Assembly: GCF_000020025.1 (NCBI RefSeq)
Contig: NC_010628.1
Coordinates: 1,530,001 to 1,562,000, forward strand
Reading direction: 5' to 3'
From: Nostoc punctiforme PCC 73102
Lineage (GTDB): Bacteria; Cyanobacteriota; Cyanobacteriia; Cyanobacteriales; Nostocaceae
Length of the DNA stretch: 32,000 bases
Numbering within the stretch: position 1 is the stretch's first letter; each line of letters begins with the position of its first letter. Below are positions 1 through 32,000 of this stretch, in pieces. The translations under genes were made by a program, and so were the position numbers. Below the pieces are notes generated by a model that saw nothing but the letters and a program-made list of their open reading frames with translations, made no database searches and was not told where the DNA came from.

Positions 1-654
1 AGCTCTCCAAGAGTTATTTACCTTTGGTAAAGGGCGGATAAAATTTAGATTTACCCAATTGGGAATGCAGGCAATTTTATTAGCAGGTACACCTTTATTT
101 ATGAGATTATCTACAAAGCCATCGGCAATGACGCTAATGGTATGTGCAGTTCGGTAAGCAAATTTCTCTAAAGCTTCCAAAGCTTGAATCATCAACTTAT
201 TCTTAATTAGACCAACACGTACACCAGCTTCCGGGAGGATATCTTGCACATTCAGCACTACTGGGCAGTTGTATAGCCAACCTATCAAAGTTGCAGGTAA
301 ACAAACTAGTAGCGGTGGTATTGTTAAGAGAATTACATCAGGTCGCTCGCCCTTGAGGGCTTGTGGCAAACTTGTAAAGACAAAGCTCAACTCTAGCAGT
401 AGTCGGTCTATAAGGTTGGGTTTAGATTTAATCCGCAGGTAACTACGCTGAATTTTGACACCATTTTTCTGTTCAGTAACGTATAATTTACCCCGATAGC
501 GATCGTAAATCTGGCGCTGAGGATAGTTAGGCATACCTGTAATTACCCGCACTTGATGCCCTCGCTTCACTAGGCCTTCTGCTAGTTCAGTCATCAAAGG
601 TGCAATACCAATTGGTTCTGGATGATAGTTGTATGAATAAATCAGAATTTGCAT
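1..654 (-). CDS. Glycosyltransferase family 4 (WcaI-like), N-terminal 218 codons; the gene runs off the left edge
   Basis: Absent from the supplied ORF track because there is no stop in the window. Manual minus-strand translation from the ATG at 654..652 gives MQILIYSYNYHPEPIGIAPLMTELAEGLVKRGHQVRVITGMPNYPQRQIYDRYRGKLYVTEQKNGVKIQRSYLRIK... and stays open to position 1. This is a typical GT-B/GT4 N-terminal domain. A glycosyltransferase directly follows scyF in the N. punctiforme scytonemin locus (recalled as NpR1270). Confidence 0.8.
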   Translation of the reverse strand, partial: MQILIYSYNYHPEPIGIAPLMTELAEGLVKRGHQVRVITGMPNYPQRQIYDRYRGKLYVTEQKNGVKIQRSYLRIKSKPNLIDRLLLELSFVFTSLPQALKGERPDVILLTIPPLLVCLPATLIGWLYNCPVVLNVQDILPEAGVRVGLIKNKLMIQALEALEKFAYRTAHTISVIADGFVDNLINKGVPANKIACIPNWVNLNFIRPLPKVNNSWRA

Positions 655-824
655 GAACTGTTAATTTCCTGAAAGCACCTTAATAATGTTGGCTTTGTTG
701 TGTTAGTTTTTCCCTTGTTCGTAAGGTGAGCGCTGCCCACCTAGTGCTGTCAAAGTTAGTTTGGATTAGACTGTAAATTTCTATTCATTAACTAGTACTC
801 TATCAAGCGATCTTTGTAGTAAGC

Positions 825-898
825 ACTTTAGTCTTTAGAAAATAAAGACTAAAGTCCTTGCTAAGAACTTGCTTGAGTTGCATTGCAACTCAAGCAAG
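825..898 (-). other. Two adjacent perfect stem-loops just downstream of the scyF stop
   Basis: ACTTTAGTCTTTA (825-837) pairs with TAAAGACTAAAGT (843-855) across a GAAAA loop. CTTGCTTGAGTTGCA (868-882) pairs with TGCAACTCAAGCAAG (884-898). Neither is followed by a U-run on the minus strand, so they may be stabiliser or attenuator structures rather than a canonical terminator. Confidence 0.5.
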
Positions 899-907
899 CA
901 TTTCAAC

Positions 908-2104
908 TCAGCATTGCTTTTGCAGTTCTTTCTCTAAACTGAAGACTGGCTTTTGTTGTCCACGTTTCCGCAATGTGATGGTAGCAGCCCCAAGTCCAAG
1001 CAATGCTAAACCTAATGCTGAACCAGGTTCAGGTACTTGCTTTCTGCCCTCTACGTTTATTACTTGGACGCGACCTTGGAAGAAATCGCCCACGTAAAGC
1101 TTGCCATCTTTATAGCTTGTGCCACCCGTCCAGTTAAATCTGCCGGGGGTGAGGTCGAGGGGATTGCCAAAAGGAGGACCAGTTAATGCTGGAGGCGGTA
1201 CCGGATTACCTGATGCATCGCGGGCATTTTCACCGAAGGAAGTCAAGAAGTTACCATTTTTATCAAACACCTGTACGCGGCTGTTGATAGAATCAGCTAC
1301 ATAAACATTCTCTTGGTCGTCCACTTCGATGCCAATTGGCTGAAGAAGCTGTCCAGGTCCGCTACCTGCTGAACCAAATGCCAACAGAGGATTACCATTT
1401 GGATCGAGTACTTGAACGCGGTTGTTATACTGGTCAGCTACAAAGATATTTCCACTAACTGGGGAAATTCTTAAACCTGCTACACCTTGGAATTGCCCAG
1501 GTGCAGTGCCCAGAGTGCCACCAATGACACCAATTTGCTGTCCGTCTGGTGTGAATTTAAGGATTCTTTCGCCATTAAAATCACCGATGTACACGTTGCC
1601 AGTTTTGTCAAATGTCACACCAGATGGCCCAAAGAAAAGCCTACCCTCTACGAGAGGGGTAAATTCTCCATTTGCAAAGGATCTAATAAAGTTACCCTGA
1701 GAATCGAATTGATTGATGCGGTTGTTGTAAACATCACCTGCATACAAATCCCCTGTTACGGGATTAAAGTCTACAGTTGTTGGCTCGTCAAACTGTCCGG
1801 GCCCTGTGCCACCGGAGCCAATTGCCCCAATATACTGGCCGCTTGGACTAAATTTTTCAATTTTGTTACCGACGTTGTAGTTAGGAGTACCATCCGGGTT
1901 AACACCGCGTCCGTTAGCTATGAGCGTATTCCCTTGGCTATCCACCGTTATGCCTTGGGGAACAAAGAGTTCTCCAGGACCAAAGCCGGGGCTACCAATA
2001 CTTCTGTCGTAACTTAATGTTACAGCCTTGGCTTGGGCTGCTGTTGTCAACACTATGAATCCGGTACCGAGAATGCCGATTGACAAATTTTTGACTAATC
2101 CCAT
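908..2104 (-). CDS. scyF: ScyF: secreted NHL-repeat beta-propeller protein with a PEP-CTERM anchor
   Basis: 398 aa. N-terminal signal-like segment (LSIGILGTGFIVLTTAAQA). Repeated NHL-type units (GxFxxPxGIxVDxxGNxYVADxxNxRIQxF pattern, at least 6 copies). C-terminal VPEPGSALGLALLGLGAATITLRKRGQQ is PEP, then a TM segment, then a basic cluster. It is the sixth gene in scyA-F order. Confidence 0.85.
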   Translation of the reverse strand: MGLVKNLSIGILGTGFIVLTTAAQAKAVTLSYDRSIGSPGFGPGELFVPQGITVDSQGNTLIANGRGVNPDGTPNYNVGNKIEKFSPSGQYIGAIGSGGTGPGQFDEPTTVDFNPVTGDLYAGDVYNNRINQFDSQGNFIRSFANGEFTPLVEGRLFFGPSGVTFDKTGNVYIGDFNGERILKFTPDGQQIGVIGGTLGTAPGQFQGVAGLRISPVSGNIFVADQYNNRVQVLDPNGNPLLAFGSAGSGPGQLLQPIGIEVDDQENVYVADSINSRVQVFDKNGNFLTSFGENARDASGNPVPPPALTGPPFGNPLDLTPGRFNWTGGTSYKDGKLYVGDFFQGRVQVINVEGRKQVPEPGSALGLALLGLGAATITLRKRGQQKPVFSLEKELQKQC

Positions 2105-2188
2105 AAGTTTTAAGCCTTGGTTCTATGAGGTATACTCGTTCCTAGACTAATTTCGTTCCCAGTCCCAGTTTGGGAACCCTAAAATTTG

Positions 2189-2237
2189 GGCTGCTGCCTC
2201 TTGTTTGAAATGCAACTTTCTCTGTGAGGCAGCAGCC
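2189..2237 (-). other. Intercistronic stem-loop between scyE and scyF
   Basis: GGCTGCTGCCTC (2189-2200) and GAGGCAGCAGCC (2226-2237) form a perfect 12-bp inverted repeat with a 25-nt loop, 24 nt downstream of the scyE stop. CCCAGT CCCAGT STRR-like units lie just beside it (about 2157-2170). Confidence 0.5.
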
Positions 2238-2260
2238 TATTCTGTAAGCTTTACCAGGAA

Positions 2261-3559
2261 TTAGACAGTCTCTGCTTTCACTAATTCTTTGCTGCGTTTG
2301 CGCTTCAGCATTGAAGTTGCACCTAAAGCACCAGCTATTATCAGACCGATTGCAGAGGTAGGTTCGGGGACTTTGGTTACTCTCGGATCAATCTTGATAA
2401 CTTGTCCTGTGCCTGCAAGTCTGGCTCGGTTTGCGATATACAAATTACCATCAGGGCCATAAGTGATGCCAGAAGCGGCTTCTAATCCATCACCACTCCA
2501 GATAGTTTCACGAGTTCCATCGGTGGCTATTTTGATCAAAGAACCACTAATATCACCAGTGATAATACCGCCCTGTTGAATTTCTTTCCATTCAGAACTA
2601 TTGATGTGTTGCAAGGCGTACAAATTGCCGTCAGGGTCATAAGCTACGCCAGTCAGCTGTGTAAAGCCATCGGCGATAACGTTTGATTGCAAGGTGTTGG
2701 GGTCAACGTTAAAGATCCGCGCTTCACCTTCTGGATAAGGAAAATAAGTGTATTCGCTAACTGTTAAACTGCCATCTGGAGCGATCGCAATTCCAGTCGG
2801 TACTGATTGCTGGGTTACAGGAAGTGCAGATGGATCTACATCTGGCCCCAGATCGGGGAATTCAAGTTTATTTCTATCTATAACTTTCTGAGGAACTGCG
2901 GCTACATTCTTAATCCCACTGCCATCGAGTCCCACACTATATAAACTGTTTCCACCGCCATCAACTACGTAAGCAGTCTCGCCTTTAATGGCAAAGGCAT
3001 AAGGGTTAGAGATTATATCTGTACCATCAGGATTAAATGCAGTTTCGTATTTTCCAAAATCCGCAAGAGTTGTCAATCCACCAGTACTTAAGTCTACTTT
3101 GTATAATTTACCGAGGTCAGGCGATTTTAAAACGGTATCACGGTTGGTTGGATCGCCTGCAAGACCGGTCAAAAGATAAGCGTTACCGAGAGAATCAAAT
3201 TTGATATCCGCAGGGCCGGCTGCTTGTTCGCCAGAAGGCGATAATGCTAAAGAAGTTAGATTGGAAATAATACTTGTTTTTGTACCGTCCTGACCAATTT
3301 TGAGCAGGGAGCCATTTTGACCAGCACATAAAGGAATATACCCTGCGCTAGGAGATGCAATACATCTTCCATCTTTTCCGTCACCACCAGAACCACTTTC
3401 TGTAACATAAAGGTTGCCGCCAGAATCAAAGCCGATTCCGCGTGGATTACTAAGACCATCGGCAACTACTGTTAGGCTTGCAGCTTCGGCTGATTTTGGT
3501 GCAGAAACGGCAGCAATGCAAACAGTCAAAAGTGTAAGAGTAAGTGATTTGAGTTTCAT
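2261..3559 (-). CDS. scyE: ScyE: secreted beta-propeller-like protein, paralogue of ScyD, with a PEP-CTERM anchor
   Basis: 432 aa. Signal peptide MKLKSLTLTLLTVCIAAVSAPKSAEA. Shares blocks with the next ORF (ADGLxNPxG, GNLYVTExGxGG, FPYPEGEARIF, ADGFTQLTG..DGNLYALQ, IKIATDGTR, GPDGNLYIANR). C-terminal VPEPTSAIGLIIAGALGATSMLKRKRSK. Fifth gene of the scy order. Confidence 0.85.
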   Translation of the reverse strand: MKLKSLTLTLLTVCIAAVSAPKSAEAASLTVVADGLSNPRGIGFDSGGNLYVTESGSGGDGKDGRCIASPSAGYIPLCAGQNGSLLKIGQDGTKTSIISNLTSLALSPSGEQAAGPADIKFDSLGNAYLLTGLAGDPTNRDTVLKSPDLGKLYKVDLSTGGLTTLADFGKYETAFNPDGTDIISNPYAFAIKGETAYVVDGGGNSLYSVGLDGSGIKNVAAVPQKVIDRNKLEFPDLGPDVDPSALPVTQQSVPTGIAIAPDGSLTVSEYTYFPYPEGEARIFNVDPNTLQSNVIADGFTQLTGVAYDPDGNLYALQHINSSEWKEIQQGGIITGDISGSLIKIATDGTRETIWSGDGLEAASGITYGPDGNLYIANRARLAGTGQVIKIDPRVTKVPEPTSAIGLIIAGALGATSMLKRKRSKELVKAETV

Positions 3560-3656
3560 ACCTTTAGAAATTGAGAATTAAGTAAGTGGAAAACTTTATG
3601 GGTTTAAAGACAACGAATCCCAGCCTTTGAGGAACGTGCAATTGGTTTGAAACTCT

Positions 3657-4937
3657 TTAGTTGAGATTTATGGGAGGTGTGGGGATTCTCTTCTTGTGCA
3701 ACCAACCAACGCCCAAGGCTGCGATCGCTAATACGCCTAAAGTAGAATCAGGTTCAGGGATAGATTTGGTATTCTCAATTTTGAGAACTTGTCCAAATCC
3801 AGGGCGATCGCCTCGGTTTGTGACGTATACCGCACCATCAGCACCAATAGTCAAGGCGCTAGGCGACTCTAATCCATTGCCACTCAGCAGAGTTGTGCGA
3901 GTACCATCAGCAGCTATTTTGATGACAGAACCATCAAAATCACCCTTCCAAGCTGACTGATTGGCGTACTGCAAAGCATATAAATTGCCCTCAGTATCAA
4001 ATTCCAAGTCTGTGAGTTGGGTAAAACCATCGGCGAAGATTGTTGGTAAACCATCAGCACCAACTCGATAGATTTTTGCCCCACCTTCAGGGAAGGGAAA
4101 ACCAGTAAATTGGCTGACGTAATAAGCACCATCGGGGCCTTTGGTAACACTTGAGGGTACTGCTTGGGTTGCAAATTGCGCCGATCGCACTTCTTCACTT
4201 TGAGATGGCACTTGCGCCGGTTCGTTGGATGGAGTATCGGAGGGTGGGAAGACGGGATTAGCTAATATGTCTTCAGGGAATGTGGTAATAGCTTGCAGAT
4301 TTCTCCCGTCAGCATTAAAGCTGAGTAAGTCGTTTGCCCCTGCATCAACTGCAACTAACTTATTGCCATCTATGACAAAACCCAAGGGATTGCTACCGAC
4401 TTCACCACCATCGGGATTGTTGGCGAGTTCATAGTTAGCTAAATCGGCAACACTCGTCCACGAATTGGTTTTAAAGTTGGGAGCGATGATTTTGCCGAGG
4501 TCAGTGTTACCTAAATTGCGATCGCGAAAGGCTGGATTAGTCGCATACCCAATCAGAACATAAGGTTTCCCTGTAGCATCAAATTTAATATCACGAGGGC
4601 CTGCGGCTCCAGTGCCATCTGGTAATGCTAAGGAAGGAAGTCCTGTAAGTATGCGTTCGGTCTTACCATTCTCAACTTTGGTAACTGCTCCACTTGTGCC
4701 ATAGCATAGAGAATCGCCCTGACCACTTGCTGGTGGAACGCAAGCGCCACTTCCCCCTATTCCCGCCTCTGTAACATAGAGATTACCATCAGGACTAAAG
4801 CTCAGACCGCCGGCATTATATAAACCGTCGGCGATTACCGAAAATGAGGCAGCTGACGCAGCTTTCATTCCAGAAAAAGCGGCAACACAAAAAGTGAGGA
4901 TAGTAATAGTGAATGGCTTCAGTTTCATGTGTTGCAA
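3657..4937 (-). CDS. scyD: ScyD: secreted beta-propeller-like protein, paralogue of ScyE, with a PEP-CTERM anchor
   Basis: 426 aa. Signal peptide (KLKPFTITILTFCVAAFSGMKAASA). Has the same conserved blocks as ScyE. C-terminal IPEPDSTLGVLAIAALGVGWLHKKRIP. The true start could be the ATG three codons in (MKLK...). Confidence 0.85.
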   Translation of the reverse strand: MQHMKLKPFTITILTFCVAAFSGMKAASAASFSVIADGLYNAGGLSFSPDGNLYVTEAGIGGSGACVPPASGQGDSLCYGTSGAVTKVENGKTERILTGLPSLALPDGTGAAGPRDIKFDATGKPYVLIGYATNPAFRDRNLGNTDLGKIIAPNFKTNSWTSVADLANYELANNPDGGEVGSNPLGFVIDGNKLVAVDAGANDLLSFNADGRNLQAITTFPEDILANPVFPPSDTPSNEPAQVPSQSEEVRSAQFATQAVPSSVTKGPDGAYYVSQFTGFPFPEGGAKIYRVGADGLPTIFADGFTQLTDLEFDTEGNLYALQYANQSAWKGDFDGSVIKIAADGTRTTLLSGNGLESPSALTIGADGAVYVTNRGDRPGFGQVLKIENTKSIPEPDSTLGVLAIAALGVGWLHKKRIPTPPINLN

Positions 4938-4960
4938 GGAATTGAGGGAGGAGTTTTAAA

Positions 4961-5002
4961 CGCAAAGGGACGCAAAGGGAAGCGCAAAGTCACGCAGAGG
5001 TA
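4961..5002. repeat. Tandem approximately 10-bp repeat (CGCAAAGGGA family, 4 copies) filling the scyC-scyD spacer
   Basis: CGCAAAGGGA at 4961 and 4971 (exact), then the degenerate copies CGCAAAGTCA at 4983 and CGCAGAGGTA at 4993. The array abuts the scyC stop codon at 5003-5005. Confidence 0.7.
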
Positions 5003-5971
5003 TTAGTTGGGAACTAGGGATTCTTGAATTTTTGGCAGATAGCTCATTCCTCTGTCGAATGATTTGAGGTTGCCAGCTTTGGCTTCGAGTAAACGTTTGA
5101 TGTTCATGCTCTCAGCGCCAAAGTCTTCAATTTGAAGTTTGCCGTGGCTAACAGTTCCATCTGTTTTCCAGAATGTGATTCGATGCAGGATGAAACCAGA
5201 AGCTTCGGGGTCAGCGAAAGCATAAGCGGTTGGGATAAGTAACGCTACAGAACGCTGATAATATTCGTACTCTGGATAAAAATATTCTTGTTCAAGTAAA
5301 TAGTATTTACTCAAAGAATGAACTCTCACGGAAACTTTGACTTTTTGATCGTATTCATCTTTGAATTCACCTGATTCAGAAGTAATATCACCATTTGGGC
5401 GTAACAGATGCGCCCACTCATCTATGTTTTGTAAGTCTTTTAAGTATTCAATACCGATTTCAATTGGGGCATCAACATAAATGGTATCAGTATCGATAAA
5501 GTGGCTTCCTTTAGCTGCTGAGGTCAGACCAGCTTTGCGTTCCAAATTACCTTTGAGAGAACGACATTCAGAAGTGTGTACTGTATGAATCCCCTGCATA
5601 ATCATCTGAGTCTGCCGTTTTGGATCGACAAAGCTCAACCAGTGAAAATACACCCCTTTTTCATCTGTTCCTGGCTCGATGTAGTCGGTGGGAAACAGCA
5701 AAACAGGATAGACTTGAAAATATTTTTGATACTCTAATCCACAGTGCCATTCAATGCCATAGAAAAGCGGACTTTGGAGTTTTTTAACGTGATAATAGAG
5801 ATTTTTGTGATAACCCGATGCAGTTCCGAGCCAGGTATCTTCATCAATTTGCTCTTTCATCCGGCTATAAAGAGTCCATTCATCCAGGTTCTTTAAACTA
5901 CAAAGATATTCAAATGCACTCTCAGGTGAAGTAGCAATGTAAGCTGATGTTGCAAAAGTATTTTTTTCCAC
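5003..5971 (-). CDS. scyC: ScyC: scytonemin monomer cyclase/decarboxylase
   Basis: 322 aa with no general-purpose domain motif that I can see. Called from its position and tight spacing between the scyB-type dehydrogenase (25-nt gap) and scyD, and from a size matching ScyC of N. punctiforme. Confidence 0.75.
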   Translation of the reverse strand: MEKNTFATSAYIATSPESAFEYLCSLKNLDEWTLYSRMKEQIDEDTWLGTASGYHKNLYYHVKKLQSPLFYGIEWHCGLEYQKYFQVYPVLLFPTDYIEPGTDEKGVYFHWLSFVDPKRQTQMIMQGIHTVHTSECRSLKGNLERKAGLTSAAKGSHFIDTDTIYVDAPIEIGIEYLKDLQNIDEWAHLLRPNGDITSESGEFKDEYDQKVKVSVRVHSLSKYYLLEQEYFYPEYEYYQRSVALLIPTAYAFADPEASGFILHRITFWKTDGTVSHGKLQIEDFGAESMNIKRLLEAKAGNLKSFDRGMSYLPKIQESLVPN

Positions 5972-5996
5972 TTCTCACTCCTTAAGATAATAATAA

Positions 5997-7058
5997 TTAA
6001 GCTGCGATCGCTTTAGACTTGCTGCGCTTACTATTGCTGATGCGGTCTTCTGCTAATCGTTTAGCAGCATCGTTAGTAGTAACTCCTTGTTCTTTAGCAA
6101 TATCAAAAATTGCTAATAGCGTGTCATAAATGTTATGCACTTGTTTGAAAGCTTTTTCTTCGTCATAACCAATCATTTCGTTGTAGACGTTGATTAGACC
6201 TCCAGCATTAATTACATAATCTGGGCTGTAAAGAATCCCTTTCCTAGTGAGCATTTGACTATGTAATTGTTCATTCTCCAATTGATTATTAGCTGCACCA
6301 GCAATAATCTGAGCTTGGAGGAAAGGAATCGTATGACTGTTAAGAATTCCTCCCAGAGCGCAAGGAGAAAAGATATCTACATCAAGAGAGTAAATTTCAG
6401 TAGGTTCTACAACAGTTGCGCCAAAAAGCCGTTTTGCTTCTTCCGCTTTTGCTGGATCTACATCGCTAACAAAAAGCTTGACATCATGCTCATGTAAGTG
6501 GCGACAGAGATTTTTCCCGACATTACCTAAGCCTTGAACTGCAACTTTCATCCCATCAAGTCTTTTGCTCTGCCAACGAGACTCTACAGCAGCTTTAATT
6601 CCTAGAAAAACTCCTAATGATGTGATGGGAGCAGGCCCACCAGATTTTTCTGAGACTCCAACAACATGGTTAGTTTCTTGGCTGATTGTTCGGACATCAT
6701 CAGGGGTAATATTGACATCTTGTCCAGTGATAAAACGCCCATTGAGGCTGTTAACAAAACGTCCGTAGGCTCTCAACAGATCATCTGTTTTATTTTCAGG
6801 ATTAGCAATAATAACTGCTTTGCCACCACCAGCTGGAATGTTTGCACAAGCAGCTTTATAAGTCATGCCCCGACTGAGACGAAGTGCATCTTTTAAAGCA
6901 GCTTCTTCGTTGACATAAGGCATGAGTCTTGTAGCTCCCATTGCTGGGCCCAAGGTCGTGTCATGGATGGCAATAATTGCCTTAATTTCGGGATTTTTAC
7001 CATGACAAAAAAGAACTTGTTCGTGACCCATTTCTCTAACAGTTTCAAATAGCAGCAT
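5997..7058 (-). CDS. scyB: ScyB: Leu/Glu/Phe dehydrogenase-family enzyme (tryptophan oxidative deaminase of the scytonemin pathway)
   Basis: 353 aa. ELFV dehydrogenase hallmarks: the PAGGGKAVI catalytic-Lys region and the Rossmann motif VAVQGLGNVGKNL. Immediately downstream of the ThDP enzyme. Confidence 0.9.
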   Translation of the reverse strand: MLLFETVREMGHEQVLFCHGKNPEIKAIIAIHDTTLGPAMGATRLMPYVNEEAALKDALRLSRGMTYKAACANIPAGGGKAVIIANPENKTDDLLRAYGRFVNSLNGRFITGQDVNITPDDVRTISQETNHVVGVSEKSGGPAPITSLGVFLGIKAAVESRWQSKRLDGMKVAVQGLGNVGKNLCRHLHEHDVKLFVSDVDPAKAEEAKRLFGATVVEPTEIYSLDVDIFSPCALGGILNSHTIPFLQAQIIAGAANNQLENEQLHSQMLTRKGILYSPDYVINAGGLINVYNEMIGYDEEKAFKQVHNIYDTLLAIFDIAKEQGVTTNDAAKRLAEDRISNSKRSKSKAIAA

Positions 7059-7223
7059 TTTGACCTCTCGATATTGTTTGGTATTGGTTAGAGAAAGTAA
7101 TTAGCATTACAAAATGTAAAGATATAGACACAAAAACAGGCTGAAATATTAAGATTGAGTGAAGTCAAAAAGTAAATATTTGAAGTTCCAGTTTGGTAAA
7201 TGTAGTTATTGGCTGGAATAAGA

Positions 7224-7351
7224 GAACGAACCACAAAGGGCGCAGAGAGCGCGAAGGTAAGAGAGTTGTAAAGGGTTTTTGCATCAGCATCGTGAAATTT
7301 TGGAAGATTGGGATGCTCGTGTGTTTTAGTCTCTTCTTTTGCGGTTCGTTC
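7224..7351. repeat. Inverted repeat pair inside the 359-bp scyA-scyB spacer
   Basis: GAACGAACCACAAA (7224-7237) matches the reverse complement of TTTGCGGTTCGTTC (7338-7351) at 13 of 14 positions, with about 100 nt between the arms. This could be a long-range RNA stem or a MITE-like remnant. Confidence 0.45.
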
Positions 7352-7417
7352 AAAAAATCTTCGAGTCGGAAGAGAGTAGTGTCTATAAGAATCTGATTCG
7401 ATTCCCAGCTTTTAAAA

Positions 7418-9292
7418 TCAAACCATTGGAAATGAAACTTGCTTGGCTCCATTTTTAGCTGGACTTGATTTAATTCCTTGTGCAGCCAAACTCTTATTAC
7501 GTCCACCAGAAGGTGCTGGGCGATCAGCGTCAATTACGACATCAATGAGAAAGGGAACAGATGATGCGATCGCTTGTTCTAATGCCGCTTCAATATCCGA
7601 CTCTCTAACAACCACGAGCGCTTCTGCTCCCATGCCACGAGCAATCATGGCGAAGTTTGTCGGTGGAAGTGTGGCATCTGCGCCCTTTAATCCCAAGATT
7701 TTCATCCCTTGATGGCACATGTTGTAACGTGCATCGTTGAGGACAATCCAAATCGCCGGAATTTTGTATTTCACGGCTGTGCTGATTTCGTTATTCATCA
7801 GCATTGCCCCATCGCCTACAATGCCTACCGCCTTGGTATTGCTTGCCAATGCTGCACCCAATACTCCTGTAACGGCGTGACCCATTGCGCCGACTCCGGT
7901 GCTGACTCGATAACGATTGGTTTCGGTAAATTGGAGTAGATGCGTTGACCAAGTAAATGAGTTACCACACTCCGCCATGACTATTGCATCGCTACCTTCA
8001 ACAATTATCTTTTGAATTGCTGCCATCAATACTTCTGGCCGCACTGGATAATCTACCTCTGGTGCAGGTTCGATTGCTTTGCGTTCTGGATTAGGTAGCG
8101 ACAAAGTTGTGGAACGGGGAGCATCCGGTAATTGCTCCAATAACTCTTCCACAAAAGCTTTGATATCAGACCGAACCCCGAAAGTTTCAACCTGTGGATA
8201 GGCTACACCTGGGACTTCTGGGTCAATATCTACATGGATGAAACCTTCTTTTGGAACTAACGCCGAACTCCAGAAAGAAGTCGGTTCACCAAGGCGGGTT
8301 CCTAATACGAGTGTGCGTAGTGGAGGTTGCTGTTCCATATAAGTTAAGACGGAAGCATGACCGCCTAAACCTGTGACACCAACAAACTGGGGATGATCTT
8401 CAGGGAAGATACCTTTACCACGGGGGGAACACATAACGGCTGCTCCCGTTTTTTCAGCGAGTTCAAGGATTTCCTCTGCTGCGTCACGCGCACCGAAACC
8501 AACCCAGATAGCAAAGGGGCCAGATGATAATAACTCTACCGATTTAGCGATCGCTTCTTTGGAAGCAGTCATCGGAAACGGAGTAACATCTAGTTGGGGT
8601 AAAGCTACATCCTCAACTAAACTTGTCTGCACACCGGTGGGAATGCTCAAATGAGCGACAAATCCGCCTGGTTGCGCCAAAGCCATCGCAAGTTTACGGA
8701 AAATCTGCGGTAGTTGAGCCGCAGATTCAATAGTGATTGCATAGTTGAATAGCGCTCCTGCGGTAAAGATTCCCCCACTGGGCAATGTATAAGTGCTGGT
8801 TTCTTGAATTGCCCAACGTCCACGTTGCGGTGCAGAGGTGCAAGCCGACAACAAAATTACCTTTGCGCCTTCACCACGAGCCGCAAATAATCCGGTCAGC
8901 GCGTTAGTGATCCCCGGCCCGGCTGTGGTAAAAACTACAGTGGGGCGATTATTGGCAAAGTGTGCTTCGGTGGCTGCAAAGGCTGCTCCAGCTTCATGGC
9001 GGAAGTTCAACACTTCTATGCTGCTATTTGATAGCGCCCCCCAAAGGCTGGCCATTGCACCACCCGCTACACCAAAAGCGTAGCTTACTCCCAAATTTAC
9101 CAACATCTGAGCGATCGCATCGGCAACTGAGAGCGTTGCTGGTGTTTCATCATTTAAAAAAGGCTGAGTTCCCCCGTTATTCTCCGATTCATCAAGCTGA
9201 CGAGAAGATTCTACATATCTATTTGCTGGAAATTCTTTGTATGGCTCAGTAGTGATGAGAGGAGAGTTGGAACCAGTATAGTTTTGACTCAT
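7418..9292 (-). CDS. scyA: ScyA: ThDP-dependent acetolactate-synthase-like acyloin-coupling enzyme
   Basis: 624 aa. Three-domain ThDP enzyme layout, with the ThDP/Mg motif GDGAMLMNNEISTAVKYKIPAIWIVLND near the C-terminus. First gene of the scyA-F collinear block. Confidence 0.9.
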   Translation of the reverse strand: MSQNYTGSNSPLITTEPYKEFPANRYVESSRQLDESENNGGTQPFLNDETPATLSVADAIAQMLVNLGVSYAFGVAGGAMASLWGALSNSSIEVLNFRHEAGAAFAATEAHFANNRPTVVFTTAGPGITNALTGLFAARGEGAKVILLSACTSAPQRGRWAIQETSTYTLPSGGIFTAGALFNYAITIESAAQLPQIFRKLAMALAQPGGFVAHLSIPTGVQTSLVEDVALPQLDVTPFPMTASKEAIAKSVELLSSGPFAIWVGFGARDAAEEILELAEKTGAAVMCSPRGKGIFPEDHPQFVGVTGLGGHASVLTYMEQQPPLRTLVLGTRLGEPTSFWSSALVPKEGFIHVDIDPEVPGVAYPQVETFGVRSDIKAFVEELLEQLPDAPRSTTLSLPNPERKAIEPAPEVDYPVRPEVLMAAIQKIIVEGSDAIVMAECGNSFTWSTHLLQFTETNRYRVSTGVGAMGHAVTGVLGAALASNTKAVGIVGDGAMLMNNEISTAVKYKIPAIWIVLNDARYNMCHQGMKILGLKGADATLPPTNFAMIARGMGAEALVVVRESDIEAALEQAIASSVPFLIDVVIDADRPAPSGGRNKSLAAQGIKSSPAKNGAKQVSFPMV

Positions 9293-9540
9293 GGTTTCAC
9301 TTAATTACATAAAGTTACACAAAGGCTTTTTAGTTTACAATCACAGCGCTAGCAATATTTAATACGAACAACTCTGTCGTTTATCACAGCTATGACCGAG
9401 TTTGATCGATAGTAGAAACGGTTGATTGCTGCTGATTGATGGTTGTGATAGCACTACCAAAAAATTTTTGCAAAGCATACAGCAAGTAAGGCTGTGCTTC
9501 TAAGAACCACAATAGAGGGGATGATAACTGATATGCAATC

Positions 9541-9964
9541 AAAAATCTTTTGATGGAGGTGTCAAATTTTTCGCTTCTACAGTACTTAAGTCGGTTGGCA
9601 GGGAAAAACTAAATAATGTAAAGGTATGTGAACAAGCTATTAAGCTTAACTCAAGCATATTTCAGAATTTTTACAAAGCTTTACATAGTTGTCTTTAATC
9701 ACACCAACTTATTCATTAAACTATCTGGAGAGGTTATTAATTTCCGATGATTACTACGATAAAAGCATATCTGCAATGATAAATCTTTCGATAAAAGTGG
9801 CAATTCTTTCGCTTGTATAACTATTGCAACATTTTCAACTTAGTAATTCTGAAAAATTGATATTTTGCGTAGGCGTAGCCCAACCTAGGCATCGCTACTG
9901 AGCTACATGACCAAATTTACAATAGAAAATCTTTTGATAAAGATGACGGTTCTTTTGCTTTTCT
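9541..9964 (+). promoter_or_regulatory. Three same-orientation copies of an approximately 38-bp element upstream of scyA
   Basis: R1 at 9541-9580 is AAAAATCTTTTGATGGAGGTGTCAAATTTTTCGCTTCTAC. R2 at 9781-9818 is AAATCTTTCGATAAAAGTGGCAATTCTTTCGCTTGTAT. R3 at 9926-9964 is AAAATCTTTTGATAAAGATGACGGTTCTTTTGCTTTTCT. Hand alignment gives R1/R3 27 of 39 and R2/R3 29 of 38. The shared core is AAATCTTTYGAT...TG.C....T.TTYGCTT. Confidence 0.5.
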
Positions 9965-10145
9965 TCTCCCAGGCGCTTCCCAATTGGCAACTGCCTGTCT
10001 TCCCTATTAAGTCTTGAATTCGCTTTGTAGCATGAGCTTGGCTACAATAGTTTAGCGGTCTTTATATTGCCACCAAAAACTCATCAAGTCAATTATTTGT
10101 AACGATAAAGACATAGTTGCTTCACTTTTTATATATCCTTTGAGA

Positions 10146-10447
10146 GATGACTAAGCGTTGAGTAGCTATTCTTGAGAAAAGAGATTAGGGATTTAAGCCC
10201 AAACCCCTTTAGAATTACCTTTCTAGCCTCTGGCGATTTATCACAGTTACGCAGGCTTTCAGTAAAATGCTACTTTATGACAAAACAAATACAACCTTAT
10301 ACGCAAATTTACACGTGTTATTTTAGCGTATTTATATTTATTGTGACGGATGACATTTCTCTTTTAAAAAACAAGTATAAAATTATACGACAATTCATGC
10401 ATATTTATGTTATGTAAATGTATTTCTTGGGACGGATGACTAAGCGT
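10146..10447 (+). promoter_or_regulatory. Local exact repeats: GATGACTAAGCGT twice and GACGGATGAC twice
   Basis: GATGACTAAGCGT occurs at 10146-10158 and 10435-10447. GACGGATGAC occurs at 10345-10354 and 10431-10440. All copies are in one orientation in the middle of the scyA / kinase divergent intergenic region. Confidence 0.4.
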
Positions 10448-10746
10448 ATTCTTCTATAGTTAAATCCCTGATATACTATAGTTAAGACAAATTAAGAAAA
10501 TGAATTAATGAGTTAAAATTTGTTGATTCAAGCCAAGCCAAGCCTGGTAAATTCATTTATGGTTGATAATCACACGACTCTACATTAGTAGTTGGTCAAA
10601 GTTGTTGCCTAGGGAAAAAGTAAGGAACGAGAAATTTTATCATTTAACCGTTTCCCAGTCGAAACCCAGTAACTTTGGGTTGGTGAACCATTACTTAGCT
10701 ATGGCGCAGGCTACATCTCTTTACTTGTTAAATGTACACAAATTTT

Positions 10747-10779
10747 CGTAATTACGAATTACGAGAAGCAGTACTGCTT
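10747..10779. promoter_or_regulatory. Two adjacent perfect palindromes about 350 bp upstream of the kinase gene
   Basis: CGTAATTACG (10747-10756, followed by a further AATTACG) and AAGCAGTACTGCTT (10766-10779). The central loop is too short for a good hairpin, so a dimeric protein-binding site is more likely than a terminator. Confidence 0.35.
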
Positions 10780-11128
10780 TAAATTTTTAATATATTTACT
10801 ACTTATAGATTGGCAATTTTCAACTCTTAGTTAATAAGATCTATTGACTATTATAGATTTGATTTGTCTATTTTTTGTATTCCTCAAAAGTTGTTTAAGT
10901 CAATAATAAATTTAAAATTAAATATTGAATTTTTTCTGAAAAACTTGGTTAAATTATTCCCTTGTTATTGGTATGATAAGTTTTGTTAACCTAGTCAGTA
11001 ATATTTTTAATTTACTAACTAATTGTATTTTGTAACTGCCTAAAACTGCACCAGAGTTTTTAGTTAGTTATGACTATCAACTCATTAATGGCTATGGTGC
11101 TGATTAATTACCAGGAGCAAGTAGGGAT

Positions 11129-13108
11129 ATGAATTCTGGCGATTATAAACTAGCTAGATCAAACACTCAATGGTCACTACAGCCAGAAATAGAAATGAAG
11201 TTTGCTCACTTTCTAATAAATCAAGCTGTAGATGCTGCCTTTTGTTTAGGAGAAAATGCACAGTTTCTCTACGTCAACGATGCCACTTGCCGGATGACTG
11301 AGTATTCCCGTGAGGAATTACTTTCCATGAGGCTGCAAGATATAGATGTAGATTTTTCTCTACACAACTGGTCAAACATTAACTCAGAAGGTTCTCTTAC
11401 CTTTAAATCTCGTTACCGCACAAAACGAGGGCGGATCTTTCTGGTAGAAATATCCATTAGCTATGTAAAGCAACAAGATATAGAATTTGGCTGTGCTTTC
11501 GTTCGGGAAATAAGTGATGAAATAGTAGAACTGAGCGTGCAAAAATGGACTGATGGATTAAGAGATGCCAAAGACAATTTGCAGCAGGAGTTTTCTCAAC
11601 TCAAATCAAAAGAAATAGAACTAGAAGCATCTCTTTCTTTACTTCGTTCTACTCTCGAATCTACTGCCATTGGTATTGTTGCAGTTAACTCTGAGGGAGA
11701 TATTCTGAGCTTGAATCAGAAATTTGTGGATATGTGGCAGATCCCAGAGTCCCTAATATTATCAAAGAAATGTCCTCGATGCAAAGCCTTTTTTGAGAAT
11801 AAACTTAAAGATCCACAAGCCTTTAATCGACTAATTTGGGAAGTGTCTAGCCAATCTGATTTCGAGAGCTACGATATTTTGGAATTGAAAGATGGGAGAG
11901 TTTTTGCACACTACTCTAAGCCTCACTTGTTGGATGGCAAAATTATTGGTAGAGTCTGGAGTATTTGGGACATTACTGAATCGAAACAGACTGAAGAGGC
12001 ATTGCGGCTAAACGCAGTTAGATTTCGGACTTTAGCTGAAACAACAGATACCAGCACTTTTCTAATTCAAGGTACGCGGCTTTGCTACATAAATCCAGCA
12101 GTAGAGCAACTGACTGGTTATACAAAAGAGGAACTGTTAACGGGTTTTGATCTTCGCCGACTGATTAAAAGCAAAAGACGTAGGCAGGTACGTAAGCAGA
12201 GTGAAGCAACTAACTTTGAATACCAAGAGATGAATATTCTGACAAAAAGCGGTACGGAGCGCTGGCTAGCTTGTGCGGTTGTAATGCTGGATGGTGTGCT
12301 AGATTTTGGTGGGAAACCAGTAGAAATGATTGCAGGCATTGATATTACCGATTACAAATATGCAGAATTAGGTCTTAACCAAGCTTTAGAACAAGCAAAA
12401 CAACTTAGCGAACTTAGAGCACGTTTTCTTTCTATGGTTTGCCATCAATTCCGTACACCGTTGAATATTGTTTCATTTTCTAATAGTTTATTAAAGGAAG
12501 AAGTAGACAAACGTACACAGAAGAAAATCCAACCACTGCTGGATCACATTCAAAAAGCCACCGAACAACTCGGTCAGATGTTGGATGATATTTTATTCTT
12601 CTCTAAGGCAGAAGCAGAAAAAATAAACTATGAGCCAAAGCCACTTGAGTTAGTTGATTTCTGTAATGACTTAGTTGCAGAAATGCAGATGACCATTAGC
12701 AAAATTCGGATTAATTTTGTCACTCAAGAAAATTCTCTAACAGCCTGCATAGACAAAAAACTGTTAGAGCCGATTTTAAAAAATTTGCTCGATAATGCAA
12801 TAAAATATTCTCCCTCTGGTATAACAGTTGATTTGAGACTTTCTTGCGAAAATGAGCAATTAATTTTCCAGGTCGAAGATAGAGGTATTGGTATTTCAGC
12901 GCTAGATCAACAACGAATATTTGAACCATTTTACCGTGGAACTAATATCGATCGCATACCTGGCACTGGACTAGGACTGTCAATTCTTAAAACCTTGGTA
13001 GACTTACATCATGGTCAAGTATCTGTGGAAAGTCAACTTGGTGTGGGCACTACCTTTACTGTGACGTTGGCATTAATCAAGTCAGAGTTTAGTAGTTCCG
13101 AGTTATGA
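11129..13108 (+). CDS. Soluble multi-PAS sensor histidine kinase (scytonemin-associated two-component sensor)
   Basis: 659 aa with no obvious TM segment. At least three PAS/PAC-like segments. H-box MVCHQFRTPLN, N-box LLDNAIKYS, G1 DRGIGI, F-box FEPFYRG, G2 GTGLGLSI. AGGAG lies 12 nt upstream of the ATG. A kinase sits in this position in N. punctiforme (recalled as NpF1277). Confidence 0.9.
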   Translation: MNSGDYKLARSNTQWSLQPEIEMKFAHFLINQAVDAAFCLGENAQFLYVNDATCRMTEYSREELLSMRLQDIDVDFSLHNWSNINSEGSLTFKSRYRTKRGRIFLVEISISYVKQQDIEFGCAFVREISDEIVELSVQKWTDGLRDAKDNLQQEFSQLKSKEIELEASLSLLRSTLESTAIGIVAVNSEGDILSLNQKFVDMWQIPESLILSKKCPRCKAFFENKLKDPQAFNRLIWEVSSQSDFESYDILELKDGRVFAHYSKPHLLDGKIIGRVWSIWDITESKQTEEALRLNAVRFRTLAETTDTSTFLIQGTRLCYINPAVEQLTGYTKEELLTGFDLRRLIKSKRRRQVRKQSEATNFEYQEMNILTKSGTERWLACAVVMLDGVLDFGGKPVEMIAGIDITDYKYAELGLNQALEQAKQLSELRARFLSMVCHQFRTPLNIVSFSNSLLKEEVDKRTQKKIQPLLDHIQKATEQLGQMLDDILFFSKAEAEKINYEPKPLELVDFCNDLVAEMQMTISKIRINFVTQENSLTACIDKKLLEPILKNLLDNAIKYSPSGITVDLRLSCENEQLIFQVEDRGIGISALDQQRIFEPFYRGTNIDRIPGTGLGLSILKTLVDLHHGQVSVESQLGVGTTFTVTLALIKSEFSSSEL

Positions 13109-13305
13109 ATGTTGAAATCAAGATTAGTTATTAATTAACAACTTAACAATCACAACTCTCGGAACGAAGTAATTAAGCTTATGCCTATTTCCATACTCCC
13201 TAAAAAGTTGAGTACAGCACGGCATAAATCCAACTAAACTAGGCAAAGTTCTGTCACAGTTTAATATTAACCAGCTTCTGCTACAAGTTATGGTAATAAA
13301 AAATT

Positions 13306-14157
13306 ATGTACGAATCGTCAAATAAAATTCTCGTCATTGAAGATGATAATATTACCCGCGATCTTTATTTAAAAGGTCTTAAGGCTAAAGGTTTTGATAC
13401 AATCAGTGCTGACAACGGTTTTGCTGGTATCCAACAAGCACTAGAGTGTATACCCGACTTAGTGATTTGCGATATCACGATGCCCGATATGGATGGTTAT
13501 AGCGTTTTAAATACGCTACGCCAAGATCCTCTTACGGCAATTATTCCCTTTATTTTTCTGACTGGGAGTAGTAACAAAGCAGATGTTCGCAAAGCTATGG
13601 AATTGGGAGCAGATGATTATCTTACCAAACCCTCGACACTAGATGAATTGCTCAGAGCGATCGCTATCCGACTAGAAAAGCAAGCTACTCTGCAATACTG
13701 GTGGGCTAAGAAATTTGAGAAAGCTCCAAAATCAGTATTTGTAGATCATACTCCAAGTGCGATCGCATCTGAAGAAACTTCTGATGAAGAAGCCACAATC
13801 CCTTCTAAGTCAATCTTTCCCTGTATTCCTCAATTAAAAGAAGTTTTCGACTTTATCGAAGCCCATTATCATCAAGGAATTACTTTGTGTGATGTGGCTG
13901 TTGCTGTTGGTTACTCACCTGCTTACTTAACTAACCGAGTCGCAAGGCAAACGGGAGAGACTGTAAACTGCTGGATTGTCAAACGCCGAATGGCAGGCGC
14001 TCGTTTTTTACTCCAAAATAATAATCAGACTATCGAGAAGATCGCCAAAGCATTAGGTTATCAAGATGTGTCTCATTTTTCTCGCCAATTTCGCCAACAT
14101 CACGGTTTACCTCCCCAAGCTTGGCGCAAACAGCATCAGCTTGTATCTCAAAAATAG
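13306..14157 (+). CDS. Response regulator, REC domain plus AraC-type HTH output
   Basis: 283 aa. REC motifs: IEDD, phospho-acceptor context LVICDITMPDMDG, and YLTKP. An acidic linker (SEETSDEEAT) follows. The C-terminal AraC signature is GYQDVSHFSRQFRQHHGLPPQAWRK. It corresponds in position and architecture to the regulator reported as required for scytonemin induction (recalled as NpF1278). Confidence 0.9.
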   Translation: MYESSNKILVIEDDNITRDLYLKGLKAKGFDTISADNGFAGIQQALECIPDLVICDITMPDMDGYSVLNTLRQDPLTAIIPFIFLTGSSNKADVRKAMELGADDYLTKPSTLDELLRAIAIRLEKQATLQYWWAKKFEKAPKSVFVDHTPSAIASEETSDEEATIPSKSIFPCIPQLKEVFDFIEAHYHQGITLCDVAVAVGYSPAYLTNRVARQTGETVNCWIVKRRMAGARFLLQNNNQTIEKIAKALGYQDVSHFSRQFRQHHGLPPQAWRKQHQLVSQK

Positions 14158-14209
14158 GTGAAACTTTGGTAAAAGTCGATTTACAGCAATTTTCATTTAG
14201 ACTAAAACT

Positions 14210-14296
14210 GGGAATTGGGAATTGGGCATTAGTTATATTTCCTCTGCTTCCCCTGCCTCCCCTGCTCCCTACTCCCTACTCCCTTCCCCCTGCCTC
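14210..14296. repeat. STRR-like short tandem repeats between the convergent regulator and AAA ATPase genes
   Basis: GGGAATT GGGAATT GGG at 14210-14226. Then a C-rich array, CTGCTTCCC CTGCCTCCC CTGCTCCCT ACTCCCT ACTCCCT TCCCCCT, at 14241-14296. The apparent + strand ORF 14121-14306 is just this repeat read as P/L-rich text. Confidence 0.75.
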
Positions 14297-15497
14297 AAAT
14301 AAATAGTTGCGTAAACTCATATATTAAATCCACCCTGCCCTTACGTAACATGGCTGGATCTAATCTTTCAGTAGTGTTACAAGTCATCAAGACAACTAAT
14401 CGTTGCTGCATCTGAATACCAGACTCATCAATGACACTTTGATACAAAGTGCCATCCAGCAAACTGAGAATATGTTCGGTTTTATTGTTGTATTGCGCTA
14501 CCTCAGAAGCACGATTTTGCGCTAGATTATCAGCTTCATTAATAACGATACAAATACGCTCTATGTAAGTTGGGGGGACAAAATTAGCGATCGCATCATG
14601 ATCTAAAATAAAAATTACATACCCTAAAGGTACAAGAATTTCTTTTGCTACAGCTTGTGTCCAGACTGTTTTACCAGTACCTGGTTTCCCATGTACAACA
14701 ACCGCTAACTGGTTTTGATTCAGAATCGCTTGCTGTACAGCATCAGTAAACTGTTGGATATCTGCCGGAAATGTGCGAATGGGAAATTGGCTGTGAACTT
14801 TACCTACACGACTTTGATATCCACTCAGCATAACTGCCAAGTCGTAAGTCGCCTTGTTAATTAGTGGGGCAAGATTCCTCGCCATTAAACTATATTGTCG
14901 CCGCCCGCGATCGTAGGGATCAATTTGCAACCAAACGTCATGCTTTGCCCAGTAAGCATAAACAGTATTAATCACGTCTAAGCGTTCCCAGCTAACAAAT
15001 CTATCTATAGGAAAATAAAAATCTCTTTCTGAATAATACTGAGTAATAATGTCAGGATTACCCAACACACCCAAAACTCGCAGTACAGTAATTTCTTGCA
15101 GTCGGTTAAGAACATAATCAATGGGAATGCTACTACGACTAACAAATTGAACGATAGGCGTTTCCGTACTCAAAACATCTTTGTAGCGATGATCTGGTGA
15201 TTGAGGATCTGGTGTGATGTAATTCCAAAATTTTTCAACTTCGTAGCGGGTATTATCAGATACAATATTTAATAAATTAGCCCACCAAGCATAATTATTT
15301 CTTCCCAGAATATCAGCAACATTACTTGCTAAATTCAAACTTTTTTGAGTTAATTCACGCGAGTCACTATACAACAGTTGCCATAAAAACCCCCAATCTA
15401 ACTCTCGGTTAAACGGTCGCCAGCCGCTAGCAAGCAAGCTTTGGCGGGTATTATTTGTAGGAGTGCCTTCATTGCTTCTAAAATAGTCAAAATCCAT
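14295..15497 (-). CDS. Classical-clade AAA ATPase with an uncharacterised N-terminal domain of about 250 aa
   Basis: 400 aa. Walker A GKPGTGKT, Walker B CIVINEADN, and the second region of homology MTCNTTERLDPAMLRKGRVD. The N-terminal 250 aa (MDFDYFRSNEGTPTNN...WWANLLNIV...) has no motif I recognise. The gene appears monocistronic, flanked by repeat arrays. Confidence 0.8.
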   Translation of the reverse strand: MDFDYFRSNEGTPTNNTRQSLLASGWRPFNRELDWGFLWQLLYSDSRELTQKSLNLASNVADILGRNNYAWWANLLNIVSDNTRYEVEKFWNYITPDPQSPDHRYKDVLSTETPIVQFVSRSSIPIDYVLNRLQEITVLRVLGVLGNPDIITQYYSERDFYFPIDRFVSWERLDVINTVYAYWAKHDVWLQIDPYDRGRRQYSLMARNLAPLINKATYDLAVMLSGYQSRVGKVHSQFPIRTFPADIQQFTDAVQQAILNQNQLAVVVHGKPGTGKTVWTQAVAKEILVPLGYVIFILDHDAIANFVPPTYIERICIVINEADNLAQNRASEVAQYNNKTEHILSLLDGTLYQSVIDESGIQMQQRLVVLMTCNTTERLDPAMLRKGRVDLIYEFTQLFI

Positions 15498-15980
15498 ATT
15501 TGTTTAGTTATGCAGCGTTAATAGAGTTATTTTGTGTTAAATATGAGATTTTAAAATTTTTCTTGTAATATCGAGTACTTGCATACAAATGGTAATTTTA
15601 TTTTCACCGTGCTGTACTGGCTAGGAAGTTTTTTTAATCTAACTCATTACTTATGTAGTATACTATACTACACAAGAACTACCTGCGTCAATTTTTTTGA
15701 CAAAGCAATTAGCTCTTAATGTCCCTCCGCCATTCATCTATCTCTACACTTCTGACTAATATCATGTCCGAAAGCACATAATCCCACTTTTGGCTGATGC
15801 CAAAGTTTCTCTCCCTGATAGCAAGGTGAGGTTCCGAATATTACCGATGAAGAAGGCAGTTATGCTGTGTTGCTGAGGCTTAAACCTCAGCTATTGCAAA
15901 TTTGTGTAGTATCTATTCAAGCTATAGGACTCATATTTGATTTTTGACAAAACACCGTACAACTCAAAAAGCCTTCTTTC

Positions 15981-16015
15981 CTATTGCCTCTTGCCTCTTG
16001 CCTATTGCCTATTGC
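15981..16015. repeat. STRR-like heptamer array (CTMTTGC, 5 copies)
   Basis: CTATTGC CTCTTGC CTCTTGC CTATTGC CTATTGC, about 40 nt downstream of the argJ-fragment stop. Confidence 0.8.
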
Positions 16016-16056
16016 CTAACTGTCTACACACACAATTTCACGTCTCTTCTTGTTAA

Positions 16057-16219
16057 TCAAGTTGAGTATTTGCCATTAATTTCTATATAACCCTCTGAAA
16101 GATCGCAACCCCATACAGTTGCAGAAGCTTCGCCAATATTGAGGCTAACATGAATATCTACTTTGTCTTTGGACATAATTTGCCGCAATTGTTCCAGATT
16201 TTCATTAGTTAAACTACTA
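16057..16219 (-). pseudogene. argJ: argJ paralogue, C-terminal fragment cut off by the IS630 insertion
   Basis: Manual minus-strand translation gives ...SSLTNENLEQLRQIMSKDKVDIHVSLNIGEASATVWGCDLSEGYIEINGKYST*. This is the conserved ArgJ C-terminus (ATVWGCDLS..Y..IN..Y.T). Not in the ORF track. Confidence 0.8.
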
Positions 16220-16285
16220 TAGCAATCCGGAATCATTTGTGAGAAAATACTGAAGTGAGTTTAAAGTAATCTTTGCGACATATAT

Positions 16286-17322
16286 TTGGATATAGCGATG
16301 TGGATACAATCATTAGAAGATTTTATCAAACATAGCCAGGATAAACGTGAAATTATACGAGCAATGGCAGTCAAGATGCTGCTGTGTGGATATAAACACA
16401 AGGAGATAATGCCAATTTTGGGTGTTTCGTCAGGCTTTATAAGTACATGGAAAAAAGCATTTTTTCAAAACGGAGTTGAGGGTTTAAAGTTAGCATATAA
16501 AGGAAGCAAAGGATTTTTGGATACACAACAACATAAGGCTGTGATTGAATGGTTGCAAACGAAGGAGCAATGGACTTTTAATGAGTTGGAGTACCAGCTT
16601 GTATCTAAGTATGGAGTGATATTTGAGTCTAAACGAAGTTACTATGATTTGTTTAATGAAGCACGTATTAGTTGGAAAAAAGCTCAAGCTAATAATCCAA
16701 AGCATGACCCGGAATTAGTCGCCTCAAAAAAAAAGAAATTTGTGAATTGTTGGAGACGAGACGAGCCGAAATTGAGTCGGGAGAGCTAGTTGTCTTCATG
16801 ATTGATGAATGCCACTTACTCTGGGGAGATATAATAGGATATATCTGGGGTAAAATGAGCGAGCGCATTTCAATTCCAGTTGTCAATGCTCGTGATAAAC
16901 AGACATACTTCGGTGCGTTAGACTATAAAACGAAAGAATTTCTCACCCATACTGCCAATAAAGGGAACTCGGAAAACACAATTGCTTTTTTGGAGTATCT
17001 CCGCTCACAACGTCCAGGTGCAAAACTTTTAATCATTTGGGATGGCGCTAGTTATCATCGCTCGCAACAGATCAAAGATTATTTAGACTCTTTGAATACT
17101 AACTTAGACAAAGAAGAATGGTTGATAACTTGTGAAAGATTTGCCCCGAATGCACCTCAACAAAATCCTGTAGAAGATATTTGGTTGCAAGGGAAAAGAC
17201 TGATTCGAGAGTTTTATTTTTTTTGTCATTCCTTCTCTATTGTCAAGGCTTTTTTTGAGTTATCACTTAATTGTCAAATTTTTAACTTTCCTAAGCTCCA
17301 TGAATATGGTGTTTTCTCATGA
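16286..17322 (+). CDS. IS630-family transposase, orfA (HTH) and orfB (DDE) joined by a -1 programmed frameshift
   Basis: orfA 16286-16789 is an HTH/winged-helix-like N-terminus. orfB is open from 16708 to 17322 and carries the DDE triad contexts FMIDECH, IIWDGASYH and QQNPVEDIW. The two frames overlap by 82 nt around an A9G run. Confidence 0.85.
16729..16735 (+). other. A_AAA_AAG -1 ribosomal frameshift heptamer of the transposase
   Basis: In the orfA frame the codons are TCA AAA AAA AAG AAA. The heptamer A AAA AAG at 16729-16735 is the classic X_XXY_YYZ slippery motif. A shift to -1 reads ...KKK EICELLETRRAEIESGELVVFMIDECH, continuous with orfB. Confidence 0.7.
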
Positions 17323-17339
17323 ACTATTTAGGATTGCTA

Positions 17340-18341
17340 TAGGATAAACTTTCACGTCATCAAAACTAATAACAACTCGTTCTGGATTGATCTGCTGTTC
17401 ATTTTCACATTTACCTATAGCCATCGCAACTCGTCCCCAATTCGGATCTGCCCCATAGACGGCGGTTTTTACTAATGGTGAATTGACAATTGCTTTAGCT
17501 ACTTTTTTCGCTTGTACATAGTTAATAGCTGAATCTACAGTCACCTCAATAATTTTGGTGGCACCTTCTGCATCTCTGGCAATTTTCAGCACCAATTCTT
17601 GTGCAACTTCTTGCAATGCGCTGGCAAAATCCGCCTCTGAAACTTCACCGGCTATTCCATTAGCTAGAATCACGGCGGAGTCACTAGTAGAAGTGTCAGT
17701 GTCTACACTCAAGCAGTTAAAGGTTTTATCTATAGTAGAGCGAAAAATAGAACGAAGGCTATTTGCAGAAATTGCCGCATCAGTAAAAAAGAAAGTTAAG
17801 AGAGTAGCCATATTAGGCTCAATCATGCCAACACCTTTGGCAATTCCTACCAGCTTGGCATTTCCTACTTGTCGTGTAGCTAGTTTTGATACTGTATCGG
17901 TGGTCATAATACCACGGGCTGCGGCATTAAAATCAGCAGGAGTCAATTTTTTGCCCAATCCTAATAAACCTGCTCGAATTTTTTCAATCGGGTAACGCCT
18001 GCCAATTACGCCTGTAGAAGCTATCACCATATTATGTGCAGCAATTCCAGTTTCAGTTGCAACTAATTGTAAAACTTCTTGGGCATCAGCAATGCCAACT
18101 GCACCATTAGCGACATTTGCATTCTTAGATATAACGACAATTCCTTGTACTTGTGAATCTTTTAAGTTGTCGCGGCTAATAGTAACACTTGGCCCGGCGA
18201 AAAGACTTTGAGTGAAGACTCCATCAGCAACACAAGGAACTTCTGATTTAATAAATACAAAATCATCAGTTGTATCGCGTATTCCTAAATTAGTAATAAA
18301 TGCGCTAAAACCTTGGGTGCAGAAGATATAGTTAATGCCAT
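17340..18341 (-). pseudogene. argJ: argJ paralogue (ornithine acetyltransferase / N-acetylglutamate synthase), N-terminal approximately 330 codons, interrupted by IS630
   Basis: The track ORF 17317-18030 (MVIASTGVIGRRYP...PNMATLLTFFFTDA... with the autoprocessing T motif) extends upstream in frame to ...GFSAFITNLGIRDTTDDFVFIKSEVPCVADGVFTQSLFAGPSVTISRDNLK... The only ATG (18341-18339; MALTISSAPKV...) is in a different frame. The 3' end reads into the IS (…VYPIAILNSS*). Confidence 0.8.
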
Positions 18342-18489
18342 TTTTCTAAATTTAATAATTTTCTTTAATTATCTCATACATCTGTAAAAATATTTATAAC
18401 ATCAGTTATTAGAGACGTATATCTATACACCTCTAATAATTGATTTGTAAAATAAAAATTATAAAATTTTAAGAAAAGCTAAAAACCTA

Positions 18490-18721
18490 TCATAAATCAG
18501 TTAGTGTAAGAGTAAATATTGTCCATCCATCACCACTTTCTACCTTAATGTTTCCTTGTAATTGTTCGACTATTTTTTACTATAGCTAAACTTAATCCAT
18601 AACCACCTTGATTCCACACGTATTGGTTGAGGTCAAGGCGTTCTCCAAAAAGCCAACTGCCAATAACAGCAATCAGTCCAAATCCCAGCCCAGTAATGAT
18701 GCTAATCCAGGATCTAGTGCT
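18490..18721 (-). pseudogene. Histidine-kinase HATPase_c C-terminal remnant with an internal frameshift
   Basis: Manual minus-strand translation gives ...TGLGFGLIAVIGSWLFGERLDLNQYVWNQGGYGLSLAIVK, matching the DxGxG...F.RF...GG.GLGLAIVK pattern. A 1-nt frame change then gives KIVEQLQGNIKVESGDGWTIFTLTLTDL*. A stop lies immediately upstream at 18722-18724, and no kinase N-terminus is present. Confidence 0.5.
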
Positions 18722-19255
18722 TCAAGGTGCGATCGCTTCAGCAACAGATTTCTAATGCAAGTATCCATTGCTAGTAGCGAAGACAAAACTATATATGCTG
18801 AAAGTAAAGTCAATATTTATATAATCCTGATTAACAAAATTTCTTAATAAGCCATAATAAACTCTCTTTTTGACCGCTTGCTTGTTGAGTTGGAATAACA
18901 ATGTTACTTCACACTAAATTAGTCTATACGTAGATGGATGGTTTCATTGTTTTCCAATACTTAAATACTCAATGTATATTTATAATTTACAAATATATCC
19001 GCTATGTCTACCAAAAGGCTCTTGCTTCGCTGCCTTGTAATCTGTCAGGCTTTTCTAAGCTAGTCTTTGTGATTTTACGAAAAACAAAAAATGCAACAAA
19101 CAAATTTTTGAACTTTTTAAATACTGGATTAAAATTTATTTATTCGTTTTCTACAACACTTTTGCAAAATTTAATTGGTTGTGTCAAACTAAACCAAGGA
19201 AAGCCATAATTCACCAACAGTTTAATGTTATGCTTTCCATAAAATAATAAAAGAA

Positions 19256-20911
19256 TTATTCAAAAACATTGCTTTGCTCCTTTCCAATATTTAAATATTC
19301 AGTTTTCACTTGGCCGTATTCCAGCTTGACAATCCGATCTGCCAGGTAAAAATATTGGTCATCGTGACTAATAACTAGTACAGTTTTTCCTCTCTTCTTT
19401 AGCTCTACCAGAAGTTGAGTATAGAAAATTTCCTTGAATACAGGATCTTGATCTGATGCCCACTCATCAAACATATAAATGGGACGATCTTCTAAATAAG
19501 CAGTAACTAGAGCGAGACGTTTGCGCTGTCCTTGAGAAAGGTCCGTGGTAGAAAGTACTCCATTATTGACCTTAACTTTATGGTCTAATTGCAATTCAAT
19601 AAGGTACTTTCGAGTCTGAATATCCAGATCGCCACTATCCAAACCCAGGAAGCGATCAAAAAGATAAAAATCGGAAAATACTACAGAAAATTGCTGTCTA
19701 TACCACTCTAAATTATGATTATCAATGAGCTGATCGTCTAGATAAATATTTCCTGTTTCAGGAATGTAAAGCCCACTAATTAACTTAGCGAGGGTAGACT
19801 TACCACTACCGTTACCTCCTACAATAAAAACAAGTTCTCCTGGATGAAATTTTAATTTAATAGGCCCAAGGATAAAGTTGCTTTCTTCCCGTTCTTGATA
19901 ATAAGCATGGGTTATATTTACCAGTTCTAAGCAGTTCCAATATTGATCTGATGCCAGTGAAACATTATCACAAATTTCGTTTGAATAACTTGCTAATGAT
20001 AGACCCAGAGACTCCACTTTTTTTAAAGCTACTAAGGCTTTAGTTATGCTAGGCATCATACTCATAATATACTCTAGAGGTGATATCAAATAGATAATAG
20101 TTAGGGCATAAGCAGATAGAATTGCAGGTGGAATTTTATTGATAGTAGGGATGATGAATAAAAGTAACCCAATAGCAACAAAAAATAGAACTTGCCCCCA
20201 ACTAGCAGCCGCAGCAAAGATACTCATACCCACAACATTATGACGGCGGAATGATGAAGCAGTGGTATGGAGTTCTTCAGAGAGAAATGCTTGCCGTCGT
20301 CGGCGATGTAGTTTGAGTTCTTTTGTGCCTTGAATGACGCTACGGAAATGCTTAAATAATCTATCTTCTTGCTCACGAGCCAATTTTAAAAAAGACATGG
20401 CTTTCATCATTGGTAGTGAATAGCTGAATATTCCCAGGAACATAAAGCTAATACCTATGAGGAAAACAATTTTAGATAACCAACTCAGATAAATCAGACA
20501 GGCAATCACGATGGCAATATTAATGCACACAAAAGGGACAGTAATAACTGTGTTAGAGATTGTTTGAATATCCTCAGTGAGAACAGCTAAAAGTCCATGA
20601 GCACCTATTTGTTCTAAGTGACGTAAGGGCGAGGCAAGAATACTGCGGGTTAAAAGTACCCGCAAATTGAGAATTGCTTTTTGTGAAAGTTGTATCAATA
20701 AAACTTGAGAAACGAAATTAGCAATTAACCGCAGTAAACAAAGACCGACAAAACTCCAAATTAGTATAGTTTTTGATGGCTGATTTTGACTCAATGTCGT
20801 ATTAATTAGGGCAATTAGACCAGCAGCAGTGCCGCCGCTGAAAATACCAGCTAAAATTGCAAAACAGAGCTGAAGAGAAGAAGTACGCAATAGAAGACGG
20901 ATCAGGTTCAT
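19256..20911 (-). CDS. Cyclic-peptide/siderophore-type ABC exporter (fused permease and ATPase)
   Basis: 551 aa. Six-TM N-terminal half. Walker A GGNGSGKST, signature LSQGQRKRLA, Walker B PIYMFDEWASDQD. Size and layout match the SyrD/PvdE-like cyclic peptide transporter family. Confidence 0.85.
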   Translation of the reverse strand: MNLIRLLLRTSSLQLCFAILAGIFSGGTAAGLIALINTTLSQNQPSKTILIWSFVGLCLLRLIANFVSQVLLIQLSQKAILNLRVLLTRSILASPLRHLEQIGAHGLLAVLTEDIQTISNTVITVPFVCINIAIVIACLIYLSWLSKIVFLIGISFMFLGIFSYSLPMMKAMSFLKLAREQEDRLFKHFRSVIQGTKELKLHRRRRQAFLSEELHTTASSFRRHNVVGMSIFAAAASWGQVLFFVAIGLLLFIIPTINKIPPAILSAYALTIIYLISPLEYIMSMMPSITKALVALKKVESLGLSLASYSNEICDNVSLASDQYWNCLELVNITHAYYQEREESNFILGPIKLKFHPGELVFIVGGNGSGKSTLAKLISGLYIPETGNIYLDDQLIDNHNLEWYRQQFSVVFSDFYLFDRFLGLDSGDLDIQTRKYLIELQLDHKVKVNNGVLSTTDLSQGQRKRLALVTAYLEDRPIYMFDEWASDQDPVFKEIFYTQLLVELKKRGKTVLVISHDDQYFYLADRIVKLEYGQVKTEYLNIGKEQSNVFE

Positions 20912-21008
20912 AAGTAATTAACAACCCACAGCATTCGTTCTGACGCGAAGAGTTTTCTTAAAGAGTAATTAAGCAGATATGTACAACTCACAGACTTTCG
21001 TTATTTGC

Positions 21009-22298
21009 CTACCTATTAACTACCTGTGCAGCACCTTTTACCTCCAGTTTTTTCGATGCTCCAACATGCTGATAAAGTTTTTCTTCAAATTTTTCCATAC
21101 ACGCCGACCAATCAAATTTTTGTATGTAGAGGCGAGCCTGTCGAGACATTTCTTCTTTTAGAGCCGGATTTTCTAGAATCGCAATCACCTTCATAGCGAA
21201 ATCTTTTGGGTTGTTAGGTTCAGCTAGGAAGCCGTTGCGACCAGAGGAAGAGGATATCTGCTCTGAAGTTGAAGGCGCAAGGACCGCAACTACAGGGGTT
21301 CCAGAAGCCAGCGCTTCGTTAGTTGTGGTGCAAAAGTTTTCGGTGACGGAGGCATTGACAAATACATCTGCTCGCGCAAACCAGCCCAAAAGTTCTGTAC
21401 CGTGAGACTCACCCCAAACCGTAATACCAGATTCAAACTTTTTGGCACGCCGACGGATCTCTTTATCCTGGGGACCACTACCAACAATCACTAAATGGAC
21501 ATCAGGAATTTTGGCAGCAATGAGCACAAATGCATCTAGGAGTTGCTTGACGTTCTTTTCTGCACTAATGCGTCCGACAAACAACAGAGTGGGTCGTTGA
21601 TCGCCAGGAATAGGGTCATAACAAATATTTCGGGGATGAAATTTTTCGCAATCAATTCCTTGATAGGGAAGATATTCTAGACGTTGGGCTGCCAGCAATT
21701 TGTACTTGGTGAGTTGTTCTTGGGAAGAAAAGTAATTAACATCATAAGCCTCACTCAATTGCTTAATTAAAATGGGAATGATCGGACGAATAAATCTAAA
21801 AGCCCACTCTCCTATGTAATATCGAATATAAGCAACTATATCGGTATGGAATATAGATATTATTGGTGTGCCTGTTCGCTTTGTGTATTCAGTGCCAATA
21901 GGGCGACCATAACCTTGCAAAAAAAGTGAATAGTAACCGATCATTCCTGGCGCTTCTTCAACCACCACAATGTCAGGCTGAAAATTTAATAACAGCTTGG
22001 TATCACTCCAATATCGATAGTGCAATGGTTCGGGAAGAGACTTGTAGAATATCATTGGTTTGCTTGGGTAAGCATAAGAAGAAAAGTTGGAGAAAGACTG
22101 AACTTCCTCCAGCCTTAACATGGGGCGATCGCGAACTTCTTTGGGGTACAGATAATTGACTCCAGGATGGATCAGAAAGACTTCATGTCCCTGCTGTAGC
22201 AACCAGCGAACACGCTGGTGTACTCCCATAGAAACCCCCGACATAAACGGAGCATATAATGCTGTAAAAATCGCAATACGAAGAGGTTGTTTATTCAT
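21009..22298 (-). CDS. Glycosyltransferase family 4 (retaining GT-B)
   Basis: 429 aa. N-terminal IAIFTALYAPFMSGVSMGVHQRVRWLLQQGHEV. C-terminal domain with LLFVGRISAEKN and the E-x7-E motif ENFCTTTNEALASGTPVV. Confidence 0.85.
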   Translation of the reverse strand: MNKQPLRIAIFTALYAPFMSGVSMGVHQRVRWLLQQGHEVFLIHPGVNYLYPKEVRDRPMLRLEEVQSFSNFSSYAYPSKPMIFYKSLPEPLHYRYWSDTKLLLNFQPDIVVVEEAPGMIGYYSLFLQGYGRPIGTEYTKRTGTPIISIFHTDIVAYIRYYIGEWAFRFIRPIIPILIKQLSEAYDVNYFSSQEQLTKYKLLAAQRLEYLPYQGIDCEKFHPRNICYDPIPGDQRPTLLFVGRISAEKNVKQLLDAFVLIAAKIPDVHLVIVGSGPQDKEIRRRAKKFESGITVWGESHGTELLGWFARADVFVNASVTENFCTTTNEALASGTPVVAVLAPSTSEQISSSSGRNGFLAEPNNPKDFAMKVIAILENPALKEEMSRQARLYIQKFDWSACMEKFEEKLYQHVGASKKLEVKGAAQVVNR

Positions 22299-22329
22299 GG
22301 TCTAATACTTGATATCTATGTATGATGCT

Positions 22330-22722
22330 TTAACACTTGGGATGAAAACTTTCTAAATCAACTACGGTGATTAAATTATCTTTTGGATGTCTGTTTTTCT
22401 CAGCTATTCCTGTATGCGCTGCATCCCCTCGAAAGATGCACAAAGGTTTTGACACAGCATTCTTAGCAGCTTTAGCTATATTGACAGTGCTCCTAACATT
22501 TACCTCATGAAAATGGTCAATTGACCCACCTTCTTTAGCTAGTTCAGCCGTATGTGTAACTACATCTACTGCCTGACAAGCCATTTGGGCAGTAGCTGGA
22601 TTAGTAACACTACCAACAATCACCTCAACACCGAGTTTTTGCGCTTTTTTAGCTTTATCCGAGAAATTTTGTAGTCCACGGACTTTCATTCCCTTTGCTA
22701 TAGCTAACTCAGCAAAACGCAA
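22330..22722 (-). pseudogene. NAD-dependent epimerase/dehydratase (extended SDR) fragment, probably decayed
   Basis: 130 aa from a TTG start. It resembles only the first third of an SDR (KGMKVRGL...LGVEVIVGSVTNP...VDVVTHTAEL...FHEVNVRSTVNIAKAAK). The upstream in-frame sequence reads IIIIEINGFIS where the GxxGxxG motif should be. The catalytic YxxxK region is missing. Confidence 0.55.
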
Positions 22723-22919
22723 GCTGATAAATCCATTAATTTCTATAATGATAATAGTTTGGTTTTCGATTTTTACAGATTTAATCTACAACTTTACTGT
22801 TGGTACAAGTTCAGGTGTTTTCTCCACTTGTTACATATATAGCAAAAGTCATTTGAATACTACCTAAAAATCTCATTAGCTTGTGATTTATAAGTATATT
22901 ATGACAGCAAGATACTCAA

Positions 22920-22952
22920 TTGCAACTCAAATGCAACTCATACGCAACTCGA
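22920..22952. repeat. Tandem 11-bp repeat, 3 copies
   Basis: TTGCAACTCAA ATGCAACTCAT ACGCAACTCGA, in the 466-bp gap between the docking-domain protein gene and the SDR fragment. Confidence 0.6.
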
Positions 22953-23188
22953 TCAATACTTGAATAATTTTTTGTAAAGATTAAAAAGTCATCCGTATAA
23001 AAATGCTAGAAATAACGCTTTAGCATTTTTATGTGAATGACCTAAGCTTATTATTGATTAGATGCTTTAGCTTTGCTGTCTCATACCCTACTTTTAAAGC
23101 TTGCTACGCGCACGTGTTCCGCAGCAAAGAGAATCATGCTTTGCAATTCTTGGTTAAACAGTAAGAATTAAAAGCCTCTTTCACAAAT

Positions 23189-25066
23189 TTAGACTCTACA
23201 TTCTTCTACCTTCGATCTCAGAGAAGCAAAATGTTTTCCACCTAATTCAATTTGCCCTTCTGCACACCCAGTTTTCAATCTTTCGACTAAATAATCCAAA
23301 TCATGAGCTATAAAATTTGTGCCATGATCTGGTTCTACTAAACTAACTAAAGATATATTTCTAGCTTGTTGTTCGACCAAGCTAGAAATACCCAGAAAGT
23401 TAAATACACCAGATTCATAGGTTCCACAAGGTACCGAAGGATTATTTACTCCAACACAGTATTCATTTGGTTTAAACCAATCAAATGCTGGGTAGCCGTG
23501 AAAATGAACAATTGGCGCACCATTTTTAATTAATTCTGGTGTATACAAAGCCGCAGAAAGACTAATCGCAAGCATGACATAAATATCATAAGAAGGTTTC
23601 ATATCTGCTAATTCCGAACGAATCACTTTAGGAAGTTGGAGATATAGCTTTTCTTTCAACCCAATTCTGATAATATCGTCAGCGATATTCAAGTCTGTTT
23701 TATTTGACCCTGAACGAGAACTTACAAGCCAAATATCGGGGATTTGTCTAAATACATATTTTTCTAATATTTTGATTTTGACATAGCGTCTACCATTTTC
23801 ATTTTGACGAAGTTCGTTACTACTAAATCCCTTAACAGGTAGTAGACTTTCCCACTCTTTTTTAGTTACTTCTACATCTCCAAAATATTGTGGAGGTTCA
23901 GCATAAGCAACAAAGCCATAAGAGACACCTGTTCTACCATTTATGATGACGCTGACAATATCTCTATGGGATTTTCTTTTAATCACTTCATTCAATTTAA
24001 AACCAGGAGGGAATAAACCTGTTGATGCCAATTCCTGACCCAATTTCACTAATTTTGCAGCATAGCTAGATTCTTGAGGATTATACTGTCCTAGCTCAAA
24101 TCGGCTCAGTAAAAGTGGGGCAATCGGCACAAAAACTTTAGGTATTAGCGATTTTAAGACAAACCTTTCTATCTCGCTCCTGGAAAAAATAGAGTCTGAA
24201 AGATTCATATTTAGTATAGAAATTTTATTAGATGATACTCCAATAACTACTTCGGAAAATGTTCTAATTAAAGTGTTTATTCCAATATTTATTTTTTGTT
24301 TATATGGAATAGCAGGGTTAATAAAATCATGGTCTATGTCAGTAATTACAATCACTTGCGTTTTGCTAGGGTTGTCAACATATTTAGCTGCATGATCTTC
24401 AGCCCAACTGCTTAATCTAGCTATTTTTATCACAGGTATTTTTCGCTCGTTTAAGATAAATTGAGAATAAATTTTGTAGAGGATTTCTGCTACGAATATA
24501 CCCAATTTTCTCAAAAAGGAAGGAGGGATTTCTACATCAATAATTGCGTTAACTTCTGACTTAACTCCCTTGAATTTAAAGTTTCTCTTTTTGTTAATTA
24601 CCGGGATTATTAGATCATATTTGAATTCTGCGATCGCTTCATCCCAAGATAAAACTTTGACACCATAATCTCTCAGTTTAACTTCCAACTCTTGGCGAAA
24701 TTTCCGAATTTCTTGATTATTGTAGCTATTAGGCAAAGGTTTAAATGTAACTATCAACTTCTGAGCCATAGCTTTAGTATCAATAATTGGCGACTTATAT
24801 TCTACAGTTGATTGCTCTGAAAAACCTCCAATTAAACGACCAATAGTTTGTAAATTTAGTCCTTGACTTAAAGGGACTGAATTTAAGTCGGAAGCTACAT
24901 CCATCTCATGCAGAAATGCCACAATATCTGCTTTGTAAGCAGCTATTTTTGCTTGCATATCTAATGTAATTAATCCCTTTGGTGAGCGAATCCTTAACTT
25001 GTCGTTATCAACCCATAAATGAACACCTTGTTGAGTAAGGTTTGCTACAAGCTCTGATGCGTTCAT
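23189..25066 (-). CDS. Protein with a TubC-type N-terminal docking domain fused to an unrecognised domain of about 560 aa
   Basis: 625 aa. Residues 1-55 (MNASELVANLTQQGVHLWVDNDKLRIRSPKGLITLDMQAKIAAYKADIVAFLHE) fit the beta-beta-alpha-alpha NRPS/PKS docking-domain pattern L..L...GV.LW.EGD.LR..APKG.LT.EL...L...K.EI..FL. The remainder has no A, C, KS, MT, TE or other motif I can identify. Confidence 0.7.
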   Translation of the reverse strand: MNASELVANLTQQGVHLWVDNDKLRIRSPKGLITLDMQAKIAAYKADIVAFLHEMDVASDLNSVPLSQGLNLQTIGRLIGGFSEQSTVEYKSPIIDTKAMAQKLIVTFKPLPNSYNNQEIRKFRQELEVKLRDYGVKVLSWDEAIAEFKYDLIIPVINKKRNFKFKGVKSEVNAIIDVEIPPSFLRKLGIFVAEILYKIYSQFILNERKIPVIKIARLSSWAEDHAAKYVDNPSKTQVIVITDIDHDFINPAIPYKQKINIGINTLIRTFSEVVIGVSSNKISILNMNLSDSIFSRSEIERFVLKSLIPKVFVPIAPLLLSRFELGQYNPQESSYAAKLVKLGQELASTGLFPPGFKLNEVIKRKSHRDIVSVIINGRTGVSYGFVAYAEPPQYFGDVEVTKKEWESLLPVKGFSSNELRQNENGRRYVKIKILEKYVFRQIPDIWLVSSRSGSNKTDLNIADDIIRIGLKEKLYLQLPKVIRSELADMKPSYDIYVMLAISLSAALYTPELIKNGAPIVHFHGYPAFDWFKPNEYCVGVNNPSVPCGTYESGVFNFLGISSLVEQQARNISLVSLVEPDHGTNFIAHDLDYLVERLKTGCAEGQIELGGKHFASLRSKVEECRV

Positions 25067-25131
25067 GGTTTTAGAATCTCCTATTTTTTTAAATATTGGT
25101 TTGTCAGTCTATGAATTGAAAAATGAATATC

Positions 25132-26466
25132 CTAGTTATGCATAAAACTAGAGTCTAAATTTAAATTGCAAATGTCAAAAATATAAGACATAACATTGTT
25201 TACAAGAAGATCCATAGTACCCTGACTGATTGAAGGTTGAGAAAAAACAAAATTTAACAGCATTTTTCCTTGAAAAGTTGAGGCGTGGATAACAAAAACA
25301 CCTGCATACAAAGCGTGGGAACCAGCGAAACTGATTTCTTCTAGTTCAAATTCACCGTAATATTTGGGTATATTTACTTTGCCAACATTAGAAACAGACA
25401 CTGTGGCAGCTACTTGCTTGGGATAGATAAAACAAAAATCTATGAGATGCTTGGCAATCAAAATCATTTTAAAGAGATCGCCGGATTTTTTACTAACTTC
25501 AAGTTTTTGTTTCACCTCACGGGCTAATTCCCAAAAAGACGTGTTTCTCCCTATAGTATGAAATTCCATAATAGAGGAGGCTAATACAGCCATCTGATCA
25601 TCACTGATTGCTGGTTCTAGGTGTCTCCTCAAATCAAAATATGATAGGCAGTTTACTCGTGCATTTTTGCTATTATCTTTAATTATTTTTCTCCCTATTG
25701 TAAACATCAGTACAGCACACAAAGCACTATGTACTGTTGTATTTTCTTGCCGACAATGATTTACAAATTTTTGGGTTAAGTCTTCGTCAAGTTGTCTGTG
25801 GATAATATTGCAACTACGCTTTTCAATAGATACGTACTTTTCAAAACCTAATGTTTTTGGTCGATTCCAGATTTTTTGTAACCCAAGCTGCAACAAGAAG
25901 ATAATGCTATTTATCCTACCTCTAAATCCCTTAGTCCATTTGGGCATTAGTTCTTCGATAGGTGGAAGTGGAGTTAAGCTAATAACTGGATTAATTGGTT
26001 TGCCAGATACAATTTTTTGACAACAAGTCAAGATTTCTGAGTGAAGTTGGATGGATGACAAACCATCTGCGATCGCATGGTGTATTGTTGTAATTAGGTA
26101 ACTTACATGCTGATCGCCCAAAAGATGAATAAGAACAACTCGCAGTAAACCTTTGCTACTATCAATTCCGTTGTTCATCTCTTCATCAACCACTTCTTGC
26201 CACTGCTCATTGTCTAACTTTTTGACAACGCGTAAAGCAATATTTGCTATTTCTTGACTTTGAAAGATAAGACTATTTTTATCTCCAGTAATTTTAGAAT
26301 TTAGACGAGGGTGGCGACATTGGATTACGTCTAAAGCCTGTGTCAGAGTTTCTTCGCAGATATAGCCATTGATGCGACTAATAGTTACTATGTTCCAGGT
26401 TTTAGCACGGCTATTTAAGATTTCCATAGCTTGCTCAAGGTGTCCCAGCTTTCTGTTGTAAATCAT
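25132..26466 (-). CDS. Stand-alone condensation-domain-family acyltransferase (HHxxxDG)
   Basis: 444 aa. Active-site motif TTIHHAIADGLS about 130 aa from the N-terminus. Size and layout resemble free C domains and PapA5/WS-DGAT-like enzymes. Confidence 0.8.
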   Translation of the reverse strand: MIYNRKLGHLEQAMEILNSRAKTWNIVTISRINGYICEETLTQALDVIQCRHPRLNSKITGDKNSLIFQSQEIANIALRVVKKLDNEQWQEVVDEEMNNGIDSSKGLLRVVLIHLLGDQHVSYLITTIHHAIADGLSSIQLHSEILTCCQKIVSGKPINPVISLTPLPPIEELMPKWTKGFRGRINSIIFLLQLGLQKIWNRPKTLGFEKYVSIEKRSCNIIHRQLDEDLTQKFVNHCRQENTTVHSALCAVLMFTIGRKIIKDNSKNARVNCLSYFDLRRHLEPAISDDQMAVLASSIMEFHTIGRNTSFWELAREVKQKLEVSKKSGDLFKMILIAKHLIDFCFIYPKQVAATVSVSNVGKVNIPKYYGEFELEEISFAGSHALYAGVFVIHASTFQGKMLLNFVFSQPSISQGTMDLLVNNVMSYIFDICNLNLDSSFMHN

Positions 26467-26648
26467 ATTTACTTTTGGTTCCCTCTAATGATTGATTATT
26501 TGCAAGCTTAATTCTTGATTTAGGTTGTAATTATTGTTCGATAACCTGTAAAATCTTTTGAGTAAGCCTTGCTAAAAACCTGGATATATTCATAGTTTCA
26601 AACTATCAAAATCTTTTTCTATAAGCTGTTCGTGAACAGCTTTGATGT

Positions 26649-26954
26649 TCAAATCTCAAAAATCTCTGACTGCGAAGCTTTGGATTCTTCCGCTAAACGC
26701 TGGGATAACGTTTCAATAGTGGGGTAATGCCACAATAAAATTGGAGATAGCTCAAAACCAAACAACTTCTCGGCTTTGCTAACAAGAAACATTGCCTGGG
26801 CTGACTCTAAACCGTAGCTGTCTAAAGGTTGACTAACATCTATATCCTTGGATTCAACTCCTAGCTGCTCTGCAATATGAGATACTAACCAAGCTTGAAT
26901 TTCTTCTGCGGTATAAGACTGCTTTTTAGTTGTCTCAGGAGTAGACTGACTCAT
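26649..26954 (-). CDS. Discrete acyl/peptidyl carrier protein
   Basis: 101 aa. [70 protein letters not shown] fits the PKS-type ACP pattern. The phosphopantetheine Ser lies in GLES, a variant of GLDS. Confidence 0.85.
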
Positions 26955-27163
26955 TTACACACCTCTGAAGTGAAAGGAATAAGATATATGGCATTCCTAA
27001 ATAGGATATGAACAGGCTATAATTTTTGTTCACAGCTTAGATAGGATTGCTGTACTGGCTAAAATTTTGAAAAGTTTAAGGTAGGAGATATTAGAAAAAA
27101 GTTTTACTTTTGCTACTGCTGCATATCTCCTAAGCGCATATCGAGCTACGTGACATTTATCAA

Positions 27164-27463
27164 TTAATCAGCCACCCGAATGCGAATATCACCCTGCACT
27201 ACGCATTGACAGGCTAGGCGAACATTGGGATTATCTGGAGCCAACACATCAAGTAAAATCTGCTCTTCATCCATCACAGGAGTTAGATTTTCTATCCCAC
27301 TCACAACTTCTATAAGACAGGTTCCGCAAGCAACACAACGACAACCAAATAAAATTGAACTAGGATGTTCATCACAAATCTTAGTTAAGCGTTGGTTTGC
27401 TTCGACTTGAAGTGTTTTTTGGTCGTCTTCAAAATGAATAGATACTATCATTTTTAAACTCAC
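27164..27463 (-). CDS. Plant-type 2Fe-2S ferredoxin
   Basis: 99 aa. Cluster ligands are C41-x4-C46-x2-C49 (GCRCVACGTC) plus C84 (RLACQC), which is the canonical spacing. Confidence 0.85.
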   Translation of the reverse strand: MSLKMIVSIHFEDDQKTLQVEANQRLTKICDEHPSSILFGCRCVACGTCLIEVVSGIENLTPVMDEEQILLDVLAPDNPNVRLACQCVVQGDIRIRVAD

Positions 27464-27500
27464 TAGTGTCAGGAAAGAGGGTTAGCAGATTTAGCAACCC

Positions 27501-28799
27501 TTAGGCTACTTCAACAACTTTTTGAATTTCCTTAATTGCCAAAGCATCCTTGTAACGCTCATAGCGATTACCTAGCTTACTTGTATTTAACTCCAATCCC
27601 AATGCCTTTATCAGACGCTCTAGCTGCTGAGATTTGTATTGCCAACTCTTTTGTTCCATGTAACCAATTATATTGCGCCACTTTGAACTCACCTGTCTCC
27701 AAGAATTAACTAATTGATTTATATCCGCTTGCTTATCAGCTAATTCAGGATGGTGCAGAGACATACTTAGTGAGTTCAGCCCAACTCTAATATCAGTTAG
27801 CATGATTCCTTGCACAGTGAGGTCTAATTTCTCCAAATAAGTAGTGTAACTAGCACTAATATAGTCTTCCACAATTAGCTGCATGAAATATCGAACGAAA
27901 TCCTGAGCCTCTGGAGGAGCTACCCTATACAGTTCTACTCCTAAATCAAAAGATGTTGTGTAATGACGTGCTTCATCTGTTAAGTGGCCTTGATTCAATT
28001 CAAAAGCTAATGGTTCATAATCAAACTTTTCAGGTGAATCAAATAAATAGGCTTCGCTTTTTTTTAACTCCACGTTAGCCATGTACCGATACAGCAGAGT
28101 TAAGCTACCCAAGCCATTTTCTTGAACTTTTTCGGCGGGTAGCATCCTCATGGCATCCCCAATCATAAACCTTAAATTTCGATATGTAAAATTTTGGCCT
28201 CGTTGCTGCGTCTGTTCTACAATCTTTTTAAGAAAGCTTTTCCCCTTTTGAAGATTCAACAGAGTTTCATTTAAATCTTCATCAAAAGTAAAACGGGTAT
28301 CGAAGTTTTCAAAATCTGATTGAGGTATTGCACCAACAGAACCATAGAAAAAACCAGGCTCATCAAAGGAGCTTTGAATTCCTATTTCTCGGCAGACCAT
28401 ACTATATACGGTTCTAAAAGACCAAATATGATCCATTTCTTCATTAGTTTCCTGGTGAAGAATCATAAATTCGTCCGAGTAGGAAGCAAAAACTTTTTCA
28501 GCAATACTCATATTGGATATAAGAGACTGATATTCGCTATTGGCAACATACTTGTAGAAGTTAGCAAAAAATGTCGCAGATAAAATTGACATTTGACGAG
28601 CATTAAAAGAAAATAAATACTCACAAATAGGTATGGGTAAGGGTAGCATTCCTGGATGAGAGTAAAGTTTTTCTCCTTTAATTCCCTGCTTGCTCATAGC
28701 TATAGCAACAGTTTTTAATTCTAAAGGCTGAGTATGTGCCTGCTCGAAAAGCTTATTTTGAATCTTGGGAATTCGGTTATCAATTTTAACAGTATTCAT
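27501..28799 (-). CDS. Ferritin-like diiron-carboxylate enzyme (AurF/CylC-like superfamily; oxygenase, desaturase or halogenase)
   Basis: 432 aa, predicted helical. Two ExxH motifs about 160 aa apart (NEEMDHIW and TDEARHYT), each preceded by a candidate carboxylate-bearing helix (ANSEYQSL; ANVELKKSE). Sits 14 nt downstream of the PfaD-type gene and 37 nt upstream of the ferredoxin gene. Confidence 0.65.
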   Translation of the reverse strand: MNTVKIDNRIPKIQNKLFEQAHTQPLELKTVAIAMSKQGIKGEKLYSHPGMLPLPIPICEYLFSFNARQMSILSATFFANFYKYVANSEYQSLISNMSIAEKVFASYSDEFMILHQETNEEMDHIWSFRTVYSMVCREIGIQSSFDEPGFFYGSVGAIPQSDFENFDTRFTFDEDLNETLLNLQKGKSFLKKIVEQTQQRGQNFTYRNLRFMIGDAMRMLPAEKVQENGLGSLTLLYRYMANVELKKSEAYLFDSPEKFDYEPLAFELNQGHLTDEARHYTTSFDLGVELYRVAPPEAQDFVRYFMQLIVEDYISASYTTYLEKLDLTVQGIMLTDIRVGLNSLSMSLHHPELADKQADINQLVNSWRQVSSKWRNIIGYMEQKSWQYKSQQLERLIKALGLELNTSKLGNRYERYKDALAIKEIQKVVEVA

Positions 28800-28813
28800 C
28801 TGATTTTCCTCCT

Positions 28814-30475
28814 TTAATTAAAAGTAACTGGACGATATTCGCTGTAATAAGCGGGCATTTGTAAGCCCTGAACTTTTAAACTTTGTATCCGGTATAAAAA
28901 TGCTGCTCCGGTCATAATATGGTTAGCAACATCAACTACCTGACGATTATTTGATTCAGATAAGTAAGAACCTCTAACCCAGTCATTGAAACTGCCCATA
29001 GCAGGGCCACACCAGATTTGATAATCCATTTCTCTGCCTTTTTCACCAAAGTTAGACCAACGGGATGATAATCCAAGATACCAGCGAAAAATTAAAGCCA
29101 TCTTCAGTTTGGGATTATTAACAGCCTTGGCCAATTTATCAGGATTGCGTTGAGATAAATAAGTAACTGTCTCTTGCCACACTGCATCCAAGCTCTTTTT
29201 CAAAACTTGTTTTTCTAATTTATCTCTTTCCACTAAGGGAATATCTTCAATTGAGTCATAGTTTTTGTATAGTTCAAACATTTTTTGGGCTCGTAAAGGA
29301 AAGAGAGTTCCTCTTTTGAGTACTTGGAGTTTTACCCCCATTTCAAACATATCTGCTGCCGGAGCCATCATCACATCAGCCATCTCGGCTTGAGCCAATA
29401 ATTGTTTAGTATGTTGAGAAGTTCCGGCTTCAATGCAAGACTGGTTAATCGAGCCTGTTACAACATAAGCAGCACCCATCATAAAGGCAGCTAATGCTGA
29501 TTGTGGCGTAGCAATTCCTCCTGCTACTCCGACTCTGACAGGTTTTTCATAAGAAAATTTCCTTTGAATTTCATCTCTCAATTCTAAGATGGAAGGTAAG
29601 AGACAAACTAGAGGACGATTATCTGTATGACCACCAGAATCTGCTTCGGCAGTAATATCGTCAGCTACAGGAATTTTTTCAGCTAGAGTTGCTTGTAATT
29701 CACTGATAAGACCTTGCTCAACTAATTGCTTCAAAATTTTTGTTGGAGCAGGTTGCAGAAATTTGATTGCAACTTCTCTCCGAGAAACTTTGGCTATAAT
29801 TTTATTTTTGATTTCGATTTTATTGTCCGCATTCAAACTAAGTCCAGCAGCGCGGTAGTAAACAATGTTGTCAGTCAAATCGAGGAAGGCGGAAGCTTCT
29901 ATTGTTCTCACCTGATATTTAAGATACAAATCAACAACACCGCGTTCAATAGCAGGCTCACTAGGACTGTGGAGTAAGTTAAATGCGTAAGGTCCTTCGG
30001 GTAAAGCTTGCTGAATACGCTTAATGGCTGCTTCGACCCGAGCAGGAGATAAGCCACCAGCACCAAATGAACTTAAAATTTTCTCTTTGCCAAGGGCAAT
30101 TACCAGTTCTTCAGAAGCAATCCCTTGAGCCATTGCGCCCGTGGCATAAGCGTATTTTACACCATGAAATTTGAGAAAAGTTGAATCGCCTAATTGCCGA
30201 GTTGACAGAGGTGGAGTAGATACTAATATTTCTGCCTGTCCTGTTTTTCCTTGGTTGCAAGGATATAGATAACCTTCGTTAGTTGCACCAACTTTTCCTT
30301 CAACTCTAATAATATAACAAGGCTTTTCTAAATTTAGAAGCTTAGATTTTATGCCTTTTTCGTTAAAAGATACAAAATCTAAAATACCTTGCCAAACTTG
30401 ATTTTGTTGGGAAATATAGTCTGAAATTTTTAGGTAGTTACCATTGTTATTTAGTATATTATCTGCACCAATCAT
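28814..30475 (-). CDS. PfaD-family trans-acting enoyl reductase (nitronate-monooxygenase fold)
   Basis: 553 aa. Characteristic PfaD blocks: FHGVKYAYATGAMAQGIASEELVIALGKEKILSSFGAGGL, AFNLLHSP, SGGHTDNRP, and the C-terminal extension WYLGLSSRWS. Confidence 0.85.
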   Translation of the reverse strand: MIGADNILNNNGNYLKISDYISQQNQVWQGILDFVSFNEKGIKSKLLNLEKPCYIIRVEGKVGATNEGYLYPCNQGKTGQAEILVSTPPLSTRQLGDSTFLKFHGVKYAYATGAMAQGIASEELVIALGKEKILSSFGAGGLSPARVEAAIKRIQQALPEGPYAFNLLHSPSEPAIERGVVDLYLKYQVRTIEASAFLDLTDNIVYYRAAGLSLNADNKIEIKNKIIAKVSRREVAIKFLQPAPTKILKQLVEQGLISELQATLAEKIPVADDITAEADSGGHTDNRPLVCLLPSILELRDEIQRKFSYEKPVRVGVAGGIATPQSALAAFMMGAAYVVTGSINQSCIEAGTSQHTKQLLAQAEMADVMMAPAADMFEMGVKLQVLKRGTLFPLRAQKMFELYKNYDSIEDIPLVERDKLEKQVLKKSLDAVWQETVTYLSQRNPDKLAKAVNNPKLKMALIFRWYLGLSSRWSNFGEKGREMDYQIWCGPAMGSFNDWVRGSYLSESNNRQVVDVANHIMTGAAFLYRIQSLKVQGLQMPAYYSEYRPVTFN

Positions 30476-30571
30476 CTTTTTTAACCTCCAGTTCCAGAAA
30501 ATTGTTTACCAGATAATGTTTGAAGAATTTACAGCAGATTTTATACTGATTACCTGTGAGGTTGCTCTAGA

Positions 30572-30593
30572 ACAAGGGGCTTAAGCCCCTTGT
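30572..30593. other. Perfect GC-rich palindrome/hairpin between the PKS-like gene and the pfaD-like gene
   Basis: ACAAGGGGC TTAA GCCCCTTGT, a 9-bp stem with a 4-nt loop, about 70 nt downstream of the PKS-like stop. No U-run follows on the transcribed strand. Confidence 0.5.
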
Positions 30594-30660
30594 CTTACTA
30601 AACTTGATTGTGTACCAATTATTTATTCAAATAATCTGGTTACTTTGCTGCTTTAAATGA

Positions 30661-32000
30661 TTATGATTCAAATAACTTTTGATAACAAGCTATTTGCAAC
30701 TGAATGATGACGCTAATTTGCTTTAGTGACTCCTGTCGTGCTTGTAAAAAGACAGCATGAGCTTTGGTCATCCTGGAAGCGTTCTCACTCAGCTTTTGAT
30801 AGTAAGGACTGTGTAAATTGAGCAAATTGGTTTCGTCAACAATGCTGGATGTTTTCAAACTAGGGGTCAAAGCGAATTGATTATTTTCCTGTTCTGTTAC
30901 CAAATTTTCGTTAATTTGTAATTTTTCTACACTTTCATTGCGTTCTTGTAACAATAACTGAGTAGGTTGGCTGCTATTTTGAAAGTTAACTTGCTCTTGG
31001 AGACTTTCTAGATTTCTAGAGGTGTTTTCAAGACTTTTGGTAGGATTAGAGAGCAAAGAAGAATTCATTTTTGGAAATTCCTTTAATTCTGATAGTTGAG
31101 ATTGCTGCTGATTAACAGTTTTGATGGGATATCTAAAAGAGATATCTTGAAGGATTTCTTGATTTTTTTTATTCAAAGATGTGTAACTAATCTTGGTATT
31201 GTCCAAGGTTATAGTTTTCACACTAGGTTGGCTTTGGTTGAAAATTTCTGGCTCTTGAGAATATAGTGGTGATAAATCCAGATCAACTCTGTGGCTGAGG
31301 AGTTTGGCTAAAGCTTTGATAATAGAAGCATGATCGTCTACACCTCTTTTATTAAGAGACACTGTGATGTGTTCTTTTGCATTAAGGGTTTTATCAATCC
31401 ATCTAGAACAGTTACTACCAGCACCTACTTCGAGGAATATTTTGAAGCCATCTTCATAGACGCGATTAATTAGCTGAGGAAAATTAAGCTGTTGACAGAG
31501 ATTTTGAGCAATATTGTGAGCAATAGAATGGCTATCAAGGTCAATGGGTTTATACTCAGCTGCGGAATAGAAAATAGTCTCTGGGATGTTTCGGCTAGGT
31601 AATGTATTTAATCTCACAAGTTCATCGTACTCAGAGCGCATTGCCTCGCAATGAATTACATGGGTGAAGGGAGCAGAAAAAGCATTACAATTTAGGCTAG
31701 CGATAACTCGCTGACAGGCTTGGATTTCACCAGCGATCGCAACTTCTTCTGTAGTGTTAATTAAAGGCAAATAGACGCGGTTTTCATATTTGATAGTTTC
31801 CTGAACGCGGGATACTGGACACATGAGAATATAATTGCGCCAAAAATCTTCGCCTTGTTGATTCTGCTCTTGAGGTAATCCCCAATACTCGCGCACAGCA
31901 TTTTTTTCACCAGATAGCCTTGTCTTCAGCAGAGATGATGAGTTAAAGCCCTCGCTACCTTCTTGAAACTGAGTCCAGACACCCTGAGCCAACATCATAC
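30661..32000 (-). CDS. C-terminal part of a PUFA-synthase/PKS-like multidomain protein: PfaB-type acyltransferase half-domain plus a Q/N/S-rich tail. The gene continues past the right edge.
   Basis: The frame is open to position 32000. The first approximately 255 aa in the window resemble the C-terminal half of an AT domain (…AIAGEIQACQRVIASL…SAPFTHVIHCEAM…FLEVGAGSNCSRWI…). The last approximately 190 aa are low complexity, ending AHAVFLQARQESLKQISVIIQLQIACYQKLFES. Confidence 0.7.
   Translation of the reverse strand, partial: MMLAQGVWTQFQEGSEGFNSSSLLKTRLSGEKNAVREYWGLPQEQNQQGEDFWRNYILMCPVSRVQETIKYENRVYLPLINTTEEVAIAGEIQACQRVIASLNCNAFSAPFTHVIHCEAMRSEYDELVRLNTLPSRNIPETIFYSAAEYKPIDLDSHSIAHNIAQNLCQQLNFPQLINRVYEDGFKIFLEVGAGSNCSRWIDKTLNAKEHITVSLNKRGVDDHASIIKALAKLLSHRVDLDLSPLYSQEPEIFNQSQPSVKTITLDNTKISYTSLNKKNQEILQDISFRYPIKTVNQQQSQLSELKEFPKMNSSLLSNPTKSLENTSRNLESLQEQVNFQNSSQPTQLLLQERNESVEKLQINENLVTEQENNQFALTPSLKTSSIVDETNLLNLHSPYYQKLSENASRMTKAHAVFLQARQESLKQISVIIQLQIACYQKLFES

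Follow-up and report, generated by a model that had tools for sequence, protein, structure and literature searches.

The heterocyst-glycolipid (hgl) cluster hglE/hglG/hglC/pfaD/hglB/SDR/hetI has been classed as a 'Type F' secondary lipid synthase with DevBCA-type export (Shulse & Allen 2011). For di-metal enzymes of the CylC type, a 2025 study found the signature Gln conserved in 241 homologues, at a position where the non-halogenating AurF has Asp, while NocO has been assayed with Fdx, Fdr and NADPH. Clusters of 'nitronate monooxygenase-containing' CylC type, three in number, all from LEGEcc Nostocales and all orphan, were described by Eusébio et al. 2021 (PMC8406957; BMC Genomics 22:633) as containing a CylC homologue, a nitronate monooxygenase (NMO), PKS I, ferredoxin, ACP and glycosyltransferase. 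The NMO Pfam match of this class is PfaD.

The locus studied here lies in a window of 32,000 nucleotides (the whole stretch of DNA analysed), and a near-identical cluster (93-98% protein identity) is present in Nostoc sp. LEGE 12447. The sequence-only reading knew of no characterised pathway with this gene combination; indeed, neither a pathway nor a product for the combination of CylC with PfaD/nitronate monooxygenase was found in the literature, later papers included, but the architecture had already been catalogued as orphan in PMC8406957. The terms PfaD and PUFA were not found in the main text of that paper, nor was any description of an hgl paralogy, of the Dock625 family or of the Gln-to-Glu change. 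The cluster type has been known as orphan since 2021, and its least understood parts are the Dock625 protein and the Glu-variant CylC subfamily. We read the locus, with a probability of roughly 0.6, as an hgl-paralogous lipid cluster with CylC-type tailoring, release by Dock625, PapA5-type transfer and export.

Layout and upstream extent of the cluster

Ten collinear ORFs are carried by the minus strand between 19256 and 32000, as first described, and the profile matches of each gene agree with the gene set proposed earlier, with one correction at the window edge:

30661..32000, minus strand: HglC-like gene, 3' part (last 445 codons of 1101 aa); TIGR02816 pfaB_fam, 92 bits, under its cutoff
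28814..30475, minus strand: pfaD, trans-acting enoyl reductase of PUFA/hgl-type synthases; TIGR02814, 666 bits (cutoff 449), with PfaD_N, NMO and FabD_helical_ins Pfam matches
27501..28799, minus strand: CylC-like di-iron enzyme of the 'EExxH' subfamily; PF28091, two ExxH motifs
27164..27463, minus strand: 2Fe-2S ferredoxin; Fer2 Pfam match
26649..26954, minus strand: discrete ACP; PP-binding Pfam match
25132..26466, minus strand: PapA5-type stand-alone condensation-fold acyltransferase; Condensation and PapA_C Pfam matches, both above cutoffs, HHAIADG motif
23189..25066, minus strand: Dock625 (625 aa, TubC_N docking domain); TubC_N, 64.9 bits
22456..22776, minus strand: extended-SDR remnant, first 109 codons; tblastn with intact orthologues
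21009..22298, minus strand: GT4 glycosyltransferase; Glycos_transf_1, 112 bits
19256..20911, minus strand: SyrD-type (cyclic-peptide-type) ABC exporter, permease and ATPase fused; TIGR01194, 514 bits (cutoff 286)

The short gaps reported for the core are correct: 14 nt separate pfaD from the di-iron gene, 37 nt the latter from the ferredoxin gene (with a GTG start at 27463), and 65 nt the C-domain gene from that of the docking protein. No terminator-like site was found on the minus strand in the intergenic gaps of the cluster, promoter and terminator scans gave chance level only, and no phosphopantetheinyl transferase was detected in the window or the flanks examined. Nearby, the scytonemin genes scyA-E were confirmed, as were the response regulator and the sensor kinase (NF045595 at 1094 bits), and the separation of about 5 kb with decayed genes in between was borne out, the gap being 5.1 kb and containing a split IS630 transposase, a truncated argJ and an AAA-ATPase-like ORF, a possible remnant with weak partial matches only.

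The gene at the window edge had been taken for a truncated megaprotein; it encodes instead a 1101-aa HglC-like protein (KS-like plus AT), cut by the edge just past the AT active site. The full gene, present on Logan contig L001 and identical across the window fragment, shows a KS in which the active-site Cys is replaced by Gln (LIAEQNS at 173), as in the CLF/KSQ type, the AT motif GYSLGE at 649, and a Q/N/S-rich tail; its orthologue in LEGE 12447 (contig L007) displays KS and AT Pfam matches. The true PfaA-like megaprotein, of 2372 aa and with KS-AT-ACP-KR-DH organization, lies further upstream and outside the window, as seen in relatives, where the cluster runs ~17 kb past the window edge up to this gene and a divergent devBCA exporter upstream of it (devB, devC and devA, 364, 467 and 379 bits, all above cutoffs). 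The PfaA-like gene and devBCA were seen only in relatives, at 89-93% identity, and not in DNA of the strain itself beyond L001. Of this secondary-lipid cluster, about 28 kb long, the downstream two thirds fall within the window.

The core of this cluster is, by homology, a paralogue of the hgl synthase, and the earlier choice of hgl synthases as the nearest analogy was right, in agreement with the shared core domain content, ACP and devBCA. PfaD is 98% identical to that of the paralogous locus in LEGE 12447, 74% identical to its counterpart in that strain's canonical hgl locus (L048), and 70-79% identical to hgl PfaDs overall. The gene order of L048 is HglE/G, HglC, PfaD, HglB (PP-binding plus NAD_binding_4), SDR and HetI, and a divergent devBCA is found upstream in both paralogous and canonical loci. 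Identity between the window ACP and the N-terminal ACP of HglB-like genes is 62-69%, and a FabA-type DH/I domain, sought in the core synthase proteins, was not found.

Di-iron enzyme, acyltransferase and Dock625

Di-metal enzymes of the CylC/BrtJ type acting on acyl-ACP had been named as a further analogy, a choice well supported by the PF28091 match and by the residues E89, E121, H124, E249, H272, D275, E276 and H279, which correspond to NocO E94, E129, H132, E252, H279, D282, E283 and H286. Eight of the nine defining CylC residues are kept, the exception being E120 in place of NocO Q128, the signature Gln of QExxH. The adjacent ferredoxin displays the Fer2 pattern C-x4-C-x2-C...C and would serve the di-iron enzyme as its dedicated partner. 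Pairs of CylC-like and Fer2 genes recur inside and outside biosynthetic gene clusters (BGCs), the distant ones as stand-alone cassettes outside any BGC, and in the loci compared the pair is always situated directly upstream of the ACP gene; the two form a mobile two-gene cassette.

As to the modification of the ACP-bound chain, the enzyme class proposed earlier stands, but halogenation is not secure because Glu occupies the position of the signature Gln, a change that may point to a function other than halogenation. A tentative alternative deserving real weight is an oxygenase (hydroxylase/desaturase, or AurF-like) oxidising the acyl-ACP via the ferredoxin, with a product devoid of halogen. 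Glu is found at the Q128 position in 31 of 31 aligned members of the EExxH subfamily, which comprises only about 62 proteins, none of them characterised, and some of which also match the AurF Pfam; moreover, the Gln/Asp distinction of the 2025 study and the location of distant members in the cassettes outside BGCs agree with this alternative. On the contrary, canonical QExxH CylC homologues fill the same cluster family in the Fischerella and Moorena sister clusters, the Moorena gene being followed by an orthologous ferredoxin 74% identical to that of the window. In addition, at the signature codon the degenerate group X primer used by Eusébio et al. matches CAA (Gln) as well as GAA (Glu), so both variants were treated there as CylC homologues.

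The acyltransferase finds its best solved relative in 8s6l, a phthiocerol dimycocerosyl transferase (E 5e-28). Its copy number varies across relatives, with three genes in tandem in some and none in others.

Dock625, one of about 700 members of its protein family, consists of an N-terminal beta-hairpin docking domain followed by a body of roughly 560 aa, for which sequence searches of Pfam, NCBIfam and PDB gave no match. In its predicted structure the docking domain superposes on that of AerJ (8aqq, TMt 0.85; sequence E 2.7e-11). The C-terminal tail of the window ACP (...SQSEIFEI) is conserved only in ACPs beside Dock625, which all end S-x-S-E-[ITF]-[FLI]-[EQ]-[ILF], while ACPs of loci without Dock625 end otherwise. 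Both genes are adjacent, or have only the C gene between them, in about 20 loci from Nostoc, Anabaena, Dolichospermum, Fischerella, Chlorogloeopsis, Microcoleus and Symploca, and we infer that the ACP tail is the docking partner of the beta-hairpin domain. A Pseudomonas homologue is preceded by an AMP-binding protein with a C-terminal carrier-protein-like region (HYGLDSMAM, read from sequence) ending ...DLEFMEV, and a Dock625 variant with degenerate invariant residues is fused to a thioesterase.

Regarding the body, class II aldolases were the sole significant Foldseek matches for residues 375-625 (probability 0.99-1.0, TM 0.35-0.42), RhuA among them (probability about 1, TM about 0.4), and a weak profile match places H523-G524 on RhuA H212-G213 (hhalign probability 12%). 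The C-terminal half, with invariant residues H521, C547, E578 and H581, is thus predicted to be weakly class-II-aldolase-like. Since Dock625 stands in the place of the reductase, it is most likely an ACP-docked catalyst of terminal processing or release, as its position, the docking logic and the weak fold match suggest.

Integrity of the locus and other readings

The intact cluster genes are under purifying selection, with dN/dS of 0.02-0.29 for all of them against three relatives; the earlier concern that the genes might be silent and decayed in all relatives does not fit these values. The SDR behaves differently: tblastn aligns 22776-22456 with residues 1-109 only of the 331/332-aa orthologues (L008, L011), the gene being intact in Nostoc KVJ20 and NIES-4103 (331 aa), the stump shows a dN/dS of 0.44, and the ORF at 22330-22722 runs from the remnant into unrelated sequence. 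This truncation, the debris noted above within 5 kb (split IS630, argJ, possible AAA-ATPase remnant) and a downstream flank that differs from that of LEGE 12447 would suit a pathway broken or drifting in the window strain, the locus being a relic. Such a reading is unlikely, considering that the nine other genes are full length, that the arrangement of SDR stump and GT4 is also kept in LEGE 12447, that L009 and L010, which gave no SDR match in scans, retain the remainder of the cluster, and that the sequence index lists the identical PfaD protein in 79 blocks (23 contigs with it were read). Nonetheless, with the SDR lost and IS630 and the truncated argJ nearby, the pathway of the window strain may be altered or incomplete.

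Glycosylation and export had been proposed as integral steps; the genes are indeed present, but an integral role is weaker than proposed. Full-length GT4 is confined to the window and L007; L009 has a fragment of 166 aa. The restriction of GT4 to this lineage, its location at the site of the SDR deletion, which removed two thirds of that gene, and its low dS (0.024, versus 0.05-0.30 in neighbouring genes) point to a recent lineage-specific insertion, so that glycosylation, if any, would be a late, lineage-specific addition in the window strain. In L008-L010 the last gene of the cluster is an orthologue of the ABC exporter (83-91% identity), but the gene is absent from LEGE 12447 at the equivalent position.

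A dialkylresorcinol-type (bartoloside-like) phenolic lipid, in which the PUFA-type chain feeds a DarB/DarA condensation, is very improbable. A StlD/DarB ketosynthase (580 bits, cutoff 450) does occur in clusters of the same family in Anabaena sp. WFMT, Chlorogloeopsis PCC 6912, Fischerella PCC 9431 and F. muscicola, where its neighbour, a protein of some 315 aa, fits no known family and is DarA-like by position only, and both Fischerella loci have an FAD halogenase as well as a CylC homologue; however, tblastn of the window and L007-L011 revealed no DarB or DarA-like gene, and in the closest relatives the 9 kb upstream contain devBCA, not darAB.

That the locus is the hgl cluster itself, as its PfaA-like, KS-AT and PfaD genes and upstream devBCA might suggest, was rejected on gene content and is hardly credible, since LEGE 12447, the closest genome, has its separate canonical locus L048 with HglB (ACP-TR), classical SDR and HetI, whereas the window cluster has neither HglB nor HetI but a CylC-like gene, ferredoxin, free ACP, C domain and Dock625, and the Dock625 cluster family is also present in the non-heterocystous genera Microcoleus, Symploca and Lyngbya.

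Proposed pathway and comparison with known systems

In the preferred reading of an hgl-paralogous lipid cluster, an iterative PUFA-synthase-type machine, composed by homology of the PfaA-like KS-AT-ACP-KR-DH protein, the KS(Q)/CLF-AT protein and the trans-acting PfaD, would build a long hydroxy- or keto-acyl chain as in hgl, probably mostly saturated because no FabA-type DH/I domain was found. In hgl, HglB, in which an ACP and a thioester reductase are fused, releases the chain reductively; in the present cluster the ACP of HglB type is a free protein whose tail would bind the Dock625 docking domain, and Dock625, which has invariant His, Cys and Glu in its C-terminal domain, would carry out release or terminal processing in place of the reductase. 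The CylC-like enzyme, receiving electrons from its own 2Fe-2S ferredoxin, would modify an unactivated carbon of the ACP-bound chain, with chlorination as the leading guess and oxygenation as the alternative. The PapA5-type acyltransferase would then acylate a hydroxyl or amine acceptor with this chain, and export of the lipid would fall to the SyrD-type ABC protein and the DevBCA-type exporter that relatives encode upstream. In the window strain the SDR step is lost and GT4 was recently inserted.

The cluster has in common with hgl an iterative PUFA-type core made up of KS-AT-ACP-KR-DH part, KS/CLF-AT protein and trans PfaD, as well as the missing FabA-type DH/I, an ACP homologous to that of HglB and, in relatives, the divergent devBCA. 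It differs in that HglE and HglG are fused as one 2372-aa protein, in that the HglC counterpart is reduced to a Gln-type KS plus AT (1101 aa versus about 1580 aa), and in its additional PapA5-type acyltransferase, GT4 and SyrD-type exporter, besides the genes named above. In LEGE 12447 an ethylene-receptor-like kinase replaces the ABC exporter that follows GT4 in the window, and the window cluster, in contrast to those of Eusébio et al. 2021, abuts the scytonemin regulators.

With the CylC/BrtJ/NocO halogenases, the di-iron enzyme shares the HxxDExxH motif, a gene beside that of the ACP and a ferredoxin-type electron supply; on the contrary, it has Glu for the signature Gln, an insertion of tens of residues relative to QExxH homologues, only 19-21% identity to those of the sister clusters, and a dedicated ferredoxin gene. 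The acyltransferase has in common with PapA5 and other stand-alone C-fold acyltransferases the HHxxxDG motif and PapA_C domain, and like PapA5 it would esterify an alcohol with a PKS-bound long acyl chain, but its NF006787 score of 67 bits versus a cutoff of 396 indicates that it is not an orthologue. Dock625 has the Foldseek match of its C-terminal domain in common with the class II (zinc) aldolase/adducin-head fold (RhuA, FucA, AraD), but does not retain the HxH zinc ligands, with Ser-Gly-Ser at the HxH position 71 residues back from the weak H523/H212 match, has different invariant residues and gives no match to Pfam Aldolase_II. Finally, its N-terminal 55 residues resemble, in sequence and predicted structure, the TubC_N docking domains of the AerJ halogenase, TubC, EpoB and Kj12 NRPS, with which it also shares a partner bearing a short acidic, hydrophobic C-terminal tail; what sets it apart from these systems is a catalytic body in no described family and a partner that is the free ACP of a PUFA-type synthase.

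Gene content and relation to heterocyst-glycolipid loci

Ten reading frames follow one another on the minus strand from position 19256 to the window edge in the ORF listing, in which the gaps of 14, 37 and 65 nt claimed by the sequence-only reading proved to be correct.

Genes of the cluster
19256-20911, minus strand, SyrD-type "cyclic peptide" ABC exporter (TIGR01194, 514 bits; cutoff 286)
21009-22298, minus strand, GT4 glycosyltransferase (Glycos_transf_1)
22330-22722, minus strand, extended-SDR fragment (130-aa ORF with weak SDR family matches)
23189-25066, minus strand, 625-aa docking-domain protein, hereafter Dock625 (TubC_N docking domain only, 64.9 bits)
25132-26466, minus strand, PapA5/condensation-type acyltransferase, the C gene (HHAIADG motif)
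26649-26954, minus strand, ACP (PP-binding)
27164-27463, minus strand, 2Fe-2S ferredoxin (Fer2)
27501-28799, minus strand, di-iron protein of 432 aa (PF28091, CylC-like)
28814-30475, minus strand, PfaD (TIGR02814, 665.8 bits; cutoff 449)
30661-31998, minus strand, last 445 codons of the upstream gene (PfaB-like AT; TIGR02816, 92 bits, below cutoff)

The acyltransferase matched both PF16911 (62 bits; cutoff 30) and PF00668 (49.8 bits; cutoff 30.6), its closest PDB match being 8s6l (E 4.9e-28). Each intact gene showed dN/dS values of 0.02-0.29 against three relatives. In promoter and terminator scans, which performed at chance level, the intergenic gaps showed no minus-strand terminator-like sites.

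The gene cut by the window edge had been taken for a PUFA-synthase-like megaprotein. The exact window PfaD protein was also found on Logan contigs, and on the one derived from the window strain the edge gene encodes 1101 aa, its C-terminus being identical to the window fragment. This protein displays a KS-like domain with the active-site Cys replaced by Gln (LIAEQNS), followed by an AT with GYSLGE; given this content and length, it is an HglC-like CLF/KS(Q)-AT protein, and the megaprotein assignment does not hold. Its tail (window 30661-31250) is a Q/N/S-rich, low-complexity stretch of ~200 residues with no domain match, kept in the orthologue of Nostoc sp. LEGE 12447. A further gene of at least 974 aa lies beside the KS(Q)-AT gene on the window strain's own contig, and the next upstream gene in LEGE 12447 encodes a PfaA-like KS-AT-ACP-KR-DH protein. 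Extension past position 32000, which had been proposed as a check, yielded on the window strain's contig and in relatives the KS(Q)-AT gene and then the PfaA-like one.

A metagenome scan with the PfaA-like N-terminus as query provided loci reaching 9 kb further upstream and a PfaA-like gene of 2372 aa. In five of these relatives (L099, L100, L103, L107 and L113), homologues of devB, devC and devA are divergent from the PfaA-like gene, all scoring above curated cutoffs (TIGR02971, 364 bits; TIGR01185, 467; and TIGR02982, 379, respectively). With the PfaA-like gene and devBCA included, the whole cluster would span ~28 kb, the window holding its downstream two thirds. Canonical heterocyst-glycolipid synthase (hgl) loci are also preceded by a devBCA triplet. 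Between devB and the PfaA-like gene of L099, two small ORFs of 107 and 132 aa (7232-7555 and 8269-8667) with no family match are conserved among the closest relatives.

Relatives were collected by a PfaD scan over species-representative genomes. The closest genome is that of LEGE 12447 (PfaD identity of 98%), followed by those of Nostoc KVJ20, ATCC 43529, N. calcicola FACHB-3891 and NIES-4103. When the window proteins were compared by tblastn with 80 PfaD loci, two locus kinds emerged, the majority being canonical hgl. The hgl locus of LEGE 12447 (L048) reads HglE/HglG, HglC (KS-KS-AT, 1582 aa), PfaD, HglB (PP-binding plus NAD_binding_4 thioester reductase), a classical SDR and the HetI PPTase, in agreement with the published hgl gene order and with "Type F" (Shulse & Allen 2011). 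Its 267-aa classical SDR was considered as the equivalent of the SDR of the cluster and rejected, being of a different kind from the extended, 331-aa one. The second kind combines an hgl-like synthase core with a free ACP after PfaD, 62-69% identical to the ACP of HglB, and then Dock625. LEGE 12447 carries both kinds, so that the cluster of the window represents an hgl paralogue distinct from hgl proper. The HglB ACP-thioester reductase and HetI, both present in L048, are on the contrary absent from the window and from the loci of the five closest genomes (L007-L011), where the free ACP and Dock625 are found instead.

The second kind also occurs in Fortiea, Cylindrospermum, Anabaena, Dolichospermum, Richelia, Komarekiella, Chlorogloeopsis, Fischerella, Microcoleus, Symploca and Nostoc PCC 7524. 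In its minimal form it comprises the PfaA-like, KS(Q)-AT, PfaD, C, ACP and Dock625 genes, abutting the housekeeping genes pipX, yggS, sepF and proC. Identity of the Nos7524_0279 locus with the "NRPS-PUFA" cluster of Nostoc PCC 7524 (JACS Au 2026) was considered, and the two were not equated because the surroundings of Nos7524_0279 hold the minimal core only.

Peripheral genes and chromosomal setting

The downstream end of the cluster differs among lineages. KVJ20, NIES-4103, Komarekiella and Microcoleus retain a complete SDR (331-334 aa), while just codons 1-109 are left in the window (dN/dS 0.44), and GT4 starts 31 nt past the ORF of this stump. GT4 is full length in the window and LEGE 12447 only, ATCC 43529 having a 166-aa fragment, and its dS is 0.024 versus 0.05-0.30 in neighbouring genes; GT4 is therefore read as a recent insertion, gained at the expense of the SDR. 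The ABC exporter ends the cluster in KVJ20, ATCC 43529 and FACHB-3891 (83-91% identity); LEGE 12447 lacks it and has an ethylene-receptor-like histidine kinase after GT4. In ATCC 43529 and FACHB-3891, an ORF of 454-460 aa without Pfam or NCBIfam match (L009 20063-21445; L010 20122-21486) comes after the exporter gene, with a slight overlap; it is absent from the window.

In several relatives the cluster gains a StlD/DarB ketosynthase and, as its partner, a ~315-aa protein without known family; methyltransferases, an FAD-dependent halogenase or three C paralogues in tandem are further additions in some. None of these additions is present in the window or its closest relatives. The cluster of Fischerella sp. 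PCC 9431 (L014 11727-21632) encodes PfaD and a DarB homologue, along with a ~305-aa protein that belongs to no known family and resembles DarA in position only; a beta-propeller protein, a CylC homologue with canonical QExxH and a halogenase of the FAD (Trp) type are also encoded, as are the ACP, Dock625 and a C-type acyltransferase. Two halogenase classes occur within this one PUFA-type cluster.

On the other side of the exporter lie split, truncated or possibly remnant genes and the scytonemin region.

Features between position 3657 and the cluster
3657-4937, minus strand, ScyD/E-family gene
5003-5971, minus strand, scyC
5997-7058, minus strand, scyB
7418-9292, minus strand, scyA
11129-13108, plus strand, scytonemin sensor kinase (NF045595, 1094 bits)
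13306-14157, plus strand, AraC-type response regulator
14295-15497, AAA-ATPase-like ORF, a possible remnant with weak partial matches only
16286-16789 and 16747-17322, IS630 transposase in two overlapping ORFs
17317-18030, truncated argJ (model positions 108-343 of 400)

The distance of about 5 kb noted from sequence between the scytonemin regulators and the cluster was confirmed, being 5.1 kb from the regulator end at 14157. This adjacency is not seen in LEGE 12447.

The CylC-like enzyme and its ferredoxin

Precomputed Pfam matches assign PF28091 (CylC-like) to this very protein and to almost every homologue listed. A 2025 study of NocO, a CylC-family di-iron halogenase, reports that nine residues define di-metal halogenases, seven of them within QExxH and HxxDExxH, and that the QExxH Gln stands where AurF has Asp. 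Comparison was made with NocO segments reconstructed from the published mutagenesis primers, and by direct alignment with the QExxH homologues of two Fischerella loci (L014 and L015) and one Moorena locus (L022). Eight of the nine defining residues are kept in the window protein, the exception being a Glu in place of the Gln.

Halogenase-defining residues of NocO and their counterparts in the window protein
NocO E94, window E89
NocO Q128, window E120 (changed)
NocO E129, window E121
NocO H132, window H124
NocO E252, window E249
NocO H279, window H272
NocO D282, window D275
NocO E283, window E276
NocO H286, window H279

This Glu is found at position 120 in all 31 aligned subfamily members, the Glu-variant subfamily amounting to ~62 members in the protein collection (58-62 depending on the search), none of them named. 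The Fischerella and Moorena sister clusters encode homologues of 405-410 aa with canonical QExxH, and among the nine residues only the Gln/Glu position differs between the two groups; in Moorena, a ferredoxin 74% identical to that of the window comes after the QExxH gene. Eusébio et al. used a group X forward primer that fits the window motif, its degenerate base spanning Gln and Glu codons. Single-protein and profile searches did not reach CylC, BrtJ or NocO by name, probably owing to a word-index limit. AurF was missed by a subfamily profile run against the PDB, and plasmids yielded no tblastn match to the CylC-like protein. Overall, halogenation by the di-iron enzyme would be slightly favoured, with oxygenation a serious rival.

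The CylC-like, ferredoxin and ACP genes are contiguous in all six cassette-bearing loci, which within the PfaD cluster family are limited to L007-L011 and L017. The cassette always lies directly upstream of the ACP gene, while the position of the C gene varies, and this fixed placement in only six loci indicates an accessory insertion. More distant subfamily members have no ACP nearby and form two-gene CylC-like plus Fer2 cassettes outside any biosynthetic cluster, and a Synechococcus copy stands alone amid transposases. Glu-variant cassettes of this type lie at L088 8001-9526 and L089 7957-11641, one example being from Candidatus Cyanaurora vandensis and another from a MAG that carries two tandem copies beside sulfatase genes. 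The Glu-for-Gln subfamily offers a natural test of what separates halogenase from oxygenase among di-iron enzymes.

Dock625, its putative carrier protein and the place of the cluster among known systems

A homologue search with Dock625 retrieved 707 proteins; the 120 listed are of 618-666 aa, 64-90% identical and match TubC_N only. Across Nostocales, identities to most homologues range from 65 to 90%. Homologues are encoded by Nodularia spumigena, Anabaena cylindrica, Umezakia, Lyngbya aestuarii and the Azolla symbiont, the latter having a reduced genome. An exhaustive search over cluster representatives gave 225 homologues, among them distant ones of 500-565 aa (25-33% identity) devoid of the docking domain, whose Pfam and NCBIfam scans were empty. 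Residues R378, S452, G453, K456, D464, S492, D494, H521, H523, G524, C547, E578, H581 and G582 are invariant across this broad family.

The docking domain matched PF18563 (64.9 bits, cutoff 26), and its model superposed on 8aqq (TMt 0.85, rmsd 0.8). The body of Dock625 had no match in Pfam, NCBIfam or PDB sequences, and a PDB sequence search with Dock625 and a 40-member family profile matched the docking domain only. Likewise, Foldseek of the full-length AlphaFold model (pLDDT 73) against the PDB gave no match for the body, the docking domain aligning to AerJ, Kj12 and TubC. The model of residues 375-625 (pLDDT 79.5) retrieved ten entries of E. coli L-rhamnulose-1-phosphate aldolase with probability 0.99-1.0 and TM of just 0.35-0.42. 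Profile comparison with RhaD, FucA and AraD (hhalign) gave one weak local match (12% probability, 20 columns), which places H523-G524 on the third zinc ligand, H212-G213; 71 residues back from it, S452-G-S454 falls at the place of the RhuA HxH. No class II aldolase Pfam match was obtained. With moderate confidence, the C-terminal domain may be described as class-II-aldolase-like with a remodelled site, no reaction being inferred.

In most loci the ACP gene directly precedes Dock625. All Dock625-linked ACPs end in S-x-S-E-[ITF]-[FLI]-[EQ]-[ILF], a tail that ACPs from Dock625-free loci do not have, and this co-conservation suggests the tail as the predicted docking partner of Dock625. The genomic context supports a role for Dock625 at the end of the assembly line. 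In Pseudomonas huaxiensis (L090 7951-11854), the gene of an AMP-binding protein ends 4 nt ahead of one that encodes a Dock625 homologue (41% identity); in the AMP-binding protein Pfam recognizes AMP-binding only, and a C-terminal carrier-protein-like region, with HYGLDSMAM and the end ...DLEFMEV, was identified by reading the sequence. Giant RHS/YD-repeat genes flank this pair. In the 837-aa variant P0132, from a Logan contig, the invariant HxH, Cys and ExxH residues are gone, and a thioesterase domain is fused to the C-terminus.

Three contexts of docking-less distant homologues were examined: a PlsC-type acyltransferase gene precedes the homologue in two, and a HisKA_7TM kinase gene follows it in all three, a neighbourhood that may point to a function of the ancestral family in primary lipids. 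At L091 5021-7398 and L092 5267-7632 the docking-less homologue overlaps the end of the PlsC-type gene by 4 nt, amid housekeeping genes.

It is possible, at a probability of about 0.3, that (i) Dock625 represents a new family of carrier-protein-docked chain-terminating enzymes with a remodelled aldolase-like domain, replacing the HglB thioester reductase, and that (ii) together with the Glu-variant CylC and its private ferredoxin it would produce very-long-chain envelope lipids of a class not seen before, modified by oxidative tailoring and perhaps chlorinated, which would be widespread in Nostocales and served by a second DevBCA export system. As for the product steps formulated from sequence (acyl chain, modification on the ACP, transfer, glycosylation and export), the cluster itself is real, while halogenation became less secure with the Gln-to-Glu change and glycosylation with the recent insertion of GT4.

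The gene combination had been presented as one without a characterised pathway. Eusébio et al. (2021; PMC8406957) described 95 CylC-encoding clusters in seven architectures, including a "nitronate monooxygenase-containing" class (n=3, LEGEcc Nostocales only, no known product) that also encodes PKS I, ferredoxin, ACP or glycosyltransferase. As the nitronate monooxygenase match corresponds to PfaD and the closest genome is that of a LEGE strain, the window is a further member of this catalogued orphan class and not a new kind of cluster. Literature searches found no product assignment later than that report, only the orphan listing. The nocuolin noc cluster was also considered and was dropped after a literature search. 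Added here are (i) the paralogy with hgl, including the devBCA exporter, (ii) the putative docking of the ACP with Dock625, a pair conserved at the centre of a far broader family of clusters, (iii) the accessory, cassette-like character of the CylC-like/ferredoxin pair, (iv) its Gln-to-Glu deviation and (v) the recent gain of GT4 at the expense of the SDR.

The nearest analogies proposed at the outset, hgl synthases and CylC/BrtJ-type enzymes, were apt. The cluster joins envelope lipid synthesis of the heterocyst type with C-H functionalisation of the CylC type, and the position of Dock625 implies a new way to end a chain of the PUFA-synthase type.

Follow-up and report, generated by a model that had tools for sequence, protein, structure and literature searches.

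Beta-hairpin docking domains (bHDs) are known on TE, MT, thioester reductase (TR) and halogenase partners (PMC9113145, citing Kosol 2019). In SLiM-bHD pairs, the SLiM is shorter than 15 aa, its last five residues form a strand, the contacts are charged, and the bHD is followed by a linker of about 20 aa (PMC9113145). Solved examples include the AerJ halogenase (8aqq) and the enacyloxin bHD-C protein (6cgo), in both of which a TubC_N-type docking domain is likewise located at the N-terminus of a separate enzyme. In the enacyloxin system (6cgo, by its title; PMC9113145), the docked enzyme performs chain release. Like these two systems, the 625-aa protein described here has a flexible linker and is accompanied by a discrete carrier protein that has a short acidic tail. 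Its docked part, however, is of no C, TE, MT, TR or halogenase type; it consists of two domains forming an unnamed core that has a class II aldolase fold. Its host line is a PUFA-synthase/hgl-type lipid PKS, neither of the NRPS nor of the modular PKS kind.

The class II aldolase/adducin superfamily (RhuA, FucA, AraD; YgbL/OtnC; NovR) has the same fold as the C-terminal domain of this protein (residues 323-625). Known members of this fold carry out enolate chemistry, acting as aldolases, epimerases, dehydratases or decarboxylases; none of them is known for acyl transfer or thioester cleavage. The [ST]-G turn, the P-S-x-[DE] motif and the H-x-H...H-G motif occur in the same order in class II aldolases and in the 625-aa protein. 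In contrast to class II aldolases, the latter carries about 60 inserted residues between motifs one and two, more than RhuA has there; it is also fused to an additional alpha/beta domain that is obligatory, and it has one additional invariant Cys along with several invariant Arg/Lys residues. The genomic context also differs, being lipid metabolism here and sugar metabolism there.

The third system suitable for comparison is the hgl island with HglB/HetM, an ACP-thioester reductase. In nine loci, the genes follow the order PfaD (HglA-like), ACP, 625-aa protein and HetN-like SDR, with a HetI-like PPTase next in seven of the nine. In Anabaena PCC 7120, the position held here by the ACP and the 625-aa protein is occupied by HglB (ACP-TR). 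In contrast to HglB, the 625-aa protein has no NAD(P)-binding reductase domain, so that it would not be expected to release the chain reductively as an alcohol. Related "hgl-like" islands of heterocystous cyanobacteria have been described as compact, highly conserved, of PUFA-synthase type and widespread in Nostocales; they also occur in Raphidiopsis brookii D9, and their product is unknown but is stated not to be the heterocyst glycolipid (PMC11804610). They contain homologues of hglE_A, hglF, hglG, hglC and hglA together with hgdC and hgdB (PMC11804610). The main text of that survey defines the islands by the genes shared with hgl and does not discuss the module of ACP, C protein and docking-domain protein (PMC11804610). 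The R. brookii D9 homologue (P0412) belongs to the family of the 625-aa protein.

Docking domain, linker and carrier protein

The window, that is, the whole stretch of 32,000 nucleotides of Nostoc punctiforme PCC 73102 DNA that was analyzed, contains the gene on the minus strand at positions 23189-25066, with an ATG start. The original prediction had not given the strand. The reading frame is a real, conserved gene: it has 707 homologues, the best 120 of which are full-length Nostocales proteins, 65-90% identical, and it persists even in the reduced genome of the Azolla symbiont. Division of the protein into three parts is well supported, comprising a bHD with a disordered linker, an alpha/beta domain (residues 69-322) and a class II aldolase-fold domain (residues 323-625). 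The structural analysis is based on AlphaFold model 2 (pLDDT 86.4, pTM 0.84), which was built from 91 sequences and supersedes the mediocre model 1 (pLDDT 73.7), built from 33 close homologues.

The presence of a TubC-type docking domain at the N-terminus, as originally proposed, was borne out. This domain, at 24902-25066 on the minus strand, is recognized by Pfam TubC_N (PF18563; residues 5-54, E=7.1e-18, 64.9 bits against a cut-off of 26). Sequence matches in the PDB are limited to residues 2-63 and include the AerJ bHD (8aqq, 1.3e-6) and TubC (2jug, 2.3e-6), with weaker matches to the EpoB and Kj12 docking domains. In Foldseek comparisons, the modeled domain superimposes on AerJ 8aqq with a TM score of 0.85-0.86 and an rmsd of 0.7-0.8 A, and the NMR structures of Kj12 and TubC were matched as well. 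Its modeled secondary structure consists of a helix (3-12), two strands (16-20 and 23-27, the second, beta2, being K23-L-R25-I-R27 and the strand to which a SLiM would be expected to bind) and two further helices (35-43 and 45-61); the IRSPKG segment is kept in 18 loci. The following linker (residues 56-68; 24863-24901, minus strand) appears flexible, with low pLDDT values that fall below 50 at residues 57-62, and is missing from relatives without a docking domain.

A discrete ACP of 101 aa (26649-26954, minus strand; PP-binding, E=2.3e-14) is encoded by a gene that always adjoins that of the 625-aa protein. Its acidic C-terminal tail was found exactly as the original prediction had quoted it. 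The last 11 residues (window positions 26652-26684, minus strand) are proposed as the SLiM ligand of the docking domain. Each of the 19 cyanobacterial loci that were examined encodes an ACP with the tail SESE[IV]FEI-COOH, and no other protein among the 582 long reading frames ends in this way. Its properties agree with those of published SLiM-bHD pairs (PMC9113145). There is thus strong circumstantial support for the tail as the candidate ligand of the bHD, with binding predicted from the sequences. Both the tail and the docking domain are nearly invariant, leaving too little variation for covariation analysis.

What is new here is the recruited fold, not the principle of recruitment, which has been described before. 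The suggestion that the docking domain recruits a new kind of partner consequently stands in part: the partner is conserved and is not a C, A, KS, TE, TR or MT enzyme, but the way in which it is recruited has precedents. For the same reason, the accompanying statement that such domains normally precede C, A or KS domains was too narrow, given the TE, MT, thioester reductase and halogenase partners on record (PMC9113145).

Structure and conservation of the core

Residues 60-625 gave no family match in Pfam or NCBIfam, even at E<=10, and neither library detected a C, A, KS, AT, KR, TE, TR or MT domain in this region. The reading of this region as an NRPS fragment was dropped, as no canonical assembly-line domain was matched. 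A 61-sequence family profile compared with PDB sequences returned nothing beyond chance, and a literature search yielded no description of the core family, which has no name and amounts to about 128 clusters among 1.84 billion representatives. The label "unrecognisable", originally attached to about 560 aa, is therefore accurate for sequence methods only; structure and profile-profile comparison assign the last 300 aa or so to a class II aldolase-type fold. Residues 69-625, the core, make up an enzyme family in its own right, which in Dadabacteria and CPR bacteria is found with no docking domain attached.

The first core domain (residues 69-322; 24101-24862, minus strand) is a basic alpha/beta domain with a pI of 9.6 and pLDDT values mostly of 80-98. 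It is found in every full-length family member, including the CPR and Dadabacteria proteins, and contains the family-invariant residues N288, K310 and P317. No relative of this domain was detectable, the best fold matches (flavodoxin-like, Rab) having E values of about 0.24-0.29. Neither the flavodoxin-like matches (E~0.3) nor a likeness to the GlyRS anticodon-binding region (profile E~2) was significant, and neither was used. The original prediction had also raised a weak hint of a GT-A-type glycosyltransferase, based on a local pattern in which a beta-strand is followed by D-x-D (VIVITDIDHD). This hint did not survive and is effectively refuted: D245 and D247 are not conserved, D245 being Pro in 52 of 91 sequences and in the majority of distant relatives, and D247 variable, while LIIPVINKK lies in a gapped, indel-prone hairpin. 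Moreover, no GT-A structure appeared among the fold matches, no glycosyltransferase profile matched, and the cluster has a separate GT4 gene.

The second core domain (residues 323-625, with the fold spanning approximately 323-615; 23192-24100, minus strand) was assigned to a divergent class II aldolase/adducin type by Foldseek and hhalign. Foldseek against the PDB gave eight matches at E<=1e-3, all of them from the class II aldolase superfamily, with E values of 3.4e-5 to 1.4e-4 for RhuA and 5.2e-4 for AraD (1jdi, TM 0.54); HMPDdc followed at 0.019. The fold likeness is moderate, with target-normalized TM scores of 0.44-0.54 and an rmsd of 7-11 A over about 300 columns, and the weaker model 1 gave the same class II aldolase result. 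Comparison by hhalign with E. coli FucA, AraD, RhaD, UlaF and YgbL (P=4.2e-4) was co-linear through all catalytic motifs. Against column-permuted nulls, the scores were 28.7 versus 14.4+/-2.9 in the first comparison, a value reached by none of 60 permutations, and 24.2 versus 13.5+/-2.9 in the second, reached by 1 of 60. Pfam Aldolase_II (PF00596) did not match the 625-aa protein at E<=10 and matched one of 61 family members, at E=0.2.

The residues of the presumed active site align with those of FucA. H521-F-H523 (23498-23506, minus strand) corresponds to the Zn ligands H92 and H94; both His residues are invariant in 61/61 and 91/91 sequences, and H-x-H-G is found in nearly all of the 62 full-length representatives. 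H581-G582 (23321-23326, minus strand) aligns with H155-G156, the third metal ligand, at a spacing of 58 residues from H-x-H to the distal His, compared with 61 in FucA; E578 and P579, just upstream, are invariant too. The invariant P491-S492-Y493-D494 motif (23585-23596, minus strand) aligns with P70-S71-S72-E73 of FucA and with P-S-S-D of AraD and UlaF, so that S492 is predicted to bind phosphate and D494 to act as the acidic metal ligand or as a catalytic residue. S452-G453-S-N-K456 (23699-23713, minus strand) aligns with the phosphate-binding turn T43-G44. S452, G453 and S492 are invariant; R451, just before the turn, and K456 vary little or not at all. The counterpart of FucA N29 would fall in the G380-V-S382 stretch, which has no confident alignment. 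C547, within the motif NPSVPCGT (23426-23428, minus strand), is invariant in 61/61 and 91/91 sequences and is a candidate nucleophile, a role without counterpart in known class II aldolases. The invariant residues specific to the family are R378, R451, K456, C547, E578 and N584.

Residues 323-625 are thus well supported as a strongly diverged class II aldolase fold with an intact predicted His3/Asp metal site and a putative Ser-Gly/Pro-Ser anion (phosphate) site. The catalytic-motif residues are invariant from Nostoc to CPR bacteria at 22-28% identity. Overall, about 27 residues, including the four metal ligands and the Cys, are invariant over this range at about 25% identity. Judged from this pattern, the conserved core is almost certainly a catalytic partner.

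Gene neighborhoods and distribution

In the window, a stand-alone PapA5-like condensation-type O-acyltransferase (C protein) of 444 aa, with no docking domain, is encoded at 25132-26466 on the minus strand (PapA_C 7e-17, Condensation 2.8e-13, NCBIfam PapA5 1.8e-18). It lies beside the ACP and the 625-aa protein in the window and in five further loci (L001, L003, L004, L019 and L023), and is a probable partner in off-loading. Nine loci of a second island type, examined over 10 kb on each side, have no PapA5-like C protein. Because of these nine loci, in which a conserved 455-aa neighbor is not a C domain, the idea that every active copy has an O-acyltransferase beside it was abandoned for cyanobacteria. 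A PfaD-family enoyl reductase (28814-30475, minus strand; TIGR02814, E=2.7e-200), conserved upstream in related loci, marks the cluster as a PUFA-synthase/hgl-type lipid PKS. Related loci contain PfaD, KS-CLF, KR-DH and KS-AT-ACP genes; the window stops inside the PKS genes, and neither hgdB nor hgdC was identified. In some loci the gene is followed by a 3beta-HSD/NAD_binding_4-type SDR, which could serve as a reductive release enzyme.

A variant with a dead site is represented by P0134 and P0366. These proteins have lost R378, S452, G453, K456, S492, D494, H521, H523, C547 (replaced by Pro), E578 and H581. The docking domain is still present in both, the tail is retained on their ACP, and a thioesterase (PF00975) has been added at the C-terminus of the two proteins; their cluster is without a C protein. 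No thioesterase homologue was found within 10 kb on each side in the other 18 cyanobacterial loci, where a more distant TE or TR is possible.

Relatives without a docking domain have a different neighborhood. A gene for an AGP_acyltrn/PF01553 (PlsC-type) acyltransferase precedes the core gene in 65 of 66 informative Dadabacteria-type loci, which are phylogenetically close and amount to few independent observations, and a YegS-type lipid kinase lies further upstream in 59 of them. Directly downstream, Dadabacteria loci often have a dehydrogenase resembling GarR/tartronate-semialdehyde reductase (39 loci) or a histidine phosphatase (30 loci). In CPR bacteria, the PlsC-type gene precedes the core gene in 5/5 lineages with differing outer flanks. 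CPR genomes encode PlsY and PlsC but no PlsX (PMC7242380). CPR bacteria reportedly have no machinery that depends on ACP (PMC7242380), and therefore acyl-ACP as such cannot be the substrate shared by the family.

Possible reactions and biological meaning

The preferred reading, drawn from context and tentative, with a probability of about 0.45, is that the 625-aa protein docks to the ACP and takes part, as a metal-dependent enzyme, in chain release or acyl transfer; its exact reaction is a guess. The docking domain would clamp the SESE[IV]FEI tail of the discrete ACP with which the PfaD-containing, hgl-like lipid synthase terminates, and docking would bring the acyl-ACP thioester to the metal center. 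The chain could then leave the carrier by passing to an oxygen nucleophile bound in the phosphate pocket, such as inorganic phosphate or a phosphorylated C3 alcohol (glycerol-3-phosphate, DHAP), or by a related metal-assisted release, possibly with an acyl-enzyme intermediate on C547. The product may be taken on by a second O-acyltransferase, PapA5-like here and PlsC-type in Dadabacteria and CPR bacteria. In sister clusters, the corresponding function belongs to a thioesterase or to the thioester-reductase half of HglB, and the 625-aa protein would take their place here. The thioesterase fused to the dead variant is easier to explain on this reading, because the live site itself would release the chain. 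Gene neighborhoods speak for it as well: the ACP and the 625-aa protein take the HglB position in nine loci, 18 cyanobacterial loci have no thioesterase homologue within 10 kb on each side, and a PlsC-type gene precedes the core gene in Dadabacteria and CPR bacteria. Against it stand the moderate fold likeness, the failure of Pfam Aldolase_II to detect the family, the enolate chemistry of known class II aldolases, the reported lack of ACP-dependent machinery in CPR bacteria, the small number of independent Dadabacteria observations and the SDR that might release the chain in some loci.

The same observations can be read in other ways. The enzyme might make the acceptor rather than release the chain, performing enediolate chemistry (aldol, retro-aldol, decarboxylation or epimerization) on a small phosphorylated hydroxy-carbonyl compound whose product is acylated by the neighboring O-acyltransferase, with docking only placing the acceptor beside the acyl donor. 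All characterized fold-search matches use such substrates, and the phosphate-binding S-G and P-S motifs are kept and invariant. The downstream dehydrogenase and phosphatase of Dadabacteria belong to C3 hydroxy-acid metabolism; this dehydrogenase also matches the L-threonate dehydrogenase family of YgbJ, and in E. coli the gene annotated as such adjoins YgbL, a decarboxylase of the class II aldolase fold. The dead variant, which has no C protein, would have no need of an acceptor. However, nine cyanobacterial loci with an active copy have no C-type acyltransferase within 10 kb, and a thioesterase that replaces a dead site fits a chain-releasing live site better. Enzymes of the TE, MT, TR and halogenase types fused to bHDs act on carrier-bound substrates. 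The published trans-acting examples likewise work on assembly lines (PMC9113145), and an acceptor-making role is on balance rather unlikely.

Tailoring on the carrier is improbable to a somewhat greater degree. The metal site would then chelate a beta-keto or beta-hydroxy acyl-ACP and catalyze epimerization, dehydration, cleavage (retro-aldol or retro-Claisen) or decarboxylation, none of which is the release step. Predicted docking to the ACP agrees with this, as do the adjoining HetN-like or 3beta-HSD-like reductases, and the 1,3-dioxygenated intermediates of a KR/DH/ER-PKS would resemble the chelating substrates of the superfamily. On the other hand, tailoring leaves unexplained both the near-universal PlsC-type pairing in Dadabacteria and CPR bacteria and the gain of a thioesterase upon death of the site, and it would mean that clusters in which the copy is active have no recognizable release enzyme. 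A mainly non-catalytic scaffold, on which the ACP is held and to which the C protein or some other partner is drawn, is very unlikely. The fold persists in the dead variant together with the docking domain and the ACP tail, and hence has some use without catalysis, but the approximately 27 invariant residues form a pattern typical of an active site, and docking-less relatives exist in organisms without such a PKS.

Chain release or acyl transfer, the preferred role, can be extended into a proposal for the whole family, which is itself unlikely to be correct. The docking-less core would be a hitherto unrecognized enzyme that transfers acyl groups in membrane-lipid synthesis, with the class II aldolase fold as its framework, and Nostocales would have co-opted it for chain release. 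In Dadabacteria and CPR bacteria it might form an acyl phosphate, or acylate glycerol-phosphate or DHAP, just before the adjacent PlsC-type acyltransferase acts. In Nostocales, addition of the docking domain would have turned the core into the chain-release step of an orphan pathway for PUFA-synthase-type lipids. A bolder variant envisages Claisen-type C-C coupling between the acyl thioester and the enediolate of DHAP. If the proposal is true, the acyl-transfer core could fill the PlsX gap of CPR genomes (PMC7242380).

These results offer an initial view of the structure and possible mechanism encoded by a gene that is conserved across heterocystous cyanobacteria and probably sits in the "hgl-like" islands, to which a 2025 survey was unable to assign a product (PMC11804610). 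A family without a Pfam model is now defined, and its fold is new among the enzymes recruited to carrier proteins by bHDs, which makes it of use for pathway engineering. In two reduced-genome lineages outside the cyanobacteria, the family is strictly paired with lysophospholipid-type acyltransferases, which hints at a missing step in the assembly of bacterial lipids.

Docking domain and ACP tail

The docking-domain protein is encoded on the minus strand (23189..25066, ATG start, 625 aa). Residues 5-54 match Pfam TubC_N (E=7.1e-18; 64.9 bits vs a cut-off of 26), and PDB sequence matches are confined to residues 2-63, namely the AerJ beta-hairpin docking domain (bHD; 8aqq), TubC (2jug), and the EpoB and Kj12 docking domains. 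For residues 60-625, no Pfam or NCBIfam model was matched, even at E<=10. There are 707 homologues, of which the 120 best, all full-length and from Nostocales, show 65-90% identity; the gene is real and conserved. Consequently, the original prediction of a TubC-type docking domain fused to a long non-assembly-line sequence is correct. In their source records these proteins go under "hypothetical protein", "TubC N-terminal docking domain-related protein", or "non-ribosomal peptide synthase", the last of which is wrong.

In the window and 18 related cyanobacterial loci, the gene adjoins a discrete ACP of about 100 aa, and the bHD beta2 strand (K-L-R/N-I-R-S-P-K-G) is almost invariant. The ACP tail, a candidate docking ligand, is also conserved, ending in ...SESE[IV/T][F/L][E/Q][I/L/V]-COOH. 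Of the 582 stop-to-stop frames with 80 aa or more in these loci, 19 carry this ending, a motif derived from these same tails: one frame in each locus, the adjoining ACP in every case. In published SLiM-bHD pairs, the SLiM tail comprises fewer than 15 residues, the last five of which form a strand against bHD beta2 with salt bridges; SLiMs are present on ACPs and PCPs, and bHD domains are known on C, E, Cy, TE, MT, thioester reductase, and halogenase partners (PMC9113145). Because of these pairs, recruitment of trans-acting enzymes via a bHD is a known principle; the fold that would be recruited here is new.

An undescribed family with a class II aldolase-type domain

When 1.84 billion cluster representatives were searched with residues 60-625, only 128 clusters were found, in none of which a Pfam domain was found in the core. 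The family includes cyanobacterial proteins with the docking domain, relatives without it at 33-45% identity (mostly Dadabacteria/Thermodesulfobacteriota MAGs), and proteins of about 545 aa at 22-28% identity from CPR/Patescibacteria (Giovannoni-, Yonath-, Staskawicz-, and Taylorbacteria). The core starts at about residue 69, since the helix LQTIGRLIGG also occurs in the docking-less relatives. About 27 positions are invariant in 91 sequences: N288, K310, P317, R378, G380, S382, G384, F385, P443, S452, G453, K456, D464, S492, D494, G516, H521, H523, G539, V545, C547, E578, P579, H581, G582, and N584.

The first AlphaFold model, based on 33 close homologues (pLDDT 73.7), gave rhamnulose-1-phosphate aldolase (E=7.8e-5) and fuculose-1-phosphate aldolase as the best PDB matches. 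A second model drew on 91 sequences, the CPR group among them (pLDDT 86.4, pTM 0.84). All eight of its PDB matches at E<=1e-3 belong to the class II aldolase superfamily, comprising seven RhuA entries (E 3.4e-5 to 1.4e-4) and AraD 1jdi (E=5.2e-4, TM 0.54); the same-fold decarboxylase 2z7b scored E=0.019. Residues 69-322 form a confidently modelled alpha/beta domain, for which a fold search of the PDB returned no match better than E~0.24.

The family profile was also compared with an alignment of five E. coli sequences: FucA (identical to 1fua) and, from strain K-12, AraD, RhaD, UlaF, and YgbL (P=4.2e-4). The alignment pairs LVSSRSGSNKTDL...KPSYD with LITPTGIPYEKL...LPSSE, and a C-terminal sub-alignment extends the match co-linearly. 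S452-G453 pairs with FucA T43-G44, P491-S492-Y493-D494 with P70-S71-S72-E73 (Asp in AraD and UlaF), H521/H523 with H92/H94, and H581-G582 with H155-G156. The observed score was 28.7 against a column-permutation null of 14.4+/-2.9 (60 runs, maximum 25.7), and 24.2 against 13.5+/-2.9 (maximum 25.0) for the C-terminal sub-alignment; taken by itself, the sequence signal for an aldolase is therefore modest. The fold search points the same way, and the matched positions fall exactly on family-invariant residues. The Pfam Aldolase_II model does not detect the family, which is best called a divergent relative of the class II aldolase superfamily that falls outside the Pfam family.

The architecture is thus bHD, linker, new alpha/beta domain (69-322), and class II aldolase-type domain (323-625), in which the predicted metal and anion site is intact and invariant. 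The roughly 560 aa originally described as unrecognisable remain so for Pfam and NCBIfam searches; structure and profile-profile comparison recognize their C-terminal half. A weak GT-A glycosyltransferase hint is not supported: D245 is Pro in most of the distant relatives, D247 is variable, and LIIPVINKK lies within a gapped hairpin.

Gene context

In the window, the minus-strand neighbors are the C-terminal part of a PfaB-like AT-containing PKS gene, the PfaD enoyl reductase, a 432-aa ORF (27501-28799), the ACP, and the C protein, a PapA5-like condensation-type acyltransferase standing between ACP and docking-domain gene. This ACP-C-docking-domain protein order differs from the C-ACP-protein or ACP-protein-C order elsewhere. 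The 432-aa ORF has no Pfam match, a weak match to NCBIfam TIGR04061 ("putative natural product biosynthesis protein", E=0.002), and no counterpart in the 18 related loci. After the docking-domain gene, also on the minus strand, come a truncated SDR, a GT4 glycosyltransferase, and a cyclic-peptide-type ABC exporter. Of a 336-aa 3beta-HSD/NAD_binding_4-type reductase, the SDR remnant (22456-22776, to which the ORF at 22330-22722 belongs) keeps no more than residues 1-107; it is 59% identical to an intact gene (L003, 12029-13039), and the remainder is missing before the GT4 gene starts. The GT4 and exporter genes occupy 19256-22298; in the other cyanobacterial loci examined, the GT4 has no match and the exporter only weak ones (27-28%, two loci).

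Elsewhere in the window, a 237-aa minus-strand ORF (17317-18030) aligns with the 377-position ArgJ profile over positions 95-322 only and is either a truncated argJ or an argJ with its start in another frame. No ORF reaches 100 aa in the stretch 9300-11100 (about 1.8 kb), upstream of a gene pair for a PAS histidine kinase and an AraC-type response regulator; within it, G+C drops to the window minimum (0.31 at 10001-11000; most of the window has 0.35-0.49).

The genes run KS-AT-ACP, KR-DH, KS-CLF, PfaD, C, ACP, docking-domain protein in 'Nostoc azollae', Nostoc PCC 7524, and a Nostocales genome of 6.4 Mb. These clusters are most likely the "hgl-like islands" of heterocystous cyanobacteria, which are widespread and highly conserved, occur in Raphidiopsis brookii D9 as well, and have no assigned product (PMC11804610); the D9 homologue belongs to the core family. 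A second island type, found in 9 of 19 loci by a probe survey (L016, L017, L020-L022, L024, L029, L091, L092; about 9300-17900 in each), consists of ACP, docking-domain protein, and HetN-like SDR, with no C protein within 10 kb. Seven of the nine have PfaD upstream and seven carry, on the opposite strand, a HetI-like PPTase; five also contain two conserved unassigned ORFs (about 450 and 260 aa). Cylindrospermum sp. NIES-4074 has both types (protein P0054 and locus L091). The ACP and docking-domain protein here take the place that HglB, an ACP-thioester reductase, has in the hgl island.

For the non-cyanobacterial relatives, ORFs around 82 loci were clustered. In Dadabacteria-type genomes, a PF01553/AGP_acyltrn acyltransferase of about 240 aa lies directly upstream on the same strand in 65 of 66 loci with upstream sequence, preceded in 59 of the 65 by a YegS/BmrU lipid kinase; as close relatives, these loci represent few independent events. 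A tartronate-semialdehyde-reductase-like dehydrogenase (39), a histidine phosphatase (30), and an AcuI-like reductase (27) often follow downstream. Five CPR lineages keep an acyltransferase, core protein, 7TM histidine kinase triad with differing outer flanks, which independently confirms the acyltransferase pairing. In these loci (L009, L012, L096, L097, L098), the HisKA_7TM gene always follows the core gene after a few-base gap, and no response regulator is visible nearby. The family's distribution, from Nostocales to CPR bacteria, is lipid-linked.

Proposed acyl release and its alternatives

All three recurrent contexts are places where an acyl chain leaves a carrier or passes to a lipid acyltransferase. 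In two variants, P0134 and P0366, docking domain and fold persist, with R378, S452, G453, K456, S492, D494, H521, H523, C547, E578, and H581 replaced or deleted; both carry a C-terminal PF00975 thioesterase. Their cluster retains the ACP tail (AESEVFEI) and has a fatty-acid desaturase where the C protein otherwise stands; no thioesterase homologue was detected in the other 18 cyanobacterial loci. Read most simply, the dead site is made up for by a canonical release domain, which would mean that the live site takes part in chain release. By way of this thioesterase, P0414 also came up, a metagenomic 653-aa fusion of a GT4 glycosyltransferase to a PF00975 thioesterase.

The favored explanation, with a probability of about 0.45, is that docking on the ACP lets the protein's metal center remove the acyl chain from the thioester, passing it to water or to an oxygen nucleophile bound in the phosphate pocket, possibly via C547; a second acyltransferase would then act. 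No class II aldolase-fold enzyme is known to catalyze acyl transfer, so this would require new chemistry for the fold, which is its chief weakness. The main rival, which is rather unlikely, is that the protein makes the acyl acceptor by ordinary enediolate chemistry, with a phosphorylated C3 or C4 compound as substrate. A tailoring enzyme acting on the carrier-bound chain is less likely still, and a pure scaffold role, set against the invariant predicted site, is very improbable.

The core is an undescribed enzyme family, remotely related to a known fold. The finding is real and of greater interest than a plain domain fusion: such a family would be recruited here by a known principle.

Follow-up and report, generated by a model that had tools for sequence, protein, structure and literature searches.

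A ferredoxin-paired CylC-like diiron enzyme in a Pfa-like lipid cluster of Nostoc punctiforme

Diiron halogenases are a recently recognised route to chlorinate unactivated carbons. Does a predicted diiron enzyme of Nostoc punctiforme PCC 73102, encoded beside a [2Fe-2S] ferredoxin and an acyl carrier protein (ACP), carry out this reaction or another one, and which of its neighbours are its partners? We analysed a stretch of 32,000 nucleotides from this genome (contig NC_010628.1, positions 1,530,001 to 1,562,000; called the window here). An earlier note on this DNA had proposed that the three genes form a module for the halogenation or oxygenation of acyl-ACP.

The locus

The three open reading frames for the 432-aa protein, the 2Fe-2S ferredoxin and the ACP lie on the minus strand where the earlier note had placed them, in the following surroundings:

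30661..31998, minus strand: C-terminal acyltransferase part of a PfaB/HglC-like KS-CLF-AT subunit (TIGR02816 PfaB family, 3.2e-26)
28814..30475, minus strand: PfaD-family enoyl reductase (TIGR02814, 2.7e-200; PfaD_N, NMO, FabD_helical_ins)
27501..28799, minus strand: predicted ferritin-like diiron enzyme, 432 aa, E-type sister clade of the CylC-like family (ORF, AF2, Foldseek, PF28091 on orthologues)
27164..27463, minus strand: plant-type [2Fe-2S] ferredoxin, proposed dedicated electron donor (Pfam Fer2, 8.8e-9)
26649..26954, minus strand: stand-alone ACP, 101 aa (PP-binding, 2.3e-14)
25132..26466, minus strand: PapA5-like/condensation-family acyltransferase, 444 aa (PapA_C, 7e-17; Condensation, 2.8e-13; NCBIfam PapA5 subfamily, 1.8e-18)
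23189..25066, minus strand: 625-aa protein with an N-terminal beta-hairpin (TubC-type) docking domain and a class II aldolase-like fold (TubC_N, 7e-18)
22330..22722, minus strand: 130-aa NAD-binding epimerase/NmrA fragment (partial Epimerase and 3Beta_HSD matches, N-terminal part of the profiles only)
21009..22298, minus strand: GT4 glycosyltransferase (Glycos_transf_1, 2e-32)
19256..20911, minus strand: fused TMD-NBD ABC exporter (ABC_tran and ABC_membrane)

The genes of the cluster are tightly packed, with gaps of 14, 37, 209, 182 and 65 nt. The PfaD-family gene stops 14 nt before the diiron gene, the ferredoxin gene follows exactly 37 nt past the stop of the latter, as the earlier note had it, and the discrete ACP gene lies 209 nt beyond the ferredoxin gene in the same operon-like block. 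The ferredoxin has 99 aa when read from its GTG start; its orthologues start at an ATG located 12 nt further in, which gives 95 aa. Its match to Fer2 (PF00111) is above the cut-off, and the Cys ligands C41, C46, C49 and C84 (C-x4-C-x2-C-x34-C) are kept in all partner ferredoxins examined. Weak NCBIfam matches of the window ferredoxin to YfaE, MmoC and BenC-type domains are all far below the family cut-offs. The KS-CLF-AT reading frame in the window is a 445-aa C-terminal part, whereas full-length orthologues have 1101-1106 aa; thus, the gene runs past the window edge. The GT4 glycosyltransferase occurs at some of the syntenic loci only, and the ABC exporter was found at 81-98% identity in 19 of 28 Nostocales loci. 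The 130-aa epimerase fragment, also found in one further locus (L001), is probably a gene remnant. The window and the 10-kb flanks, followed upstream as far as the PfaA-like gene, showed no acyl-AMP ligase; a starter-loading ligase may lie further upstream.

Fold, metal site and relation to the CylC family

The 432-aa protein contains ExxH at residues 19, 121 and 276. Since at least two such motifs occur in 13% of shuffles of this protein, two ExxH alone are weak evidence for a metal site. The extended motif H272-x-x-D-E-x-x-H279, with a third His and an H-bonding Asp, appears in 0.045% of shuffles only; here it reads H272-L-T-D275-E276-A-R-H279 and is invariant. The two motifs of the protein can be written as E120-E121-x-D123-H124 (sequence EEMDH) and H272-x-x-D275-E276-x-R278-H279 (HLTDEARH), and E89, E121, H124, E249, H272, D275, E276 and H279 do not vary among 32 aligned relatives or in any of the related clades. 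They include the two half-sites E89/E121xxH124 and E249/E276xxH279. AlphaFold2 gave a confident model (pLDDT 92.6, pTM 0.92). In a Foldseek search of the PDB this model ranked AurF first (prob 1.0), followed by RNR R2, R2lox, stearoyl-ACP desaturase and MMOH; the best-scoring matches are thus ferritin-like diiron proteins. A profile of the broader three-clade family matches AurF by sequence as well (E = 0.006), which is the only sequence-profile match in the PDB; earlier sequence and profile searches of the PDB gave only chance matches (COG2, colicin S4). Two local matches were set aside, one to Pfam-A Mod_r (E 0.043) as spurious, the other to NCBIfam TIGR04061 (17.8 bits with a cut-off of 124).

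The model shows the 432-aa enzyme with a ferritin-like diiron fold and a predicted AurF/CylC-type ligand set of E89, E121, H124, H272, E276 and H279, together with E249. The ferritin-like site read by the earlier note is therefore supported by the fold match to AurF and by the invariant ligands. As findings that would speak against its reading, the note had named a placement outside the ferritin-like superfamily or in a family of unrelated function; what we found is a ferritin-like diiron protein homologous to the CylC family.

How close is this homology? Precomputed matches to the CylC-like Pfam family PF28091 (E <= 1e-5) are present on orthologues 85-97% identical to the window protein, and are weak or faint for Gloeobacterales members. 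For comparison, the main CylC family was taken as proteins of 445-494 aa that have QExxH and a precomputed PF28091 match (26 sampled), not as sequences named CylC, NocO or BrtJ. The hhalign alignment with this family (98%, E 1.5e-13) covers 240 columns and residues 42-296 at 23% identity, and the N-terminal 40 and C-terminal 135 residues of the window protein do not align. Pairwise BLASTP against main-family proteins reached only 1e-5 to 1e-6, and a profile search run exhaustively over 1.84 billion representative proteins returned 39 relatives, with Q-type CylC proteins only at 1.8e-12 to 4e-5. Core identity between the window clade and the main family is about 17%. In neighbour-joining bootstraps the window clade received 96, the main family 97 and the split between them 97-98 of 100; the two differ in size, with 58 clusters for the clade of the window enzyme and at least 742 for the main family. 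Judged from these alignments, the window enzyme is homologous to the CylC halogenases in its core only and constitutes a separate clade. The kinship with CylC and BrtJ suggested by the earlier note consequently holds as homology and has to be narrowed: the clade is deeply separate and does not carry QExxH. The main family in this neighbour-joining tree is set by features and not by named CylC or BrtJ sequences.

The earlier note had suggested inspecting the residues of the metal site. All ligands are kept, and three second-sphere positions differ from the main CylC family:

Position 120: window clade E (57/58); short and outlying groups E (14) or D (2); main CylC family Q (122/122)
Position 123: window clade D; short and outlying groups D; main CylC family V, S, Y, I or F
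Position 278: window clade R; short and outlying groups R; main CylC family F, L or Y

Where CylC-type halogenases have QExxH, the window protein has E120-E121-M-D-H124; AurF has DESFH and HLRDETAH at the same two motifs. Going by the alignment, D123 and R278 would be placed near the metal site. Wang et al. 2025 (PMC12101540) found the Gln conserved in CylC, in selected homologues and in 241 further homologues identified by BLAST, and reported that NocO Q128A is inactive with its iron retained. They suggested that an Asp-to-Gln change may affect chemoselectivity, hypothesised an oxygenase ancestor of the halogenases and proposed that E252 vacates a chloride site. Eight of the nine residues that they defined are kept in the window enzyme, including the equivalent of E252. 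The ligand set and the E249 equivalent do not discriminate between chemistries, because they are common to AurF and the halogenases; the change from Q to E is a single marker, and its mechanistic role is only hypothesised.

The ferredoxin pair and its host cluster

The ferredoxin gene adjoins the diiron gene at each of the 27 Nostocales loci where the latter is intact, and in a further Nostocales locus (L034) a ferredoxin lies beside a remnant of the diiron gene. Outside the Nostocales the ferredoxin is adjacent in seven of ten gene contexts. The pair occurs without PKS or ACP in Cyanaurora, in Gloeobacteraceae and in an uncultured MAG, in the last as a tandem of two enzyme-ferredoxin units; the Gloeobacterales pair sits in housekeeping-like neighbourhoods. 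A metagenomic locus of the outlying group has an overlapping enzyme-Fer2 pair with no ACP, PKS or ligase nearby, and a metagenomic locus of the short clade has the order enzyme-Fer2-AMP ligase-P450-ACP. The adjacent [2Fe-2S] ferredoxin is the most persistent genomic partner of the enzyme. This conserved pairing, across Nostocales and other loci, bears out the partnership proposed by the earlier note, which had also taken a private ferredoxin to be unusual for such enzymes. The latter view holds in part: two sampled main-family loci have none, but the arrangement is already documented, since Eusebio et al. 2021 (PMC8406957) list a ferredoxin with CylC homologs and also in Rieske-type CylC clusters.

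The ACP behaves differently from the ferredoxin. Nostoc PCC 7524 and Trichormus azollae have the same Pfa-like cluster, including the ACP, without the diiron/ferredoxin pair (Nostoc linckia NIES-25 is among the strains that bear it), and the ACP, the PapA5-like acyltransferase and the 625-aa docking protein co-occur without the pair in other Nostocales. Homologues of the 625-aa protein form at least 707 clusters across heterocystous cyanobacteria, compared to 58 for the diiron enzyme clade; the Pfa/PUFA-synthase-like host cluster is widespread in these organisms. The pair itself stays together and varies in its position relative to PapA5 and ACP; at every Nostocales locus it has PfaD, ACP and PapA5 around it and does not lie at the cluster edge. 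The ACP, the PapA5-like acyltransferase and the docking-domain protein hence belong to the host cluster, and the evolutionary unit is the diiron enzyme with its ferredoxin, the ACP standing outside the enzyme's own module. Of the three-gene module in the earlier note, the pair stands and the ACP drops out.

The ACP carries Ser46 within an LDSY motif (PF00550), and its C-terminal tail SQSEIFEI is conserved whether or not a cluster has the cassette. The N-terminus of the 625-aa protein matches the AerJ and TubC docking domains by sequence, and Foldseek matched this protein to the AerJ bHD (TMt 0.85) and to rhamnulose-1-phosphate aldolase (E 1e-4, prob 1.0). The ACP tail is a candidate ligand of the docking domain.

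The host cluster is not the canonical heterocyst-glycolipid (hgl) island, which encodes both a thioester reductase and a PPTase and lacks genes of the condensation or docking-domain type; neither a thioester reductase nor a PPTase lies beside the cassette-free relatives. The published cyanobacterial Pfa hybrids (Type G and hybrid PKS-NRPS-Pfa clusters) differ in architecture. In Anabaena sp. WFMT the E-type gene is followed, about 9 kb downstream, by a Q-type CylC homologue, and DarB-like and beta-propeller genes fill the interval; neither the window nor the LEGE loci gave such a second gene by tblastn. The co-occurrence in Anabaena is a hint that E-type and Q-type enzymes are non-redundant.

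Proposed function and comparison with known systems

The reading that we favour is that the enzyme, driven by the ferredoxin and dependent on O2, functionalises a C-H bond in a long acyl chain tethered to an ACP. We consider it fairly probable that enzyme and ferredoxin are a two-gene tailoring cassette which was inserted into a Pfa/PUFA-synthase-like secondary-lipid cluster and acts on such a chain. Electrons from the ferredoxin would reduce the diferric site, which would then activate O2, and the activated cofactor would take hydrogen from an unactivated carbon of the acyl chain. The chain itself would come from the PfaA/KS-CLF-AT/PfaD synthase, with the stand-alone ACP as its carrier. Once it is modified, the PapA5-like acyltransferase, the ACP-docking 625-aa protein or both may pass it on, and the product, probably glycosylated in this Nostoc, would be exported by the ABC transporter.

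The earlier note had held that the chemistry cannot be read from the sequence, and we agree. Oxygenation, that is hydroxylation or desaturation, has in our estimate about an even chance; chlorination is distinctly less probable, and some other chemistry is rather unlikely. We lean to oxygenation because the one second-sphere Gln proposed in the literature to be halogenase-specific is an invariant Glu here, matching the Asp of AurF, and because D123 and R278 (Phe in the latter case in halogenases) differ as well.

It is possible, though doubtful, that the enzyme is a genuine CylC-type chlorinase which places chlorine onto an ACP-bound fatty acyl chain, leading to a chlorinated lipid or glycolipid. 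The Pfam CylC-like model covers the Nostoc orthologues, Eusebio et al. 2021 place the cluster class among clusters with CylC homologs, an ACP is encoded in the operon, and the residues of Wang et al. 2025 are largely kept, with the E252 equivalent among them; known halogenases require a ferredoxin-type reductant in vitro, and the assays of Wang et al. need Fdx/FdR/NADPH. However, the Gln present in every main-family protein and essential in NocO is replaced by Glu, positions 123 and 278 differ too, and the similarity is low and confined to the core. Furthermore, the housekeeping-like surroundings of the pair in Gloeobacterales and the nearby Q-type homologue in Anabaena sp. WFMT argue against a chlorinase.

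Rather improbable, in our view, is that the pair acts on a substrate not bound to a carrier, for instance a free lipid, a membrane lipid, or a released or glycosylated product, with the ACP adjacency being incidental to insertion into the Pfa-like operon. The pair without nearby ACP, PKS or ligase in Cyanaurora, Gloeobacteraceae, the uncultured MAG and the outlying-group locus suggests that the ancestral substrate may not have been carrier-bound; the ACP belongs to the host cluster, and Eusebio et al. 2021 (PMC8406957) propose that a tethered substrate may be dispensable for Rieske-type CylC homologs. In Nostoc, the substrate might be a free lipid or a glycolipid. Against this, the short-clade locus has an AMP-ligase and an ACP as immediate neighbours of the pair, the Nostocales pair is embedded in the host cluster, and the characterised relatives use acyl-ACP. 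An AurF/CmlI-like N-oxygenase acting on an amine is very improbable: AurF is the best structural and the only sequence-profile match in the PDB and shares the three-His ligand set and the acidic second-sphere residue, but Pfam AurF (PF11583) has no local match on the window protein at E <= 0.1 and only faint precomputed ones on some relatives, TM-scores are only 0.37-0.62, and the cluster, wholly lipid-type in its logic, has no aminotransferase or arylamine-forming genes.

A wider proposal can be made, which we regard as tentative and somewhat short of probable: the ferredoxin-paired E-type clade (EExDH/DEARH) may be a non-halogenating lineage of hydroxylase or desaturase type, from which the Q-type CylC halogenases diverged. 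If so, nature provides a matched scaffold pair differing at E/Q120, D/x123 and R/F278, and it becomes directly testable what decides between chlorination and oxygenation at a diiron centre. The obligate ferredoxin could serve as cognate reductant for a poorly tractable enzyme family, of which no member matched any solved structure by sequence in our PDB sequence and profile searches. Whichever chemistry applies, the clade is a natural comparison set, because it keeps all metal ligands, has an oxygenase-type acidic residue at the proposed halogenase-specific position and brings its own reductant. The cassette behaviour also illustrates how a lipid pathway conserved across heterocystous cyanobacteria can gain diversity through a small redox module.

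Among characterised enzymes, AurF (p-aminobenzoate N-oxygenase, PDB 2jcd/3chh) resembles the window enzyme in its three-His ligand arrangement and in the acidic residue before the first ExxH (D135 in AurF, E120 here). It differs in length, by about 100 residues (AurF being shorter), in identity (8-10% in the Foldseek alignments, at the TM-scores given above), in its arylamine substrate and pathway context, and in not having D123 and R278. Soluble acyl-ACP desaturases follow the same working logic as proposed here, with a [2Fe-2S] ferredoxin feeding electrons to a diiron enzyme that acts on acyl-ACP; however, their site is of the two-His/four-carboxylate type, whereas the window enzyme has a third His ligand. 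No Pfam or PDB sequence match to these desaturases was obtained, and Foldseek matched them only weakly (prob 0.54, TM about 0.3). For a dedicated small [2Fe-2S] ferredoxin whose gene neighbours that of a ferritin-like diiron protein there are precedents, by analogy only, in YfaE-R2 and in the ferredoxin domains or partners of bacterial multicomponent monooxygenases.

With CylC, NocO and BrtJ (PF28091) the enzyme shares the ferritin-like four-helix core, the predicted ligands E, ExxH and HxxDExxH with the third His, the conserved equivalents of E252 and D282, the need for a ferredoxin-type electron supply and a cyanobacterial lipid or PKS context with an ACP. It differs in having EExDH instead of QExxH and DEARH instead of DEA(F/L/Y)H, in adjoining its own ferredoxin, and in the Nostoc locus having no adjacent fatty acyl-AMP ligase; one sampled main-family locus has the context FAAL-ACP-enzyme-PKS.

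The cluster type itself is known. Eusebio et al. 2021 (PMC8406957) described an orphan class with a CylC homolog, PKS, ferredoxin, ACP and glycosyltransferase as "nitronate monooxygenase-containing", this enzyme being the PfaD-family protein, with three members, from Desmonostoc LEGE 12446, Nostoc LEGE 12450 and LEGE 12447. The LEGE 12450 contig is gene-for-gene syntenic with the window and its enzyme 92% identical; the LEGE 12447 enzyme is 97% identical to that of the window. These clusters and the window are of the same type, with no difference in kind, and in the literature searched no product has been assigned to the class. Since the type is already in the literature as an orphan, our results are a refinement and not a discovery. 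In Eusebio et al. 2021 the enzyme is one CylC homolog among others, and the clade split, the Q-to-E change and the cassette behaviour are not reported there; what is added here is the separate clade, its differing active-site surroundings, the constant ferredoxin and the plug-in nature of the pair.

The diiron enzyme and its neighbours

The earlier observation of a diiron enzyme, a ferredoxin and a free ACP is real and its reading sound: the three minus-strand ORFs lie exactly where they had been placed, and Pfam assigned Fer2 to the ferredoxin and PP-binding to the discrete ACP. These genes and that of a nearby docking protein are:

23189-25066, minus strand: 625-aa protein with a beta-hairpin docking domain of TubC/AerJ type at its N-terminus and a large body
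26649-26954, minus strand: ACP, 101 aa (Pfam PP-binding)
27164-27463, minus strand: ferredoxin, 99 aa, GTG start (Pfam Fer2)
27501-28799, minus strand: 432-aa protein, the diiron enzyme (ORF call)

The measured gaps show tight spacing around the enzyme, ferredoxin and ACP genes, with the GTG start of the ferredoxin 37 nt past the stop of the 432-aa protein. The ligand cysteines are conserved across the partner ferredoxins, and the ACP has a conserved C-terminal tail, S(Q/E)SE(I/T)(F/L)(E/Q)(I/L), which may be the docking ligand of the 625-aa protein. The large body of the latter resembles class II aldolases (RhuA/AraD) in its fold, its model (pLDDT 78) matching rhamnulose-1-phosphate aldolase (Foldseek E = 1e-4, prob 1.0), and carries the invariant His-rich motifs HFHGYP and EPDHG. 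The family of this protein comprises at least 707 clusters in heterocystous cyanobacteria, much more than the clade of the enzyme, and is 64-90% identical across them, including the reduced-genome symbiont Trichormus azollae.

The 432-aa protein had no match in searches of local Pfam-A, NCBIfam and PDB sequences. By itself, the presence of two ExxH motifs says little for a diiron site, since at least two occur in 13% of shuffles of the protein; the extended HxxDExxH motif is rare (0.045% of shuffles). The candidate metal ligands are invariant in the alignment of relatives, and an AlphaFold2 model built from 32 relatives is confident (pLDDT 92.6), with AurF as its top PDB match, followed by RNR R2, R2lox, stearoyl-ACP desaturase and MMOH. 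A profile of the three clades reaches AurF by sequence as well (E = 0.006). Together, the AurF-led structure matches and the profile match argue that the ferritin-like diiron site proposed in the earlier note holds as a predicted assignment.

A published orphan cluster class

The homologue search with the 432-aa protein yielded 58 protein clusters, and all organism-named ones are cyanobacterial; the closest homologues come from Nostoc (97% to FACHB-133, 92% to LEGE 12450), and almost all clusters carry a precomputed PF28091 ('CylC-like') match. Seven architectures of CylC-homolog clusters have been described, including a 'nitronate monooxygenase-containing' one (n = 3, LEGE Nostocales only) with PKSI, ferredoxin, ACP or glycosyltransferase genes and no known natural product; its members are Desmonostoc LEGE 12446, Nostoc LEGE 12450 and LEGE 12447 (Figure S10), and in Rieske-type clusters, too, a ferredoxin adjoins the CylC homolog (Eusebio et al. 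2021, PMC8406957). Gene for gene, the LEGE 12450 contig shows synteny with the window, in the order PfaA-like KR-DH, KS-CLF-AT, PfaD, CylC-like enzyme, Fer2, ACP, PapA5-like acyltransferase, 625-aa TubC_N protein, epimerase fragment, glycosyltransferase and ABC exporter, PfaD being the 'nitronate monooxygenase' of the published class. Thus, the window cluster is a member of this orphan class, and what our analysis adds is the separation of an E-type enzyme clade and the behaviour of the enzyme-ferredoxin cassette.

The docking-protein and glycosyltransferase genes flank a 130-aa NAD-binding epimerase/NmrA-type fragment (22330-22722, minus strand), probably a gene remnant, since LEGE 12450 has the same fragment. 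At 16286-18030 two overlapping plus-strand IS630-like transposase ORFs (HTH, DDE_3) abut a truncated ArgJ ORF (237 aa, profile positions 95-322 of 377); ArgJ at the matching place in LEGE 12450 is intact (387 aa). In the left third (908-9292, minus strand, and 11129-14157, plus strand), the genes code for a 624-aa TPP enzyme, a 353-aa Glu/Leu dehydrogenase-like protein, NHL beta-propeller proteins of 432 and 398 aa, and proteins of 322 and 426 aa without a Pfam match; upstream and divergent from these lie a histidine kinase with a PAS domain and a response regulator of AraC type. We take this set to resemble the scytonemin (scy) cluster with its two-component regulator.

Enzyme and ferredoxin as a cassette

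Scanning a single genome for each species yielded 32 loci, on which the window proteins were placed by tblastn. All Nostocales loci keep the genes for the PfaB-like protein, PfaD, ferredoxin, ACP and 625-aa protein, and all but one also have intact diiron and PapA5-like genes. The exception, Amazonocrinis nigriterrae CENA67, retains only a remnant of the enzyme (10001-10553 of that locus: the best tblastn segment aligns 145 residues at 79% identity, and the matched stretch is 553 nt long, compared with about 1300 nt at other loci). It has no PapA5-like gene and keeps those for the ferredoxin, ACP and docking protein, as if the cassette were decaying naturally.

Outside Nostocales, the host cluster's genes for PKS, ACP and acyltransferase are gone and a ferredoxin homologue (38-52% identical) still adjoins the enzyme, with this adjacency found in Candidatus Cyanaurora, a Gloeobacteraceae MAG and an uncultured MAG; three non-Nostocales contexts of the enzyme lack the ferredoxin. 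In the uncultured MAG GCA_964355015.1 two enzyme-ferredoxin pairs stand in tandem (7957-11641 of the locus), neighboured by two sulfatases and genes for phosphate uptake (PHO4, PhoU-like); PKS and ACP are absent there, a hint that the pair may serve something other than secondary metabolism in this organism. A short-clade metagenomic locus reads enzyme-Fer2-AMP ligase-P450-ACP-carbamoyltransferase-MBOAT, and in an outlying-group locus the enzyme and Fer2 genes overlap. The host cluster also exists without the pair: Nostoc PCC 7524 and Trichormus azollae keep the PfaA-like/KS-CLF/PfaD/PapA5-like/ACP/docking-protein cluster. In cassette-bearing genomes the pair stays joined and its place relative to PapA5 and ACP shifts. 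Since the pair is kept elsewhere without PKS and ACP and the host cluster exists without the pair, the evolutionary unit is enzyme plus ferredoxin, and the ACP is part of the host pathway. No ferredoxin was found in two sampled loci of the main, QExxH-bearing (Q-type) CylC family, Gloeothece (FAAL-ACP-enzyme-PKS) and Stanieria (enzyme-sulfotransferase-P450-DevBCA).

The PapA5-like-to-ACP gap is wider in the uncultured cyanobacterium MAG MFD01721.bin.c.4 (chromosome OY970166.1, locus positions 11877-14668) and in Nodularia sp. MAG LCM1.Bin15, which has the same gene order; in the former, Pfam confirmed a second PapA5-like acyltransferase in the gap.

An E-type relative of the CylC halogenases

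When 1.84 billion representative proteins were searched exhaustively with a profile, no more than 39 relatives came up; CylC-hallmark proteins (about 452-457 aa, QExxH) were reached only at E = 1.8e-12 to 4e-5 and over the core alone. The main family is large (at least 742 clusters). Pairwise BLASTP against the main family gave 1e-5 to 1e-6. The window clade aligned with 26 main-family proteins at 98% probability (profile-profile, E = 1.5e-13), limited to residues 42-296 (240 columns, 23% identity), whereas a group of metagenomic proteins of 340-365 aa matches over the full length (E = 1.4e-84). In an unrooted, distance-based neighbour-joining tree (100 bootstraps), support was 96 for the window clade, 97 for the main family, a set defined by CylC hallmarks in which none of the sequences bears the name CylC, NocO or BrtJ, and 97-98 for the split between them, across which mean core identity is 17%. 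Judged by these comparisons, the enzyme is best described as a distinct, ferredoxin-paired, E-type relative of CylC halogenases and not as an ordinary CylC homolog.

Residues at three active-site positions
Position 120: window clade, E in 57 of 58; short and outlying groups, E in 14 and D in 2; main CylC family, Q in 122 of 122; AurF, D
Position 123: window clade, D; short and outlying groups, D; main CylC family, V, S, Y, I or F; AurF, F
Position 278: window clade, R; short and outlying groups, R; main CylC family, F, L or Y; AurF, A

The residues at positions 123 and 278 differ in the main family and AurF, so D123 and R278 are clade-specific.

We propose that the ferredoxin reduces the diiron site, where O2 would then be activated to functionalise a long acyl chain at an unactivated C-H. 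The chain would be made by the Pfa-like synthase and carried on the stand-alone ACP; the PapA5-like acyltransferase, the docking protein or both might then act on the ACP-bound product before its glycosylation and export. As to the chemistry, we prefer oxygenation, to which we would give roughly an even chance, over chlorination, which we regard as rather doubtful. We base this preference on the acidity of residue 120, on the two additional charged residues, on how deep the split is and on a hint from co-occurrence; none of these is decisive. This hint comes from Anabaena sp. WFMT, where about 9 kb separate the E-type gene from a Q-type homologue downstream of it (46% identical to Cylst_6457), so that both clades occur in one neighbourhood. 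The Pfa-like cluster and cassette are followed directly downstream there (14082-21295 of the locus) by genes for a methyltransferase, a protein without a Pfam match, a DarB-like KAS III, an SBBP beta-propeller protein that may be CylK/BrtB-like, and this Q-type homologue. A single cluster of Anabaena cylindrica PCC 7122 has likewise been reported to contain CylC homologs that are distantly related (Eusebio 2021, PMC8406957).

In the halogenase NocO, each of nine conserved residues in QExxH and HxxDExxH is essential; the Gln of QExxH, standing where AurF and other diiron oxygenases have Asp, may bear on chemoselectivity, and halogenases may derive from hydroxylases (Wang et al. 2025, PMC12101540). 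In the alignment, the window enzyme keeps all metal ligands and the equivalents of E252 and D282. It differs from the CylC family in having Glu instead of Gln at the QExxH position; with AurF it shares an acidic residue at position 120 (Asp in AurF), but AurF has neither D123 nor R278.
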